Origin: a virus
DNA: 64,000 bases
Direction: 5' to 3' (one strand)
UHGV virus genome: UHGV-0038016
Shown: in pieces, positions 1 through 64,000 of the stretch
How positions within the stretch are numbered: the stretch's first letter is position 1
Layout of the letters: the number at the start of each line of letters is the position of its first letter
Translations under genes and position numbers: made by a program
The notes under the pieces: generated by a model
The model's database searches: none
What the model was told of the DNA's origin: nothing
What the model saw: only the letters and a program-made list of their open reading frames with translations

Positions 1-892
1 TAATATTTTGGAAAGTATTAGCAGTATAATCTTCTTTTTTATTTGCTTCTCGAACTGGTTGTACTACATTGCCGTTCATATAAGCTTGCGTTAATGCACT
101 TGTTGTGCCTTCCATTGGTTGAGATAATACTTCAATAGTAAAGTTTGAAATAGTATTTTCTAAACTTTTAGAAGTAGCAAATAATTCTTGTAATTGATGA
201 CGAACCGCAAATCGTACAAATGCTTGTGGGATATTATCATCTTCTGCAGTAATAGTTTCTTCTTGAACACCATTAACTATATTTGTAAATACATCTTCTG
301 GTACGTCCACCAAATTTTTGCCTTCGTTAAAGACTAAAACAGTTTTTCTGGAGTTATCAAAAGCAATATGAGTTGGTGCTAATTCAACTAATACATCTGG
401 CACTCCTGGTTGAACCTTCCATTTATCTCCCTTAACATAAGTTAATGGTTGACCTGTATTAATAGATTGTTGTGCGAATTTAAGTTTTAAATTATTTGGA
501 TCTGTATCATCAATTTGTAAAGCATAAGATAAACCTGAAGTTGTAGAAGTTACAACTGGTGGATAGCTTAAGTTTTCAATTAATTGTGAAATATAAGGAA
601 CTAAACGTGATAGTTCATCTGTAGTTAAAACAATATCCTCGAAATTATTTGGTACTTTATCAATTAGTTGAGTTAAGGCAACTTCTTGTGTAGCTAATGC
701 TCGAATAGGTTCTGCATTAGTAATCAACATATCAACAATATCAATCTTACCACCAAATCTAGTTAAAATTTGTTTTTCTGAATTATCTACAAAGCGTCTA
801 TCTGGTGTTTCTCTTACCATTTCTGAGACTGTTTCAGGAAGTATAATATTCCCTTGATGGTCACGGAAAGTGTGTTTTTTAAATCCTTCCAT
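1..892 (-). CDS. hypothetical protein, 3' end beyond window start (N-terminus MEGFKKHTFRDHQGN...)
   Basis: Minus-strand ORF with ATG at 890-892, preceded by a GGAGG Shine-Dalgarno sequence (minus-strand aaaaggaggaaaaggata-ATG). Open to the window edge (about 297 codons visible). Last gene of the late operon after the lysin. Confidence 0.45.
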   Translation of the reverse strand, partial: MEGFKKHTFRDHQGNIILPETVSEMVRETPDRRFVDNSEKQILTRFGGKIDIVDMLITNAEPIRALATQEVALTQLIDKVPNNFEDIVLTTDELSRLVPYISQLIENLSYPPVVTSTTSGLSYALQIDDTDPNNLKLKFAQQSINTGQPLTYVKGDKWKVQPGVPDVLVELAPTHIAFDNSRKTVLVFNEGKNLVDVPEDVFTNIVNGVQEETITAEDDNIPQAFVRFAVRHQLQELFATSKSLENTISNFTIEVLSQPMEGTTSALTQAYMNGNVVQPVREANKKEDYTANTFQNI

Positions 893-984
893 TATCCTTT
901 TCCTCCTTTTGTTTTTTGCTCTAAAAGTATTGAAAAAGAGGATAAGCACATTGTTATTGCATACCCTCTAATTCTTTTTATATA

Positions 985-1200
985 TTACCCAATTGAATCA
1001 ATTGGGAATGTTATTAGCTGTCCTTTAGTACTTATTTTAAGTTTATAATATCCTTGATAGGTTTTAATTCTTACTGAATTTTCTCCTTCTTCATCAGTTT
1101 TTGTTGTATACAATTGACGGATACCATCTTCATGATATACTCGGACCAACCAATTCTGTCCTTTTGGGTCTCTTAAAATTAAAGATTTACTTTGGCTCAC
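985..1200 (-). CDS. hypothetical small protein (71 aa), GTG start
   Basis: ORF from the track. GTG start with GGAGG 10 nt upstream (minus-strand ccagaaggaggtatgttag-GTG). Overlaps the lysin stop by 14 nt. Confidence 0.4.
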   Translation of the reverse strand: MSQSKSLILRDPKGQNWLVRVYHEDGIRQLYTTKTDEEGENSVRIKTYQGYYKLKISTKGQLITFPIDSIG

Positions 1201-3619
1201 CTAACATACCTCCTTCTGGAGTTTTTGGAGGGATAGCTTTAGTTTGTTCGTAACCTTCTGGATTATTCATAAATTTTGTAATATCTACATCATTATCTAA
1301 TACTTCTAATAATGTAATAATTCCAGTTCTTCCTCCAAAATTATATTGATCTCCTTGGTTTGTAAATATCAATTCTAATACATTTCCATCTGAATCATTT
1401 AATTTATTTGATACCACAACTGCTTTTCTATTATATTTAGTTGCTGATGGAATTTCTATATTAATTACTGAACCAATATCTAATAAATCTGGATGAGCAA
1501 CTACAGCTAACCCATTTTTAATTGGCAAACTATTCTCTACTGTAATAAAGTCTTCTGGTTCATACCGTCCTCTTACAGTAGTTGAAGTTGGAATGCCCTG
1601 TTCAAAATTAATATCTTCTACAAATTCTTCAGATAAATCAATATTCAAAGTCGCATATGTAGAATTAGCTACAGCCCAATGATTTTTTTCTAAATCTACT
1701 TGAGCAAAACCATTCTCTACAGCGTAAATATTCATACTTGTTTTTTCAGGAAGAATTCTTGGCGTTCCTTTCTCTATTGCTGGTTCTGCTACGTAAGTAG
1801 GAGCAGAATATACTTTTGTAGGTAATTTAGTTGAAATAGCCCCAATAGGAGAAGATGGTGTAGATAATCGTGAAACTGTTATTGCATCACTACTCTTAGG
1901 CACCCATAATTCATTAGAAGCTAATTGTAAACTAGTTTTACCAATTTCTTGTACTCTATAAACTTCATTGGAAGATAACCTTCTTTGAGATACTCCACCG
2001 ACATCAGCATTGGTTGCAACAACTGATTTTTTAACATTAACAACATATGTTCCTTTAGGGTCAATTGTAGGTTTTGAAGGTTTCCCCCCTCCTGATTGAG
2101 ATTGGTTATAATCTGCATCAGAAAAAATTCGTTTCACACCATAGATTTTTGGTCCCCAATAACTATCATTATAATTGTTTAATTTTGGACCTGGTGTAGA
2201 ACCAAAGTCAATCATTTTTCCTCCACCAACAACAATTCCAATATGAGTGGTTGTCATATTAGTAGCATAAGTTCCAGCAAAGAATATTAAGTCTCCTGCT
2301 CTAGCATCTTTGACGTCAACTTTTTTACCCCAACTTCCAAACCATTGGGCATCAGTATAACTTCCTATATCAACTTTAGCATGTTTTTGGTATAGATATT
2401 GACAGAATGAAGAACAGTCTCCAAAACCGCCTTTTCTTATTTGGGCAGGTCTTGTCCAAGAATAGGTCATTGACCCAAGCAAATCATTGGCTTCTTTAAT
2501 AATATTCTTAATTGTGCCTTCTCCATTTGGTATTAACCCATCAGCGCCAGTTCCTCCTCCACCACTATTATAGTCAGGATTTGTAATTACATCTTCTCCT
2601 TTTTCAATGGCATCACTTACCATTCCTACAAAGGCAGTATATAAGAAAGGATTATTATACCAGCTAATAGGTTCGCTTACTCCATCTACTTGCCAAGCTG
2701 GTAATACAGCGGTTGCAGGTATCTTATATGTTCTACATATTTCTGCAATAACTAAGGCTAATTTAATATTTAAATTGGTAGAAAAATTAGAAAGTGAACG
2801 TTTTGTTACTACTCCAATAGAGATAGTTTTTTTATTTGGATTACTCATGCCAGCAACTAAGCTTTTGCCTCTCTCCGCATGATAAACTCCTTCTGTAAAG
2901 GGCACTACTAATTGGGCGTCATTTTCCGAGATAATAACGTGATAGCCCATTTTTTGTCCACCATTTCCAGAATTAAGAATATTCCTTATTCCACCTAAAT
3001 TAGAACTACTTTGAATATCATGTACCACAATGGCTTGCATTGCTTCTAATTTAAACCCTGGTCTTGTAGTACCATTTTTCTTGATAAGATTTTCAGAAAA
3101 GTTTTTATAACCATTTCCTCCACCTATATCTCCACTGAATCCTCCGCCATCTCCACCAGAAAAAGCGTCTAAATCCCATGCTCTTAAATTATTAGCATTA
3201 ATAACTGACATAATTTTGCTTGGATAAGCAGGATCTGTTGCATAACCAGCGCTCCAAATTGCTGTGATTTGAGCTAAAGGATCTGTTTTCCCAATAGCAG
3301 CACGATAACGAGCATTTTCTGCAATTAATTTACCATGTTCCACAATGGAAACATCCCAACTAGGATACTTAGCAAAGGCGTCATTAATAGTTACATATCC
3401 CCCACCAGTCCACTCTTGGGTAGGGAAAACAATAGACTGCCCTTTATAACTTCCTTTTACACCAAACAGATTTTTCCCTTGTGTTGCTAGGGAACTTCTA
3501 CCCCAGTTTGACTCCAATGCTGCCTGAGCGGCAACAACAGAAGGTAAAACCTTATAGTTTTTCCAACTAGCATAAGCTCCACCTTTTATCTTTTTTAAAA
3601 AATCATCTGTAAAAGCCAT
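1187..3619 (-). CDS. endolysin / peptidoglycan hydrolase, multi-domain (GH73 glucosaminidase + amidase_2-like + NlpC/P60-CHAP-like + C-terminal binding region), 810 aa
   Basis: Lies immediately downstream of the holin. The N-terminus has AQAALESNWG...FGVKG, typical of GH73/FlgJ-like glucosaminidases. The middle has AIVVHDIQ...GYHVIISENDAQLVVPFTEGVYHAERG...NKKTISIGVV, an amidase_2/PGRP-like pattern. Further on, GFGDCSSFCQYLYQKH...LIFFAGTYATNMTTTHIGIVVG fits a Cys-His papain-like peptidase (NlpC/P60 or CHAP). Confidence 0.75.
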   Translation of the reverse strand: MAFTDDFLKKIKGGAYASWKNYKVLPSVVAAQAALESNWGRSSLATQGKNLFGVKGSYKGQSIVFPTQEWTGGGYVTINDAFAKYPSWDVSIVEHGKLIAENARYRAAIGKTDPLAQITAIWSAGYATDPAYPSKIMSVINANNLRAWDLDAFSGGDGGGFSGDIGGGNGYKNFSENLIKKNGTTRPGFKLEAMQAIVVHDIQSSSNLGGIRNILNSGNGGQKMGYHVIISENDAQLVVPFTEGVYHAERGKSLVAGMSNPNKKTISIGVVTKRSLSNFSTNLNIKLALVIAEICRTYKIPATAVLPAWQVDGVSEPISWYNNPFLYTAFVGMVSDAIEKGEDVITNPDYNSGGGGTGADGLIPNGEGTIKNIIKEANDLLGSMTYSWTRPAQIRKGGFGDCSSFCQYLYQKHAKVDIGSYTDAQWFGSWGKKVDVKDARAGDLIFFAGTYATNMTTTHIGIVVGGGKMIDFGSTPGPKLNNYNDSYWGPKIYGVKRIFSDADYNQSQSGGGKPSKPTIDPKGTYVVNVKKSVVATNADVGGVSQRRLSSNEVYRVQEIGKTSLQLASNELWVPKSSDAITVSRLSTPSSPIGAISTKLPTKVYSAPTYVAEPAIEKGTPRILPEKTSMNIYAVENGFAQVDLEKNHWAVANSTYATLNIDLSEEFVEDINFEQGIPTSTTVRGRYEPEDFITVENSLPIKNGLAVVAHPDLLDIGSVINIEIPSATKYNRKAVVVSNKLNDSDGNVLELIFTNQGDQYNFGGRTGIITLLEVLDNDVDITKFMNNPEGYEQTKAIPPKTPEGGMLGEPK

Positions 3620-3657
3620 TTATATACCTCCTTATAAATACTCTCTTTAATGTAAAA

Positions 3658-3690
3658 AAATAGGCTGTGCAATGACAGCCTATTGATTTA
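3658..3690. terminator. bidirectional intrinsic terminator between holin and lysin genes
   Basis: 8-bp perfect stem taggctgt/acagccta with loop gcaatg, flanked by an A-run on one side and a T-run on the other. Confidence 0.45.
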
Positions 3691-3696
3691 TTTTAT

Positions 3697-4026
3697 TTAT
3701 TTTTCTTGTTTAGTTTCATCTAGACCTTTTTCAAAGCCTTTTTTAGCAGCAGTATCAAATTGATTAGTTGCAATATAACCACCGATTAAACCACCAATTA
3801 TACCAACAATATAGTTAAGTCCTACAATTCCAAGAGCAGGAGCAATTGCCACTAGTACTGCTCCGATACCCCCTCCTAAAACTACTGCGATTAATTTAGT
3901 ATAATCGCTAGGAATAAAAGGTTTGATTAATTGAATAATATAAAATACGATTGGTGCCAAGATACCACCAAATGCTACCAAAGCAGCGAAAACATCTTGA
4001 ATTTGACTCATATCAATATTTGCCAT
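3697..4026 (-). CDS. holin (109 aa)
   Basis: Small protein with two or three hydrophobic helices rich in Gly/Ala/Ile (LVAFGGILAPIVFYIIQLI; LIAVVLGGGIGAVLVAIAPALGIVGLNYIVGIIGGLIGGYIA) and a charged C-terminus. Strong SD (attaaggagg). Sits directly upstream of the lysin. Confidence 0.65.
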   Translation of the reverse strand: MANIDMSQIQDVFAALVAFGGILAPIVFYIIQLIKPFIPSDYTKLIAVVLGGGIGAVLVAIAPALGIVGLNYIVGIIGGLIGGYIATNQFDTAAKKGFEKGLDETKQEK

Positions 4027-4113
4027 AATTTTATTTCCTCCTTAATTTTTGCCGAGATTAAAAGATTAGAAGAGCTAGGAAAAAACCTGCTAGCATTCCT
4101 AAACCAAATAATA

Positions 4114-4266
4114 TTACTCGGCGGTAACGTCTTTTTTTGCCATTTCATCTACAAGCTTCATAACATCGTCTCGGATCATAGCTGGAATTTGGTTTTCTTT
4201 TCCTTTCCAACCTTCTGGATCTTTGATGATAAGACTTGCGTAAAAAATTGCTAAATATGGATACAT
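4114..4266 (-). CDS. unannotated small ORF (50 aa, MYPYLAIFYASLIIKDPEGW...), translationally coupled
   Basis: Absent from the ORF track because it is under 60 aa. ATG has a strong SD (aaaggaggtgattatta-ATG) that overlaps the stop of the upstream gene. Ends 87 nt before the holin start. Confidence 0.3.
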   Translation of the reverse strand: MYPYLAIFYASLIIKDPEGWKGKENQIPAMIRDDVMKLVDEMAKKDVTAE

Positions 4267-4281
4267 TAATAATCACCTCCT

Positions 4282-5016
4282 TTAAGGTTGTCCAATAATC
4301 ATATTAGATAACATATTAATAGCATCAACTAAAGCCATTTCATTTAACTCTACTTTTTGTTTAAGTTCTTCATTTTCTTTCACTAAAGCGTCAAATTCTT
4401 CTTGGCTAATTTTGCCATCTCCATTTAGATCAATAATTGGTTTTTCTGGCAATGGTTCATCAGGAATAGAATCCCACGTAATTTTAAGTAGCTCATCCTT
4501 ATCAGTTTGACTGTCTACTAATGGATACAGCTTTTCTTTTAGTTTGTTCATTTTAGCTGTTTTTACTAAACTAGCAAAAGTATAAAGCGTTAAGAAACCT
4601 ATTTCATCTAATTCCTTTAAGAGAGTTTCCCCATTAGAATTAATAAACTCCCATTTAATATGCGTAATAATTTTACGTTCGAAGAGCGACTTAACCTCTT
4701 CGAAGTATTGTTGTTTATTTTTAGAGTAGGATACATGGTAGGTTTCCTCACTATTTAGTTCGTAGTCAAAACCAGAAATTATACTTTCATAACAAGACAT
4801 CTCTAAGTCATTTTTTACGTATTCTTTCAGGTTGTTTAATTCAAGAGAATTATCTTTGATCAGTTTTCCGTCTTTGTAAGTGTAATTACCAAAAAAATCA
4901 TTTAATACAATAATGGGGTGGTCATCTGGTATTTCTACTTCTGTCAGACCTTCAGAGTAACTGCTACTCCACCCCAAAACAACATTATTTGTATCTAATT
5001 CAACGTAAATAGTCAT
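4282..5016 (-). CDS. hypothetical structural protein (244 aa) with canonical EF-hand Ca-binding loop
   Basis: ORF in the tail-fibre/lysis region. DLNGDGKISQEEF matches the 12-residue EF-hand loop DxNxDGxIxxxE. Confidence 0.5.
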   Translation of the reverse strand: MTIYVELDTNNVVLGWSSSYSEGLTEVEIPDDHPIIVLNDFFGNYTYKDGKLIKDNSLELNNLKEYVKNDLEMSCYESIISGFDYELNSEETYHVSYSKNKQQYFEEVKSLFERKIITHIKWEFINSNGETLLKELDEIGFLTLYTFASLVKTAKMNKLKEKLYPLVDSQTDKDELLKITWDSIPDEPLPEKPIIDLNGDGKISQEEFDALVKENEELKQKVELNEMALVDAINMLSNMIIGQP

Positions 5017-5028
5017 CTGACCACCTCC

Positions 5029-7410
5029 TTAAAATTCATGTACCCTTACTAGTACAGCACGATTGGCATAGTTTTCGCCCTTCCAATTGTTATCATTACC
5101 TTTTATTTGCGTATTAGTAACATAGAGATATTTATGAGCAACAACGTCACCATAGGCCCCGAATAGCAAACGTACTCCGGCAGTGCTTGAAGTAGTTACC
5201 ATATCCTTCCCAATATAGGTCTGAATCATGTCGGCCCAAAATGAAGCACCATTAATATATTTACACCACATAAGCACCCAACCATTTCTACATTCAGACA
5301 AAGGCTTAGATGGTGTTATAGTTTGATTGCCTGCCATAAACCAACCACCTGACCATAGCATTGTGGCAGGATAATACATACGACCATTATCAGTAACTTT
5401 AAATATTGGAGTACCATCATGGTTAACATAGAATCCGTTATCTCTCATGTACATACGGTCGTAATCTTGACTTTGATTAGGAGAGTTAATATCTTTATCT
5501 GATTTGATGAAGTGTAGCCCTTCTCCATCATTGTTCATTGTATCATTCGAGAAGAAAATACCATTTAAACCAGATATATCACTATTATTCATTTGAATTC
5601 CCGTTTTACCTGTACTATGGTATTTTTCAGCTTCAATTTCTATAACACCAGACAATCCTCTTTCTTCACCTGTTGTTGGAAAATCTCCAAAAGAGACAGA
5701 TTTACGGTTTGGATCGATAAACATTAATGGTTTACCTTCCGTAATATTATATGATCTAGAATATGTTCCAGTTTTATCTGTAATGAATATTGTAACTGTC
5801 CAAGACTGAGAATTATCTAATGGTAATGTTTGTGCTGTAATACTTAATACATTCGCTGCTGTAGTAAAAGGAATATCTACCCTATCTGAACCACTTATTT
5901 GGTATTGTACAGATAAAATTTTATTTTTCCCATCAACAGGAGACCAAATAGAAGTACCTGAAACTAAAGTATCTGTTTCAAAACTATTATTTCTTCTTAC
6001 ATTAAAATTAATTACAGGCATATTATATGGAAGTACCGTAACTTCATAAGAAACACTTCCCTTTAATCCTCGACTATCAATAGCAGTAACAGTTAGGTTT
6101 CCTGTTGTTCCTGTAATAACACCAAAGTCTAAAACCATATTTCCTTCTGCATAATTAACCGTTTTTTTGATCCCTGCAAACGATGCCTCAACACTAGCTG
6201 GTTTACCATAATCTCTAGTTGTTATTATTGAACTAGGAACCGTTACCCTCAAAGTAGAATTTTTGTCTAAAAGTATTTTTTTGTTTCCTGTTATAGCAAT
6301 AGATACTTGATTTGTATCTTCATGAGAAAAACCTTCAGTTATTAAGGGTGAAGCTGTTTCTGTATTAACAATCGCACTTGCATATTTTTTTATACTATTT
6401 CTATATTGGGAACCACAAAGTTTAGAAACAATTTCTACTTCATAACCATTTTTTGTTGCTCCCGTAAATCTACTCAACATATTATTTACGTCTTCTTGGG
6501 TTAGCGTCCATCCTGTAGAACTTGTCGTTAAATTAGACCATGATTTACTCCAGCCAGCACATCTAAATGTTACATCATATTTAAACTTACTATCTGATTG
6601 GAAACTATCTAAACCAATATTAATTTTTTCACCTGAAGTTAAAGAAAAATCTTTAATATTAGGAGAAGCTGGTGCTGGATGAGCAATCTGGACTGTTCGT
6701 TGTTGACTAAGTCCGGACACGCCGTTCGTCCATAGTTTAACCTTTCCCAAAATATTTCCACCATCACCAGCAAATTGTTTTATTCTTTGAGCAATAGTTG
6801 ATAGCTGTCCATCTGTAAAATTAAATTTACCACTCGTTGCGACATTGCTTACATCTGCAAGCCACGTCCAATGACTATCATCAGATAGCGTAGGGTTAGC
6901 TCTATTTTGGACCCAAAAGCTTAGTCCATGTGTAAAATTTGATTGTCTGCTAATAGAAAAAGAACATCCATTAGGGACTGTAAATGTTGGTACTGGATTC
7001 AATGAACTATGTCTAGGTATTTTTGGTAAATCTGCATTAAAATTCCCAACAGATATTGTTCCGTAATAAACTCCTGCAAATGTAACATTTACAAAATAAC
7101 TTCCAGAAACAGTAGTCGTTTTTGAGCCGTCATTATTGTGTCCTACTCGATAATCTTTAGCTAATAATAATTTATTTTGACGCGCACTTAATTGAGAAGT
7201 TGCGTTTTCAGTTTGTTTTTGTCCATTAATTGTAACTTGTGCTTGACCTACGGCAGAAGCTGAAATAGCTCCATAGGCGTCCATAGATTGTAAATATAAA
7301 AAACCGGTGACAATTGTATAGTTACCAGCAATATCTTGTCGGTTTATCGACCATCTACAATTTAAATGATGTCGAGCAAAAGCAGTATATTTCTCTCCAC
7401 TTGTTGCCAT
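5029..7410 (-). CDS. tail fibre / receptor-binding or baseplate protein (793 aa)
   Basis: Large Ser/Thr/Asn/Gly-rich beta-type protein downstream of the giant fibre gene. Carries the same PSxYxW-type repeat module seen in neighbouring tail proteins. Confidence 0.5.
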   Translation of the reverse strand: MATSGEKYTAFARHHLNCRWSINRQDIAGNYTIVTGFLYLQSMDAYGAISASAVGQAQVTINGQKQTENATSQLSARQNKLLLAKDYRVGHNNDGSKTTTVSGSYFVNVTFAGVYYGTISVGNFNADLPKIPRHSSLNPVPTFTVPNGCSFSISRQSNFTHGLSFWVQNRANPTLSDDSHWTWLADVSNVATSGKFNFTDGQLSTIAQRIKQFAGDGGNILGKVKLWTNGVSGLSQQRTVQIAHPAPASPNIKDFSLTSGEKINIGLDSFQSDSKFKYDVTFRCAGWSKSWSNLTTSSTGWTLTQEDVNNMLSRFTGATKNGYEVEIVSKLCGSQYRNSIKKYASAIVNTETASPLITEGFSHEDTNQVSIAITGNKKILLDKNSTLRVTVPSSIITTRDYGKPASVEASFAGIKKTVNYAEGNMVLDFGVITGTTGNLTVTAIDSRGLKGSVSYEVTVLPYNMPVINFNVRRNNSFETDTLVSGTSIWSPVDGKNKILSVQYQISGSDRVDIPFTTAANVLSITAQTLPLDNSQSWTVTIFITDKTGTYSRSYNITEGKPLMFIDPNRKSVSFGDFPTTGEERGLSGVIEIEAEKYHSTGKTGIQMNNSDISGLNGIFFSNDTMNNDGEGLHFIKSDKDINSPNQSQDYDRMYMRDNGFYVNHDGTPIFKVTDNGRMYYPATMLWSGGWFMAGNQTITPSKPLSECRNGWVLMWCKYINGASFWADMIQTYIGKDMVTTSSTAGVRLLFGAYGDVVAHKYLYVTNTQIKGNDNNWKGENYANRAVLVRVHEF

Positions 7411-7492
7411 TATTAAATTTCCTCCTTTTCCTCTTCTCTCTTGGGAAATAAGAAATGGTCACTCCCAAATAATTAGGAATGACCATTTATTT

Positions 7493-10400
7493 TTAGTCAG
7501 TATCTTCACCATTGTATCCAACAAAGGCCCAGCCCTTAATAGTTGGAGAATCAACCGATACAATTTGTACTGGTTTCATCATAAATCTTTCTTGCGCTTC
7601 TAATTTTTTAACTTTCGTTGTATCTTTATTTAAAGTAAATACTCTTTCATAAACTTCCCCATTACGATAATAACCTGCAAATTCTCTAGGAGTCATAACA
7701 TTATATCCATCGTAATCAGAATTAAATACTTTCAAGCCACTACTATCAATTCGGACATTTGTAGAATATACTTCTTCGTGATGAGATTGCCAAGAGAGAG
7801 GATATGGACCAATGTTAATCATTAATCCTGCTGCGGATAATGTTGCATCTGCGCTTCCTTCTCCTTCTAAACCAATTCTAATAGTAACTGCACTTGTGTT
7901 AGTTACTGAAAAAGTAACAGACATTCGTTGGTATCCAATAGTATCAGCAGAGGCTTCTGAAACAGCTATTTCTTCTCCAGTTTTTGTATTTAATACTTTT
8001 ACATAATATTTACTCTTCCCTGACTGATTAATTTTATTAGCGTACCAGCTTAGAGTATATTCTGTATTTGGATTAGGTAGAAGAATATCTTGGTCTAGTT
8101 TATATCTTAAACCTTTTAATTCAAAACCAGCAATTAAACCAAGTTCTTCTAGTGATTCATCACCTAAAATTTGTCTAATTTGGGCATTGGCTGAATCATT
8201 TTTATGCCAGAAATCAAACATCCCAGAATATAAAACTACACTAGGTTTTCTAAAATCAAAATAGTCAGTAACAGTTGTAGAACTATTATACAAACATACC
8301 TTCATAAAAGCGGCTCCAGATGGTATTGTTACATTAACAGAATAATTACTCCAAATATCTTGGACTATATTATTTGTTTTTACAGTGTAAGAATCTGTTT
8401 CAAATATGGAACCAGCATTGTGCTTTTTGTCTGTAAATAGATAGATAAAACCTTGTCCATCTCCTATTGTATCCGCTTCAGAATTAGCTGATGGATCGCT
8501 TGCTGCCCCATAGAATCTAATAGAAACATAAATATGTTGAGTATCTCCAATAGTGTTAGGGATACGAGCCTGTCCAGAAATATTAATCAATTGACCTGGA
8601 GTAACAGGAATATTTTTACTATAACTATATTTGGTTCTTGAATTAGTTCCACCAATACGCATAATATTATATTCTGGAAAGTCATTTTCTGCTCCTATTA
8701 TTTGACCCATTCCTGTATCATTATACACCCAACCATTATCATTTAATCCAGTAGTTGAGATTGTTCCTTCAAATTTAGGATTTGTTAACATTTCATCGCT
8801 AGGCGCTGTATCTTCCCATTGGAAACCTGTTGAATTTCTAATTAAGTTAACCCCACCAGCTTTATCAATACCAAAATTGAATTTATTCATTTCTTGTTCA
8901 AATTCTGATTTGTTTACATATGTTGTATCAATTCCAGCAAAAGCTTCTTGCATCTGCTTATTATATTCTTCTATTTTATCTGATAATTCATGGTTGGCAC
9001 TACTTAGTTCATCGACCGCATCAGTTTTAGCATACACTTTCGACATATCTTCTGAACCAACTACTGTTTGAACAATAGAATCATCCGAAGTTTTTTGGGT
9101 AATTTGATAAATCCAGTCAATAATTGTAGAACCGTCTTCATTATTTAACCATGGAAGCATTTCTAAATCAGAAGCACTTAGAACAACCCATCCCCATTCG
9201 TAAGTTGTTTCTATTTTTTCTTGTGCAATACCTTTGGCACCGTTAACGTCTTCGCTACCATTTTCTGTAGTGATTGACTTCCAATTATAAGAACTAGGAG
9301 TGGTTGGATCTGGTGCTGTATCAGTTACACAATATCCAATATACATAGGTTTTTGACTACTATTATAAGTAACACTAAACCCTGGATCTGGTGTGACACC
9401 ATCTTCTTGATATCCAGTTGGTGTATTTGCATAAGCATAATGCGCATATTCAGTTCCAATTACACTTTCAATTGCTGATTTACCCCAACGATAAACTAAA
9501 CTTGGATTAGTTTTATCTAGAGGATCTCCACTACCACTAGAAGTATCTAACCATAATAATCCAGGATAAGGATTAAGTGGAGCAGTTGGTTGTCGTAAAA
9601 TTAACGGTTTTGTTGCATCGAAGCTTTTATTGTTTACAGTCATATAATCAAAAGCTGCCATAGAATTATATTCTACTTGAGCTTTAAAACTAATTGAATT
9701 AGCCTCTAAGAATACTACTGGTTCAACAACAATATATTTTTTATTTAAGGTAATTCCATTTCCAGCAGTAATTACTGTCCATTCCACCGAAGAATCTTTT
9801 GACATATACCATGTTACTTTATCTGGTTCTACTATATCTCCATCAGATTGTGTTTCTACATTAATTTGAATTGGAGATTGCTCAATGTTTGTTCCACCAT
9901 TAGAATAAACTTTAGCTACAAGTCCGCCACTCCCTTTGATTCTACTCCAAGTATAATCACCATAGGCGCTTGGTGCAGTTGAAGTTTGTGTAATAGCAAT
10001 ACCAATGTATTTAGTTTTGCTATTAGGTGTTGTAGTCATTGGATTACCATTGGCGTTTTCTGAATAACGAATCCATGTATAACTACTTGAACCATTAGAA
10101 CCATTCGAACCATCTTTGACAATATTAATACTCTTTTGATCTAATTGTACATTTTTAGCTCCAGCAACATACATCTTAACTCGTGCAGACAAAACGTTTA
10201 ATGAAGAAGGAGTATAGGTATAGGTTAATGCGTCTGCATCATACTTAGTAGTCCATGTAGTTCCATTAGTAGTTTCTTCTACAACAATACGAGATTTGAT
10301 GTTCTCAATAGATTTGTCCCCTGTTTGAGCCATACCAGAAATAGTAATATTTTCAGGAACTAGTTTACTTGCTCCTCTTGGTAATGACATTACTTGGCTG

Positions 10401-13400
10401 CTTAATAATAATGAATAAGCTGTAGAATCATTACCCTTGATCTGGCTCCAAGCATATTGAGTTGGATCATGAGGTTGTTCGCTTTCTCCTCCAACATAAA
10501 CACCCATATATTTATATGAATCAATGTTAGGAGTTCTTGTATCTCCTTTTTCTAGTTTTATCCAATCTATGGTAACTGCCCCAATTGTAGATTGTGGCAC
10601 CTGATAGATACTTAATACATCAGTTACGCCAGTATCCATAATAGCCTGTGTGACTTTAAATGTGAGTTGCCAAACGTCAGACAAACCTTCTACAGGTTTC
10701 ATATTACCAACACCCATTGCTCCGCCTAACAAATAAACACCGAATTGTTGTGTAGCTGGTTTAGTTGCCTTCATGGTAATTGTATATGTTTGATTCAATT
10801 GATACTTTTCAATATTTTTACCTAGGTATATATTATATGAACTGGTACTATAAGGAAATACTTTTTTAGGATCAGTAATATTCTCACCTAAAGCCACCTT
10901 ACTCAAATAATACGGTGCATCTAGTAGATTTGGCTGGTATGGGGTGGCTTTATCCCCTTTTTCGATTTTGATAGTATATCTAATGTTTAATTTACCTTTA
11001 AACTCTGTATTAGAAAGATTCGCTTGAAGCCATACAGACTTACAGTTATTAATTAAATCAGGTATAATATGATTCCCATCCATTGTTGTTAATGTATACC
11101 ATTTATTGGCTACAGGATTAGTAACGTCTCCAATTAGTACACCTTGTGCAACTGGAGCTGGGCTTCCATCTGGCTTATTGATACGATAACTCATACGGAT
11201 TCTTCCTGTCCATGTAGTATCAGTACTTACTTCTGCAGACAGAGTATAGTTTTGATTAGCTTCAAGTAAAGGAAGTGGATGACTAAAACCAGCATATACA
11301 TTCATATCACCACTATGTTTACTAAAATCAAAGCTTACATATTCGCTATTTACATCAGCCTTCGTAATACCTGCGCCCATTAAATCCCAATCATCTAATG
11401 AGAGCGGTCTCATAAAATTATAGTTCCCACTATAATCATAATTTCCAAAATCTTTTGAATTAGAATACTTTGTATAAGTATATGTTTCTTTCCCTGCTTT
11501 AGATTTAGCCACACTTAATATTTTTTCAATCTTAATATTTTTATAAGTAGCTTCAAAGACTGCTATAGCAGAATCTTTGCTCATTTCAGTCATATTATAT
11601 ACTCCAGTAGAAGCATTAATATTAAAGGTTCCTCCTGACTTATTCTTTAATGTATAAACAACGTTTCTACCAGTAACATCTGATAATCCATCAAATACCT
11701 TAAACGTTCCTGAAGCCTCTGAGAAGCTCTCAACAATACCATTTTTATCAGCAGGTAATGTTACAGATTCATTTGTTAATAATCCAGTTATTGAATCAGC
11801 ACCATCTTTACCTTCTTTAACAGAAATAATTGTTTGCTTATCAATAAATGATTCAAATGTAGCAGTAACTACTAAAGAAGTCCAATTTTTATCCCAAGAG
11901 GAAGTAGAAAATGTTCTTATGTTTCCTGTCCCACCCAATGTTATTGCTGTTTGCGGTCTTGCTCCAATATATGGAGTGGCACTAAAAGTAGCAGTTCCTG
12001 TCATATTTTGCATATTAGCTTGAAGAGTTATAGTATCTGACTGAATAGAAGAATCTTGATTAATTTTAACAGTATTTGAAGAAGTTGATAAAATTAATGT
12101 TTTTGCAGATTCACCGTCAGAGCCCATAGAACGTGCCCAAGCGTAGTTCTTAGGGTTGTCGCTACCTTCCACATTGAAGTCAGAGTATGTTCCGGTGTAT
12201 GACGGATAAGCATTATCATAGTCTTCTTTTGGGGACGGGGTATCAATAGTTACTTTATTACCCAACTCGAATTTAACATTTTTAACGGAGGGTATCCGCC
12301 CAGTATCATAAGTACCATAAAAAGCTAACATAGCTTGTTTCATTTCCATATTTGAAGCTTTAGGTTTAAATGTGTGTGAATATCTTTTATATTCAGTAGT
12401 AGCTTGAATAGTATTTGATCCTATATCATACCTAGTACCTGAACCGTTTTGAGAGTAAACGTTAATTCCACCAGCCACTTTTGACTTCAAATCAAACGAT
12501 ACCGAGTATTCCCTATCCAATCCATATTTATCGATAATCGGAGCCATATCCCAATCAGGACTGTTAACAAATTCTCGACTTCCAGTACGTTCTGCCCTAG
12601 ACTTTACAAACAAGTTCTCATTAGGGTAATCCTTAGTAAACCTGTCAGTACCATCAGCGGACCAAGCATAAGCAGTGTGTACGTGAGAAGTTTCCCCATC
12701 ATTCCCTCGTATCAGACTCCAAGTATAATCGGATGGATTAGTACTGTTATCTTGCGTAAAGTCTGTGTACTGACCGATGTAGATAGGCCAGTCAGCAGTT
12801 GTGACTTCGCTATCTGAGGGCATATATGGAGTAGAGGTTGAGCTTAGTTCGTACTTATGACCGGCAGTCCATAAAATTGAATCCGTTCCAGTGCCTGATA
12901 TTTCGTATCTAATCCATACCTCATCATTAGCTTTTAAATTTAAAGTTACACTATCTCTAGTCCAGTCAAAGTTATTGCCTATTTTCTGTTGTATTGTGGC
13001 TTGAGATGATGCAGCATTTACTCCACCATATCTATACACATTTGCGGAATTTCCTGAACTTTTTATATAAGCTGAAAATGTGTAAACACCATCTTTAGGT
13101 GCAGTAAATGTTTTATAAATACCGTTCCATGACCAGGTTCGTTTTTTAACAGTTAAGCCTTTATATGTTCCATCAGTCACCCAATCGCTTGAATTTTTCC
13201 AAGTACCGCTAAAATCTTTAGTCCCATCCAATAAATTTAGATTCGGATAAACAGTCGTGAAACCGTCTACGCCATCAGCACTATTTGCATAAGCAATATG
13301 TGTATATTGCGTTTCTCCGGTATCGCCTTTGATAAGATTCCAAGAATACTTAGCTGGATTTGATGAGTCTGCTTGAACGAAGTCAGTATAGTTTCCTAGA

Positions 13401-14386
13401 TACTTATAATCATCAATATTGGGAGTTCGGGCGTTGCCTTTTTCAATTTTTAACCATTTTATGGTACATGAACCTAAAGGAGTATTTGGCGTTTGAGAAA
13501 GATATACCCATTTTGCGTTTTCCCCTAGCTGAGTTATTGTCACAGTGGTAACCCATGTATCAGCCAATCCTTCAACTGGTTTAAAGATACCGAATTGTTT
13601 TTGAGCCAAATAAACTCGAATAGCTTGTGAGGCAGGTTTAGTCGCTCCTATCGTCACAGTATAAGTTTCACCTAAAACAAAATCCTCTGATGCATTTTTT
13701 GCATAGATTGCCTCGCTACTAGTTGTGATTGGAAATTCAACCGTTGGGTCAGCAATATTCTCTCCCAGTGGAATAGTGTTAAAGTACCATGGATCACCTT
13801 TAATATTAGGCTGATATGGAGTGGCTGTTGAACCTTCTTCAATTTTGATATTTCTTACCCTAACTTTACCAGACGGCTTAAGGTTCCGAATATCCCTAAA
13901 TAATGGATACCATTCACCTGGTAAGCTAGAACCGTATGTTACCGTTCGTGTTCCAATAAGCTTCTGCCATTTATTCAATTCATTTTTAGGAACTGTATCT
14001 GTCTGCAAAGCAGTAATACCACCAGGCAAGTATGCGTGTAGTAGTTTTATTCCAGATGGGTCACCTGTGAAACCCGTTTCTAACATGATTTCACAGCTAA
14101 TTGTGTATTGTTTTCCTTCTACTAGAGGTGTTTGTGCTCCGAGAGTATACTTCGATAGTTGATTTGTGCCATCTAAGGTGAACACAATTTCATCATTATC
14201 ATCCGCGACTGTTGCGCCAGTACCTGAAGAAAAACTTGAAGCATTAAGTTTAGCGCTAAGGTTAGGATTCCCACTATAATCATAAGTACCGAAGTCAGTG
14301 CTGTTAGTATAAGCTGTATGAAAATATGAAGTTCTACCATCATCAACGTTCGTTATAGTGATTTCACCACGTGAAACTGTAGTCAT
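7493..14386 (-). CDS. giant tail fibre / host-specificity protein (2297 aa) with repeated carbohydrate-binding-like modules and an internal ~170-aa duplication
   Basis: Single 6.9 kb ORF. Recurrent modules of the form Y(T/A)W(S/N)xIKG...YTH(I/T)AYAxSADG...FT...YPN and TPNID(D/S)YKY(L/M)G. Two homologous blocks begin at GENIADPTVEFPITTSS and GENITDPKKVFPYSTSS. Confidence 0.65.
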   Translation of the reverse strand: MTTVSRGEITITNVDDGRTSYFHTAYTNSTDFGTYDYSGNPNLSAKLNASSFSSGTGATVADDNDEIVFTLDGTNQLSKYTLGAQTPLVEGKQYTISCEIMLETGFTGDPSGIKLLHAYLPGGITALQTDTVPKNELNKWQKLIGTRTVTYGSSLPGEWYPLFRDIRNLKPSGKVRVRNIKIEEGSTATPYQPNIKGDPWYFNTIPLGENIADPTVEFPITTSSEAIYAKNASEDFVLGETYTVTIGATKPASQAIRVYLAQKQFGIFKPVEGLADTWVTTVTITQLGENAKWVYLSQTPNTPLGSCTIKWLKIEKGNARTPNIDDYKYLGNYTDFVQADSSNPAKYSWNLIKGDTGETQYTHIAYANSADGVDGFTTVYPNLNLLDGTKDFSGTWKNSSDWVTDGTYKGLTVKKRTWSWNGIYKTFTAPKDGVYTFSAYIKSSGNSANVYRYGGVNAASSQATIQQKIGNNFDWTRDSVTLNLKANDEVWIRYEISGTGTDSILWTAGHKYELSSTSTPYMPSDSEVTTADWPIYIGQYTDFTQDNSTNPSDYTWSLIRGNDGETSHVHTAYAWSADGTDRFTKDYPNENLFVKSRAERTGSREFVNSPDWDMAPIIDKYGLDREYSVSFDLKSKVAGGINVYSQNGSGTRYDIGSNTIQATTEYKRYSHTFKPKASNMEMKQAMLAFYGTYDTGRIPSVKNVKFELGNKVTIDTPSPKEDYDNAYPSYTGTYSDFNVEGSDNPKNYAWARSMGSDGESAKTLILSTSSNTVKINQDSSIQSDTITLQANMQNMTGTATFSATPYIGARPQTAITLGGTGNIRTFSTSSWDKNWTSLVVTATFESFIDKQTIISVKEGKDGADSITGLLTNESVTLPADKNGIVESFSEASGTFKVFDGLSDVTGRNVVYTLKNKSGGTFNINASTGVYNMTEMSKDSAIAVFEATYKNIKIEKILSVAKSKAGKETYTYTKYSNSKDFGNYDYSGNYNFMRPLSLDDWDLMGAGITKADVNSEYVSFDFSKHSGDMNVYAGFSHPLPLLEANQNYTLSAEVSTDTTWTGRIRMSYRINKPDGSPAPVAQGVLIGDVTNPVANKWYTLTTMDGNHIIPDLINNCKSVWLQANLSNTEFKGKLNIRYTIKIEKGDKATPYQPNLLDAPYYLSKVALGENITDPKKVFPYSTSSYNIYLGKNIEKYQLNQTYTITMKATKPATQQFGVYLLGGAMGVGNMKPVEGLSDVWQLTFKVTQAIMDTGVTDVLSIYQVPQSTIGAVTIDWIKLEKGDTRTPNIDSYKYMGVYVGGESEQPHDPTQYAWSQIKGNDSTAYSLLLSSQVMSLPRGASKLVPENITISGMAQTGDKSIENIKSRIVVEETTNGTTWTTKYDADALTYTYTPSSLNVLSARVKMYVAGAKNVQLDQKSINIVKDGSNGSNGSSSYTWIRYSENANGNPMTTTPNSKTKYIGIAITQTSTAPSAYGDYTWSRIKGSGGLVAKVYSNGGTNIEQSPIQINVETQSDGDIVEPDKVTWYMSKDSSVEWTVITAGNGITLNKKYIVVEPVVFLEANSISFKAQVEYNSMAAFDYMTVNNKSFDATKPLILRQPTAPLNPYPGLLWLDTSSGSGDPLDKTNPSLVYRWGKSAIESVIGTEYAHYAYANTPTGYQEDGVTPDPGFSVTYNSSQKPMYIGYCVTDTAPDPTTPSSYNWKSITTENGSEDVNGAKGIAQEKIETTYEWGWVVLSASDLEMLPWLNNEDGSTIIDWIYQITQKTSDDSIVQTVVGSEDMSKVYAKTDAVDELSSANHELSDKIEEYNKQMQEAFAGIDTTYVNKSEFEQEMNKFNFGIDKAGGVNLIRNSTGFQWEDTAPSDEMLTNPKFEGTISTTGLNDNGWVYNDTGMGQIIGAENDFPEYNIMRIGGTNSRTKYSYSKNIPVTPGQLINISGQARIPNTIGDTQHIYVSIRFYGAASDPSANSEADTIGDGQGFIYLFTDKKHNAGSIFETDSYTVKTNNIVQDIWSNYSVNVTIPSGAAFMKVCLYNSSTTVTDYFDFRKPSVVLYSGMFDFWHKNDSANAQIRQILGDESLEELGLIAGFELKGLRYKLDQDILLPNPNTEYTLSWYANKINQSGKSKYYVKVLNTKTGEEIAVSEASADTIGYQRMSVTFSVTNTSAVTIRIGLEGEGSADATLSAAGLMINIGPYPLSWQSHHEEVYSTNVRIDSSGLKVFNSDYDGYNVMTPREFAGYYRNGEVYERVFTLNKDTTKVKKLEAQERFMMKPVQIVSVDSPTIKGWAFVGYNGEDTD

Positions 14387-14539
14387 CTAATCACCCTCTT
14401 CTTTAATTTCCTCAAAGGATTCGATATAAGTATCCATACCATATTTAGTCCATAAATATTCGATAGGATTTCCATCTGTACTAAATTCAATTTTTGTCCG
14501 TTCATTATTTAAAATGATATAAGCAATATAGTTCGTCAT
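14387..14539 (-). CDS. unannotated small acidic ORF (50 aa, MTNYIAYIILNNERTKIEF...), coupled between two tail genes
   Basis: The ATG overlaps the stop of the upstream gene as ATGA. Its TAG stop abuts the ATG of the 2297-aa gene. Possible fibre-assembly chaperone; this is speculative. Confidence 0.3.
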   Translation of the reverse strand: MTNYIAYIILNNERTKIEFSTDGNPIEYLWTKYGMDTYIESFEEIKEEGD

Positions 14540-15651
14540 TTGTTTTCTACCTCCACTTTGAATGTTGTTGTATTATCTACATCAGCACTTCCAACTGACA
14601 GCGATTTTCCAGTTTTATAAGCATTGCTTGTGCCGCCGAAGTTTGATACCATTGCGTTATTTTGCCACTTAGACCATTTATAGGTATATCCTGTACCGCC
14701 CGAATCGATTTCTTCTCCATTTTGGTACAATCGTGCTTTCAAAGTAGTAGATCCTACGCCATTCTTCAAAATGTTCCCTCCGGAGGACTCAATAACTACC
14801 ATAATTGGATCGTCCATGTCCATTAAAGTTACATACTGCTTCATTTTAGTTCCAGAAGTTCCTCCAGCATTATCTGTGACAACACACAAGAATGTTTGTC
14901 CATTTGTTACTGCATCTGGGTAGACCGTTAAAACTCCTTGAGCTGTAACTGCAACATCAAATCCCGAACTTGCAACAGCCCCTGATGTTCCTGTGGTTGC
15001 TGTAATTTTTCTCCAACCAACTCCAGCGTCAGGATCTTGAGATGTTGAAACGCTTGAATCTGCTGCGAACCATTTATATTTTCGAGAGCCATTGCTTAAA
15101 TCCCCATCCTTATAAACATCAGCAGTTAACTTCAGACTAGAAGGCGTATTATTTCGGAAGTAATTTCCATTAGGCGTACTCAAAACTGCTACTACTGCAG
15201 CTTTAGCTAGTTGAATAAGATTAATGTCGATAGTCGCTTGAAAAGTAATTGGTAGCGAAGTATCTGGGTCTGTATATATTCCCTCAACCGTCCAACGTAC
15301 AGCACTATTTGTTGTTGGGACGTTTACTTTTGTTGTCAACACACTGTTTGATGTGCCGCCCTTATACTCACTATCAGTATTTGTTGTAGAAGTTATTTCA
15401 GTAGTTGTTGCCCCTACTGTCTTTTTCCATTTAACATCTGATACAGCGGAGCCAATTAAGCTTCCTGTTCCACCTGCTTTTGTTAAGTTAAGTGTTAAAA
15501 CTTGTGCAGAGGACCCAAAATTGGGTGAATATGTGTTAGTTGTATTGTTGTATGTTTGAGTTGTTGTTTGACTTGCTGAAATCCATGCATTTAATGCAGG
15601 AGCATCATACAAATCAATAATTGTAATTTGACCGCTTGAAATTGTTGCCAT
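14536..15651 (-). CDS. tail / baseplate protein with Ig-like T/S-rich repeats (371 aa)
   Basis: ORF in the tail module between the Dit-like protein and the giant fibre. Thr/Ser/Gly-rich beta repeats. Confidence 0.5.
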   Translation of the reverse strand: MATISSGQITIIDLYDAPALNAWISASQTTTQTYNNTTNTYSPNFGSSAQVLTLNLTKAGGTGSLIGSAVSDVKWKKTVGATTTEITSTTNTDSEYKGGTSNSVLTTKVNVPTTNSAVRWTVEGIYTDPDTSLPITFQATIDINLIQLAKAAVVAVLSTPNGNYFRNNTPSSLKLTADVYKDGDLSNGSRKYKWFAADSSVSTSQDPDAGVGWRKITATTGTSGAVASSGFDVAVTAQGVLTVYPDAVTNGQTFLCVVTDNAGGTSGTKMKQYVTLMDMDDPIMVVIESSGGNILKNGVGSTTLKARLYQNGEEIDSGGTGYTYKWSKWQNNAMVSNFGGTSNAYKTGKSLSVGSADVDNTTTFKVEVENK

Positions 15652-16500
15652 TTATTCCATCTCCTTTATATCTTCGATAATGTCGCAGCTAAACGTTGCA
15701 CGTTTATTAACATCATCTGTTTCAATTATTATGCTTTTTGTACCACCAGCATGCATTGCATTCCATATTAAATCTGGCGATCCATCAGCATTTGTTTTAG
15801 TCCATCTAAACTGATTTGCGTCTAATAAATCAGTAATATTTTCATTTCCTTTAAAAACGATTGCATGAATAATAGTTGAAATTACCCCATTTTTAAAAAT
15901 TAAACCGTTTGATGATATAAGTTCTACATTGTATGGACTCTCTCCATCTTCTCCAGGAGTACCTTGTTTTACTTTTGCAATCTTAGCTACTTTTGTCAAA
16001 GTAGTTGTTTTATACTTAGCAATAAAAGTTATTTCTCCTGAGTCTACAGTCATTCCTGACACTTTATAAGTGTCCTTTGAAGAACTTAAACTCCCTTGAA
16101 TTCCTGCAGTTACTTCAACAGAAATATCCCATTCTGATGTATTTTCTCTTGTTCCTTCAAACAAAATAATTGACGTACTAGCATTAGAGAAATTACCATT
16201 ATTCCCATCTGCATCTGTATTAACAGCAATAAATTCATCAGTTAAGAGACCACTATAAGAATTTTGTCCATCTGAACCATCTTCACCCTTAATTTTAGTC
16301 CAGATATATTCACTTGGGTTCTCGGAAGGTTTATTTTTTGTGCTTGTATAAACCCCCATATATTTTGTATCTTCTGTTGGTCTTTCTGTCATAGGATTTC
16401 CATCTGGGTTTGCTGAAAATCTCCAGAATATATATTGACTTTGTCCGTCAATTACTTTTGAAATACCAGCAGAAGCTGTACCTACTTGAGTTAATGACAT
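15652..16500 (-). CDS. tail protein with phage-tail repeat module (282 aa)
   Basis: Contains YIFWRFSANPDGNPMTERPTEDTKYMGVYTSTKNKPSENPSEYIWTKIKGEDG. The same module recurs in the 2297-aa and 793-aa proteins. Confidence 0.5.
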   Translation of the reverse strand: MSLTQVGTASAGISKVIDGQSQYIFWRFSANPDGNPMTERPTEDTKYMGVYTSTKNKPSENPSEYIWTKIKGEDGSDGQNSYSGLLTDEFIAVNTDADGNNGNFSNASTSIILFEGTRENTSEWDISVEVTAGIQGSLSSSKDTYKVSGMTVDSGEITFIAKYKTTTLTKVAKIAKVKQGTPGEDGESPYNVELISSNGLIFKNGVISTIIHAIVFKGNENITDLLDANQFRWTKTNADGSPDLIWNAMHAGGTKSIIIETDDVNKRATFSCDIIEDIKEME

Positions 16501-16529
16501 CTTGTTCCCTCCTTTATCTCTATATTTAT

Positions 16530-18515
16530 CTACTCATTACGATATATTTTACATGTTACATAAACATTATCGTTTTCAGGGATATCTCCCCATTCTAATA
16601 TAATAGATTCTCCATATTTGGGCCATACTGTACTTGTAGTAAAAGGTTCCATTGGACCAATCATTCTAGAACTATTATCTATCAATTCTAAATTCCACAC
16701 AAAAGTGTAATTAGAAGTATCAGTTATTTTCATTTGTCCTAAATAAGCTTCTATTTGTAATGAAGTTGGTTCACCATTTTTTAATTGCGTATTGCCCAAG
16801 ATAACTCCTGTAATTGGGTCAGTAGAATCAATTAAAGTAGTTGTTGCAGCTCCCTTAAATTCTTCAAAGTAAGCTACCACCTTGATAGAAATACTCCCGT
16901 TAAAGCCATTTCCAGAAATAGATAGAATATTTGTATCATATCCATTTAAAGCTCCATTCAAATTATTTGTCTCGCTAATTAGAGACCAGCCTACTCCACC
17001 ATCTTTATCATAATAAGGACTAGAAGAATTAACTGATTCATCTGCATAAAACCATTTTCTATTACTTAATAAAGAAAGAACATCCTTATCAGCAAAATAT
17101 GCTTGTAATGATACCAAGAGAAGAGATTGTTGTTTATTTTTAATAGTTGTGCCGTATGGATGAAGAACATTAACTAAAAGAGCATTCTTTCCATCTTCCC
17201 CATCTTCTCCATTAGATACATAAGAGAAGTCTAAAGACAAAGAATCCTCAAGGGTTAATCTATATTCTTCACTATAATAAGATACTTTACAATCAATCAT
17301 CATTGTGGGGTTTTCTGAGTCCATTAAATTTCTTTTGATAAACAAAGCGTTGTTTTGAATTTCAAACCTACCATCATTAGTAATTAATTCTCCATTATAA
17401 TACCATTTATGTGTTACTAAAGAAGTAATATCATCTGCTCCTTTTAGAGTCTTGGCTTGAATGACTTGATTTTGTATAGTATAATCTGGTATAATATTTT
17501 TAGTGGTTGGGTCAAACGTTTGAGTTCTACTTAACTTAGGAGTTAAACTTAATTTAATATTTTCTATATCATTTAAATCAACTATAGTTATTGTATCTTG
17601 TGCTACCATTGCTTCTTCTACATATAATTGTACCACAAATACTTGTTTAATGTCAACATCCTCTGATGTAATAGGAATACTTTTACCAGTCTTAGACCAA
17701 TTAGGTAAAATAGAACCATCATCTTTCATTTTATACCATCTAATATTTTCTGGTTCGAATGATGAAGTTATAGTTTTTTTACCTCTCATAGCAATTACTT
17801 GCAAAATAGTATTGATTACACCATTTTTAAAACTCTCACCATTTGTTGAAACAATATCAGCCTTATAAGTAATTTCATTTCTTAATGCCTCTTGGATTAA
17901 AACTCTTACTGAGGTATCTTCAGTTAAATAATTAGATAAAACTTGTCTTACTGTATTTCCATCAACCTCTGTGGTAGTTTCCATATTTTCTAAAATAACA
18001 TTCATTAATGATTCTAAAGTTTTATATTTAGAATTTAAGCCAGTTAAATCAATTTCTGGATAAGGCGCAGAATTATTTAAAATCTCCTGATAAGACTTTT
18101 TAATTTGTTCCCATTGGATTTGTAAAGATTGTTTTTCTACTGGGGTAATTTTATTATCTGAAATTAAATCGTTAAAATTGTTAATAATATCCTGAATCAT
18201 ACCAAGAGTAGAATCAGATAGTCCATTTGCATTTGTTGTTATAGTTGGAGTCCTATCATTAGTTTTACCAATAATAAACTTGACCCCATCTAATCTTCCT
18301 TTAGGAAGCATTACATATACAGAATCTCCAGCATTATATCGTCCACCCATAGAACTTGCTAGAATTTCAATATTTTGATAAGAAACTTTATAAGCGTCGC
18401 TTGATTCAACACGTTCAATTACTGTACCAATTACAGTATCTGTAGATGATTGTTTTTCTATTTCGTTTCTTGCAATTAATCGAATCGCATCAAAAAGCTC
18501 TTGGCTTTTATCCAT
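16530..18515 (-). CDS. putative distal tail protein (Dit-like, 661 aa, extended)
   Basis: First gene after the tape measure gene, as in siphoviruses. Assignment is by position only. Confidence 0.45.
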   Translation of the reverse strand: MDKSQELFDAIRLIARNEIEKQSSTDTVIGTVIERVESSDAYKVSYQNIEILASSMGGRYNAGDSVYVMLPKGRLDGVKFIIGKTNDRTPTITTNANGLSDSTLGMIQDIINNFNDLISDNKITPVEKQSLQIQWEQIKKSYQEILNNSAPYPEIDLTGLNSKYKTLESLMNVILENMETTTEVDGNTVRQVLSNYLTEDTSVRVLIQEALRNEITYKADIVSTNGESFKNGVINTILQVIAMRGKKTITSSFEPENIRWYKMKDDGSILPNWSKTGKSIPITSEDVDIKQVFVVQLYVEEAMVAQDTITIVDLNDIENIKLSLTPKLSRTQTFDPTTKNIIPDYTIQNQVIQAKTLKGADDITSLVTHKWYYNGELITNDGRFEIQNNALFIKRNLMDSENPTMMIDCKVSYYSEEYRLTLEDSLSLDFSYVSNGEDGEDGKNALLVNVLHPYGTTIKNKQQSLLLVSLQAYFADKDVLSLLSNRKWFYADESVNSSSPYYDKDGGVGWSLISETNNLNGALNGYDTNILSISGNGFNGSISIKVVAYFEEFKGAATTTLIDSTDPITGVILGNTQLKNGEPTSLQIEAYLGQMKITDTSNYTFVWNLELIDNSSRMIGPMEPFTTSTVWPKYGESIILEWGDIPENDNVYVTCKIYRNE

Positions 18516-18604
18516 ATCATGTCAGCTCCTTTTTCTCTTTTTTCCTATTGAGATTAAAAAGAAAGGGCGAAAATAGTCGTATTTCCGCCCCTAGTTTTTA
18601 TATT

Positions 18605-21600
18605 CTATTTCTTTCCAACATAAGTTGATGCTTTGCCTAATAAGCCTTCGAACGCTGCTTCAATTTCACTTCGATCTCTAGCATTAGGGAAGTTTGGTGA
18701 AAGAGTAATGTTTTGTTCAACTGTACTCATTCTGTTACTATTTTGAATATTAGAGATATTAGAACTCATGTTTTGAATACTATTTTTTACAGAAGAACCT
18801 CTGCCCTTAATAGATTCCATTAGTCCTCTTTGCATTTTAACTGATTCTAAAATATTTTTTGTATCTTCTTTGTTAAGAATTAATTCTTTTTCATGTAAAA
18901 TTGCCATTCTACCCTCAGCATTATTAGTTGAATTGCTCCATGTTCCTGTATAACCACCACTGTCTAAAGATGCAGCTTTTTTAGTAGAACCTCCAGAAAC
19001 TTTATAAGAGCCATATCCAGCTAAAGTGCTGATTGCTGAACTGAAGTCAATGATACTATTTCTACCTTCTTTTGCATCACGTTTAACATTTCTAAACGCT
19101 CCAGCAGTATTATTAGTTTTACCAGTGATTCTATCAATATTTGTCATTGCTACTTTTGTAGGTTGGTCACTAAATGCATTAACTCGTTGGTAAGCGAATC
19201 TAGCTTCATTTCCCATTGCATTATATTTTACTGCTGAATTATAAGTTTTTCCACTTAATATATCAGTTTGTTTACCAGTATTTACCATTGAAGGCTGTAA
19301 TTGCTCATTCATAGTACGTTGCAATTGAACCATTGAACCAAACAGTCCTGAATTTCCATTTGAACCAATTAATCTGTTTTGAAGATTTAAAACACTATTT
19401 GATGTTGCATCAGTTTGTCTTTGACTTCTTAGCATTGCCTGAGTTTGTTTGTCAATAGTTGAAATAACTTGTTGAGAAGCTTGATTTGTTTGATTTAACA
19501 AATCATTTAATCTTCCTGTAGAGCTGCTATAGTCATTTAAAACTTTTGTAGCTTGAGACATATACTCAGCATAGGCATTTCCTAAGTTATTTACATTTTG
19601 TTGAGCAGTAGAAGTCCATTTATTACTTGCATCCATCATTGCTTCTGCAATATCCAGGTTATCTCCTAAGATTAATTCTAATAATTTATCCATTGTACCA
19701 CTAAGTTGATCGGCTGTCATACCAATAGAACTTGCAAAATCATCAAAGTCTCCGCTTAACATATCTTGAACTGTTAAAGTACCATCTTTCATTGCTGAGA
19801 AAATACTTGATAACGTATTTTTATCTACTCCTAGTTGATCTGGTGTAATAGTACCATTTGCAACCATACCTTGTAGATTACTTAATCCATCTTTTCCAGC
19901 ATTTTCTAACCATTTATTCATTTCATTAGTTTTATCTTTAATTTCATCTTCTGCTTCATCAAGAAGTTTTTGTAACTCTTTCTTATATTCTGCAGGATCT
20001 AATCCTTTATCTTGTAATTCTTTGATTTTGTCTTGATATTTAGAAATAGTATCAAATACACCTTTAGCAGATTCTCTCACCTTATCAGAATCAAAAGCAT
20101 ATAATTCATCTTTTTGTTTCTGTAAATCTGCGATTTCACTTGATAAATCTTCTGTTTCAGTTCTAACATATTCATAAGTCATGTTACCATTAGCATCACG
20201 AACTAATTGAGCTGTACGTTTTGCATTTTCTCGTTCCTGTAAAGCTAGTTCTTTTTGTTTAATATCATACATTTTCATTGCACGATCATAATCATCTTGA
20301 GAAACTTTATCTTGAGCCAAGAGAGCAGATAATTCTTTATCTCTAAAGTCTGCTAATTCTTTGGCGCGTTTAGGGTCTTGTGTTTTAGCAATTTCATCGT
20401 TAATTTCTTTGATTTTGCTACTGATATTTGTAAATTTTTCAAAGTTGCTGAAATATTTATCTTGTTTTTCAGTAAGTTTATCAAAATCATCAATGACTCC
20501 ATCTAATCCCCAAGTACCAAACATTTTTTGGAATCCATCCTCAACTGATTGAGTAAATAATTCAAAACGCTTTTGAGCTAACTCAAGTTTTTTCAATAAG
20601 GCATCGCTAATTGAATCAGCCATTTCGTTAATAGCATCATTTGCCTCATTCCAAGCATCTGATCCTTGTTTAACAGAATTTCGATATTTAATCATTCTAC
20701 GTTGAGCTTCCTGAAGATTCTTAACTTGACCATTAATCGCCTTCTCTTGGGTATCGAAATAACCAACAATTTTACCATAAGCTTTTGTACCATATAATTC
20801 TTCTGTTTTAGCTGCTAGTTGTCCAGCTTTTTCAAATAAATTATCATATCTATCATTAACCTTATTAATAGCTTCAATTGATTGTTTAACAAAGTCAGCC
20901 TGTACTTCTAATAATTCTTTATAACCACTTCTTGCTTTTGAAACTGCGTCGAGTAAGTTTTTATTATATTCTTGTAATAGATCTTGTCTATCAGAATCTG
21001 TTAAACCACGATCATTTCTAACTTGGTTCATCATAGATTGCCAATAAGAAACATTATCTAAAGCTTGTTTCATTTCTTTGCCGACGATTTGAGCTTTTTC
21101 ATCAAGGTCTGCATAAGAATCTTGCATTTCTTTAACAACATCTAAAACATCAGATTTGAATTCATCTTTGTCAACTCTAAGTTTAACAGTATATTCAATT
21201 CTTTCTCTAGCAATTTCAGAAAGTTGTTTTTTAATTTCATTTAATGTTTTTTGTTTATCTGGAATTAAATTAAATGTAATATCTTGGTAACGTGAAGCTT
21301 CTTCTTGAATCTTTTTAACAGCATCAATTGCGTCTTCTTTAGCGTCTCCGGTTTTAGAATTTGCGGCGTTTTGTAAATCAGTTAATTTTTGATTTAAATT
21401 ATCAATATCGCCATTAGCGCTAAATGTAAATCCTTGAGAAGCAAGTTTATTTCTTAACTCGTCTTGCTCTTTATTTAATTCAGCGGTATATTGTTTTAAT
21501 ACCCCTGCTTTTTGAGCTAATAATTGCTCTTCTTGCTTCATGATATTTAATCTATCATTGCCATAAGCAGCATCTTTAGCATCTGATAATTCAGAATAAC

Positions 21601-24600
21601 GTTTTTCAATTTCACTTAAGATATGATCTAATTTATAATATCTATCTAATTCTAATTCTAAATTATCAACATCTTTTTTACTATCTTTGTCTTCCTTTTC
21701 AATTTTGCCATCTTTTTCAATATCTTTATTTTCTGGGTCTCTAGGAACACCATTCAGACCTTCTAATGACTGTGGTTTATCAAGGTTTAACTTTTTCATC
21801 AAGTCTTCATTTGAGAGACCGTTTTTATTCTTGAATTCTCCTTCAAGAATTTGTTGGATTAAAGAATCTTTTTTCTCTTGTTCTTTTTGAGCTTCTTTAT
21901 TCTTTTTATCTACATAATTTTTAGCAAGATTAGAAGAAGGTAATTTATTCCAAATTGTCTCTGGAGCTCCACCTTCGCCCCAATCATTAACTTTATCAAG
22001 ACCTAATTTTTCTCTTATGCCTTTTGGAAGTTTATCAAAGAGTCCTCCTAATAAATCTCCAATTGCTTTATGAGCCCAATTCATCCAATTCAATAAAGTC
22101 TGTGACATACTTGCAAACAATTGGTTGAATCCATTGGCAACATCATCGTAAGCATTTAAGAAAGATGCTACAAGCTTTTGTGTATAAGTAAGATTTGAAT
22201 TAGACCAAATATCAGATAAAGAGATCATGTTGGTAAAGTGTTTAGCTTCACCAGCTAAAATTTGTTTATTCTTTTCATTATTTGTTTCTACTTCTTGTCC
22301 TGCAATGACTTGTAGATTTTCAAGGCTTAATGACTGTAGGGCAGTTTTATATTCAGCCAATGTTTGGTAATTAGCTGCATCAATGCCATAATCTTCAGCA
22401 ATTTTATTAATTGTCTTAGAATTATTTTGCATCCAAACCCCATAAAATTGCTCATTATTCATGACCATACCAGTTATAGCAGCTTCATGTTCCTCTGACA
22501 AGATATCATATAAATTTGAAGCATTTTGTTTAAAGGCTTCTGTACCTTTCTCAGCAGATTCCCTCATAGATTTTTCTAATTCTGGGAATTTTTGTTTTAA
22601 TACTTCTAATTGGCCGTCGTCCAAACCATTCTTTTGAAGTTGATCCAATGCTTGCATTGCAGCATCTATATCTCCAACGTGACCTAAGTTTTCATTAAAA
22701 CCTTCGACTGTTCTAGATGTTCTAGAATACTCTTCAGAAACATCAGACATAACATTTTGAAGTTTATCATAATCTTCAATTTTATCATTAATATTTTCGA
22801 TTTCTTTTCTATCACCAGTAAAGTCAGCGCCTTCTGCTTTAGAAAAATCAAATCTCATTTTGTTAGCGTCTTCAATCTTTTCTTCAAGATCTGAAGCAAG
22901 TTCTCCAATACGTTTTTGGGCTTTTTTAACATCTTTTTCAGGGACTACTTTATCTACAAAACTTAATGCTCTAGATTGCGCACCATCTGTAATTGGATCT
23001 GCAGCTTCCGCCATTTTTTCTTGTAAAGTTTCAATATTTCCTTGAACATCATATAAGGCTAATTTAGCCCATTCACTAGACTTGGCAATTTTATCTAAGA
23101 ATTCTTGAGCTTTTCCAGGATCTTGTTGAGCTATTTCAGTAAATTTATCTTTAATAAGACCCATATTTTGAACAAGATTTTTCATTCCTTCTTCGTCATC
23201 CTCAGATGCCATTCCTGCCAAGAAATTAGAGTTCATATAATTATCAGAAAAAGTTTCAAATGCTTCTTTTAATTCAGGAGTTTTATCAACTAATTTATTA
23301 AATTCATCGTTTGCTTCATTAAAAGGTACTACAATACTACTTTGAATATTAGCTTTAGTTTCACTGAAAGTTTTTTGCACTTCTGAAATTTTATTTTGAG
23401 CGTTAGTTAAATCTTTTAGAATATCATCTACTTTTTCGCCCTTGCCCTGTTTTTTTGCATTTTCAAGTTCTTTGGTTAATTTAGCAACTTCAACAGAATA
23501 GTCATTCATACTAGATTTAGCATTTTGTAGGTCAGAGACTTGCTGCACAATAAATGAGTTTCTATTTGCAGAAAGCATTTGATAATTATCTGTTCTAGCA
23601 GTTTTTTGTTGTTCCATCAAAGTTTCAAAATCTTTAGATAGATCTATAATTGCTCTACCAGTATCATCGTAACCTTTGACTAACTCTGGATTTGTTTGAG
23701 CAATTTTACCAGCTAAATTATCATAGTCTTCTAGATTTTTATTATACTTTTCAAAAGCTTCTGTGTCACTTGGATCTGGGGCATTATTAATAAATGCTTC
23801 AGCATTAACACCCTCAAAACGTTTATAGGTATCTGCAATATCATTTAGGTTAGAAATATTTCCATTAACTGTTTCTTGAAGAGACATAAAAGTTTTAGTT
23901 AATTGTTCATTAACTTCTTTTGCTTTTTCTCCACGAGATTTGAATAAATCAAATTTATCAACTATTAATGAAAATGCTCCGGCAGCAGCTCCTGCAGCCA
24001 TACCCCACGGATTCATAGATGCCATCAACATTGCAGAAGTAGTTTGTAAACCTGCAATTACACCATCTTGTTTACTAATACTTTTTTCTTGAACAGAATT
24101 ATAAGTAGCTATAATAGGAACTATTGTGCTATAAGCTAAACTCATTCCTCTAACGCCTTTTTGAATTAATTCCGTTCGTTTTGCAATTTGAGCAGTACTT
24201 TGAGCTTTATTTTCTAAAACCGTTCTATCAGCAATAATTTTATTTTGTTCTTTCATTTCATTAGTATATTGTTCTTCTAATACTACTTTTTTAGCTTTAT
24301 TTTCAAGTTCTTTTTGAGCCTTAGAAACATTATCAAGAGCTTCATACTCTTGTGATTTCATACTATCTCTAATTTGATCTTCGATTACTTTAGCCTCTTT
24401 ACGAACTTTCAATAATCCAGAATAGCTATCATATTGTTGGTCTATTCCTTCTCTAACTTTGTCAATATCCGCAGAGAATTTATCTGCCAAAGCTTTATTC
24501 TCATAAAGGGCTCCTCTATAATCATCTTCCCAAATAACAAGTTCTTCTTGTAATTTTTTAATTGAACTTGATGCTCTTTTATCTAATAATGTAACTTTCC

Positions 24601-26626
24601 CTTCTAAAGTAGAAAGTTGGTCAAGAGATACCTGTTCTGCTTTTTGTAAGGCTTCCTTAGCTTTATTAAGTTCATTAATATTACTTAAAATACGGGGGTC
24701 TTTTTCATTTTCTAAACCTTTAGCCGCTCTAGTAACATTTTTTTCATCTACGCCTTTATAATAACCATTTAAAGTAAGGGATTTTGCAGCTTCTTCAGTT
24801 TTAGCTTTTACCTCTTCTGCACTTTTAGGAATATCTTTTAATTTCTCATCAAGTTTAGTAATCTCTTTAGTTACTTCTTCGTAATTCTTAGCAGCTTCTG
24901 GCCCAAGAGTAGACATAATTTGATTTACTTGGGCTGCTGATTTATACTCTTCTTGTAGAGCCGTTAAATTACCCTCTTGAGCAACCTTTAATTTTTCTAA
25001 ACTTGCTGTAATTTCTTTGGCTTGTTTATTTAGTCTATTATTAGAATATAATTCTCCAATTTGGTTAGCGCCAAACATTTGTCCGCCAATACCAACAATA
25101 GGAGCAATTGCTGTAGCTAAACCACCAAGTCCACTTTTTGCGTCACCAATAATTTTTAAGAAATTAGTAGCATCTTCCAAAACACCCTTGAACATATCTG
25201 AGTCAACAACTGTATTTACAGCGCCCTGCCAAGCATTTTGAAGTTGTTCTCCTTTAGCTTTTAAAGAGTCCATATATACTAATTGTTGTTGCGCCGATGT
25301 TCCAGCAGAATCATAAGCTTCCCCAAGTAATTGATTGTATCGCTCTTGGTTGTTCATAAATGCACGGAATGTTTCTGCTTGATACTTACCAGCAACAGCT
25401 TCAGAAACTAAAGATTGTTGTTCTTTATTCATTGTTTGCCAGCGAGCAGCAATATCTTTAAAGATATCTGCAGCATCTCTTAGGTTCCCATTATCAAATA
25501 AAGAAATGTCTTCAATTCCACCAAGTTTAAAGGCTTCTTGAACTTTATTTGTGAAAGCTTCTACTTCCTCTTCACCAGCTTCACGCAATTGAGTAAATGA
25601 AGTAAGCATTGATTTAAACGCATTACCGATTGTTTCTGGTGTACGACGAGTTACTTCAGAAACAGTAGCAATCATTGTTGCTATTTCTTCAAATTCAAAA
25701 CCAACGTCTTTTGCTGTATTAGCAGTACGTGTTAAACCTGTAGCAATCTCAGCTAAGTCGGAACCAGATGCAGCCCCTAATTTAGCCATTACATCAGTAA
25801 TATAAGTACCAGCTTCTCCACCTTTTTCTTTTAATAGTTGGAAACCATTAATTGTAGCTGTAAGATATTCAGACATTTGGTCCGTTGCTACGTTAGAAAT
25901 ATTAGCGGCTGTTACAGTAGCTTCTGCTAATTCTTTTGCGTAATAAGCTGCTTGACCACCTTGTTGTTCAAAGATTAAAGAAGCATCTAAATAATCTTTT
26001 GTAGTGGTTCCTAAGGCATCAGCAGCATCTACAGCGGCATCACGATATCCTTCCATTTCTTTTCTAGTTTTACCAGAAACGATACTAATATCTGTTGAAA
26101 TTTCGTCTAATTGTTTTGTTACATTTAAAGCATCGGTTACTGCGCCTGTCACAGCCCCAATAGCACCAAAGGCAATAGTTTGTCCCATACCTTGTTGTAA
26201 ATTCACTCGTAACTGGTCAATTTGACCTGTTGTTCCTTGAATTTCTTTTGTTGCTAAACGAGCAGCGTTAGAGATAGATTTAAATCCTCCACCATTGTTA
26301 GATGTTTGGTTTAAAGATTTAATTTCTTTTTCTACCTTTGAAACACTAGTTGCAGTTTGTTTAGCTTCATTTTGTACCGCATTTAAATTAGACTGGAAAA
26401 TTCTACCAAAATCTCCACCACTTTGTTCAGCTTCTCTAATTGAGCGCTCCAAGGCTGAAATTTGTAATTTAGCTTGTTCAATTTCTCCATCTTTTAAGTT
26501 AAGTTTAACTCCATCTTTACCAATGGAGTCCATTAAGTTTTTTAGCTCTTTTAGGTCCTGTTTACCAGCATCAAGACCTTCGTAGGTAGTTTTAAACTTT
26601 AAACCAACGTCTACATTATTTGCCAT
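18605..26626 (-). CDS. tail tape measure protein (2673 aa)
   Basis: An 8 kb ORF that is highly alpha-helical with coiled-coil character (K/E/Q/A/L-rich) and has Gly-rich hydrophobic segments. Lies between the tail chaperone region and the distal tail genes. Its length implies a very long non-contractile tail. Confidence 0.85.
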   Translation of the reverse strand: MANNVDVGLKFKTTYEGLDAGKQDLKELKNLMDSIGKDGVKLNLKDGEIEQAKLQISALERSIREAEQSGGDFGRIFQSNLNAVQNEAKQTATSVSKVEKEIKSLNQTSNNGGGFKSISNAARLATKEIQGTTGQIDQLRVNLQQGMGQTIAFGAIGAVTGAVTDALNVTKQLDEISTDISIVSGKTRKEMEGYRDAAVDAADALGTTTKDYLDASLIFEQQGGQAAYYAKELAEATVTAANISNVATDQMSEYLTATINGFQLLKEKGGEAGTYITDVMAKLGAASGSDLAEIATGLTRTANTAKDVGFEFEEIATMIATVSEVTRRTPETIGNAFKSMLTSFTQLREAGEEEVEAFTNKVQEAFKLGGIEDISLFDNGNLRDAADIFKDIAARWQTMNKEQQSLVSEAVAGKYQAETFRAFMNNQERYNQLLGEAYDSAGTSAQQQLVYMDSLKAKGEQLQNAWQGAVNTVVDSDMFKGVLEDATNFLKIIGDAKSGLGGLATAIAPIVGIGGQMFGANQIGELYSNNRLNKQAKEITASLEKLKVAQEGNLTALQEEYKSAAQVNQIMSTLGPEAAKNYEEVTKEITKLDEKLKDIPKSAEEVKAKTEEAAKSLTLNGYYKGVDEKNVTRAAKGLENEKDPRILSNINELNKAKEALQKAEQVSLDQLSTLEGKVTLLDKRASSSIKKLQEELVIWEDDYRGALYENKALADKFSADIDKVREGIDQQYDSYSGLLKVRKEAKVIEDQIRDSMKSQEYEALDNVSKAQKELENKAKKVVLEEQYTNEMKEQNKIIADRTVLENKAQSTAQIAKRTELIQKGVRGMSLAYSTIVPIIATYNSVQEKSISKQDGVIAGLQTTSAMLMASMNPWGMAAGAAAGAFSLIVDKFDLFKSRGEKAKEVNEQLTKTFMSLQETVNGNISNLNDIADTYKRFEGVNAEAFINNAPDPSDTEAFEKYNKNLEDYDNLAGKIAQTNPELVKGYDDTGRAIIDLSKDFETLMEQQKTARTDNYQMLSANRNSFIVQQVSDLQNAKSSMNDYSVEVAKLTKELENAKKQGKGEKVDDILKDLTNAQNKISEVQKTFSETKANIQSSIVVPFNEANDEFNKLVDKTPELKEAFETFSDNYMNSNFLAGMASEDDEEGMKNLVQNMGLIKDKFTEIAQQDPGKAQEFLDKIAKSSEWAKLALYDVQGNIETLQEKMAEAADPITDGAQSRALSFVDKVVPEKDVKKAQKRIGELASDLEEKIEDANKMRFDFSKAEGADFTGDRKEIENINDKIEDYDKLQNVMSDVSEEYSRTSRTVEGFNENLGHVGDIDAAMQALDQLQKNGLDDGQLEVLKQKFPELEKSMRESAEKGTEAFKQNASNLYDILSEEHEAAITGMVMNNEQFYGVWMQNNSKTINKIAEDYGIDAANYQTLAEYKTALQSLSLENLQVIAGQEVETNNEKNKQILAGEAKHFTNMISLSDIWSNSNLTYTQKLVASFLNAYDDVANGFNQLFASMSQTLLNWMNWAHKAIGDLLGGLFDKLPKGIREKLGLDKVNDWGEGGAPETIWNKLPSSNLAKNYVDKKNKEAQKEQEKKDSLIQQILEGEFKNKNGLSNEDLMKKLNLDKPQSLEGLNGVPRDPENKDIEKDGKIEKEDKDSKKDVDNLELELDRYYKLDHILSEIEKRYSELSDAKDAAYGNDRLNIMKQEEQLLAQKAGVLKQYTAELNKEQDELRNKLASQGFTFSANGDIDNLNQKLTDLQNAANSKTGDAKEDAIDAVKKIQEEASRYQDITFNLIPDKQKTLNEIKKQLSEIARERIEYTVKLRVDKDEFKSDVLDVVKEMQDSYADLDEKAQIVGKEMKQALDNVSYWQSMMNQVRNDRGLTDSDRQDLLQEYNKNLLDAVSKARSGYKELLEVQADFVKQSIEAINKVNDRYDNLFEKAGQLAAKTEELYGTKAYGKIVGYFDTQEKAINGQVKNLQEAQRRMIKYRNSVKQGSDAWNEANDAINEMADSISDALLKKLELAQKRFELFTQSVEDGFQKMFGTWGLDGVIDDFDKLTEKQDKYFSNFEKFTNISSKIKEINDEIAKTQDPKRAKELADFRDKELSALLAQDKVSQDDYDRAMKMYDIKQKELALQERENAKRTAQLVRDANGNMTYEYVRTETEDLSSEIADLQKQKDELYAFDSDKVRESAKGVFDTISKYQDKIKELQDKGLDPAEYKKELQKLLDEAEDEIKDKTNEMNKWLENAGKDGLSNLQGMVANGTITPDQLGVDKNTLSSIFSAMKDGTLTVQDMLSGDFDDFASSIGMTADQLSGTMDKLLELILGDNLDIAEAMMDASNKWTSTAQQNVNNLGNAYAEYMSQATKVLNDYSSSTGRLNDLLNQTNQASQQVISTIDKQTQAMLRSQRQTDATSNSVLNLQNRLIGSNGNSGLFGSMVQLQRTMNEQLQPSMVNTGKQTDILSGKTYNSAVKYNAMGNEARFAYQRVNAFSDQPTKVAMTNIDRITGKTNNTAGAFRNVKRDAKEGRNSIIDFSSAISTLAGYGSYKVSGGSTKKAASLDSGGYTGTWSNSTNNAEGRMAILHEKELILNKEDTKNILESVKMQRGLMESIKGRGSSVKNSIQNMSSNISNIQNSNRMSTVEQNITLSPNFPNARDRSEIEAAFEGLLGKASTYVGKK

Positions 26627-26648
26627 TTAATTCCTCTCCTTTTGCTCT

Positions 26649-28007
26649 CTATGTTGTAAATTTAACAGGCATATTAGCTAATATTTCCCGTTCTCTCAAC
26701 TCTCTAAGTTGATTTTGATAAGAACTCTGACTAGCACTAGGATGAATTTTAAGAGATAATCTTTTCTCCATAATTGAATAATACTCTCCTAAGCTAATAA
26801 CTTTATCATTAAAAACCATATAATCAATACGATCATTTCCTCCCATTGCAATTGCATAGTCTGCAGACAAGGAAGCTAAAAACATTGTTAATTGGTCACT
26901 AGTTCGTTTTATAGAATCAGAACGCCACATTAATGTCCCAGCTAATTGTGATCGAAAATCTTGATTATTACTTATTAAAGCAATAAGCTGATTTGTATTA
27001 GAAGTATTTAATGAAACTCGTTTAGTTTTACCATTTTTAGATAAATTCTTTAAAGAAAAACCTAAGTCAACTCCTTCAACAGTTGCTCTAAGGTCTGTTT
27101 TACTTTGTTTAACTTTAAAAGGTCGTTCATCACTTAATGTTACCGAAACTCCTTCTGCACCTCCCAAGAGAGCAATGTCTGATAATGCTTCATTGACTTG
27201 GCGTTCCAAACCACTTGCTAATTGTGCTTCGAAGGCAAAACCCATCAAATTGCTCAATGAACCAACCATTGTCTTTAAGTTTCCCAATGTTTTTATTGTT
27301 GACGGTGCTTGTCCTCTAACTCCTTCATAACTAGGAGTTGTAATAACCATATTCGATAATTGTTTAACAGACAATCCTTCTTGATTAACTTTATCAATAG
27401 ATTGTTTTAAACCTACTATTAAAGCGTCTGCATTTTGCATCGCTGTCATAGCACTTCGTTCCAATCTAAAGGCTTGAGAAATATTCCTTCCACTTGCCAT
27501 AGAAATAGAACCTTTTATCTGAGCTTGATCCATATTTCTAAAATAATATAAATCATCTACTCTTGAAAGTACATCAAGATATTCTTGAACTGAGTTAGCC
27601 CAATTTTCTAATACTTTGATAATTTCTTTTTCTTTTCCAGCCAATTTTTGTAGTCTATCGGAATCTCCAGATAATAAATCATTAACATATTTGTTTAACT
27701 CTGTATTATTTATACTGAAATTATTTTGTGCTATTTTAAAATTTTTAATAAAATCTGTATTTTCTGTAACTAATTTACTATGAAGACCAGCTTTTTCAGA
27801 AAATTCTTCGGCATTCATTCCTGCCCTAGAAGTAAAATCTGCTTCATAAGCATTAATATAATTTTGATATATTCTATGCTTTGTATCGCCTGAATTAAAA
27901 TCTCTTAAAGAGTATGATTGTAAGGGCTGTAAATTATAGACAGAATAAAATTTTAAGTCTCGTATGTTTTGTAACGTATAAGGTATTTTTGGCAGATTAT
28001 CGGCCAT
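26649..28007 (-). CDS. hypothetical protein (452 aa; track ORF starts at 28112, more likely start MADNLPKIPY at 28007)
   Basis: The internal ATG at 28005-28007 has an excellent SD (aaaaggagggagaagg-ATG). It also avoids the 62-nt overlap with the upstream gene. Confidence 0.45.
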   Translation of the reverse strand: MADNLPKIPYTLQNIRDLKFYSVYNLQPLQSYSLRDFNSGDTKHRIYQNYINAYEADFTSRAGMNAEEFSEKAGLHSKLVTENTDFIKNFKIAQNNFSINNTELNKYVNDLLSGDSDRLQKLAGKEKEIIKVLENWANSVQEYLDVLSRVDDLYYFRNMDQAQIKGSISMASGRNISQAFRLERSAMTAMQNADALIVGLKQSIDKVNQEGLSVKQLSNMVITTPSYEGVRGQAPSTIKTLGNLKTMVGSLSNLMGFAFEAQLASGLERQVNEALSDIALLGGAEGVSVTLSDERPFKVKQSKTDLRATVEGVDLGFSLKNLSKNGKTKRVSLNTSNTNQLIALISNNQDFRSQLAGTLMWRSDSIKRTSDQLTMFLASLSADYAIAMGGNDRIDYMVFNDKVISLGEYYSIMEKRLSLKIHPSASQSSYQNQLRELREREILANMPVKFTT

Positions 28008-28050
28008 CCTTCTCCCTCCTTTTGGGATAAAAATAGAGACAGGAGATAGA

Positions 28051-28389
28051 TTAACTATCGTTCCTGTCTCCTTGTTTTTTCTCGCTATGCTCTTTTTCGT
28101 CATGAATTTCAAAGTGTTCTAGCTTACGATTTATTTCATCAACTTTATCGGAAACGTTGTCTGTCTTTTCATTTCCTTCTCGGATAAGTGCGACTAGTTC
28201 AGATAATGTTTCGGTAAAACTTGCTATAATTTTGAACGTTTTATCCATTTGTTCGTTGTGTAACATAGTTTGTTCTTGTTGTTTATCTAAAAACTTCCCA
28301 ACTAACCAGACTACCAAAAGGATAGCAACTATTCCGATCGTTAAATCTGACAAACCAGGAGCCGCATTTAAAACATCTGATAAAGACAT
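28051..28389 (-). CDS. small membrane-anchored coiled-coil protein (112 aa)
   Basis: N-terminal transmembrane segment LTIGIVAILLVVWLVGKFL followed by a charged helical region. SD aaggagg. Confidence 0.45.
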   Translation of the reverse strand: MSLSDVLNAAPGLSDLTIGIVAILLVVWLVGKFLDKQQEQTMLHNEQMDKTFKIIASFTETLSELVALIREGNEKTDNVSDKVDEINRKLEHFEIHDEKEHSEKKQGDRNDS

Positions 28390-28426
28390 TCGTACTCATT
28401 CCTCCTTGTGATAAGAAGGTATAATG

Positions 28427-28936
28427 TTAGTTATCTGACACTGTTTCTGATTCGTTGCTGACAATTTCACTCATAAATTTAGCTACCATGCCTTCAATAG
28501 CTTTCTCTTGAGCAGTATATCCTGATACAGAAGATTGAATAGATTTTTGCATTTGGTCTGAATAAGAATTAATATAACGAATAATGTCTTCTAATTCTGC
28601 AGGGTTCATTGCATCTTGTACTTTGCCTACAATATCATTAGATTCCAGCACATCAAATAAATCTGCATCATTCTGAAGCATTTTTTCTGTAAATGAAAAA
28701 TTAGTATATTCTTTAACTAATTCTACACCAAGGTAGGCATCTAACATATCTTCTCGAATAACGCCACCATTTGCAGATTTCGCAATTACATAAGAAACAA
28801 GTTTAATCTTATTTTCAATTGGAAGATATTGTTTTACTTCAATCTCATAAATCGTACCATCTGCACCTTCAATGTCTACAGTGTTGACACTATCATCAAC
28901 CTTTAATTTAAGTTTACTAAAAGATATTTTACTCAT
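28427..28936 (-). CDS. putative tail assembly chaperone (169 aa, acidic)
   Basis: Lies between the major tail protein and the tape measure gene. Acidic C-terminus. Assignment is by position. No obvious -1 slippery frameshift partner was seen. Confidence 0.4.
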   Translation of the reverse strand: MSKISFSKLKLKVDDSVNTVDIEGADGTIYEIEVKQYLPIENKIKLVSYVIAKSANGGVIREDMLDAYLGVELVKEYTNFSFTEKMLQNDADLFDVLESNDIVGKVQDAMNPAELEDIIRYINSYSDQMQKSIQSSVSGYTAQEKAIEGMVAKFMSEIVSNESETVSDN

Positions 28937-28984
28937 AGTATGTTTCTCTCCTTTTTCTCGTATGTCTTTATCAATAATAAAAAA

Positions 28985-29032
28985 TATGAATTACTTATAA
29001 AAAAAAGACCTAGCAAAAATACTAGGTCTTTT
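28985..29032. terminator. bidirectional terminator downstream of major tail protein gene
   Basis: The sequence aaaaaagacctagcaaaaatactaggtcttttata has an 8-bp stem agacctag/ctaggtct with A-run and T-run flanks. Confidence 0.5.
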
Positions 29033-29039
29033 ATAATTA

Positions 29040-30074
29040 TTAGCACTCATTTTCGCCAATTGGTTCTTCAGCAACATCCAATGCAAACAATGCTTTACAT
29101 TTTTTGTTAAATGGAAGATAATCAGGTTGTGCTTCAACTTGGAATGGGAATGTACTTGGATCACCAGTAGATGCCATTGTGAATGTGAAGTTAGAACTGA
29201 TTTTACCATTTGGAATAGTAAATTGAGCTGGGAAGTCGCGGCTATCAGCTTGACGACGGAACAATGTTGTTGCTTCGATTAAGAAGCTTCCTGCAAATTT
29301 ACCTGGTGTAATTGTCAAGTTTGAACCTGGTTGAGCTACATAGAAGTCAACTAAGTAAACTTTAGATTCGTCTAAAGCATTTGCTCCTGAAACAGCTGTA
29401 GTTGCGCTATCTCCAGCATAAGCACTTGCTAAATAGAATTTTTTAGTTACATTTAATTCAGTATCGTCACCTTGTTGTGACTCAGCCAAAGTAGATAGAG
29501 CTGGTGTAGAAGGAGCTGTTTGTAAAGCACCTGCTGTAACATCAAAACGACGAGTAATTTCACCATGTTCGTTAAGTTCCATTACATAAATACCTGCTTC
29601 AGGATATTTAGCATTTCCAGCTTCTGTTACCAAAGTAGGGTCTGCAGCACTTAGGATTTGTCCATTTTTAGGTAGATATGGAGCTAAATCAAGTACTGGT
29701 ACTTCAGCAGCAGTTTTTTCTCCCAATTGAATAGATGCTTTTGTAACTTCTACACGTTCTGTAACGTGCATATTTACACGAGTATTTTCTGTTAAATTAC
29801 CACCTGATAACAATGCAAAACTACGTGTTGATAATAGAGCTTCTTCAAAGTTGAAAGTAACTGTTTTGTCACCTTCCCAAGCAAGTAAACGAGCATTACC
29901 ACGTCCACCTTGAGCGTAAACAGTAGCAGTTGTAGACTCCAAAGTTGAAGTTTTAGCTGAGTCGAAGTAGATAACTGGTTCACCTTTTTTATACTTAGTG
30001 TTACCAACAGTCATAGCACTTTTAGCCTTAAATACTACGTCTACTATTTCTCGAACGCCAAATTTTTCATTCAT
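29040..30074 (-). CDS. major tail protein (344 aa)
   Basis: Sits in the head-tail module upstream of the chaperone and tape measure genes. Followed by a terminator, as is common for major tail protein genes. Ends in the acidic tail EEPIGENEC. Confidence 0.55.
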   Translation of the reverse strand: MNEKFGVREIVDVVFKAKSAMTVGNTKYKKGEPVIYFDSAKTSTLESTTATVYAQGGRGNARLLAWEGDKTVTFNFEEALLSTRSFALLSGGNLTENTRVNMHVTERVEVTKASIQLGEKTAAEVPVLDLAPYLPKNGQILSAADPTLVTEAGNAKYPEAGIYVMELNEHGEITRRFDVTAGALQTAPSTPALSTLAESQQGDDTELNVTKKFYLASAYAGDSATTAVSGANALDESKVYLVDFYVAQPGSNLTITPGKFAGSFLIEATTLFRRQADSRDFPAQFTIPNGKISSNFTFTMASTGDPSTFPFQVEAQPDYLPFNKKCKALFALDVAEEPIGENEC

Positions 30075-30171
30075 TTGTTTTTCCTCCTCTTATATGAGTT
30101 GTTCTTGGAATTATATTCCCTAATACATCTAGAAAAAACCAAGCTTGTATTATAAAGTTTTGATAGTAAAA

Positions 30172-30987
30172 TTAAACTGACTGTTGCCAGTTTACTACAT
30201 CATCTGCTTCTAAACCTCCAAAAGCCCCAAGTGTAATCTGTGTACGATATTGTTGGAACATTTGTGTTCGATTTAACTGAATAAGAACCTGTGGAAATGT
30301 TAATTTTAAGACCTCTGTTATTGGTATACCATCACTCGTAGCTAAAATTGAAGCCATTGTTCCTATTACAGATTCTTCATCTTTTTTAGCCTTATTTTTC
30401 CCATAAATTTTAGCTCTTCTTTCTGCTGCTGCAGCCATTTTATCAGCAATTTTTTGAGCCATTTCTCCAGCAGGATTTAGTTTCGCTTCTTGATCTTCTT
30501 CTGATTGGTAAGTAAACATATCAGAAACAGTTTCTTTTAATTCTGAGAAATTTTCTGCATCAAGAGTGATAGTATTTATTTTATTTTCTTCTTTGCTAAG
30601 AATATCTATAAAAGATAGTTGAAGCAACATTTTTGTTTCTCCTATGGGAATAAATTTTACTCCTCGTAATGATTCAAAAATTAAAAATAAAAAAGATTCA
30701 ATTACTCTTTTTTCTTGAGTTCCTAAACAATATTTATAAAAAACATCTAGTTCTGATGTTATCGTATAATTTAATTCAACTTCTGTTGCTCCACGTTCTT
30801 CTTCGGGTATTCCTTTAAGTACTTGTTTTTTAAAATAATCTGGAGAAGAACCCGCAAAGATTGCTAAGGCATCAAATAGAGTTCTTTCTCCTAATAAAGC
30901 TATTTCTTTTATCGTTGGTTGATGAATTAATGTAGCAAAAGGTATAAAATAAAAGTCTGTGCCAGCAACTTTTGTTAAAATATCCAT
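30172..30987 (-). CDS. hypothetical head-tail joining / tail completion protein (271 aa)
   Basis: ORF from the track in the connector region. Confidence 0.4.
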   Translation of the reverse strand: MDILTKVAGTDFYFIPFATLIHQPTIKEIALLGERTLFDALAIFAGSSPDYFKKQVLKGIPEEERGATEVELNYTITSELDVFYKYCLGTQEKRVIESFLFLIFESLRGVKFIPIGETKMLLQLSFIDILSKEENKINTITLDAENFSELKETVSDMFTYQSEEDQEAKLNPAGEMAQKIADKMAAAAERRAKIYGKNKAKKDEESVIGTMASILATSDGIPITEVLKLTFPQVLIQLNRTQMFQQYRTQITLGAFGGLEADDVVNWQQSV

Positions 30988-30989
30988 TA

Positions 30990-31517
30990 CTATTGTATTT
31001 CCGAAAATGAAAACATCATAGTATAACCAAGCATTTTTTCATTAATTTTCAAGCTAGTTGCTCCTAAGAATGTTGCTGGCCCCAAAGATTTCATCTTAGT
31101 ATTTGAAAAAAGTTGGTCTAATTCATTCATTATTAAATATGGACGTTGGTTATATCCATCTAAATTCCAAACTTCTGTGTTGCATAAAATATCAAACACA
31201 AAATTATATGTTAATCCTTGTATTGTAGGCACAATATCAGTAATTTGTACTGCGATAAAAGTATTTACTTCAATATCTTTATCTATAATTGGTATAACAC
31301 CAATATTAGTTCTCATTGCTTCAGCTCGTTCTTCGTCTGTAACAGGTCTATCATCTGTTAAAACATCTGAACCATTGCGAGTAAGCAATTTAATTAATTT
31401 GTCACTTTCTAAAAGACGATTAGCAATAATATTTAGATTGTCCCCACTTGTGATAAATCTATCTTTTATATACATATCTTTTGTAGCTTTTTTGGTTTTA
31501 CTATCATAAATAGGCAT
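30990..31517 (-). CDS. hypothetical head-tail joining protein (175 aa)
   Basis: ORF from the track. Tightly packed with its neighbours. Confidence 0.4.
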   Translation of the reverse strand: MPIYDSKTKKATKDMYIKDRFITSGDNLNIIANRLLESDKLIKLLTRNGSDVLTDDRPVTDEERAEAMRTNIGVIPIIDKDIEVNTFIAVQITDIVPTIQGLTYNFVFDILCNTEVWNLDGYNQRPYLIMNELDQLFSNTKMKSLGPATFLGATSLKINEKMLGYTMMFSFSEIQ

Positions 31518-31549
31518 ATTAAAATTCTCTCCTTTAACTCATTATTTTA

Positions 31550-32611
31550 TTAAGAAAACATAGATACTGTTTTAGCTGTTACTATATTAGAATTTCCTTC
31601 TTCATCTGTAAACATTATAGTAATTATGTTCCCAATTTTCGTTCCTTTTACATCGACCTCGTATTCATCTACCTTATTAAAGGTTGCGCCAGAAATTTCC
31701 CATGTTCCTTTAACTTTTTCAGACGTCTCTTCATTAATTGCATAAACTCTGCTAACTAATTTTTCTTTAATCTTAGCAGGTGCAACAATACGAATTTTAT
31801 TTTCTTTAGGTTCTTCTTCGTTAGGAGCGAAATCAATTTTACCATTAGGAATTAAAGCTACCATATCATCTGTTACTGGATTGTTGAAATCTTCAACGCA
31901 TGAAAAACGTAAAATATTAGGGTTAGAAATGTCATCGATTACTTGAATTCTCCAACATCTTCCTTTAATATTTATTTTATCATACCTTGTTAAATCACTA
32001 ACATCTTTAGGACTATTAGATCCCATCCATATTTCTACAGTATCATTTTGACGACCTACAATAGTATTTCCTCTAGTTTGTTCATATTTAGCACGAGTTT
32101 CAATGGGTCCTTGAACTGCAGCCCACTGTTGCTGAATTTGTCCATGTTCATTTTTCCATCTAATCACATGTTCAGCTTTTTGGATCTCTCCTCTGAAAAA
32201 TTCATTGATATTATAATCTTGCCATGTAATTAACCATCTAATCCCAAGTCTTTGCCAAGTTACTGTATTACCTACTTCAAAACCGACCCCATTCAAAGCA
32301 TTAATATATTTAATATCTTGTTGCCAATTATCTTTTTGGTTTTTAAGTATAACCTTCCAAACGTCAGTGTCGCCTTTCTCCCATACTGTAAACAATTCTG
32401 TTCCTTCTGCTGAATCTAACGCTTGTTGGAAACTTTTGTCTAGCATATTTAATTTTAAACTACTATCCATACGTTTTCTGGCATTATTTAAACAGTCCCA
32501 GGCAGTATTTGTATCTACAGGATCACTAGGTTTAACTTGATAACCACTCTCTATTCGATGGTCATGATTATCTTTTGCTTTGTTTGCTTTTCCAATATCA
32601 GTGATCTTCAT
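31550..32611 (-). CDS. hypothetical structural protein (353 aa)
   Basis: ORF from the track in the connector region. Confidence 0.4.
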   Translation of the reverse strand: MKITDIGKANKAKDNHDHRIESGYQVKPSDPVDTNTAWDCLNNARKRMDSSLKLNMLDKSFQQALDSAEGTELFTVWEKGDTDVWKVILKNQKDNWQQDIKYINALNGVGFEVGNTVTWQRLGIRWLITWQDYNINEFFRGEIQKAEHVIRWKNEHGQIQQQWAAVQGPIETRAKYEQTRGNTIVGRQNDTVEIWMGSNSPKDVSDLTRYDKINIKGRCWRIQVIDDISNPNILRFSCVEDFNNPVTDDMVALIPNGKIDFAPNEEEPKENKIRIVAPAKIKEKLVSRVYAINEETSEKVKGTWEISGATFNKVDEYEVDVKGTKIGNIITIMFTDEEGNSNIVTAKTVSMFS

Positions 32612-32618
32612 TTATTAA

Positions 32619-32933
32619 CTACCTCCTTTCTTTTTTCCAGTCCTCCAAGAGCGAGATAATTTCAAATACTGTTTTTCTATATAGCATGAAATCATTTTCA
32701 TTTTCAAGCCCAGCTAGTTTAGCCATAATTGTTATAGCAACTACTTCCTCTTGGGGAGATAAATTAATTATTCCTCCCATTTCCAATAGAATAGTTTGTA
32801 ATTGTTTTTCCCACTCGCCATTTTCTTCTTTGAGAGGTAGTAATTTAAATACTTGATTTTTCTTTTGTTTAATATATATTCCCCATGGTACTTCATTAAT
32901 ACCAAAGCCATTTTTAAATTCTGTATTAGTCAT
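32619..32933 (-). CDS. hypothetical head-tail connector protein (104 aa)
   Basis: ORF from the track. Overlaps the next gene by 8 nt (translational coupling). Confidence 0.4.
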   Translation of the reverse strand: MTNTEFKNGFGINEVPWGIYIKQKKNQVFKLLPLKEENGEWEKQLQTILLEMGGIINLSPQEEVVAITIMAKLAGLENENDFMLYRKTVFEIISLLEDWKKERR

Positions 32934-33501
32934 GACGTTTTACAACTCCTAACTGTGTGATAATAATATCTCGAGCACGTGGACCAACTCCAGAAAGATT
33001 ATCCGCATTAGGAACAATGTAACCATCTTTATCAATTTTACGTTTAGAGTATAAATTCAATTTATGTTTAATACGTTTTTGTTGGTCTAAAATAACTGCA
33101 TTTAATCTTTGCATATGTGCTGCTTGTGAAGTTTGTTTGAAATCAGATGTAGAATATCTCATTTGAATAATACGAGTTGTATTTAATTGACGTCTTAACC
33201 AGTTTAATAACATAATTTCAGCAATAATATCTTTTTCTTCATTGGTTAAAGTATCAACAAAAGCCCCTGTTACAACTGGATTCCCTTCTTCATCTAAAGC
33301 ATCAGAGGTGACAATATCTGGATCATATAATCCAATTCTAAATCTTGGGTAACTATATTCTGGTAAGGAATCCATAAAAATAGATTCAATAATTCTTAGA
33401 GTGTCTTCAAGACTTAATTCTAAATACATATCATCAGTGATTTTATCTAAAAAACGACAATAAATTTCAAAAAAACTTGTTCCAACTTGTTGATTCTCCA
33501 T
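32926..33501 (-). CDS. hypothetical head completion protein (191 aa)
   Basis: ORF from the track. Confidence 0.4.
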   Translation of the reverse strand: MENQQVGTSFFEIYCRFLDKITDDMYLELSLEDTLRIIESIFMDSLPEYSYPRFRIGLYDPDIVTSDALDEEGNPVVTGAFVDTLTNEEKDIIAEIMLLNWLRRQLNTTRIIQMRYSTSDFKQTSQAAHMQRLNAVILDQQKRIKHKLNLYSKRKIDKDGYIVPNADNLSGVGPRARDIIITQLGVVKRHD

Positions 33502-33562
33502 TTCCTTTTCCTCCTAAAAAAATGACTGGCTCGTAAGCCAGCCATTCTATTTTATCTTATTT

Positions 33563-34237
33563 TTATGTTCTGCGCTTACGACCTGAGCTTGCTGTTCCAG
33601 TCTTTGTTTTACTTTCTGCTCGTTTTCCAGTTGAACGACGTCCTGCGCTTCTTGCAGCAGTATTAGTTTTAATACCTTTAATCGTTTGGTATTGTAATCG
33701 TCCAGCATCTTCGTCTCCAGCAGCCCATTTAACGTTTTCTTCAAGGGCATCAATATTAATTTGTAGAACTTGTCCAATAAAATGACGACGTTTAGAACTA
33801 TCTACATTAATAGCTTCTTCTTTAATCCATTCTGCAATATAATAAGGACCGAATTCTAGCATATCTAAGATTTCATCTTCTGTACCTTTTTGCACAATAT
33901 TAGCTACAGTTTCTCGATCATATTCTACTTCTGGAGTATCTTCTGCTAATGGTAATCCTAAAGCTTGACGGGCATCATTGCTATCAATTTTTAGATTGTC
34001 CCAAATTAATTGCATACCTCCAGGCATATTACTTAAAGCATAAAGTTCTCCGAATGGAATATTTTTAGTATCTGGTCGCTGACCTTCTTGAAATTGACGA
34101 AAATCTCTTGTTACTCCAATTTCTTCAATAATATAAGCAACTCTTTTTCGCCCCATGTTTGAGACAGGAATCATTGTATCCCCTTTTAATCCCTCGACAA
34201 GATAACTAAAATCAATAGTTAGGTATGAATTATTCAT
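33563..34237 (-). CDS. hypothetical head protein with basic C-terminal tail (224 aa)
   Basis: C-terminus RSAGRRSTGKRAESKTKTGTASSGRKRRT. Directly downstream of the capsid gene. Confidence 0.4.
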   Translation of the reverse strand: MNNSYLTIDFSYLVEGLKGDTMIPVSNMGRKRVAYIIEEIGVTRDFRQFQEGQRPDTKNIPFGELYALSNMPGGMQLIWDNLKIDSNDARQALGLPLAEDTPEVEYDRETVANIVQKGTEDEILDMLEFGPYYIAEWIKEEAINVDSSKRRHFIGQVLQINIDALEENVKWAAGDEDAGRLQYQTIKGIKTNTAARSAGRRSTGKRAESKTKTGTASSGRKRRT

Positions 34238-34366
34238 ATTTATTTCTCTCCTTTTTCTCTGTTCTAATCTATTTAGAACTAACTAAAGTATACTTAAACA
34301 AATATGCCCCAAAAGAGCAAAAGAAAAGGCCCGAGTTTTAAACTCGAACCTCTTTGGACGTTTATA

Positions 34367-35464
34367 TTAAACCAAACGTGTATATGTTGGTGTAACAGCG
34401 CCTTCTGTTTCTTGAATAATTGGTCCGTTAACTACAGGCCATTCATTAAGAGCAGTGTTTTCATAGATACAGATAGCTGGGTTAGCCATCAACATAGTAC
34501 CCATTTTTTTGTAGAAGTGCATTTCTTTAGACCAGTCATCTAAATCTACTTCTTTAGTTTGCATTCCGCCTTCAAAAGCAATTTTAACTGGTTTGTTGTC
34601 TACATCTGGAAGGATCCAAGCCATACCTAATGGTAATGTTACTGCTTCTGCTTCGTTTGTTTCGTTGTAGAAGCTATGTGGTAGTACAACAATGTTAGCG
34701 CCTTTATAGTTTCCGATGAAACCATTACGGTTATATTCTTCTTTCATTTTTTCTGTTGCTAAATGTCCTTCAGGGATCATTTCAGCAGCAAATACATATG
34801 AAGTAAAGATTGTTGGTGTTGCATAAGCACTTGAAATACCAAGTAATGCTGCAAAACGACGTGGGCTCCAACCAGCTACACTATAGATGTTATTAGCAGG
34901 TAAAATTGTATTAGAGTTCAATGCTACCATATGGCGTAGAATTTCTTTATAAAGAATTTCTTCATAGCCTTCAGTAATGCATTGGATTAATTCTGCAAAG
35001 TCAATACGTCCTTCTAAGAATTCTTCTAAATCCAATCCTACAGCAGCACCATAAGCTGTTGTTGGCATATCGAATACTTCTCTGTCTAGACGGAATACTT
35101 CGTATAGACCAGCATGAGCAACTTGTGTCACAAAGTTACGTCCACGGACATTACCTTTACGACGTTTAAATGTTACTTTGTCTCCATCTGCAACATTTTT
35201 AATTTCTGCGAAACGATTCATTGAATCAAATACTCGTTTAGGTAGCAAATCATCAACTACTTCTGATAGTAAAGCATAAACTAATTCACGGTTAGCTGTG
35301 AAACGGTGTCCACCATTTCCCATTAAACTATTCATTTCTTCACGAAGAGCTTCATTCAATGTATGAGAATCATATGATTTATCTGAGAATTCAATAGATT
35401 CTCCAGTTTGAATATCTGCTGCTTGGAACATTAAAGTTCTAATTTGTTCAGGTTTTAAATTCAT
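34367..35464 (-). CDS. major capsid protein (365 aa)
   Basis: Position after the scaffold/protease and decoration-like genes. Size and alpha+beta composition are typical of HK97-fold capsid proteins. Followed by a hairpin terminator at about 34320-34350. Confidence 0.6.
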   Translation of the reverse strand: MNLKPEQIRTLMFQAADIQTGESIEFSDKSYDSHTLNEALREEMNSLMGNGGHRFTANRELVYALLSEVVDDLLPKRVFDSMNRFAEIKNVADGDKVTFKRRKGNVRGRNFVTQVAHAGLYEVFRLDREVFDMPTTAYGAAVGLDLEEFLEGRIDFAELIQCITEGYEEILYKEILRHMVALNSNTILPANNIYSVAGWSPRRFAALLGISSAYATPTIFTSYVFAAEMIPEGHLATEKMKEEYNRNGFIGNYKGANIVVLPHSFYNETNEAEAVTLPLGMAWILPDVDNKPVKIAFEGGMQTKEVDLDDWSKEMHFYKKMGTMLMANPAICIYENTALNEWPVVNGPIIQETEGAVTPTYTRLV

Positions 35465-35486
35465 TTTTCCATTTCCTCCTATCTAA

Positions 35487-36104
35487 TTACGCGCCTGTAG
35501 CTGCTGGATTTACTTCAACGATAGCAAGTTTTGCTGCAACTTGTCCATCAGCCATTGTTGTTTTTTGAACTACTTGTGCAATAACAACGTTTAAAGTTCC
35601 TGCTGTAGATAAAATACCTTTATCATTTAATTTTAATGTTGTTCCTACTTCTGGAAGTTCACCATCAGCAGTTTCGATTAAATTAGTAGTAAAGATATCA
35701 CCAGGCGTTGGGAAAATCAAACGAGGGATAACTGTAGCTTTTGGAGCTTCTTTTTTGTCATAAATTGGTGCTTGACGCATTTGGTTAATAGAAGGGTTTA
35801 CTGTAAATAAAGCAAAATCTTTATTTGAAGTATATTCGCTATATAATTTAACCTCACTATATACCAAACCAACATTTTTACTTTGCGCTGTTGGCAATTC
35901 TAATTGACCAGTTTTTAGATTTCCTTCAAAACCTGTGCCATAAACTGCATCTAAGAACATACCATTTTCAATACGGTCTCCGCTAGATTTAACAACCTCT
36001 GGTTTGACAGGTAGGTCTGCTAAAACTCGACCAGCTCGGATACCTTGAATACGGTTTTTCTCAACTTGTCCGTAGCCGACTTTTTTTAATAATTGTTGTG
36101 CCAT
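35487..36104 (-). CDS. hypothetical head protein (decoration/minor capsid-like, 205 aa)
   Basis: ORF between the scaffold and capsid genes. Confidence 0.4.
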   Translation of the reverse strand: MAQQLLKKVGYGQVEKNRIQGIRAGRVLADLPVKPEVVKSSGDRIENGMFLDAVYGTGFEGNLKTGQLELPTAQSKNVGLVYSEVKLYSEYTSNKDFALFTVNPSINQMRQAPIYDKKEAPKATVIPRLIFPTPGDIFTTNLIETADGELPEVGTTLKLNDKGILSTAGTLNVVIAQVVQKTTMADGQVAAKLAIVEVNPAATGA

Positions 36105-36213
36105 TTTCTATTTCCTCCTTATTTTTGAAATATTGCTTGGTTTACTCATTTTCAAATGAAAATAAGTAAACCTTGATTGCAATATTTTGATAGAAATAAT
36201 TTCCTATTTTAAA

Positions 36214-38493
36214 TTAAAAACGTGAACGTTTATTTTTCTTAGAAACTTTTTCTAAGAAAAGCGCTAAACTATCTTCTTCATCTAACGCATCTAGTTCAGT
36301 TTCTTCTGATTCAAGTGAAAATTGAATACCTTCACCAGACTCTTTTTGACCACCATGAGCTTCTTTAAATTCTCGGTGTTGTGCTAATGCTGCTTGAGCT
36401 TCAACTTCTTCTAAAGTTAACTCATCAAATTTAGCACGAATTTTATCTTTTCCTTCGTCAGAAAGACTAAATTCTAACAATAAGTTTTCTTTTGCTTCAC
36501 GTTCAGCTTTTAGTTTAAATTGTAGTAATGTTTCATTTTGTTGACGAAGATTTTCGTTTTCAACTGTTAATTGTTGATTTTCTGCAATAATAGCTTTAAA
36601 ATCTAAACTATAGTCTAATTTTTTCTTTTTCTTTTCTTCTTCTTCTGATTCTTCAACTACAGTTTTATCTTCTGGTGTAGATTTTTCAGATTTTTCTTCT
36701 GCCTGTTCTGGTGCTGGAGAAGTTTCTCCACCTTCATCAGTTGCTCCACCATCGGTAACTTCAATAGTTTTATCAGCTTTAACAACTTCTTTACCATCTT
36801 CTTGAAGAGTTTCTTCATCTGTCATATCTTCGCCTTCAGCAGCTAGTTCTGAATCAGGTTTATCAGATTTAACATCAATTTCTGGTTCTGTAGCATCTGC
36901 AGGAGTACTTACTGTTTCAGTACCTAAGTCTTCTTCAGTTGTTTCTCCTTCGACTGTTACATCTCCACCTTCTGGTAGTCCTTCTGGCACAGCTGTTCCC
37001 AACATTTCTTGTAGTTTAGTACGCATTTCATCTGCGGCAGCTACACGTTCAATAAGATAATCAAATAATTCATCATCGCCAACATCAGATAGTAAAGCGC
37101 TCGTACGTTTATCTTTAGCGGTTTCACGTTCTTCTGCAATTGTAGCAGCGGTTGCTCCTTGAGGGTCTTCTTGTACTTCCTCTCCAGGCTGTCCTGTTTC
37201 TTCCTCAACTGTATCTGCTTGAACTCCCGTTGCTTCTGGTTCAACTGTTGTCTTCTCTGGTTCAGCAACTGTCTGCTCTGCTCCAGGCTGTCCTCCAGGT
37301 TGAACTTCTTTGCTGGGTTGGTCTTCTTCTTGACTCACAGGTTCTTTTGTTTCTTCTACCTGCTTAGTTTCAGCAGTTTTGTCTTCAGGATTAACTTCAG
37401 TTTCTACTTTTGTTTCCTTTTCTACAGGTTCTTGAGTAACTGGATCTTTTTTAATTTCCTCTTCTTTTTTCTTTTTGATATCCAATTCCTTTTCCTCCTC
37501 TTTTTCGTCTTCATTTTTTTTCAATAAAGAATTACTTGCTTTTTTATAATTGAGGTTTTCTACACTAACGATACCATCTTTATAACCTGGTTGACCTTGT
37601 AGTCCACGATGAGCTGCCTCTGTTACAGGGATTATATCAGCTTCACGTTTCATATCAATTTCTGCGTCAACTAAACCTGAAATAGCATCATCAATTCTAT
37701 TTCTAGCCTCTTCGTCCTCAACTAAATCAGCTGCTTCATCTAATAAATCAACAGCCTCAGTAATCTTTTCACGATTAACCTTGTCTCTCTCTTCTCCATC
37801 TGTATCGACTACAAGAGGAGTACCAAGAGCAGAATCATCAAAGTTATTATCTAGGGCAAATTTTAATGCGTCCATAAGTTCATCTACTCCTTCTTCTACT
37901 TTATCTTCCTGTTCTGTTAATGGTTGATAAGAGAAATTAACTCCTTCAATAGAGGCATCAGCGAAAGCAGGCGTAACATCATTTCCAAGTATACATAAAC
38001 CAACAAAAGCAGTCTTAGTAATTTCCATAATTCTGCCCTTTTGGTGCATAATTGTATTTTCAAAACTTAATTCCATTGATTGAGGACGCCCATCTAATGC
38101 ATCAATTAATTCTGCATATCGGCTTGTCCATAAATAGCCATAAGTTACTAAATAGTTGTCTTCGTCCCAATAAATAATAGGATTTTCTGGAATTACACCT
38201 ACTGCTTGTGTATCGGCTGTGGTTACATATTCTCCTAATTGATTATATACTGCTTGGGTTCCATGCTCACCAAAATCTCCTTTATATTGATTATAATAAG
38301 CAACAATTGGTGTTAGACCTAAGCTTGTTTTTGCAGCATCTTCTAATACTGCTTTAGGAATATCATATCCATTTCTATTAATTCCTGACTGTGCAATTTT
38401 AATTTTAACCTTAGAAAGCATTGGATTTTCTTCAATTGCAACAGGTTCTAAGAATTGAATATCTGTAAAAAATAATAGTCTTTCATCTTTCAA
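36214..38493 (-). CDS. putative prohead protease-scaffold fusion protein (759 aa)
   Basis: Globular N-terminal ~200 aa, followed by a very acidic low-complexity E/K/T/P-rich region and C-terminal coiled coil typical of scaffolding proteins. Located between the portal and capsid genes. Confidence 0.5.
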   Translation of the reverse strand: MKDERLLFFTDIQFLEPVAIEENPMLSKVKIKIAQSGINRNGYDIPKAVLEDAAKTSLGLTPIVAYYNQYKGDFGEHGTQAVYNQLGEYVTTADTQAVGVIPENPIIYWDEDNYLVTYGYLWTSRYAELIDALDGRPQSMELSFENTIMHQKGRIMEITKTAFVGLCILGNDVTPAFADASIEGVNFSYQPLTEQEDKVEEGVDELMDALKFALDNNFDDSALGTPLVVDTDGEERDKVNREKITEAVDLLDEAADLVEDEEARNRIDDAISGLVDAEIDMKREADIIPVTEAAHRGLQGQPGYKDGIVSVENLNYKKASNSLLKKNEDEKEEEKELDIKKKKEEEIKKDPVTQEPVEKETKVETEVNPEDKTAETKQVEETKEPVSQEEDQPSKEVQPGGQPGAEQTVAEPEKTTVEPEATGVQADTVEEETGQPGEEVQEDPQGATAATIAEERETAKDKRTSALLSDVGDDELFDYLIERVAAADEMRTKLQEMLGTAVPEGLPEGGDVTVEGETTEEDLGTETVSTPADATEPEIDVKSDKPDSELAAEGEDMTDEETLQEDGKEVVKADKTIEVTDGGATDEGGETSPAPEQAEEKSEKSTPEDKTVVEESEEEEKKKKKLDYSLDFKAIIAENQQLTVENENLRQQNETLLQFKLKAEREAKENLLLEFSLSDEGKDKIRAKFDELTLEEVEAQAALAQHREFKEAHGGQKESGEGIQFSLESEETELDALDEEDSLALFLEKVSKKNKRSRF

Positions 38494-38507
38494 TTTTTAT
38501 TTCCTCC

Positions 38508-40085
38508 TTATCCTCCAGCATTTTGAATTGTTTTCTCAGATTTTTGTGAATCTGGCAATGGTGGTCTACCACCGCTGCTCGAACCTGAAGAATTAGATTT
38601 TCCTGATGCTGTGTGTGATGATTGTAATGGTTTCATAATACTTCCTAGGTTTAAAATAGAATTTTCAAAGATAGGTGAAGCCATAATATCTAGTTGTGAT
38701 TGACCTAGCGAAAGAGCTGGTAATAATTTTGAATATCCTAAAGTTGCCATATCTTTATATTTTGTAGATAATTCATTACGATTATTAATTGTAATTGGTG
38801 GAAACCAAAGTGATGTATCAAACATATCATCATCATCTTCCAAGAACTCATTATCTAATAGAAAATTTAACCAATTTTGATATTTTTCAACAAGAGTAAA
38901 CATCATAGCTTCATCAATATTTACAGATTTTTCTAAAGCCATATTACCTTCTGTAGAGAATAATTGTGGTGAAACACCAAGTTCTGCATAGATAGATTTA
39001 GTCCAAGGCTCAAAATCAATCGGATCAGCAGCAGCCTCATTTAAGTTCACATTTTGGATTTCTCCAAGAGTAGTAAGTAAGTCTGTTTGGTTACTGTTCT
39101 CAAAGATTTTTTTGGCACTTTCGTGGAAAGCTTGCATTTCAGGTAATTCTAAGATAGGTTCTCCATCATCTAAGAAGCCAAATTTTTGAACTACTAAGTT
39201 ATATAGTTCATTTTCAGCTTTTTTCTTTTCAATTCCTTTTAGTTCCATTACATCTAAAATAGCAAAAAAACTATTAGCTAATACAGGTTGTAGTGAAGGG
39301 CTAAAATAAAAAGCTGTACAATTATCTGGATTTAACAAGATCCATGTACCAGAATTGGTTAAACTTTGATTTTGACGTCTCTTAGAACTGTTTCTCCCTC
39401 GATGATTATCATTTTTCCAAATATTGTATTCACGTACAATTTCTGGCGGGAAGTTATTTAATTTAATAGCTTTTTCTTCTTCTGTTCCAAATTGTTCAAA
39501 ATAATCTAAATTAAATTCTACTGTAGGGAATCCATTTAGAACACTTCTAGTTCTACAATAGGATGTTGGCAATTTTTGAAAAACTGCCTGTTTCCCTCTA
39601 CGTCTAAAATATACATAAGCTACTCCATCTACAATAACATCTAAGGAAATTGATTGTAGGGACTGCTTTAATTTTGCTTTTTCTAAGAACAATAGTTGAT
39701 TAACAACTTCTCGTACAATAGTATCTTCATTAATGTTTGTGCCTACTACACGAGGAGTAATCATATAATCATAAGTTGGAAGGTAAGCTAAATATTCAGC
39801 CGCACGAGAATATACACCAGAAACTCTATAAAAATGTCTTGACAAAGTTTTAATGCCTTTAACATCTTTTCGTCTAAAAGCTTTATCCAAAGCTTTACGA
39901 ATGTCGTCAGTTGTTACAAATGATTCTCCTAATTCTGAAGTATAAGACCCGAAGCCAAAATTAGTGAAGCTTCTGTCAGCATAATAAGAAAAATCTACTG
40001 AAGGTTTTTTATTTTCGTAAAGTTTTCTTTCTTCTTTTTTGACTGGAGTTGGCTTTCTTCTCTGTCTTTTTGATTTGTCCAACAT
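38508..40085 (-). CDS. portal protein (525 aa)
   Basis: First large gene downstream of the terminase. Its size and position upstream of the protease/scaffold gene are canonical. Confidence 0.65.
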   Translation of the reverse strand: MLDKSKRQRRKPTPVKKEERKLYENKKPSVDFSYYADRSFTNFGFGSYTSELGESFVTTDDIRKALDKAFRRKDVKGIKTLSRHFYRVSGVYSRAAEYLAYLPTYDYMITPRVVGTNINEDTIVREVVNQLLFLEKAKLKQSLQSISLDVIVDGVAYVYFRRRGKQAVFQKLPTSYCRTRSVLNGFPTVEFNLDYFEQFGTEEEKAIKLNNFPPEIVREYNIWKNDNHRGRNSSKRRQNQSLTNSGTWILLNPDNCTAFYFSPSLQPVLANSFFAILDVMELKGIEKKKAENELYNLVVQKFGFLDDGEPILELPEMQAFHESAKKIFENSNQTDLLTTLGEIQNVNLNEAAADPIDFEPWTKSIYAELGVSPQLFSTEGNMALEKSVNIDEAMMFTLVEKYQNWLNFLLDNEFLEDDDDMFDTSLWFPPITINNRNELSTKYKDMATLGYSKLLPALSLGQSQLDIMASPIFENSILNLGSIMKPLQSSHTASGKSNSSGSSSGGRPPLPDSQKSEKTIQNAGG

Positions 40086-40190
40086 GAATTATATTCCTCC
40101 TTTTCTCTATTTTATCTCTTGGAAAATGAAATCTTTCCTTATAAAACTATATATTAAAGACCGATATTATGCAATATCGGCCTCTAGTTT

Positions 40191-40559
40191 TTATATACCT
40201 GCTTTTTCCAAAAGATATCCAATATCAACAATTTCAAGTTCCCAATATGGAATTTCTACTAATGGGATGCCATGATTATGACAATATAAACGTTTTTGAT
40301 GATCGTTGTATTGTTGACGTTTAAATTTATTTTTTCCTCCAAAAGCAGCAACTGGTTCATAATGTTGCTCACCATTGACCTCTATAGCAAAATCTATATT
40401 TCCATCGTCGTCCATTACCATAAAGTCAAAAGCTAATTGGCGGCCGCTAGAAGCGACTAAATCAGGAAAACTGTATTCTTCTTCCCAATTAAAACCGTTT
40501 TCTTCTAAAATATGACGAATTCTTAAATGCCCCCTACTTACTCCAGAAAATGTACTCAT
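40191..40559 (-). CDS. free-standing Vsr/DUF559-like (PD-(D/E)xK) endonuclease, putative homing endonuclease (122 aa)
   Basis: DFAIEVNGEQH motif and C-terminal GIPLVEIPYWELEIVDIGYLLE resemble the DUF559/Vsr-like endonuclease signature (IExDGxxH ... G(Y)xVLRFWxxEV). Inserted between terL and the portal gene. Has its own SD (agaggtgg). A hairpin at about 40150-40190 lies downstream. Confidence 0.45.
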   Translation of the reverse strand: MSTFSGVSRGHLRIRHILEENGFNWEEEYSFPDLVASSGRQLAFDFMVMDDDGNIDFAIEVNGEQHYEPVAAFGGKNKFKRQQYNDHQKRLYCHNHGIPLVEIPYWELEIVDIGYLLEKAGI

Positions 40560-40576
40560 TGTTCCACCTCTTTTCG

Positions 40577-41551
40577 TTAGTTAAAGAATGCAAAGTTAGC
40601 AAGACTACTTTTCTTCTTATTCCGTTCTTTATCCTCTTGTAACTTAATTACATAAATTGCATACATTAAGGATGAAACCTTATCTTTACCCATTCCTTTA
40701 TTAATTCTATCTAAGCTAAATTTAGTACTATTATTTTCAGGTCTAGTTAAATTCATCATTTCATTCTTTAGCGTAGACGTTAATACAAAAGGTCTAATAG
40801 CATCAGCTTTTTGTCCTGCTGACATTGTTTTATATGCTTTTTTACTTTCTAAATCACCTTTTGCATCACGCTCATTTTGTAAATATCGAATTTTACCAGA
40901 ACCCATTTGTTGAAGTAGTGCAGTATAACCCTCAAAGTTTAATTCTGAATCGGCTTTAACAATCCATAAAACTTTACCATAGCTATCGCCATGATTATCA
41001 ATTTTTTTATAAAGACCTTTATCATCATTGACAACCTCAAAAGCAGAAAAACTTTCTCCTGTTTTACTATCCGAAGAAGGCATGACTAAATAGTCGACTA
41101 ATCCAATCCCTAAACCATTACCATCGACTACAACATAACGAGGCATATAATTTAAATATTGACGTTTGATTTCATTAGCTTGAATCCCAAAATGCTCCGA
41201 TTCAATAACAATCATATTAACTACAGATTTAATTCCTACACCATTACGCTGAGGATTTACCTTAACTACTGTAATAACAGTTTGCCAACCATTACGACCT
41301 ACATCGACTCCAAGCACATAATAAGCTTCATCATTTCCTCGACCACTTCTTGTAAATTCAGCCTGTTTTAAAATTCTACATCTATCAAAAACGTCTCCAT
41401 TATAGAATGATTCTGTCGCAGAACCAGCCCAAACAGATTCATATTCTCGGTTAAATGATACTTCGTCAAAAGTACCATCAGACTTTAAATCATTGACAAA
41501 ACCTGGATCTAATAATCCCATTTTAACAGGAGTTCTCCAAGTTCCTCCCAT
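40577..41551 (-). CDS. terL: terminase large subunit, C-terminal (nuclease) exon; reading frame stays open upstream to about 41644
   Basis: NREYESVWAG and YYVLGVDVGR...VVDGNG match the RNase H-like nuclease domain of large terminases. No stop codon occurs for 31 codons upstream of the annotated Met, consistent with a 3' exon that follows an intron. Confidence 0.7.
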   Translation of the reverse strand: MGGTWRTPVKMGLLDPGFVNDLKSDGTFDEVSFNREYESVWAGSATESFYNGDVFDRCRILKQAEFTRSGRGNDEAYYVLGVDVGRNGWQTVITVVKVNPQRNGVGIKSVVNMIVIESEHFGIQANEIKRQYLNYMPRYVVVDGNGLGIGLVDYLVMPSSDSKTGESFSAFEVVNDDKGLYKKIDNHGDSYGKVLWIVKADSELNFEGYTALLQQMGSGKIRYLQNERDAKGDLESKKAYKTMSAGQKADAIRPFVLTSTLKNEMMNLTRPENNSTKFSLDRINKGMGKDKVSSLMYAIYVIKLQEDKERNKKKSSLANFAFFN

Positions 41552-42787
41552 GATAATAGCGGTACCAGGTTTAATTAATTGCCATACTAATAACTGAATT
41601 TGTTTTTGGTAACTAAAATGGTCTTTAAAGCCAGCCGCGTGATGTTATGAAATTGACCATTAATCAATTTCCTATATATTTCTATATAGACCAGACTATA
41701 TCTTCATCTTCTTATTAAGAAGAGCTTCCCGCTACCTAGTGTACTAGGATACTTAGTCGTTGAACCTTCCCCATATCATTTTGACTTAGGGACTTGGCTG
41801 CTGATTGCCTCATAAGCAACAATTTTCTAACCTTCATATTTTCTTTTCAGAAATATTGTGGTTTGTTGCTCTCAAAGGGGTCCCAGCAATTCGAGAAGTT
41901 TGCTTTTCTTGCTCACGCAAGAATGACGCCATCTCTTGTTTTTCTTCACTTGTTTTTTTAAGGAAGGTATCACGATAGTCTCTATAAGACCTATCGTTTA
42001 TTATTTCAGTTAAAACATTTCCTCTAACATTAAAATATCTTGCTAATCTCTTCAAAGGAACTATTCTTCCTTGTTCTTCATTCAGTAAAACGCAATGAAC
42101 TTGAAATTCATTCAGTTTTCTTTTTGAGGTTGGCATAATAGTACTATTTCGTTTTTTCGAGATAAAGTCTGAGCTTTGACAAAAAGATTTAAAAATTTCA
42201 AATCTTTTATCATAATCCAACTTTTGATATTTTAGTGTATATTGGAAATGGCTACTTCCTTTTTTAATTCTACTTATTGTTGTTGTTGTTACATTAAAAA
42301 TTTCAGATAAAACTGCACCAGGTCTTGAAGAAAATTCTAATGCAGAATTAATTGCATATATATCTGATTCTATTAAATGAGAACCTCCATTTGTAGCTCC
42401 AGTATGTCCTCCAAGACCTCCTGGATTTTGATTATATCCATTATTATATGAATCAAAATTCTGAATCCAAAAAATCTCTCTTTGAGAAGCTTCTTTTACA
42501 CTTAAACTTTTTTCTTCTATAATTTCAAAAGAAAAAGCTTCTTTACCAAACAAATTATATTCTTTTTGTAAAAAAGAATTATGATGTCTTTGTGTCAGTA
42601 AATCTGTAAAATGTCTCAACTGTCTTCTAGCTATATTACTAGTTAGACCAATATATTTTTTAGAGTTTATTTTATTTTCTATTTTGTAAAACCAATAAGT
42701 AAATTTTTTATCTTCTTCCATTTTTAAAAAACTCCTTTATTTTATATTTTATTTATTATAAAATAAAGTACAAGTGAATTATAACTT
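41552..42787 (-). mobile_element. group I self-splicing intron interrupting terL, carrying a GIY-YIG homing endonuclease ORF (boundaries approximate)
   Basis: The minus-strand sequence at 41800-41650 contains ...CAGCAGCCAAGTCCCTAAGTCAA...GGTTCAACGACTAAGT...GGGAAGCTCTTCTTAATAAGAAGATGAAGATATAGTCTGG. This closely matches the conserved group I catalytic core (J6/7-P7-P3-J8/7 ...GCCAAGUCCUAAGUCAA... and ...GUUCACAGACUAAAUG...AAGAUAUAGUC of the Tetrahymena LSU intron, recalled from memory). It lies between the ATPase and nuclease halves of terL. Confidence 0.6.
41834..42721 (-). CDS. GIY-YIG family homing endonuclease (295 aa), intron-encoded
   Basis: N-terminus FTYWFYKIENKINSKKYIGLTSNIARRQLRH...EIFWIQ...YNGYN fits the GIY-YIG pattern (GIY...YIG...R...E...N). 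The C-terminal region resembles NUMOD/IENR-type DNA-binding helices. Confidence 0.75.
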   Translation of the reverse strand: MEEDKKFTYWFYKIENKINSKKYIGLTSNIARRQLRHFTDLLTQRHHNSFLQKEYNLFGKEAFSFEIIEEKSLSVKEASQREIFWIQNFDSYNNGYNQNPGGLGGHTGATNGGSHLIESDIYAINSALEFSSRPGAVLSEIFNVTTTTISRIKKGSSHFQYTLKYQKLDYDKRFEIFKSFCQSSDFISKKRNSTIMPTSKRKLNEFQVHCVLLNEEQGRIVPLKRLARYFNVRGNVLTEIINDRSYRDYRDTFLKKTSEEKQEMASFLREQEKQTSRIAGTPLRATNHNISEKKI

Positions 42788-43516
42788 TTAGATTATTAAC
42801 GTAATATAAACTTGAGATTTATTCATTTTATCATTAGGATCTACTTGTCCATTGGCAGCTCGACGAGATACGTTCATCATAGGCAAAATAACTTGTGAGA
42901 ATTTTTCCCCATCAACCAAAATAACCTCATCAATAAGTCCTGAATGTCGACGTCCACCACGAGAACTTTCTTTAGCTGCTACTACGTCGAATCGACTACC
43001 ATTTTTAAATACAACTTGCACATAATCTTTACCATTAAGCTTCGTTTGTCCTGGTGCCCAATTGATTTCTTTTCTAATTGATGGTATCATATCACAGATT
43101 TCATTAATTTTTTCTGCAGCAATACCAGCAGCCTGTTCTTTACCACCAGAGGTAATAAATACTTTAATTCCTGGATATAAAATACATTTTTCCATCATTA
43201 GCATAACAGACAAAAAAGATTTAGAAAAGGCACGTGTAAAAGTACCAAAAAAGTATTTATGCCTCATAGCAGCACGTAAAAATAATCTTTGGTAAAAGAA
43301 AAAATTAAATTTGCTATCTGGACCCTTTATCATATCAATAAACATGTCTGGGTATTCTCTCCAAAAGGAGACGTATTCTGTAAAAGTAGGAATGCTTGCA
43401 CGCACCCTCTCTTCTGTTAAAAATACTTCTCGATTTTTTTTAGAGTTAATAAAATCTGATTTAATATCAATAAGAGTTGTACTTTTGTCTTCATGTTTTT
43501 TATTCTTCGCCATCAA
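42788..43516 (-). CDS. terL: terminase large subunit, N-terminal (ATPase) exon (242 aa ORF; real 5' splice site probably upstream of the in-frame stop)
   Basis: Deviant Walker A GTFTRAFSKS, Walker B HSGLIDEV, and motif-III-like VFITSGG. Overlaps the upstream gene by 17 nt, as terS-terL pairs often do. Confidence 0.65.
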   Translation of the reverse strand: MMAKNKKHEDKSTTLIDIKSDFINSKKNREVFLTEERVRASIPTFTEYVSFWREYPDMFIDMIKGPDSKFNFFFYQRLFLRAAMRHKYFFGTFTRAFSKSFLSVMLMMEKCILYPGIKVFITSGGKEQAAGIAAEKINEICDMIPSIRKEINWAPGQTKLNGKDYVQVVFKNGSRFDVVAAKESSRGGRRHSGLIDEVILVDGEKFSQVILPMMNVSRRAANGQVDPNDKMNKSQVYITLII

Positions 43517-44663
43517 GTTCTACCCCCAATAACTTAGCCTCATCAGTAAGTTCTGGTAGAACCTCAGTATTAACAGCTTCAAACAATAAATCATCATCAG
43601 AGACCATGTCTTCTTCCACAAACAGAGCATCATCTGCAGACATTTGTTCTTTTTCTTCGTCCAATTTAATTTGTTCTAAGCCTTTTTCAATTAGAGAATC
43701 TAAGTTTAATTCTTTTTCAACTAAATTACGTACGTAGTTTGTGAAATCTCGCAATGTAACATCTACGATATCTTGTGGCTCATCTGTATGGTATACAGGA
43801 ATAAACCCTTCTTCTTCACATAAACGCACCATTTCAGAGATACTGTCAATGAATTTATCTTCCTCTTTCTCTTGGGAAGCAGTAAATTTAGCAGATTTCA
43901 TCATTTTATCATAGGTATTAGATAATTTCTGGTATTCATCATACATTCCTGAATCAATTAAACTGTGCATACGTAAAGAAACTTTACAGATTTGCTTTAA
44001 GTAATCTTCATGGGAAGCAGAAGTAATATCATAAGATTCATGCATTTCTCCATAAAAAGTTTCTAATTGAATTAATTCTTCTTCATTATATAAAGTTCCC
44101 CATTTAATTTTTAATTCTTTTATTTGAGTCTTAGTTAATGCAGGATCTTCATCTTCTGTATCAATTCTTCCTGCCATTAGTTGCATAGCAGTGTCAGGAT
44201 CATAACCTTTGTCTAATAAATCCTCTAGTTTTTGATGAAGTATATCACGTTTTTGTTGAATCTCTTGATCGTGTTGTTCCATAAATTGAGGAGTGTCAGA
44301 GAATTTATAACCTTTATATTGTTCTAATCGCATTTTACCAATATAGCGTCCTAAGACAGATTGGTTTGCATTTTTATTACGAATAGTTTTACCATCTTTA
44401 GATGTTGAGAATTCATATCGTTCTCTTAATGAATTCCACTCATCTGGAATATATGGAATATCAATTTCTTCCATAATCTTCATTACTGTTGATGGAGATT
44501 TTAAATCAATAAGAGATGCCATACATTTCTTACATTTTTTCATTGGATCTCCATTTTTATCTTTATAAAAATCCTTTGCAGGATAAAATCTATTACAATG
44601 TTCGCAGTGAATTTTTTCTGCTTGCATTTCTACTACTGACTTTTGTTTTTCTTCCTGAGCCAT
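43500..44663 (-). CDS. Zn-ribbon protein, candidate terminase small subunit (387 aa)
   Basis: N-terminal CEHCNRFYPAKDFYKDKNGDPMKKCKKC zinc ribbon, helical middle and acidic C-terminus. Position immediately upstream of terL and coupled to it. Confidence 0.3.
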   Translation of the reverse strand: MAQEEKQKSVVEMQAEKIHCEHCNRFYPAKDFYKDKNGDPMKKCKKCMASLIDLKSPSTVMKIMEEIDIPYIPDEWNSLRERYEFSTSKDGKTIRNKNANQSVLGRYIGKMRLEQYKGYKFSDTPQFMEQHDQEIQQKRDILHQKLEDLLDKGYDPDTAMQLMAGRIDTEDEDPALTKTQIKELKIKWGTLYNEEELIQLETFYGEMHESYDITSASHEDYLKQICKVSLRMHSLIDSGMYDEYQKLSNTYDKMMKSAKFTASQEKEEDKFIDSISEMVRLCEEEGFIPVYHTDEPQDIVDVTLRDFTNYVRNLVEKELNLDSLIEKGLEQIKLDEEKEQMSADDALFVEEDMVSDDDLLFEAVNTEVLPELTDEAKLLGVELDGEE

Positions 44664-44734
44664 TTTTAAACCTCCTTAATTTAATAAAAATGTCCAGCTT
44701 CAGAATAATTGAAAGCTGGACATAATGTCTTATA

Positions 44735-46018
44735 TCATTTTGTCATTTGTTCTGCTAAGTCTGCAACACGTGAGCGATAAATATTACTTAAATGAATATT
44801 GCCAAAAACTTCTGTTCCAGCAAAAACTTCAATTAATTTAAGCATACCATTATTATCGCCTTCATAAGCCCATGAATCCAATTGTGTAGTTGGGTCTCCT
44901 TCAATAAAAACTTTAGTTCCTTCTCCAGCACGTTGTAAGGCTAGTTGCATTAAATCTTTATTTAAATTTTGAGCTTCTGTAATATATAAAGAAGAATTTT
45001 CTGTAACTTCATAACCTCGAATATCTGAAATAGGAATAATTTCAATAAGCCCAGATTCAATATATTCAATTGCTCTTTCTCGTTCACCAATTTTTGAAGC
45101 TAAGATCCCTCCAATAGATTCTTGCATCAATTTTAAATTTCTATCTCCCTTATAAAAACCAAGTGTTTTAGCTCCACGAGCCTTTTCTGGATTGACAAAT
45201 ATAGTAATTTTGCAAATCTCTTCTTTTTCTAGCATTTCAAATTGTTTTGCAAGCATTAAATAAGTTTTCCCTGACCCTGCAGGACCAGTTAATAGTGAAA
45301 TATCATGCTTGCCCAACATATCAAAAGCACAAAACTGAGCATAATCTTTTTCTTTAGGATTTAAAGTGCCAAATTCAGAAGAGCATATTTTAATATGTTT
45401 ATTGTGTCTTACTGGATTATTATCAAAAATTTTTGTGGCACGACCTTCTTCTACAACAAAGAAGTAAGGTTCTCCATGTTTTTCTAATACCAAATATTCA
45501 TTTTCTAATAACCCAAGAGAGGAAATATATTGGTTAGCTAGGGCAAATAGCATTGCATTTGTATCATCTTCTAATTCGTCGGAGACATCAACAACTGTAT
45601 ATCCTTCTCGATATTTATCTGCATCTTCATAAAAGTTTCGTACATTAACTCTATTTGCTTTAGCCACTGTTCCCATGGATAGGTCATTAGTTATTACCTC
45701 GATCTCGGAAAGCAAACGATTCTCTTTTTGCGCCAAGAATATGATATCTCCATCTACAGTAGATTTATCATAAGAGGGTCTTTCTGGGTTTTCTGTATCG
45801 ATAATCGTGAATAAATCTTCATTTTCTCGCAGCATTCTTAAGCCATTTCTAGCTTCGAACCCTCGCTGACCCTCAGCGGTTTTTAATCTATCTAGCTCTC
45901 CTAGAGTTCCAAGTGTAACTAATAAATCACAATCTTTGAATTCCTCAATTAAACTGCTAATTCTTTTTGTACTCATCAAAATATTTGTATCCAAAATTAC
46001 CCGTTTCTTATTTGTCAT
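44735..46018 (-). CDS. PhoH-like ATPase with N-terminal PIN domain (427 aa)
   Basis: N-terminal KRVILDTNILMS (PIN-like). Walker A LLTGPAGSGKTYL. Overall PIN+PhoH (YlaK-like) architecture. Confidence 0.7.
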   Translation of the reverse strand: MTNKKRVILDTNILMSTKRISSLIEEFKDCDLLVTLGTLGELDRLKTAEGQRGFEARNGLRMLRENEDLFTIIDTENPERPSYDKSTVDGDIIFLAQKENRLLSEIEVITNDLSMGTVAKANRVNVRNFYEDADKYREGYTVVDVSDELEDDTNAMLFALANQYISSLGLLENEYLVLEKHGEPYFFVVEEGRATKIFDNNPVRHNKHIKICSSEFGTLNPKEKDYAQFCAFDMLGKHDISLLTGPAGSGKTYLMLAKQFEMLEKEEICKITIFVNPEKARGAKTLGFYKGDRNLKLMQESIGGILASKIGERERAIEYIESGLIEIIPISDIRGYEVTENSSLYITEAQNLNKDLMQLALQRAGEGTKVFIEGDPTTQLDSWAYEGDNNGMLKLIEVFAGTEVFGNIHLSNIYRSRVADLAEQMTK

Positions 46019-46033
46019 ATTAGTAACTCCTCG

Positions 46034-47053
46034 TTATTTTTTGCTGTTACGACATTCTTTACAAATTGAATAAAACTGTGATGAAGATGTTCTATTAATA
46101 CTAAAATTACGATTATTTGCTAATTTAATTTCTTTACAACGAGAACAACGTTTGTAAGTTCCCTTAAGTTTGTTCATGTACATATAATCAATCCACTCTT
46201 CTGTTGCAGCATCTGCAATAATTTGTGGGATTTTATTTCTATATAAAGATGAAATATATTCTTGTGTATGATCTACTCCAAAAATTTCAATAAGTCCTTC
46301 TCTTATTTCATCATTACGTGACCCAATAATTTTTTCATTTAAAATATAAAGTAAAGTAGGTTTTTCAGCAAGAGATTTTTGAATTAATCTATCAAGATCT
46401 TCTAAAATCCATTTAATATCTGAATCATTATTATCTTTAAATTCAATTTTTAAGCTACTATAGTTGATTAATAATGATAATACTTGATCTCGTTGTTGTA
46501 GGTTAATAGTGTCATAATGAATATCTTGCTCAATATTCCCTGTATTACCTCTTCCAAAAATTGGTTGACGATGAGAATTTTTAAGAACATATTGGTCTCT
46601 ACGCATTTCAATAATTGTTTGTTTAATTTTTCCCGCTAATTTTTTAGGCATATCTGGATTTTCATCTAAATATTTTTGTAATTTATCAATTTCTTCTCTT
46701 AGTTGTGCCAAACCAGGTACTTCTTCAATATCTTTTTCTGTTATTTCTACTTTTGGTGTTAAAATTACATTTTTATCTTGTTTAATTAATTGATGGAAAG
46801 CACTTTCTCCTCCTTCAAGCTTTTCCATTAATCCTTCTCTTGAAGTTTCTCTTTTATTTACCGTAACTAAACGATTAGCTGTAATAATTTCTCCACGAGA
46901 TTCTGGATTAGTTCCATCTATTAAATATGTAGCAATTTTATCTCGTTGATATGGAGTTAATTTATCTTCTCCAATTCTTTTCATCTCTTTATTAACCCAT
47001 TCTAATCTTTCTTCATAGGTTTGCAAAGCATTATTTAATTGTAATGATGCCAT
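46034..47053 (-). CDS. hypothetical protein with C-terminal double CxxC zinc ribbon (339 aa); possible late-gene regulator
   Basis: C-terminus CSRCKEIK...CKEC. The N-terminus LTPYQRDKIATYLIDG is faintly like a sigma region-4 or HTH segment. Any regulatory role is speculative. Confidence 0.35.
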   Translation of the reverse strand: MASLQLNNALQTYEERLEWVNKEMKRIGEDKLTPYQRDKIATYLIDGTNPESRGEIITANRLVTVNKRETSREGLMEKLEGGESAFHQLIKQDKNVILTPKVEITEKDIEEVPGLAQLREEIDKLQKYLDENPDMPKKLAGKIKQTIIEMRRDQYVLKNSHRQPIFGRGNTGNIEQDIHYDTINLQQRDQVLSLLINYSSLKIEFKDNNDSDIKWILEDLDRLIQKSLAEKPTLLYILNEKIIGSRNDEIREGLIEIFGVDHTQEYISSLYRNKIPQIIADAATEEWIDYMYMNKLKGTYKRCSRCKEIKLANNRNFSINRTSSSQFYSICKECRNSKK

Positions 47054-47162
47054 CTATATTTATTCCTCCAATGTTTTATGTCTTTCTATATTTATATTAT
47101 ATCATATAGACTAAATAATGTCAAGTAAAAAAAGAGAACTTTTTCAAGTTCCCTTTTTAATC

Positions 47163-49025
47163 TTAACTATTTCTTAAGTTTTCCAATTCTTCTTTTAATG
47201 AATCTACTTCTTGAGACAGTTGTTGTGTCGCTCTCCATAAATAAGCTGTCAGCGCATAAGCGTTCACGCCTCGCCCTTCCATTTCTACTACCTCTTGGGG
47301 AAGACCATGCTCGATAATAAATCCTAATTGAGTACTTTGTTTTGGATCATTTTTATAAGCATATAACTCAGGCGTAACTTCTTTAACTTTTGATAAAGCA
47401 TCTTCTTCAAATTTCTTAATAGGATTCTTATATTTTACAGAAGAACGTGTAATAAAACCATCAGAAGATAAACGTACAAAATTATTACGTTCATTGCTTG
47501 TAAAGTTTGCATTACCCTTGAATGAGTCAACAACTAAAGTCTGACTATATTGCTCATAATATAATACAGCATAGTTTCTCAAAGCATTTGCCTCACCATT
47601 AAGCCCAGCTTTTCTTGGAAAAATACGTAAACATACATCCCCATCACCAGTACCCTTAGAAGTCTCATGGTTAAAACCAACATTAATAGCCGAACCAGAA
47701 TGAATTTTACCTTTAGCTCTTGTATTCCATGCTTCAAAATACAATGTAGCTAATTCAGAATTACTTCCCATACCAGCAATACGTAGATTTTTACGACCAC
47801 TACTACTGTTACCAGAAAGCAAGCTGTTCATTCCACCATTAACCTTATAATGCAATTGTCCATTCTTACCCTTAACAAATAATGGAACGTCACTAAAAGG
47901 CGCAACAATATCAACTGAGGTCCCACCACTATTATTATTATTCAAAATAGTAGTTCGTCCATTAGTACTTGCATTACCAAATACCGCACGAGGACCATTT
48001 GCATGAATATCAACCGACCCATCACTATAAGCCGACATAATATCAAAATTCTTTTTCACGTTAGCGATTCTAAAACGAGAACCGCCTTCTTTTCCTCCGT
48101 AAGTAGAATTCTTGGATGTACCTCTTGGATCATCCAATATTGCCACATTATTAGCAGAACCTGTACTACTAAATTGCACTTGAGAAACTTGTCCAGAACC
48201 AGCTTTCATTACTAAAGAACCAGTCATAGTATCTCCAGCTTTTTTAACAAAATTAGCTCCAGCTCCGGCCGCATCAATTTTATCTAAAATATCTTGCGCT
48301 AATGAAATAGTTTGTCCATTTGCCAATGTCTTTCCATCAGAGGCCAACCCTTTTCCTACATTTACTTTTAATTCTCCAAGAGAGGAATCAACAGTATCTT
48401 GTAGTTTGGTAAGGTCCGATTGGGCCGCTAGTGGAGTGAACTTATTGTTGACCCTTGTTTGGGCGGTGCCATCATCGCCAATGACGAATCCATAAGTATT
48501 GTTATTAGAAGCCTTACGTTGAATGAGCCAACCTGTTTTGCCATTGGGGCGATTTGCGGCGCTAGTTGTAATATAATTTTCAGTGGATTTTAATAGAGTA
48601 TTAACGTCACCATTAAAATCTTTTAATTGCATTTTACCGAAGTACCATGGGAATTTTTCGGCGATTTCGGCAAGAGCACCTTCAACATCTACCGAGGTAT
48701 AATTATCGGCGGTATCGTTGATTAAAACATTACCAGCGATGTTGCTGCCTCCACCTGTTCCTGGAATACTGCCGGTGCCAATTTCAACCCATTTTTCTGC
48801 AGTGGAAATATAATTTTTTTTGTTTGATCTATTATAATAAAATAGACCTGGCTCATTTGGTACTCCCACAGGAACAGCATCACCAACCATTTTCCCTGGG
48901 GAAATTAATCGTGGATTGCCTTGGTTATCAGCAACATAAATACCATTTGGATAAGAAAACCAAATATTTTCATCGCCAGATTCTACTTTAGCGGGCTTGC
49001 CGCTAACCTTGTGAAACTTAATCAT
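47163..49025 (-). CDS. tail fibre / tail spike protein with C-terminal intramolecular chaperone (peptidase S74-like) domain (620 aa)
   Basis: The C-terminus SSDGFITRSSVKYKNPIKKFEEDALSKVKEVTPELYAYKND...IIEHGLPQEV resembles the autoproteolytic intramolecular chaperone domain of endosialidase-type fibres. The rest is Gly/Asn/Ser-rich beta sequence. Confidence 0.55.
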   Translation of the reverse strand: MIKFHKVSGKPAKVESGDENIWFSYPNGIYVADNQGNPRLISPGKMVGDAVPVGVPNEPGLFYYNRSNKKNYISTAEKWVEIGTGSIPGTGGGSNIAGNVLINDTADNYTSVDVEGALAEIAEKFPWYFGKMQLKDFNGDVNTLLKSTENYITTSAANRPNGKTGWLIQRKASNNNTYGFVIGDDGTAQTRVNNKFTPLAAQSDLTKLQDTVDSSLGELKVNVGKGLASDGKTLANGQTISLAQDILDKIDAAGAGANFVKKAGDTMTGSLVMKAGSGQVSQVQFSSTGSANNVAILDDPRGTSKNSTYGGKEGGSRFRIANVKKNFDIMSAYSDGSVDIHANGPRAVFGNASTNGRTTILNNNNSGGTSVDIVAPFSDVPLFVKGKNGQLHYKVNGGMNSLLSGNSSSGRKNLRIAGMGSNSELATLYFEAWNTRAKGKIHSGSAINVGFNHETSKGTGDGDVCLRIFPRKAGLNGEANALRNYAVLYYEQYSQTLVVDSFKGNANFTSNERNNFVRLSSDGFITRSSVKYKNPIKKFEEDALSKVKEVTPELYAYKNDPKQSTQLGFIIEHGLPQEVVEMEGRGVNAYALTAYLWRATQQLSQEVDSLKEELENLRNS

Positions 49026-49041
49026 TTATTCACATCCTCCT

Positions 49042-49242
49042 TTACCAATCTAATGTTGTGAATACTGGAACTCGAGAGCTAAATTTAATATTATGATTAA
49101 TAACGTCAATATCAATTGTGCCATCGGTAATAAATTTTAAAATCCGCTCGGCGTTATCAGCTGTAATTTCTACTTCTCCATTAGTTACGACGTTAAAGCC
49201 CGAACCATGTAGAAGCTCTTCTTCTATGACGTGTTTTGCCAT
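49042..49242 (-). CDS. hypothetical protein (66 aa), first gene of minus-strand late module
   Basis: Strong SD (aaataaaggaggagttcgac-ATG). Immediately upstream of the fibre gene. Confidence 0.45.
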   Translation of the reverse strand: MAKHVIEEELLHGSGFNVVTNGEVEITADNAERILKFITDGTIDIDVINHNIKFSSRVPVFTTLDW

Positions 49243-50562
49243 GTCGAACTCCTCCTTTATTTACATTTACTCTGGTATCAATATAAAAACTGGGCAGAAC
49301 TATAGATAAATCTACCCCAACCGTGAGACGTCGTAGAAAAAAGACAGTCATGCGATTTTCAATTTTGAAGCTCTGATTAAGTGTTGTTGCCGCGGCTTCC
49401 CTGATTGACTTGTGAATATTTTCACAAATCCCAAAACCATCCCCACTAAAAGCTATTTTAGAAAAAATAACAGCCTGTAAGACCCGCATTAACCCAACCC
49501 CCATGGGCTAAAATAACAATCGTAAATCCAATTCCAATCTCAATTCCATTCCTGAAAACGCCCAAACCCTAATGATAACAAGCCTTTTACTACTGTTGTA
49601 AAAACTTATTGACCTAATTAAATAACGACCTGTGCATCCCTTACCACTAACCTCCTTATTAATTAAATAACACTCATCTGTGTTGCTGCCACCAAAAATA
49701 ACACTTGTTATTTAATAATATCAACTAATTTCTAACATTGAGTGGAATCCTTGTGAAATATTTCACAATCGTTTAAGGTTGTGATTGGTCTAGTCCATCT
49801 ATGTCTACTGCCACAATATATGAATATATGTTCACATGTACATCTCTTCAAGTATTTAAGTATGTTTAAATAACACTTGTTATTTTAAATATCGAACTAT
49901 AAAATTAAATAACCTTTGTTATTCATCGAGTTGCTGGGAACAAGCCGAACATATGTGCGCCAAGTATCTTTGCTTGACACCTTGCGTCAATGAGTTGTAA
50001 GCGCTTACATCTGTGACAATGCTCACAGACTAGCAGTAAGTACATATGAATATATGTACATCTGTTCATTCATACATATGAATAAATTATTATATGAATG
50101 ATTGTACATGTGTGAAATGTTTCACAATGTATTAGCTCATCACATCTCTGCCACCAAACATAACACTTGTTATAATAACTGATAAGTGTTATTTTATATA
50201 AGACTATTTATTCTAACACCTTAATAAAAGATAATAATAGCGCCCACAATACACTTCTTTGCTCTTCTCTTGGGTTTTATAATGCTTAATAGATAATTAT
50301 GCCAAATAATATGAAAAGCTCTTAAAACGTAAAATAAAGCGCTTTCAATTCATCTGTTTAAGTAAATCTTTTGTAAGCGCTTACATCTCTCGATAGTCTA
50401 TTAAAATAACATCTGTTATCGAATGCATATATACATACATAATGTATATAAAAATATTTTGTCTAATGTTAAAAACCATTTGACAATTAGGGTTTTATAT
50501 ATTATACTATTTATAGGGGTTAGATGAATAGCCCTAAAACCTATTGAAAAGAGGTATTCAAA
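49243..50562. promoter_or_regulatory. divergent control region between late (minus-strand) and early (plus-strand) modules; dense operator or iteron arrays; candidate origin of replication
   Basis: About 1.3 kb with no convincing ORF. Three TGTGA-N6-TCACA palindromes at 49411-49426, 49752-49767 and 50111-50126. Two identical TTGTAAGCGCTTACATCT palindromes at 49994-50011 and 50370-50387. Five AATAACA-NN-TGTTATT inverted repeats at 49697-49712, 49869-49884, 49908-49923, about 50160-50173 and 50405-50420. AT-rich CATATGAATATATG direct repeats at 49816-49845 and 50041-50110. Confidence 0.55.
50480..50508 (+). promoter_or_regulatory. sigma-A-type promoter (TTGACA-17-TATACT) for first early gene
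   Basis: TTGACA at 50480-50485, 17-nt spacer, TATACT at 50503-50508, then SD GAGG and ATG at 50563. Confidence 0.6.
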
Positions 50563-50799
50563 ATGAATAATGAAACTCTTGAAGCTATCGAGATTTTAGA
50601 ATTTGCTTTAGAATATGAACTAGAACGAAAGTACCTATCTAAATATAAGAAAGAGCTTACTAGCCCTTTAGTTGATAGCTATGCACTTAGTGAGTGGTTA
50701 CGGAACAAATATGATTTTAGTATGCAATTCCAAAATAGATTTGACATTCATCAAGTGTATAATGATTTTGTTAAATGGTTAAATGAAAATATTTATTGA
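50563..50799 (+). CDS. hypothetical early protein (78 aa)
   Basis: ORF with SD. Its TGA stop forms part of the next promoter's TTGACA. Confidence 0.55.
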   Translation: MNNETLEAIEILEFALEYELERKYLSKYKKELTSPLVDSYALSEWLRNKYDFSMQFQNRFDIHQVYNDFVKWLNENIY

Positions 50800-50825
50800 C
50801 ACCATCCCGAAACTATGGTATATTA
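50796..50825 (+). promoter_or_regulatory. promoter TTGACA-17-TATATT; the -35 box contains the stop codon of the upstream gene
   Basis: TTGACA at 50796-50801. The TGA at 50797-50799 is the stop of the 78-aa gene. -10 TATATT. Leader ATATAGAAAGGAATG. Confidence 0.55.
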
Positions 50826-50850
50826 GATATATAGAAAGGAATGATAATAT

Positions 50851-51210
50851 ATGATAGAGATTATTGAAATAGTTAATTTAAAAACTAATGAGAAATATCC
50901 TATACAAGTAATAACAAAGTCACAATATAATGAAGAAATGTTTTGGAATGAAAACAAAAAAAGTTTATATTTAAAAGGTTATACTAGCTGGCTACCCGAA
51001 AGATGTAATTATGTAGAGCTTCCTAAGAAGTTTTTTAGAAATAAACAGCGAGCAAGTGATACAAATAAATTTCATGATTTTCTTGGCTTTATAACTGAAA
51101 GAATTTGTTTGCTCAATAATACGAATGAAATTAAAATAGTATGGAAAATTGATGAAAAAACAGATTTTTGTGATTTTCTTGAAAAATACTTCTGGGAAAG
51201 AAAAAGATAG
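50851..51210 (+). CDS. hypothetical early protein (119 aa)
   Basis: ORF with AAAGGA SD 10 nt upstream. Followed by terminator/promoter unit 1. Confidence 0.55.
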   Translation: MIEIIEIVNLKTNEKYPIQVITKSQYNEEMFWNENKKSLYLKGYTSWLPERCNYVELPKKFFRNKQRASDTNKFHDFLGFITERICLLNNTNEIKIVWKIDEKTDFCDFLEKYFWERKR

Positions 51211-51249
51211 GTGTTAGGGGTTGACAACAACCTCTAACAATGTTATACT
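51211..51249 (+). promoter_or_regulatory. terminator/promoter unit 1: hairpin gtgttagggg-TTGACAACAA-cctctaaca with -35 in the loop, then TGtTATACT
   Basis: 9-bp stem with one mismatch. TTGACA at 51221-51226. 17-nt spacer. Extended -10 TGTTATACT at 51241-51249. Confidence 0.6.
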
Positions 51250-51281
51250 AATTATAGTTAAAAGAAAGGAATGATTTTAAA

Positions 51282-51767
51282 ATGAGAATAGTTATTGGTA
51301 GTATTTGTTTAGCTGTCTTAATAGGTCTTATGTTGTTTATGATTGGTTATAGTATTAGTGAGGCATGGTATAGAAGAAGAATATACAATCATGATCCAAA
51401 ATTAATGGATAAAAAAACAACAGTAACAACAATAAATAATCGAGTTACTGATGTAATAATGTTTCGAGCAAATCAAGAAGTTTCTAAAAAAATTGTAAGA
51501 AACGCTGATTCTGCTATTTCATGGCTTCAAGTTTCAATTTTAGATATATATTTAATAGATTTTGATACTAACGAACAAGTATGTTTTTCAGTTGTTGGCG
51601 GAAGAATAAACAATCATAACTATCCATTGACAGATAGCGAAATTTTGGCTCTTGAATTATCCAAAAATTTTAATGAAGAAAACTTGAATAAATTTTTAGA
51701 TAGTGAAGAAATGAAAGAAAAAATTGACGTATTAAAAAGAAGTATAATCGGAAAAGAATTAGTATAA
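51282..51767 (+). CDS. hypothetical membrane-anchored early protein (161 aa)
   Basis: N-terminal transmembrane helix IVIGSICLAVLIGLMLFMIGYSI. Leader AAAGAAAGGAATG. Confidence 0.55.
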   Translation: MRIVIGSICLAVLIGLMLFMIGYSISEAWYRRRIYNHDPKLMDKKTTVTTINNRVTDVIMFRANQEVSKKIVRNADSAISWLQVSILDIYLIDFDTNEQVCFSVVGGRINNHNYPLTDSEILALELSKNFNEENLNKFLDSEEMKEKIDVLKRSIIGKELV

Positions 51768-51801
51768 AGGACTTGCAAAAGTCCTTTTTTTGTGCTATAA
51801 T
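51767..51801 (+). promoter_or_regulatory. terminator/promoter unit 2: hairpin aaggact-TGCAAA-agtcctt plus T-run; TTGCAA -35 variant in loop, -10 TATAAT
   Basis: TTGCAA at 51773-51778. 17-nt spacer across the T-run. TATAAT at 51796-51801. Downstream lies a GTAAGCGCTTTC palindrome variant at 51829-51840 and no gene until a second promoter. Confidence 0.5.
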
Positions 51802-51878
51802 AATATTGTACCAAGAGAGGAAAGAAATGTAAGCGCTTTCATTGGAAAAATATTTTTAAACTTTTCGGCGCTTTTCTA

Positions 51879-51906
51879 TTGACTTATCCTATAACTGTGA
51901 TATAAT
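51879..51906 (+). promoter_or_regulatory. promoter TTGACT-16-TGaTATAAT (extended -10)
   Basis: TTGACT at 51879-51884. TGATATAAT at 51898-51906. Feeds the conserved leader ATAAAGAATAAGGAGTGAATAAAATG. Confidence 0.55.
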
Positions 51907-51935
51907 TATATTATAAAGAATAAGGAGTGAATAAA

Positions 51936-52262
51936 ATGCTAGAAAAAGAAATGAAAGAAAAAATTGACGAAATGAAAAAAGAAATTGAAAGAACTGAAAA
52001 ACGTTTACGTAATCATCATCTTTTAATTACAACGCTTTATAAAGATTTTGCTGAATATATAAAAGAGCAACTAGGAGGAGGTTTTTATGATGAAGATATA
52101 ACAGATGCTTCAAAAGATGCTTTAGATATTTTTTTCTCAACAAAAAAGACTTTAGATGCAAAAAACTATCGTATCTATAAAAATTCATTTGAATTAATAT
52201 ATCTTGAACAAGCCGAACAAATAAGGCAAGATGTGTTTGTTGGGAAAATTTTAAGAAGATAA
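51936..52262 (+). CDS. hypothetical early protein (108 aa; ATG start 9 nt inside the track ORF)
   Basis: The track ORF begins at a GTG that is itself part of the SD AAGGAGTG. The ATG at 51936 has the SD 8 nt upstream. The N-terminus is a charged coiled coil. Confidence 0.55.
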   Translation: MLEKEMKEKIDEMKKEIERTEKRLRNHHLLITTLYKDFAEYIKEQLGGGFYDEDITDASKDALDIFFSTKKTLDAKNYRIYKNSFELIYLEQAEQIRQDVFVGKILRR

Positions 52263-52265
52263 TCC

Positions 52266-52294
52266 TTGACAGGGTTATCTCTTTCTGTTATGAT
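52266..52294 (+). promoter_or_regulatory. promoter TTGACA-17-TGtTATGAT
   Basis: TTGACA at 52266-52271. Extended -10 at 52286-52294. Same conserved leader ATAAAGAATAAGGAGTGAATGAAATG. Confidence 0.55.
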
Positions 52295-52323
52295 ATTAAT
52301 ATAAAGAATAAGGAGTGAATGAA

Positions 52324-52740
52324 ATGCTTACAGTAGAACAAAAAGAATATATCAAGAAATTAGATGAAAAAACTGCGATAGTAGAATTAAATGAAGAGAT
52401 AGAGGGCTATAAATTTCTTATAATTGAAAATGTCCTTATTGCTAGAGATTGGCGTTCAAACTTATTTAAAATCTCACTAATGAATTTTATCGAAAAGAAA
52501 AAAATGTTTTCAAAAAAGAAGAAAGTAGAAATCATTTATTCTGAAAAATACCATTATACAGATAAGTGGGAAGAATCTGCAGAAAAAGAAAATTTATTAA
52601 TGTTATCAGAATATAAAAAAGGAAATATCAGATTGATTGACTTACCTTTTGTAAGAGATATGTTTTATTGTGTGGAAGATAGAGAGAAACAGAAAAAGAA
52701 AGAAATTGAACTAGAAAATTTATATAATGAATTTAAGTAA
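52324..52740 (+). CDS. hypothetical early protein (138 aa; ATG start inside the track ORF)
   Basis: SD AAGGAG 8 nt upstream of the ATG at 52324. The GTG at 52315 lies within the SD. Confidence 0.55.
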   Translation: MLTVEQKEYIKKLDEKTAIVELNEEIEGYKFLIIENVLIARDWRSNLFKISLMNFIEKKKMFSKKKKVEIIYSEKYHYTDKWEESAEKENLLMLSEYKKGNIRLIDLPFVRDMFYCVEDREKQKKKEIELENLYNEFK

Positions 52741-52775
52741 AAGGGGTTGACAACCCCTTTTTTACTTGCTATAAT
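52741..52775 (+). promoter_or_regulatory. terminator/promoter unit 3: aagggg-TTGACAA-cccctt hairpin plus T-run; -10 TATAAT
   Basis: GC stem of 6 bp, extendable to 9-10 bp with A/T pairs. TTGACA at 52747-52752 in the loop. Six T's after the stem. 17-nt spacer. TATAAT at 52770-52775. Confidence 0.65.
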
Positions 52776-52808
52776 AAATATATAAATAAAAGAAAGAAGG
52801 TTATAAGA

Positions 52809-53216
52809 ATGATTTATGTTATTATGTTTATTGCTATGTGTTGGTTAGATTGGAAGTTTGATACCTATGCAGGATTTAAATTTTTAGGAAGTTTTATATT
52901 GGGGGGCTTGATTTTCTTCGGTGGTCTTATGCTATGTAGTGATAAACAGACAGAAGTTAGCACCACACAAGAAACATTTATTAGTGGAAATTTTTCAGAA
53001 GAAAATCATAAAATGAATAGTAGCCAAACAGTTTTCGTTTATGCAACTGAAACAGGAACAAAAAGCATTGACACAAATCAAATCTTGAGTTTTAAAAAGA
53101 ATCAGAAAGAAAATAAAGTAATTATTACAGAATATGAGTATCCCAAAATAGCAAAGATTTTATTCTTTATGATTGGCGGCAGTACAACTTATGAAGTAGA
53201 ATTAAAAGAAAAATAA
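52809..53216 (+). CDS. hypothetical early membrane protein (135 aa)
   Basis: Two N-terminal hydrophobic helices (IYVIMFIAMCWL; FLGSFILGGLIFFGGLMLC). Confidence 0.55.
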   Translation: MIYVIMFIAMCWLDWKFDTYAGFKFLGSFILGGLIFFGGLMLCSDKQTEVSTTQETFISGNFSEENHKMNSSQTVFVYATETGTKSIDTNQILSFKKNQKENKVIITEYEYPKIAKILFFMIGGSTTYEVELKEK

Positions 53217-53221
53217 GAAAT

Positions 53222-53255
53222 AAGGGTTGACAAACCCTTATTTTTTTGTTATACT
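53222..53255 (+). promoter_or_regulatory. terminator/promoter unit 4: ataagggtt-GACA-aacccttat hairpin plus T7; TGtTATACT
   Basis: 9-bp stem with TTGACA (53227-53232) spanning stem and loop. T-run at 53241-53247. Extended -10 at 53247-53255. Followed by SD TAAGGAGGG and only a 30-codon ORF (53285-53377) that contains a GAAAGCGCTTACATCT palindrome. Confidence 0.6.
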
Positions 53256-53441
53256 GGAAATGTAAGGAGGGAGGGAACCATAAAATGAAAGCGCTTACAT
53301 CTTTTATACAAAATGAGAAAATTCTAATTAAAATTACAGTGTTTTATTATTGTCTTTCCTCTTGGTCTATGCTATAATAATTATAGAAAGTTAAGGAGGG
53401 AACAAAAAAAATAAAATAAAAAAATAAATTTAATAAAATGC

Positions 53442-53470
53442 TTGACAAAAGCTTTGAGGTTTGCTAATAT
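53442..53470 (+). promoter_or_regulatory. promoter TTGACA-17-TAATAT
   Basis: TTGACA at 53442-53447. TAATAT at 53465-53470. Leader TATAGAAAGGAACAATTAAAATG. Confidence 0.5.
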
Positions 53471-53495
53471 AGAATTATAGAAAGGAACAATTAAA

Positions 53496-53636
53496 ATGAA
53501 AAATAAATATTTAAGATTGAAATTGATTGCTAGAAAGAACCAAAGAGAAAAAGAAATTGACCGAAAAGAAAAAGCTGATAAAATGATAAAAGTGTTGACA
53601 GATGAATTAAGTCGTGTTATAATAGAATCAAGATAA
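53496..53636 (+). CDS. small basic helical protein (46 aa) containing an internal promoter
   Basis: ATG with a conserved leader. Under the 60-aa track cutoff. Contains TTGACA-17-TgtTATAAT at 53595-53623. Confidence 0.3.
   Translation: MKNKYLRLKLIARKNQREKEIDRKEKADKMIKVLTDELSRVIIESR
53595..53623 (+). promoter_or_regulatory. intragenic promoter TTGACA-17-TATAAT inside the 46-aa ORF, driving the next small gene
   Basis: TTGACA at 53595-53600. Spacer gatgaattaagtcgtgt. TATAAT at 53618-53623. Confidence 0.45.
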
Positions 53637-53644
53637 GGAAAGGA

Positions 53645-53812
53645 ATGAAAAAAATGAATAAATATATTTTACTTGTTAAATTCTTAGATGAAATTAGTTT
53701 GGATAGTGGTTATCCTAAAATTGAAGAAATTTTTGTTGAAGGTGATACTTATGAACAAGCCGTTCAAGACTTCAAAGAAGAATTTAAAAATAGAAAATTT
53801 GAAATTATTTAA
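53645..53812 (+). CDS. small hypothetical protein (55 aa)
   Basis: ATG with SD-like AAGGAAAGGAATG. Under the track cutoff. Confidence 0.35.
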   Translation: MKKMNKYILLVKFLDEISLDSGYPKIEEIFVEGDTYEQAVQDFKEEFKNRKFEII

Positions 53813-53815
53813 TAA

Positions 53816-53850
53816 AAAGTGTTGACAAAACATTTTAACAATGATATACT
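53816..53850 (+). promoter_or_regulatory. terminator/promoter unit 5 (weak hairpin aagtgtt-GACAA-aacattt with one G-U pair) with TTGACA then TGaTATACT
   Basis: TTGACA at 53822-53827. Extended -10 at 53842-53850. Weaker stem than the other units. Confidence 0.45.
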
Positions 53851-53881
53851 TAATATATAGAAAAGGAAAGGAAGTTTTAAA

Positions 53882-54085
53882 ATGAAATTATCTGAATTAG
53901 TATTATTAATTGTTTTTGTAGGAATTTTGGTCGCTGGAGGTATCTTACTACCATTCTATTTTACTTATCAAGCTATTTTATATACTGGATTTTTCTCTAT
54001 TCAAAGCTTGTTACTAATTGCTCTAACAACTATCACAAGTTATAGCGTTGTTACTTTCTTAAAAGAAAATTGGGAAAAGGCTTGA
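53882..54085 (+). CDS. small two-helix membrane protein (67 aa)
   Basis: LVLLIVFVGILVAGGILLPFYF and FFSIQSLLLIALTTITSYSVV. Its TGA stop lies inside the TTGACA of unit 6. Confidence 0.55.
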   Translation: MKLSELVLLIVFVGILVAGGILLPFYFTYQAILYTGFFSIQSLLLIALTTITSYSVVTFLKENWEKA

Positions 54086-54110
54086 CAAGCCTTTCTCAAT
54101 ACTCTATAAT
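54075..54110 (+). promoter_or_regulatory. terminator/promoter unit 6: aaaggc-TTGACAA-gccttt hairpin; -10 TATAAT; apparently orphan (no ORF before next promoter)
   Basis: TTGACA at 54082-54087 includes the stop codon at 54083-54085. TATAAT at 54105-54110. About 55 nt of transcript would precede the next promoter, with an AT hairpin aatttc-ttgtta-gaaatt. Confidence 0.5.
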
Positions 54111-54164
54111 AAGAGTATAAAGAAAACAACAAAAAATTTCTTGTTAGAAATTAGTATAAAACAC

Positions 54165-54193
54165 TTGACAAACAAACCAAAATGTTTTATACT
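54165..54193 (+). promoter_or_regulatory. promoter TTGACA-17-TATACT upstream of winged-helix-like gene copy 1
   Basis: TTGACA at 54165-54170. TATACT at 54188-54193. Confidence 0.5.
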
Positions 54194-54249
54194 AAGAATG
54201 TAATAAGAAATTATTACAAAAAAAATATTTTAAAAAGGTGGAATTTATC

Positions 54250-54663
54250 ATGGAAAAACAAATCACAAAAGCACAAGCATTGGAATTAGCGGTTAAAGTA
54301 GTAAGCAAAGCAATCGAGGATAAAACATTTTTAAATACTGACCTATTTGAAAAAGTTGATATTGAATTATTAAACAAATTGGAAGCTATGCACGCTCAAC
54401 AAGTGAAACAAGACAAGGCAAAACGTGGCAAAAAAGGCGTAAGCAAAACAGCAAAAGAAAAAGCTGAAAATATGGACAAAGTACGAAAAGCATTTCTTGA
54501 CTTAGAACCAGAAACAGCCTTAACATTACACGAAATTTCTGAACTAATTGGGCTTGTTGGCGCTACACCTCAAAAATTGACGGCAATCATGAAGCCTTTA
54601 GTCGATAATGAAGAATTTGAAAAAGTTGTAAAGGATAAAAAAGTAGCTTACAAATTGAAATAA
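54250..54663 (+). CDS. hypothetical DNA-binding-like protein (137 aa), module copy 1, gene 1
   Basis: SD AAAGGTGG, then ATG at 54250 (the track GTG at 54238 lies in the SD). Lys-rich central region and conserved C-terminus TPQKLTAIMKPLVDNEEFEKVVKDKKVAYKLK. Paralog of the gene at 59786. Confidence 0.55.
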   Translation: MEKQITKAQALELAVKVVSKAIEDKTFLNTDLFEKVDIELLNKLEAMHAQQVKQDKAKRGKKGVSKTAKEKAENMDKVRKAFLDLEPETALTLHEISELIGLVGATPQKLTAIMKPLVDNEEFEKVVKDKKVAYKLK

Positions 54664-54670
54664 GTTAGTA

Positions 54671-54706
54671 AAAGGGCTTGACAAGCTCAAGCCCTTTTGT
54701 TATACT
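54671..54706 (+). promoter_or_regulatory. terminator/promoter unit 7: 10-bp perfect stem aaagggcttg/caagcccttt, TTGACA in stem-loop, TTTTG, TGtTATACT
   Basis: Stem 54671-54680 / 54688-54697. TTGACA at 54678-54683. Extended -10 at 54698-54706. Confidence 0.65.
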
Positions 54707-54756
54707 TAAATAGTAGTTAAGGAACAAATAAATTTATTGAAAAGGTGGAAAATTGT

Positions 54757-55476
54757 ATGCAAGAAACATTTTTGATTTTAGATACTGAAACAACAAAAGA
54801 AGGCGAGGGAATGCCTTATCAATCAGTTTTCGATATTGGTTGGGCTATTTCAGACAAAAAGGGAAATATCTTAGTAGAACGTTCTTACATGGTAGAACAA
54901 TTCAAATTTCAAGCATTGAATAAAAAACGTGCTTTCCTGATTGATGAAAATGTAGTTGATGGAAAAATATATTTTACAAAATTACTTGAAAAAAGAATCA
55001 TTGTCAGTAAGTGGGCGAACATTATCGGGCAACTTAAAAAAGATTGTAAAAAATATAACGTTGCTTACATTGGCGCTTATAATTTAGGTTTTGACACTCG
55101 TGTAATTGCAAAAACTCATTTCTTTTTTTCGGGGAAGGATTTTGATTTCTTTGATAATTTCTTTTTGATTGATATTTATCCAGTTGCCGCCTATACTGTA
55201 TTAAATACGCCAGAATATAAAGAGTTCGCAAAAACTCACAACCTTTTGACAGAAAAAGGAAATTATCAAACAGGGGCAGAAGCAACTTACAAATTTTTGT
55301 TTAATGATACAGGTTACATTGAAGAGCATACTGCTTTACAGGATAGCATAGATGAAACAAAAATTTTACATTGTCTATTGAGTCAAGAAAAAGAAATTCC
55401 TATTCATGCCTATTCTATCAATCCTCAAGCGTGGCGAATTGTAAACGAAGAAAATTTAAATAAGAAAAAGAGTTGA
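54757..55476 (+). CDS. DEDDh-type 3'-5' exonuclease (DnaQ/RNase T-like), 239 aa; module copy 1, gene 2
   Basis: Exo I LILDTETT, Exo II YIGAYNLGFDTRV, Exo III HTALQDSIDE. ATG at 54757 after SD AAAGGTGG. Paralog of the gene at 60258. Confidence 0.7.
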   Translation: MQETFLILDTETTKEGEGMPYQSVFDIGWAISDKKGNILVERSYMVEQFKFQALNKKRAFLIDENVVDGKIYFTKLLEKRIIVSKWANIIGQLKKDCKKYNVAYIGAYNLGFDTRVIAKTHFFFSGKDFDFFDNFFLIDIYPVAAYTVLNTPEYKEFAKTHNLLTEKGNYQTGAEATYKFLFNDTGYIEEHTALQDSIDETKILHCLLSQEKEIPIHAYSINPQAWRIVNEENLNKKKS

Positions 55477-55501
55477 CACAACTCTTTTTCTTTGATATAA
55501 T
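55466..55501 (+). promoter_or_regulatory. terminator/promoter unit 8: aaaagagttg-ACA-caactctttt hairpin plus T-run, TTGACA containing stop codon, TGaTATAAT
   Basis: TTGACA at 55473-55478, with the TGA at 55474-55476 being the exonuclease stop. 10-bp stem. TATAAT at 55496-55501. Confidence 0.65.
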
Positions 55502-55527
55502 ATAACTATAGAAAGGAATGATACTAT

Positions 55528-55776
55528 ATGCTAATAACAAGAAGTTACAAAAGAAAAAGAAAAGTCCAAGAGAGGAAAGAGAAAATTATAATGGCGCTCG
55601 TTGGTGTGGCTGTCCTACTAATGATATTGTTTTTTATTCTAACGCCAATAATTGCTACAGTCTTTTCTTTTTATGTTGGTTTTGTTTTTACTTTTAAAAA
55701 TGTAATTGGTTTAGTTTTTCTTTATCTTTATAGCTGGGGAAGTTTATATCTTTTATACGATCATATTTTGGGATAG
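55528..55776 (+). CDS. small membrane protein (82 aa)
   Basis: Two hydrophobic helices (VAVLLMILFFILTPIIATVFSFYVGFVF; IGLVFLYLYSWGSLYLL). Confidence 0.5.
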   Translation: MLITRSYKRKRKVQERKEKIIMALVGVAVLLMILFFILTPIIATVFSFYVGFVFTFKNVIGLVFLYLYSWGSLYLLYDHILG

Positions 55777-55798
55777 CCTAAAAAGGCTATCTTTTTTT
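55772..55798 (+). terminator. strong intrinsic terminator (gatagcct-aaaa-aggctatc plus T7), without embedded promoter
   Basis: 8-bp perfect stem with a 7-T run. Followed by about 200 bp of non-coding DNA before the next cassette. Confidence 0.7.
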
Positions 55799-56003
55799 AT
55801 ATTGAAGGCTTGTGAAATAGTGAGCAAATTTGCCGTTTTCGGGCGGAAATTTTACCACAAAATTAGGTCTATGTCAAGAAAAAAATCAAAATTTTTTCTA
55901 AAAGTTTAATGAGAAAAAATATCCTAAAACTCATGTATTTATTATTTGATTTTTTTAGTTTTATTTGTTATAATTGTTATAGAAAGTTAAGGAGGGGACG
56001 AAA

Positions 56004-56252
56004 ATGGATAAAATGAAAAAAGATATTAATACCATTTTAGAAAATTCTACAGATGAAGAAATTAGCGATTTTTATGGTAAAGCTGATTGGGAAGGATTAG
56101 TCTATTATGTTTCTAATTGGGCAACGCCTTTTGATAAAAATCCTATTTATAAAAAATATATGCAAAAACCTTTTTTTGAAGCCTTAAAATTTTTAGAAAG
56201 TCTTTTTGTGGCTTGCGATAATTATCTTTGGGAAAAAAGAGAAAATAGTTGA
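56004..56252 (+). CDS. hypothetical early protein (82 aa)
   Basis: Leader TTATAGAAAGTTAAGGAGGGGACGAAAATG. Its TGA stop lies inside the next TTGACA. Confidence 0.55.
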   Translation: MDKMKKDINTILENSTDEEISDFYGKADWEGLVYYVSNWATPFDKNPIYKKYMQKPFFEALKFLESLFVACDNYLWEKRENS

Positions 56253-56277
56253 CACAAAAAAGTTCTCATGTTATACT
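56249..56277 (+). promoter_or_regulatory. promoter TTGACA-17-TGtTATACT (no hairpin), -35 contains upstream stop codon
   Basis: TTGACA at 56249-56254. Extended -10 at 56269-56277. Followed by the 35-bp leader ttatactatatatatagtaaaggaaaggaatg, which recurs exactly at 57847-57881. Confidence 0.55.
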
Positions 56278-56309
56278 ATATATATAGTAAAGGAAAGGAA
56301 TGGTGTTAT

Positions 56310-56717
56310 ATGCAAGAAACATTTTCTAACGGCGAAAAGATTACTTCTCATGATTGGAAATTAATTGATGAAATGGTTGAAAAATTAGAGCTAAATCTTG
56401 CTGAAGCTATCGAGTTAAGAGAGTTTGATAAGTTTGAAAGTGACAAGAAAACAGACTTTGAAAAAGAACAAAAAGAAATCAAGAAAGCTAAAAATGCAAA
56501 AGCAAAAATTACAGATGATGAAATTGACGACTTATTTAACAATGTAGTGAAAATTGCTTTCGGTGGCAAAGAGTATTTTCAAAATAAAGATTTTCATTTG
56601 TTAGTTGCTGACAAATACACAAACCGTCAGACCCCTAGCAGATTGAAAAAAATGAAAGAAAAGGGATATTTGGAAGATTTAGGTGGAAGTCCTAAAAAAT
56701 ATAAGGTAAAGGGTTGA
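56310..56717 (+). CDS. hypothetical early protein (135 aa; ATG start 42 nt inside the track ORF)
   Basis: The track ORF begins inside the promoter -10 region. The ATG at 56310 follows the leader AAAGGAAAGGAATGG. It shares the N-terminus MQETF with the exonuclease at 54757. Confidence 0.5.
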   Translation: MQETFSNGEKITSHDWKLIDEMVEKLELNLAEAIELREFDKFESDKKTDFEKEQKEIKKAKNAKAKITDDEIDDLFNNVVKIAFGGKEYFQNKDFHLLVADKYTNRQTPSRLKKMKEKGYLEDLGGSPKKYKVKG

Positions 56718-56742
56718 CAAACCCTTTACCACCTGTTATAAT
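56704..56742 (+). promoter_or_regulatory. terminator/promoter unit 9: 11-bp perfect stem ggtaaagggtt-GACA-aaccctttacc, TTGACA containing stop codon, TGtTATAAT
   Basis: TTGACA at 56714-56719 (TGA stop at 56715-56717). TATAAT at 56737-56742. No T-run after the stem. Confidence 0.6.
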
Positions 56743-56771
56743 AATAGTATAAAGAATAAGGAGTGAACGAA

Positions 56772-57143
56772 ATGCAAATTTTTAAAACATTTGAAGAAAA
56801 GAAAGTAAAACTAATTGGAGTGGACGAGCTTTGTGTTTATACTGGGAAATTTAACTTATTAACTAATAATATGATTGTTAAATTATATTATAAAGGTTCT
56901 TTAGTTGCAAAAAGAAAACGGAAAATTCAAAATGAATATGATTATAAACTAGTCGAATTTTTTGAGGATAATGAAGCTGATGAATTAACAGAAGTATATA
57001 ATTTTTTCGGGTCGAATAATTTTATTAGCGACAGTGACAAGCACAGAATCCACAGTATTGACGTGACAGATTTTTCTGCAAAAGAAAAAATTGAAAAAAT
57101 TAATGTAAAGGAAAAAATTACTAAAAAGTTTTTTGAGGGTTGA
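56772..57143 (+). CDS. hypothetical early protein (123 aa; ATG start inside the track ORF)
   Basis: Third copy of the leader ATAAAGAATAAGGAGTGAACGAAATG. The GTG at 56763 lies within the SD. Confidence 0.55.
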   Translation: MQIFKTFEEKKVKLIGVDELCVYTGKFNLLTNNMIVKLYYKGSLVAKRKRKIQNEYDYKLVEFFEDNEADELTEVYNFFGSNNFISDSDKHRIHSIDVTDFSAKEKIEKINVKEKITKKFFEG

Positions 57144-57175
57144 GGGTTGACTTTTCAACCCTTATAATATATAAT
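57143..57175 (+). promoter_or_regulatory. terminator/promoter unit 10: agggttga-CTTT-tcaaccct hairpin with TTGACT, -10 TATAAT
   Basis: TTGACT at 57147-57152. 17-nt spacer. TATAAT at 57170-57175. Confidence 0.55.
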
Positions 57176-57201
57176 AAGAATATAGAAAGGAGTTGTAACA
57201 A

Positions 57202-57504
57202 ATGCTTTTATTTACTAAAAAAGTTATTATCACACAACACGCCAAAGAGCGCTACTTAGAAAGAGTAGCGAAAGAACAAATGAATAATAGACAAGTTCGT
57301 TCGGCAATTCTTAACGATTTTCAAATTAAAAACGTAAGAAAGAAAACGCCAAAAAATGAAGAGAATGAATTTAAATTGTGGGTTTTCGGTTCTCGCTTAT
57401 ATGTCTGTAATGAAACAGATAAAACTATAGTAGTAAAAACTGTTATTCAAATGTTACCAGAGGACGAAAAAAGAATTATCAAAGAAATTGAGGAAAAGGG
57501 TTGA
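57202..57504 (+). CDS. hypothetical early protein (100 aa)
   Basis: Leader ATATAGAAAGGAGTTGTAACAAATG. Its TGA stop lies in the TTGACA of unit 11. Confidence 0.55.
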   Translation: MLLFTKKVIITQHAKERYLERVAKEQMNNRQVRSAILNDFQIKNVRKKTPKNEENEFKLWVFGSRLYVCNETDKTIVVKTVIQMLPEDEKRIIKEIEEKG

Positions 57505-57529
57505 CAAACAGCCCTTTCCTTGATATAAT
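57495..57529 (+). promoter_or_regulatory. terminator/promoter unit 11: aaaggg-TTGACAAACAG-cccttt hairpin, -35 contains stop codon, TGaTATAAT
   Basis: TTGACA at 57501-57506 (stop at 57502-57504). TATAAT at 57524-57529. Confidence 0.55.
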
Positions 57530-57561
57530 AATTATAGAAAGTTAAGAAAGGAATGAATTAA

Positions 57562-57819
57562 ATGCAAATGAATGTTTTTGTAAACAATGGTAACTATTAT
57601 ATTATTGAGAGTTTCCCAGAAGTAAAAATTTTTCTCCACGATCAAATTTTAAATGGTAAGCTGGCTTATGAATTTAGAAAAGGAGAAAATAGAAGTGATT
57701 TCTATTATTTTAGATTTAAGAATTTATCTATGTCAAAAAGTTTGATTGGTAAATTAGTAGCCAAAATAAATGGAAAAATTTTATTAAAACGATTAGAAAA
57801 ATTTAATCAAGAAAATTAA
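57562..57819 (+). CDS. hypothetical early protein (85 aa)
   Basis: Leader TTATAGAAAGTTAAGAAAGGAATGAATTAAATG. Confidence 0.55.
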   Translation: MQMNVFVNNGNYYIIESFPEVKIFLHDQILNGKLAYEFRKGENRSDFYYFRFKNLSMSKSLIGKLVAKINGKILLKRLEKFNQEN

Positions 57820-57857
57820 GTAAAGGGGTTGACTCCCCTTTACTTCCATGTTATACT
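57820..57857 (+). promoter_or_regulatory. terminator/promoter unit 12: gtaaagggg-TTGACT-cccctttac hairpin (loop is exactly the -35), TGtTATACT
   Basis: 9-bp perfect stem. TTGACT at 57829-57834. Extended -10 at 57849-57857. Followed by an exact copy of the 35-bp leader. Confidence 0.65.
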
Positions 57858-57889
57858 ATATATATAGTAAAGGAAAGGAATGAATTTAA

Positions 57890-58060
57890 ATGATTATTTT
57901 AAGTAATAAAAAAATGTATGAAAGATTAGAAAGACTTTGGGAAACAAGGGGAAACGAAAAAGAAAGCTTTGAGGATTTCCTTTTGGATTTATGTAACGAA
58001 TATATTATTAACACTGCAGAGCTGAAAAAATTTAGTGATTATCATAAAAACAAAAGATGA
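57890..58060 (+). CDS. small hypothetical protein (56 aa), last gene of the cassette array
   Basis: ATG after the conserved leader. Under the track cutoff. Followed by a strong terminator. Confidence 0.35.
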   Translation: MIILSNKKMYERLERLWETRGNEKESFEDFLLDLCNEYIINTAELKKFSDYHKNKR

Positions 58061-58086
58061 GATTTTTCTCATCTTTTTTTAATTTT
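58053..58086 (+). terminator. strong intrinsic terminator (aagatgaga-tttt-tctcatctt plus T7)
   Basis: 9-bp stem overlapping the stop codon. Long T-run. Confidence 0.7.
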
Positions 58087-58870
58087 GCTTGTGAATTTTT
58101 TCACAAAAAAATACGTGTTATTTTAAAAGCGAAGTTTGTGAAATGTATAAAATAAAATAACAACCCAAAAGGAAGAAGATAAAATAACATTGTGGGGGCG
58201 GGGTTCCCAAAACCTTGATGTATCAAGCTTTCATTTTCATTTTCATAAATTGGAAATTGATTTTCAAAAATAAAATAACAGAATCCTGAAACTAAAGTTT
58301 GTGAAATGAATAAAATAACAAATAGAGGACGTTATTTTTCGGCCGCTCGCTGGCGAGCGCCATTTTACTGTGTTATTTTATCCCTGTCAAGTTTTTGGCT
58401 TGTTATTTAATTGTTTTTTAATGTTATTTTAATATCCCAAAAGTCCATGCATGTGATTTTTTTCACAACCCAGAAAGCCTATTATATCAAGCTTTCACAG
58501 CCTTTTCATTCCAAGAGAGCAAGAGAATGTGAATGTGCGCACAAGCCAGAGTGTGTTATTTTTCTGCTCTTGGGTGTTATTTTATGTTTGTGAATTATTT
58601 CACATGTATTTTTTTGCCTGTTATTGAAACAACAATGAAAATTTCTGAAAATCTATTGAAAGCTTGATCTGACGCAGTTTGTAAGCGCTTACAGGTTTAT
58701 AAAATAACATGTGTCCAAAGAAAAGCTGTTATTTAATTATAAAATAACGCCTGGTGAATTGTGTGTAAATTAGAAACAGTTCTCATTAAACTTTAATAAT
58801 TTTAATGTATAAAATGCTTTACTTTTTATCATTTATCCCTTATACTAAGTATATAAGATAAAGGGAGGAC
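58087..58870. repeat. non-coding repeat island: TGTGA-N6-TCACA operators, AAATAACA iterons, GTAAGCGCTTAC palindrome, ATCAAGCTTTCA inverted repeats, GC hairpin
   Basis: Full TGTGA-N6-TCACA sites at 58090-58105, 58452-58467 and 58589-58604. Half sites TTTGTGAAATG at about 58137 and 58299. At least 12 copies of (A)AATAACA/TGTTATT(T). GTAAGCGCTTAC at 58681-58692. ATCAAGCTTTCA at about 58225 and 58486, with its inverse at about 58652. GGACGTTATTTTTCGGCCGCTCGCTGGCGAGCGCC hairpin at about 58320-58355. Confidence 0.55.
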
Positions 58871-58877
58871 GAAAGAA

Positions 58878-59504
58878 ATGAAAAATTTAATTCTAACAGA
58901 TGTAGATGGAACACTAACAAGGAAAAGCGTTGTTTTATCTCATGCGGGTTTTTTAATTGAAAAAGGAATTATTAAAGATGACGGCTCTTTTAAAGCATGG
59001 AAAAAAGACGTTAAGAATGAAAGTCTAATTGTTGCCGTTGCTGAAAATTATCGCAACGAGATAACAGGAAAAACAGAAAAAGAAATGCATGCAGAAGAGT
59101 TCGTTTCTCAATTTTTAGAAAATGAAAAAAATTGGTATGAAACATTGGACGATTTAAAAGAAAAAATTTTACAAGGCTTTGAGGTTGTTCTTGTTACAGG
59201 TTCGAGCGATTTTCTAATTAAGCATTTAGCTAACTTTTTGGGTTGTTCATATTATGCAACGGAATATTTAAAAGCAGACAACTGTTTTACCGGAAAAGTC
59301 AAGGGAATGTTTTCAGAATCACAAAAAGACGACTGTATTCAATGGAACATAAATACAAATGAATATAGTTATATAGAGGCGTGGGGAGATACTGCGAGCG
59401 ATTTCGGTTTATTCAAACATGCTGATTATCGTTTACTAGTCGAACCAACAAAACAAACACTAGAAACACTAATCAAAAAAATCACGATTGATAAAATTAT
59501 TTAA
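58878..59504 (+). CDS. HAD-superfamily hydrolase / phosphatase (208 aa)
   Basis: Motif I LILTDVDGTLT (DxDGT). Motif IV GDTASDFGLFKHAD. SD AAGGGAGG. Confidence 0.7.
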   Translation: MKNLILTDVDGTLTRKSVVLSHAGFLIEKGIIKDDGSFKAWKKDVKNESLIVAVAENYRNEITGKTEKEMHAEEFVSQFLENEKNWYETLDDLKEKILQGFEVVLVTGSSDFLIKHLANFLGCSYYATEYLKADNCFTGKVKGMFSESQKDDCIQWNINTNEYSYIEAWGDTASDFGLFKHADYRLLVEPTKQTLETLIKKITIDKII

Positions 59505-59514
59505 GACTTTATGC

Positions 59515-59543
59515 TTGCAATCTCTTTTCAAGTTTGCTATAAT
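59515..59543 (+). promoter_or_regulatory. promoter TTGCAA-17-TATAAT (first of three tandem), flanked by 13-bp inverted repeat TTGCAATCTCTTT / AAAGAGATTGCAA
   Basis: TTGCAA at 59515-59520. TATAAT at 59538-59543. Inverted-repeat arms at 59515-59527 and 59560-59572. Confidence 0.5.
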
Positions 59544-59604
59544 AGTATTAGAGATAAGGAAAGAGATTGCAAAAAGTTCTTTGAAAAATAAATAAACTTT
59601 ATAC

Positions 59605-59633
59605 TTGCAAAGTTAAAAAAAGTATGGTATACT
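59605..59633 (+). promoter_or_regulatory. promoter TTGCAA-17-TATACT (second tandem)
   Basis: TTGCAA at 59605-59610. TATACT at 59628-59633. Confidence 0.5.
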
Positions 59634-59700
59634 TGAGAGGGAAGTTCACTTGTTACTCTTTAAGCTTAAATGAGAATTTTCTAATAAAGCAAAAAAAGAC

Positions 59701-59729
59701 TTGCAAAATAATTGAAAATCGTTTATACT
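59701..59729 (+). promoter_or_regulatory. promoter TTGCAA-17-TATACT (third tandem)
   Basis: TTGCAA at 59701-59706. TATACT at 59724-59729. Followed by a 32-nt leader identical to that of the gene at 54250. Confidence 0.5.
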
Positions 59730-59785
59730 TAAAGAGTAGTAAGGGAACAACTTACTAACAAAATTTTAAAAAGGTGGAATTTATC

Positions 59786-60175
59786 ATGGAAAAAACACAA
59801 TTTGAAAAACTAGTCGTAGCTGAAAAATTTGCAGAAGTTGCTCGCATTTTGGCAAACGTGAAAGCACCGCAAGAAGTTATTGATTTTGTCGTAGAAAAAG
59901 GCGAACAAGCCCAAAAACGTAACGCTAACCGCAAACCTAGCCAAAGCAAGACAAACAAAGAAAAAATCGCAGACATGCAAAAAATTCAAGAATGGTTCTT
60001 TGAAGAAGCTGACCCAGAAACATTTTACACAAGTCAAGAAGTCAATGAAGCTTTAGAGTTTGACTACACTCCGCAAAAAATGACCCCACGCCTAAAAGGT
60101 CTAGTAGAACAAGGAATCCTAGAAAAAGGAATCGCAACAAGTGACAAGAAAAAAGTGGGCTACAAAATTATCTAA
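59786..60175 (+). CDS. hypothetical DNA-binding-like protein (129 aa), module copy 2, gene 1
   Basis: Leader ATTTTAAAAAGGTGGAATTTATCATGGAAAAA identical to 54219-54255. Protein is homologous to the 54250 gene product (KTNKEKIADMQKIQEWF...DPETFYTSQEV...TPQKMTPRLKGLVEQGILEKG...KKVGYKII). Confidence 0.55.
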   Translation: MEKTQFEKLVVAEKFAEVARILANVKAPQEVIDFVVEKGEQAQKRNANRKPSQSKTNKEKIADMQKIQEWFFEEADPETFYTSQEVNEALEFDYTPQKMTPRLKGLVEQGILEKGIATSDKKKVGYKII

Positions 60176-60184
60176 GGAACGTCT

Positions 60185-60222
60185 AAGGCTAGGCGTAAAA
60201 ACCTAGCCTTTAATTTTTTCAA
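60185..60222 (+). terminator. intrinsic terminator (aaggctagg-cgtaaaaa-cctagcctt plus T-run)
   Basis: 9-bp perfect stem followed by TAATTTTTT. Confidence 0.6.
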
Positions 60223-60257
60223 AAAAAATTTTTATTAAAAAGGTGGAAACGGTAAGC

Positions 60258-61016
60258 ATGAAAATTGACAAAAGAAAAAAATATATTTTAGTATTAGATG
60301 TAGAAACAGCTGGGGATGTTGAAAAAAATCCATTATGTTACGATGTAGGTTTTGTTGTAGCTGATAAAAAAGGGAATATCTATGAAGAACATTCGTTCGC
60401 AATTTCAGAAATTTTTGATGATGATGCTTTAATGCGTAGCGCTTACTACTATACAAAATTGCCTTTGTATCGTGAGAAAATTTCTCAGGGGATTATGAAA
60501 GTGAAGCCGTTTAGATATGTTAGAAGAGTTATTCTTAACATTATAGAAAAATACAATATCAAAACCGTAGCAGCCTATAACGCTTATTTTGATTTTGTCA
60601 AAGCTTTAAATAATACATGGCAAGAATTGACAAACTATCCATTTTTCTTCCCTTATGAAGTAGGGAAAAATTTAGAAATCAATTGCATTTGGCATATGGC
60701 TTGCCAGACAATTTTTTCGCAGAAAAGTTTTCCAAAATGGGCTTTTGAGAATGGTTACTACTCAAAAGCCGGCAATCTGAAAACAAATGCGGAAGTCGCT
60801 TATAACTGGATGATGAAAACAACCGACTTTGTGGAAGAACATACAGGGCTGGCAGATGTATATATAGAAACGGCAATAATGGCATGGTGTTATAAACAAC
60901 ACAAAAAAATGAATCGAAAAATAAATAGAATGTGTTGGCGTATCCCTACAAAAATTCATTCTGAAAAAATTTCTGAAATTAACATGAAAGAATTTGAAGC
61001 AAGTTTTCAAAATTAA
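60258..61016 (+). CDS. DEDDh-type 3'-5' exonuclease (252 aa); module copy 2, gene 2
   Basis: Exo I LVLDVETAG, Exo II AAYNAYFDFV, Exo III HTGLADVYIE. SD AAAGGTGG and ATG at 60258. Paralog of the gene at 54757. Confidence 0.7.
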   Translation: MKIDKRKKYILVLDVETAGDVEKNPLCYDVGFVVADKKGNIYEEHSFAISEIFDDDALMRSAYYYTKLPLYREKISQGIMKVKPFRYVRRVILNIIEKYNIKTVAAYNAYFDFVKALNNTWQELTNYPFFFPYEVGKNLEINCIWHMACQTIFSQKSFPKWAFENGYYSKAGNLKTNAEVAYNWMMKTTDFVEEHTGLADVYIETAIMAWCYKQHKKMNRKINRMCWRIPTKIHSEKISEINMKEFEASFQN

Positions 61017-61030
61017 TAAATGAGAAAATG

Positions 61031-61054
61031 GTGAGAGAAATCTCACTATTTTTT
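61031..61054 (+). terminator. intrinsic terminator (gtgaga-gaaa-tctcac plus T-run)
   Basis: 6-bp stem followed by TATTTTTT. Confidence 0.5.
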
Positions 61055-61056
61055 AA

Positions 61057-61561
61057 TCTATGAAAATGAAAATATTTTTGAAAGTTTTCATGAAATTTTC
61101 TGAAAATCAAATTTTTCTCAAAATTGTAAAATTAGAGATTTCTAATAATTTTTTTGTTATTTTTTAATAATAGTTTGTGAAAAATTAAAATTCTCTTGTT
61201 ATTTAAAAAACGTAAAATAACAGAAAAAACTTAATTTATAAAATAACACCGTCCCAAAACGTTGATATGACAGGCTTTCCAGCTTCCTGAATTAATATTC
61301 AATAACATGAATAAAAAACCAAAATCCCAAAACTGTTATTTTAATTTGTGAAAATTAGAATTCTCTCATAAGGGGACGTTATTTTTTGGCCGGTCGTGCA
61401 CGGCCGGAACCCAGCCTAATGTCGACCACCACGCTAGATTTTTTCCCCGTTAAAGGCTTGCCTCGTAAAGCCAGGATTTTTTCCTAAAACTCAGCACCCC
61501 TTGATTTTTTCTGTATAAAATGTTATAATAAAACAGAGAGGATAAATTATCCTGCCTAATA
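61057..61561. repeat. non-coding repeat island paralogous to 58.1-58.4 kb (AAATAACA iterons, TTTGTGAAA half sites, GGACGTTATTTTTTGGCCGG GC hairpin)
   Basis: TGTGA half sites at 61176-61180 and 61347-61351. At least 7 AATAACA/TGTTATT copies. GGGGACGTTATTTTTTGGCCGGTCGTGCACGGCCGG at about 61372-61407, which parallels GAGGACGTTATTTTTCGGCCGCTCGCTGGCGAGCGCC at 58.3 kb. The segment AAAATAACAccgtCCCAAAACgTTGATaTgaCAgGCTTTC parallels 58185-58235. A TTGATT-17-TATAAT promoter-like element lies at about 61503-61531. Confidence 0.5.
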
Positions 61562-61562
61562 C

Positions 61563-61586
61563 AAAAAAAGACCCACGAGGGGTCCT
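61563..61586 (-). terminator. terminator for the minus-strand 389-aa gene (gaccc-acgag-gggtc hairpin with U-run)
   Basis: GC stem. The A7 run on the plus strand becomes a U-run on the minus-strand transcript, downstream of the stop at 61592. Confidence 0.5.
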
Positions 61587-61591
61587 TACCT

Positions 61592-62761
61592 TTATTCTTC
61601 TTCATCAGTAGAGATTAAGCTGTTTAAGATATAACGAGTTATACTACCGCTTGATCTGTCAAAGACAATTTTGTTTTGTCCAAAAGGTTCAGTTGAAATA
61701 ATATTTCCAATAGTTAGATCATCAATTGCTTCTTCATAGGTTGCAGGTTGAAGGAATCCCTCCATGCGACGAGGGTTAGCAAGTGTATGTGTGCCTTGAA
61801 TAGATACTAAATTATAAGCTCCTGTAGTACCACTATAGTTACTTACCATTCCATACTCAAATGGACTCATCTTTGTAGGGGATTGATATTTAGCTAGATT
61901 ATCACGTAGGTATTCATGTCCCATATATTTCTGAGAAGTATATACATATTGCATCTCTACAATGTGTTTTTTAACGTCTTTCTCAAATTTTTCAAGTGTT
62001 TCTTGGATAAAGTCTGGATCAAAACCTAGGTCATTTAACACAGGTGAGCCTGCCCAACCGTTTTCCTCGATAGAAGTAAATAGTTGTGACCATGACCAGA
62101 TTGCATATAAGCCAATCTGATTCTTAATTTCAAAGTAAGGGTCAATCTTCTCTAACGATTTCTTAACAGAGAATGGAGCTCCTGCACGTACTTCTTCAGA
62201 TAGATAGAAAGGACTAATAATATCTCCAATCTTTTTGTCTGTTAAATTATTATACGTGTATTCATAAGCGCTTGAAATGGCTCTAGTTTCTTTAGGCATT
62301 AGATAATTTAATAATCCTTTTTGAATAATTGCGTATGGATCTACTTTCGTTTCTGCTTCAAGATTATTAGTATAAGGTAATAAATCATTGACTACTCCAC
62401 GCAGACGCATTCCAACTACTTTAGCTTCTTCATGAGTATAAACTTGAGGATATAAGATTAAATTAGAGATATTTTCAGATTGACTAATATTGATGTCATG
62501 TCCATCAACATCTTTTTCAGCCATAATATAGAAGCCAGCAGATTCACCATATCGTTCTACTCCAGTGATAAATCCTTCTGCATTAGTTCGATAAGTAGAA
62601 AAACCTTCTTGACCTTCTGCTACTACCATATTACGAGCCAATTTATTAAGAATAAACCCTAATGTGAAACCTTCTCCAGATTTTTTTCTTTGAAGTTGTG
62701 CTCTTGGAGTACCTTCTATAATTTCAATAACATCTTCTTGAGCTAGTCGTGATAATTTCAT
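61592..62761 (-). CDS. hypothetical protein (389 aa)
   Basis: ORF with SD AAAGGGGA. No motif recognised with confidence. A promoter-like TTGAAA-17-TATAAT lies at about 62882-62912 on the minus strand, and the 5' UTR contains GC hairpins. Confidence 0.5.
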   Translation of the reverse strand: MKLSRLAQEDVIEIIEGTPRAQLQRKKSGEGFTLGFILNKLARNMVVAEGQEGFSTYRTNAEGFITGVERYGESAGFYIMAEKDVDGHDINISQSENISNLILYPQVYTHEEAKVVGMRLRGVVNDLLPYTNNLEAETKVDPYAIIQKGLLNYLMPKETRAISSAYEYTYNNLTDKKIGDIISPFYLSEEVRAGAPFSVKKSLEKIDPYFEIKNQIGLYAIWSWSQLFTSIEENGWAGSPVLNDLGFDPDFIQETLEKFEKDVKKHIVEMQYVYTSQKYMGHEYLRDNLAKYQSPTKMSPFEYGMVSNYSGTTGAYNLVSIQGTHTLANPRRMEGFLQPATYEEAIDDLTIGNIISTEPFGQNKIVFDRSSGSITRYILNSLISTDEEE

Positions 62762-62960
62762 AATCTAAAATCCCCTTTCAAAATTGAAAAACGAAAATTG
62801 AAAATCCTAAATGCTCCTCCCGAAACTGGGGGAGTAAACTAGGGGGACATATCCACCCCTATGTTTTTATTTATTTTTCATATCTCATTTATATATTAAT
62901 TATATCATTATGAATATAATTTTTCAAACGTTGTCACCCAAGAGAGAAGAGTGAGGTTTA

Positions 62961-63260
62961 TCACTTGGGACCGTTACTCTTTGTTTGAGGTCTCCAGTAG
63001 GGACTGTCAGTTTCTGTGAGCTCACTCATAGATATACTCTGCACTTTTGGCTTATCATTAACATAATATTCTAATATGCGTCCAGTGGGGGCCGATAATG
63101 CACATACGAGGGTGGCGCCCTGTGTAATTGCGTGAAGCCTCATTTGGTCTACATTCCATTCGTCGGAGCGATGAGTTCCACTAGTGCCATCGTCAAAGTA
63201 ACATACCATTTTACCTTCGTGGATTACTGCCATTTTAAGCTGTTTACTCAAATAAATCAT
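62961..63260 (-). CDS. hypothetical protein (99 aa); start context poor (AGAAAGG directly abutting ATG)
   Basis: ORF from the track. May be the 3' part of a gene interrupted by the structured element at 63261-63583, or may start at the internal Met (MAVIHEGK). Confidence 0.35.
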   Translation of the reverse strand: MIYLSKQLKMAVIHEGKMVCYFDDGTSGTHRSDEWNVDQMRLHAITQGATLVCALSAPTGRILEYYVNDKPKVQSISMSELTETDSPYWRPQTKSNGPK

Positions 63261-63583
63261 CCTTTCTAGGTTTGTCGCGTATCGTCGTGTTTGCTGTAAG
63301 GGAGGACGGGGCTAGCCTTGCGTTAAACTGTGACTGGAGGGTGCCACACAACATTGAGGGTTTTCATTTCAACATTGAGAGTTTTTGAAGTTCATCTAGG
63401 GTTTTCATTTCAATTTCGAGAATTTCCTCTTGAATATTAAGAATTTCCGATACTCTTGAATAGTTTTTCGTATATTTTCCCGTCTAATGTGTCCTCTAGG
63501 CTAGGTTTTGTGCGTCTTAACCGTCTATCACACGGATTTTTTCTTTTTTATTTTTCCTTATTTTTTTACCAAAACGGAGGATT
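63261..63583 (-). ncRNA. candidate structured non-coding RNA or intron-like element between two minus-strand ORFs
   Basis: A 320-nt ORF-free segment with a conspicuously GC-rich patch (minus-strand ...GTGTGGCACCCTCCAGTCACAGTTTAACGCAAGGCTAGCCCCGTCCTCCCTTACAGCAAACACGACGATACGCGACAAACC) in an otherwise AT-rich genome. Also has direct repeats (GAAATGAAAACCCT twice, TCAATGTTG twice, CTTGAATA twice). Group I core motifs were not recognised. Confidence 0.25.
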
Positions 63584-63826
63584 TTACTCGTATTTGAACC
63601 AATCAGACCTAATATTTTCTGTGTCCAAGACCCATCTTTTTGAATAAGAAAAGCTATTAAACTTAGGAATATATGTATCTACATTAATCCTCCAAGCCGT
63701 CGCTTTCTCAAAATCCTCTTCTTGAAAAATCATACCTATAGAATCATCCATTGAAGGGGAAACCCAACCTATCCGTTCTTCCCTCTCCGTTAATTCTTTG
63801 ATAGGCCCTACTATCTTAATTGCCAT
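63584..63826 (-). CDS. hypothetical protein (80 aa)
   Basis: ORF with SD GGAGGAAGG. Its ATG overlaps the stop of the upstream partial ORF as TAATG. Confidence 0.45.
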   Translation of the reverse strand: MAIKIVGPIKELTEREERIGWVSPSMDDSIGMIFQEEDFEKATAWRINVDTYIPKFNSFSYSKRWVLDTENIRSDWFKYE

Positions 63827-63828
63827 TA

Positions 63829-64000
63829 TCCTTCCTCCAATACTTTACTTATTAAATGAAATGGAATATATACAGAATGATCGTCATTAGAATTAGCAAC
63901 ACAAGTTGTAAATATAGTTTGTTCTTTAACTAGGACAATTGTCTGAGCAATAACAGGACAATAACTTATAAGAGGATCTCCTGAGCCACCCCAAGTAATA
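63829..64000 (-). CDS. hypothetical protein, 5' end beyond window (C-terminus ...SVYIPFHLISKVLEEG)
   Basis: Minus-strand reading frame open from the window end to the TAA at 63829-63831. Translationally coupled to the next gene. Confidence 0.3.

Follow-up and report, generated by a model that had tools for sequence, protein, structure and literature searches.

The 64-kb stretch of DNA analyzed here (the window) forms part of the ~140 kb genome of a virulent Enterococcus faecium/faecalis phage, which shows 93-97% identity to H1, VRE9_1-4, and EF1/EF5, relatives with E. faecium and E. faecalis hosts. Within 8.7 kb of the window, and entirely in non-coding DNA, lie five palindromes of 14-16 bp with the sequence TGWAAGCGCTTWCA, starting at positions 49996, 50372, 51828, 53286, and 58680, where chance would be expected to supply practically none. 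In 16-bp form, and without assigned strand, these are S1 (49995-50010) and S2 (50371-50386), both TTGTAAGCGCTTACAT, S3 (51827-51842; ATGTAAGCGCTTTCAT), S4 (53285-53300; ATGAAAGCGCTTACAT), and S5 (58679-58694; TTGTAAGCGCTTACAG); S1 and S2 belong to a left non-coding hub and S5 to a right one. A weak half-site, AATAAAGCGCTTTCAA (50333-50348, also without strand), containing the AAGCGCTT core, is found 38 bp upstream of S2 and is kept in the relatives. The original prediction had placed GTAAGCGCTTAC (58681-58692) and GTAAGCGCTTTC (51829-51840) correctly, and the 18-mer TTGTAAGCGCTTACATCT that it reported does occur in exactly two copies, although at 49995-50012 and 50371-50388, one base higher than given. 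GAAAGCGCTTACATCT is likewise present but starts at 53287 (53287-53302) rather than 53288, and AAAGCGCTTT lies at 50336-50345 instead of 50338-50348 and is a mere half-site, ATAAAGCGCTTTCA, scoring 10-12 bits with the position weight matrix (PWM) described below. A seventh AAGCGCTT core that it had missed (62266-62273) is located within an open reading frame and lacks the outer arms.

The motif exceeds chance counts in the window. The 18-mer with up to three mismatches is matched 7 times (0.08 expected), AAGCGCTT is present in 7 copies (0.74 expected), and TGWAANCGNTNWCA has 17 matches when one mismatch is allowed (4.4 expected) and five exact matches, every one inside 49996-58693. Restriction-site bias (AGCGCT, Eco47III/AfeI; RGCGCY, HaeII) was considered and rejected, AGCGCT outside the motif being found 8 times against ~5.4 expected, which is no enrichment. 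No site is present in positions 1-49000 of the window or in the 46 kb that its structural and late genes occupy, and in the complete 138 kb genome of H1, used for genome-wide counts, all 5 exact matches fall within 9.4 kb of the early region (91006-100396), with none in the other ~128 kb. This distribution argues against the earlier suggestion of late-promoter elements: such elements could be read by a sigma-like protein of the phage (phrog_5767, E 4e-102), but no site lies upstream of late genes in either genome, the perfect dyad is unlike promoter architecture, and every site is placed among consensus sigma-A (early-type) predicted promoters. A late-promoter role is thus scarcely credible.

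Both hubs also contain Rex-type boxes, matches to TTGTGAA-W4-TTCACAA without assigned strand. They are located at 49410-27, 49751-68, and 50110-27 in the left hub (49410-50127) and at 58089-106, 58451-68, and 58588-605 in the right hub (58089-58605), giving 6 matches in the window against 0.81 expected, with none beyond the two hubs. In H1, 6 of the 7 genome-wide matches are found in the same hubs.

Each of the five palindromes follows a predicted sigma-A promoter, the positions ranging from +20 to about +190, with site starts 26, 30, and 79 nt past a predicted -10. The sites do track predicted transcript starts, but with 119 promoter-like sites in 15 kb a location downstream of one is only weakly significant. 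In the left hub, a predicted leftward sigma-A-type promoter (TTCACA-16-TATAAT, 50089-50116, minus strand), whose -35 is inside a Rex-type box, reads through S1 at +73 to +86 toward the 66-aa, 620-aa, sigma-like, PhoH, and terminase genes. Back to back with it is a predicted rightward promoter with an extended -10 (50148-50176, plus strand), the -10 overlapping a palindrome of the AATAACA family; S2 lies at ~+189 from this promoter and precedes the -35 of another (50480-50508) by 94 bp. S3 and S4 each occupy a short spacer separating a promoter from the gene that follows it. S3 is at +20 to +33 of a predicted promoter (51773-51801, plus strand; family D10) whose -35 falls within the loop of the terminator hairpin before it; the -35 of a promoter at 51879-51906 begins 37 bp downstream of S3. 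S4 is at +24 to +37 of a predicted promoter (53227-53255, plus strand; family D2) whose -35, TTGACA, is similarly in a terminator loop, and the ATG of S4 starts a 30-codon open reading frame behind a strong ribosome-binding site. S5, at +20 to +33 of a weak promoter (58624-58652), is 185 bp upstream of a HAD-hydrolase gene.

The sites are kept in all 8 relatives examined (7 cultured and 1 from IMG/VR) and in deeply diverged relatives. Of the two outcomes named as counting against the original prediction, neither was seen: the sites persist in related phages and, as above, correlate with predicted transcript starts. S1 is invariant in 7 genomes and S2 in the relatives; changes within the 14-mers of the 8 relatives are confined to degenerate W positions, except for one disrupting change that leaves EF5 with a mismatch in an otherwise kept S5. 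With overall identity at 93-97%, conservation among the close relatives says little. The cassette of ATG and palindrome at S4 persists across mosaic or recombination junctions, and VRE9_3 and VRE9_4 carry it in duplicate.

The original prediction had also raised nicking or initiation enzyme sites, for which nothing was found in favor. More broadly, sites for replication, nicking, or packaging (iterons or an initiator site) would suit the position of S1, S2, and S5 in two large, repeat-rich non-coding hubs, the iteron-like tandem arrays of distant relatives, and the DnaA boxes beside such sites in L122, a high-GC viral contig. These functions are nonetheless highly improbable, because the sites (family D12) are spread over 8.7 kb, and S3, S4, and the sixth site of VRE9_3 and VRE9_4 occupy short intervals between promoter and gene. 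No DnaA boxes are present in either hub, and no initiator gene was recognized adjoining the sites.

CcpA is a LacI-family global regulator that binds DNA with HPr-Ser46-P when sugar is plentiful, and the signature of binding by the LacI-family hinge helix, as opposed to winged-helix dimers, is an invariant CpG at the center, flanked by R/Y. The center of all sites in the window is GCGC. Catabolite-responsive elements (cre), the operators of CcpA, have the consensi TG(T/A)NANCGNTN(T/A)CA and WTGWAARCGYWWWCW in E. faecalis, where binding of CcpA/P-Ser-HPr to cre has been demonstrated (PMC3198936), and WTGNNARCGNWWWCAW in Bacillus subtilis (PMC3074128). All five phage sites match TGWAANCGNTNWCA and WTGWAARCGYWWWCW without mismatch, and four of them fit the 16-mer form WTGNNARCGNWWWCAW, S5 fitting at 15 of 16 positions and missing the last W. 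With a PWM derived from published cre sites of E. faecalis (25 in all, many of them themselves predicted from the consensus), the phage sites score 19.9-20.9 bits (S1, 19.9-20.8), above every E. faecalis site in the matrix (7.4-19.3), the next match in the window (13.6), and the shuffle maximum (17.9). The sequences of the palindromes are thus those of cre, and the palindromes probably serve as operators of host CcpA in the control regions of an early host-takeover module. The original prediction of dyad sites for a second regulator holds insofar as these are operator-type, non-coding palindromes whose positions correlate with predicted promoters, but their cre identity had been missed.

Since the sequence is the consensus cre of host CcpA, the regulator is most likely a host protein rather than phage-encoded. 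Searches by tblastn with CcpA and LacI probes revealed no LacI-family gene in the window or the complete genome of H1 (best E 0.3-1.2, in unrelated frames), and a Pfam search of 20 early proteins gave no matches. The exact 16-mer is also present in genomes of Proteobacteria and other non-Firmicutes; it marks a LacI/GalR-type operator generally and not CcpA uniquely. A host regulator of this family other than CcpA, such as a local sugar repressor, might therefore be considered, the same sequence class being family-wide in many phyla and found in Proteobacteria that lack CcpA. That identity is very unlikely: the E. faecalis cre matrix fits the phage sites better than it does real host cre, variation in relatives tracks cre degeneracy, and local repressors, being scarce and tied to a single sugar, would offer a phage a strange cue to follow.

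In distant uncultured relatives, whose terminase is 34-37% identical, 6-33 cre-type sites are found per contig, with up to 33 per 15 kb, and the motif-carrying phages are related to one another. In contig C161, 31 of 33 such sites are intergenic. When arm matches with the center left free were collected from C161, L023, L058, and L099, NCGN was kept in 70 of 74, with R/Y flanks, and the other free positions agree with the cre consensus. Between the cre arrays of C161, L023, and L066 lie multiple copies of genes for a small (~80 aa) winged-helix family, which also adjoins sites in L058 and L024. The H1_4 protein of the present phage group is a probable homologue, on the basis of an hhalign match of 88% probability from a shallow alignment (Neff 2.2), and itself has sub-threshold winged-helix Pfam matches; an HMM search gave only E = 0.029. 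A phage-encoded regulator of this kind, with a specificity coinciding with or copying host cre, could accordingly bind the palindromes, and the mutual relatedness of the phages would allow for such a common protein. We consider this, the chief alternative to CcpA, unlikely, given that no homologue is encoded in the window, that the H1 gene is ~47 kb from the sites, and that both scores linking it to the family are limited as above. The central CpG with R/Y flanks is of LacI-family type, and such a protein would leave the Rex-type host operators in the same hubs unexplained.

L066, L095, and L099 have arrays in which 5-12 perfect sites follow one another in tandem, spaced 24-29 bp apart and without promoter logic. 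Together with the density of sites in other relatives and the scores of the phage sites above all host sites in the matrix, these arrays might indicate a decoy, super-consensus cre on the replicating genome soaking up CcpA/HPr-Ser-P and so lifting repression of host sugar uptake and catabolism, with control of phage promoters being secondary. For the phage in the window, which has only five full sites, a primary decoy function is decidedly unlikely; placement just downstream of promoters, and the set distances to promoters of many sites in distant relatives (12/22 bp to the -35 in C161 and 2 bp in L058), point to promoter-linked action.

Control of phage promoters by CcpA would probably link gene expression to the nutritional state of the host cell. 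The position of the sites downstream of predicted sigma-A promoters suggests that bound CcpA would act as a transcription roadblock. At S1 and S2 it would damp transcription in either direction from the divergent pair of promoters in the left hub, the leftward arm of which leads to the operon with the phage sigma-factor, PhoH, and terminase genes; at S3 and S4, two 'extra' promoters that lie upstream within the early cluster; and at S5, the weak promoter of the right hub. A fall in HPr-Ser46-P, through host starvation or metabolic drain in infection, would cause CcpA to leave and the transcripts to be released, while Rex-type operators in the same hubs may add a redox (NADH/NAD+) input. Each promoter under putative cre control is followed by a second one outside the reach of that cre, so a roadblock would do no more than modulate expression. 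Related clades carry the motif upstream of promoters at activator-like distances, so that repression may not be a general rule. Binding by CcpA, and the direction and size of its effect, are inferred.

A wider and more tentative possibility is that an entire lineage of large Firmicutes siphoviruses, comprising the Enterococcus group and uncultured relatives, wires its early program and the gate to its sigma-factor/terminase operon to the central-metabolism sensors of the host, through operators that surpass the host's own, for CcpA (carbon) and, in the Enterococcus group, for Rex (redox). The operators might serve as roadblocks here and as phased activator sites in relatives, with the tandem arrays forming a CcpA sponge that reprograms host carbon metabolism. 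Such lineage-wide wiring, if true, would place the lytic development of Gram-positive phages under a general metabolic checkpoint; we know of none of this kind described.

The arrangement shares with operators of CI/Cro-type phage repressors the repetition of dyad sites around a back-to-back promoter pair, but sites of the cre type leave the -35 and -10 elements free and also occur deep in the early cluster, and no cognate LacI-type phage gene was found. Another parallel is provided by the virulent Bacillus phages phi29 and Nf, which carry Spo0A-binding '0A boxes' (PMC2731898). These too are lytic phages with sites for a host global regulator, by which development follows host physiology; they differ in host and phage family, in involving Spo0A and sporulation rather than CcpA and carbon status, and in that binding and effects are experimental for phi29 whereas those of the enterococcal phage are deduced. 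The hub boxes fit the Rex operator consensus of Gram-positive bacteria (TTGTGAA-W4-TTCACAA; PMC2883068), three of them perfectly, and constitute a motif separate from the cre-type sites; they also fit the Crp/Fnr-type TGTGA-N6-TCACA, and Rex is therefore not their sole possible assignment. With chromosomal cre of E. faecalis and B. subtilis (cit operon cre1-3, ackA cre2, and EF2863), the phage sites share the dyad of 14-16 bp, the central CpG, and the fit to every published consensus, the EF2863 cre of E. faecalis, TTGTAAGCGCTAACA, being one base away from a phage site. Their positions downstream of predicted promoters would be like those of known roadblock cre, and the repressing cre sites characterized in E. 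faecalis are at +94 and +207 (PMC3198936). In contrast to chromosomal cre, those of the phage belong to a virulent phage genome, do not adjoin carbon-catabolism genes, and are nearer the ideal palindrome than the host's own, and they are clustered in an early-gene module alongside Rex-type boxes.

The exact 18-mer TTGTAAGCGCTTACATCT occurs twice in the window, at 49995-50012 and 50371-50388, as had been described in the original prediction with coordinates one base too low. The AGCGCT-centred family proposed there withstood an enrichment check, the window containing seven matches to the 18-mer with up to three mismatches (0.08 expected) and seven occurrences of the 8-bp core AAGCGCTT (0.74 expected). 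The palindromes, here named S1 to S5, are best described as 14-mers: TGTAAGCGCTTACA at S1 (49996-50009), S2 (50372-50385) and S5 (58680-58693), TGTAAGCGCTTTCA at S3 (51828-51841) and TGAAAGCGCTTACA at S4 (53286-53299). There is in addition a half-site at 50333-50348 and a core-only match at 62266-62273, which lies within an ORF and has no outer arms. The window has five exact matches to TGWAANCGNTNWCA, all of them sites of the original prediction, and the complete genome of the cultured relative H1 (138,084 bp, joined from four pieces) holds exactly five matches to the motif, all within 91006-100396. Restriction-site bias was ruled out, as AGCGCT is not enriched outside the motif in the window.

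By its sequence, TGTAAGCGCTTACA is an idealised catabolite-responsive element (cre), the operator of host CcpA with HPr-Ser46-P. It fits the two Enterococcus faecalis consensus sequences, TG(T/A)NANCGNTN(T/A)CA and WTGWAARCGYWWWCW (PMC3198936), and the Bacillus subtilis consensus WTGNNARCGNWWWCAW (PMC3074128), from which S5 departs at the last W alone. Crystallised cre operators resemble the phage motif closely, for example ackA2, TTGTAAGCGTTATCAA (PMC3074128). Scored with a position weight matrix built from 25 E. faecalis V583 cre sites (Table 1 of PMC8262876), the phage sites reach 19.9-20.9 bits and thus outrank, as cre sites, those of the host itself, the best of which in the matrix scores 19.3 bits; the next best hit in the window scores 13.6 bits and the best of 30 shuffles 17.9 bits. 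Since the exact 16-mer is found in a mixture of Firmicutes and Proteobacteria among the contig matches listed, the sequence is not CcpA-specific; taken alone, it is a LacI/GalR-type operator and does not single out CcpA. No LacI-family gene was found in H1 or the window by tblastn with manually entered CcpA and LacI probe sequences. The operator interpretation of the original prediction stands, with the addition, not seen at that time, that S1-S5 belong to a well-known operator class and that the regulator is most likely that of the host.

Seven cultured Enterococcus phages of 134-142 kb that infect E. faecium and E. faecalis (H1, VRE9_1 to VRE9_4, EF1, and EF5) share 93-97% identity with the window, and one IMG/VR contig is a further close relative. 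A cultured-phage search for intermediate relatives, even in distant mode, returned just the same seven records. Strand bias reverses near 50000. To the left of about this point, the minus strand carries genes for products of 66, 620 and 339 aa, the last of them a sigma-like protein (phrog_5767, E 4e-102), followed by PhoH, terminase and structural genes; a locus search with the sigma-like protein recovered close relatives only, plus one short contig lacking the hub. From 50480 to about 58060, the plus strand carries some 20 small genes without a Pfam domain, and among 20 early and flanking proteins searched against Pfam a HAD hydrolase alone scored, other hits being weak. Every small gene is preceded by a predicted consensus sigma-A promoter and a terminator, the scan having given 119 promoter-like sites where 71 were expected and 21 terminator-like sites where 5.5 were expected. 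This layout is that of an early, host-takeover module, and a large non-coding hub flanks it on either side (49243-50562 on the left, 58061-58877 on the right). No full site lies outside the early region in either the window or the complete H1 genome, which does not bear out the earlier suggestion that they are late-promoter elements. The hubs are unlikely to be terminal-repeat boundary markers, as they share short motifs only and no extended homology; second BLAST places in relatives proved to be paralogous genes. Neither hub contains a DnaA box.

Several further features of this region were recorded. Across the early cluster (50480-57900), each terminator hairpin recurrently has in its loop the -35 (TTGACA) of the promoter that follows, so that terminator and promoter overlap throughout; examples are found at 52740-52798, 53218-53255 and 56705-56742 (repeat families D1-D3 and D10). 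Two paralogous early proteins of 243 and 257 aa (54745-55476 and 60243-61016) belong to phrog 20187 and are annotated in H1 as 'exodeoxyribonuclease'; a 33%-identical homologue adjoins a cre cluster at 10819-11457 of the otherwise unrelated-looking uncultured contig L058. The large terminase subunit, a single gene in H1 (82748-84526), is represented in the window by ORFs 42788-43516 and 40577-41551, apparently split by ORF 41834-42721. The split across 40577-43516 suggests an intron or a homing-endonuclease insertion.

All five sites are located downstream of predicted promoters and are therefore in a roadblock position. S3 starts 26 nt past the -10 of the predicted promoter 51773-51801 and S4 30 nt past that of 53227-53255; each of these promoters has its -35 inside the loop of the preceding terminator and is followed by a second predicted promoter not covered by cre. 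The left hub contains back-to-back predicted promoters, leftward 50116->50089 and rightward 50148-50176, with S1 at +73 to +86 of the former and S2 at about +189 of the latter, and S5, in the right hub, lies at +20 to +33 of a weak predicted promoter (58624-58652). In E. faecalis, cre sites that have been characterised exert their effect at +94 and +207 (PMC3198936). With promoters that are predicted and dense, the positional correlation is modest. The cre identity of the sites, their distribution, their conservation and their position relative to predicted promoters are observations; binding, and the sign and size of its effect, are inferred. The best supported of the explanations, and a rather probable one, is that host CcpA with HPr-Ser46-P is the binder and an elongation blocker. 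In an energy-rich cell, this regulator would occupy the sites and block the elongation of transcripts started at certain early promoters and at the leftward promoter, which heads toward the sigma-factor, PhoH, and terminase operon; a drop in HPr-Ser-P would release the blocked transcripts.

A second type of operator-like box in the hubs, TTGTGAANNNNTTCACAA, corresponds to the Rex operator consensus, TTGTGAA-W4-TTCACAA (PMC2883068). With up to two mismatches, there are six matches against 0.81 expected, three of them perfect and all six in the hubs (49410-49427, 49751-49768, 50110-50127, 58089-58106, 58451-58468, and 58588-58605), and six of the seven matches in the whole H1 genome fall in the same hubs. 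One of these boxes overlaps the leftward promoter at its -35. The boxes also fit the Crp/Fnr-type sequence TGTGA-N6-TCACA, and the assignment to Rex is tentative; the co-location of two independent consensus host operator families strengthens the view of a phage drawing on regulators of its host.

The hubs contain other repeats as well. Copies of the palindrome AATAACANNTGTTATT lie at 49697-49712, 49869-49884, 49908-49923, 50159-50174, and 50405-50420, one of them overlapping the -10 of promoter 50148-50176; they are probably the 'first family' of the original prediction, and their ACAnnTGT core resembles that of BlaI/CopY-type operators. About eleven AAATAACA/TGTTATTT half-sites are crowded into 58100-58600 of the right hub. 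A palindrome 4 bp away from S1, CTGTGACAATGCTCACAG at 50014-50031, has a variable centre in relatives (CAATGC, CAACGT, CAACAT), and its H1 version, TGACAACGTTCACA, provides another weak match to cre. The stretch from S1 to the leftward promoter includes, at 50040-50109, a degenerate tandem repeat with a 16-bp unit (GTACATATGAATATAT x 4.4), TATGAATATATGTACAT-like units being found additionally at 49819-49850. A LexA/Cheo-like box with one mismatch (CGAACATATGTGCG, 49946-49959) and CodY-like boxes (AAATTTCTGAAAATC and AATTTTCTGAAAATC, at 58639-58653 and 61094-61108) were not statistically significant individually.

S1 to S4 are kept in all close relatives, as is S5, with one mismatch in EF5; all other changes within the 14-mers exchange T and A at position 3 or 12, where cre has a degenerate W. 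At about 95% overall identity, such conservation by itself says little. More informative is the retention at S4 of an GGGAGGGAACCATAAA-ATG-cre cassette, always preceded by a promoter, while the upstream sequence varies between phages through mosaic recombination, together with a sixth copy of this cassette within an extra intergenic spacer in VRE9_3 and VRE9_4. The ATG at S4 begins a putative 30-codon ORF (53285-53377, MKALTSFIQNEK...) after a strong AGGAGGGAGGGA ribosome-binding site; the equivalent ATG at S3 (51827-51832) is directly followed by TAA, forming a start-stop pair, and the extra site of VRE9_4 would encode a putative MKALS-stop.

A scan of IMG/VR with the 14-mer returned mostly single hits, which are probably chance, and a number of contigs with dense clusters of cre-type sites. 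C161 (L089 plus L069; IMGVR_UViG_3300001336_000161) has 33 in 15 kb, 31 of them intergenic; L023 has 19, L099 12 in tandem, L066 six in tandem at 24 bp, L095 five (four in tandem at 27 bp), and L058/L024 six. Some of the tandem arrays are composed of perfect ATGTAAGCGCTTACAT at a spacing of 24-29 bp. No cultured match was found for these array-bearing contigs. C161, L095, and L099 have terminase (34-37% aa identity), portal and neighbouring genes in common with this phage, in the same order, and L023 and L066 join them via other shared proteins; the five are distant members of the broad lineage to which this phage itself belongs, that of large siphoviruses of Firmicutes. When the outer arms were matched with the central four bases left free (C161, L023, L058, and L099), 70 of 74 matches had NCGN at the centre, and the other free positions also track cre (R at 7, Y at 10, T at 12, with A and T flanking). 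The first 50 kb of Lactococcus phage 949, whose terminase falls in the same broad family, gave no cre match, so that the motif is not found throughout the family and does not simply follow from base composition. The densely packed, promoter-phased arrays of the uncultured relatives suggest that the phenomenon is widespread and undescribed. Elsewhere, the 56% GC contig L122 (IMGVR_UViG_3300020577_000844) has four cre-type palindromes in 330 bp (3475-3801), with two perfect DnaA boxes (TTATCCACA) and tracts of GA repeats on their flanks, so that this locus may be an origin; it suggests that LacI-type operators also occur in phages of non-Firmicute hosts.

The sites in C161 lie upstream of promoters with a perfect consensus and stop 12 bp (n=10) or 22 bp (n=3) before the -35, and those in L058 stop 2 bp upstream; the 10-bp steps suggest helix-face dependence, as with an activator. 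A variant of the CcpA explanation, in which binding would activate transcription, draws on this geometry. Another variant, in which the sites would serve as a decoy or sponge, is based on the arrays in relatives and on a predicted super-consensus affinity. A different regulator is conceivable from the gene content of the arrays, where a small winged-helix-like family of about 80 aa is encoded among the sites in L023 (6212-6457 and 7791-8045), C161 (715-957, 2252-2500, and 3208-3465), and L066, and adjoins them in L058 (10044-10277). Such a phage-encoded protein might copy cre specificity, and H1_4 (3169-3411 of the H1 record) is a probable homologue (hhalign, 88% probability) with sub-threshold hits to the winged-helix Pfam families LexA_DNA_bind, HTH_45, and TrmB. 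The family has no homologue within the window, and H1_4 is encoded about 47 kb off in H1, outside the window. A phage-encoded binder of this kind is the main rival explanation, with a probability well below that of host CcpA.

If CcpA, and perhaps Rex, binds these sites, both the early transcription of the phage and its passage into the late operon would follow the sugar and redox state of the host. The efficacy of phage therapy against vancomycin-resistant E. faecium could then vary with the carbon source at the site of infection. Mutations in ccpA have been seen in E. faecalis under pressure from other phages and left unexplained (PMC8924694); cre sites could help to account for them. The five sites constitute a short list open to mutational testing. 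Full-text literature searches found no paper tying CcpA or cre to phage promoters, and the searchable literature has no account of cre located in a virulent phage, the operator class itself being well known. Lytic phages are usually viewed as running a fixed programme under their own regulators. To our knowledge, sites for host global regulators have been documented in very few virulent phages, notably phi29. Its Spo0A boxes are the closest precedent for the present sites (PMC2731898).
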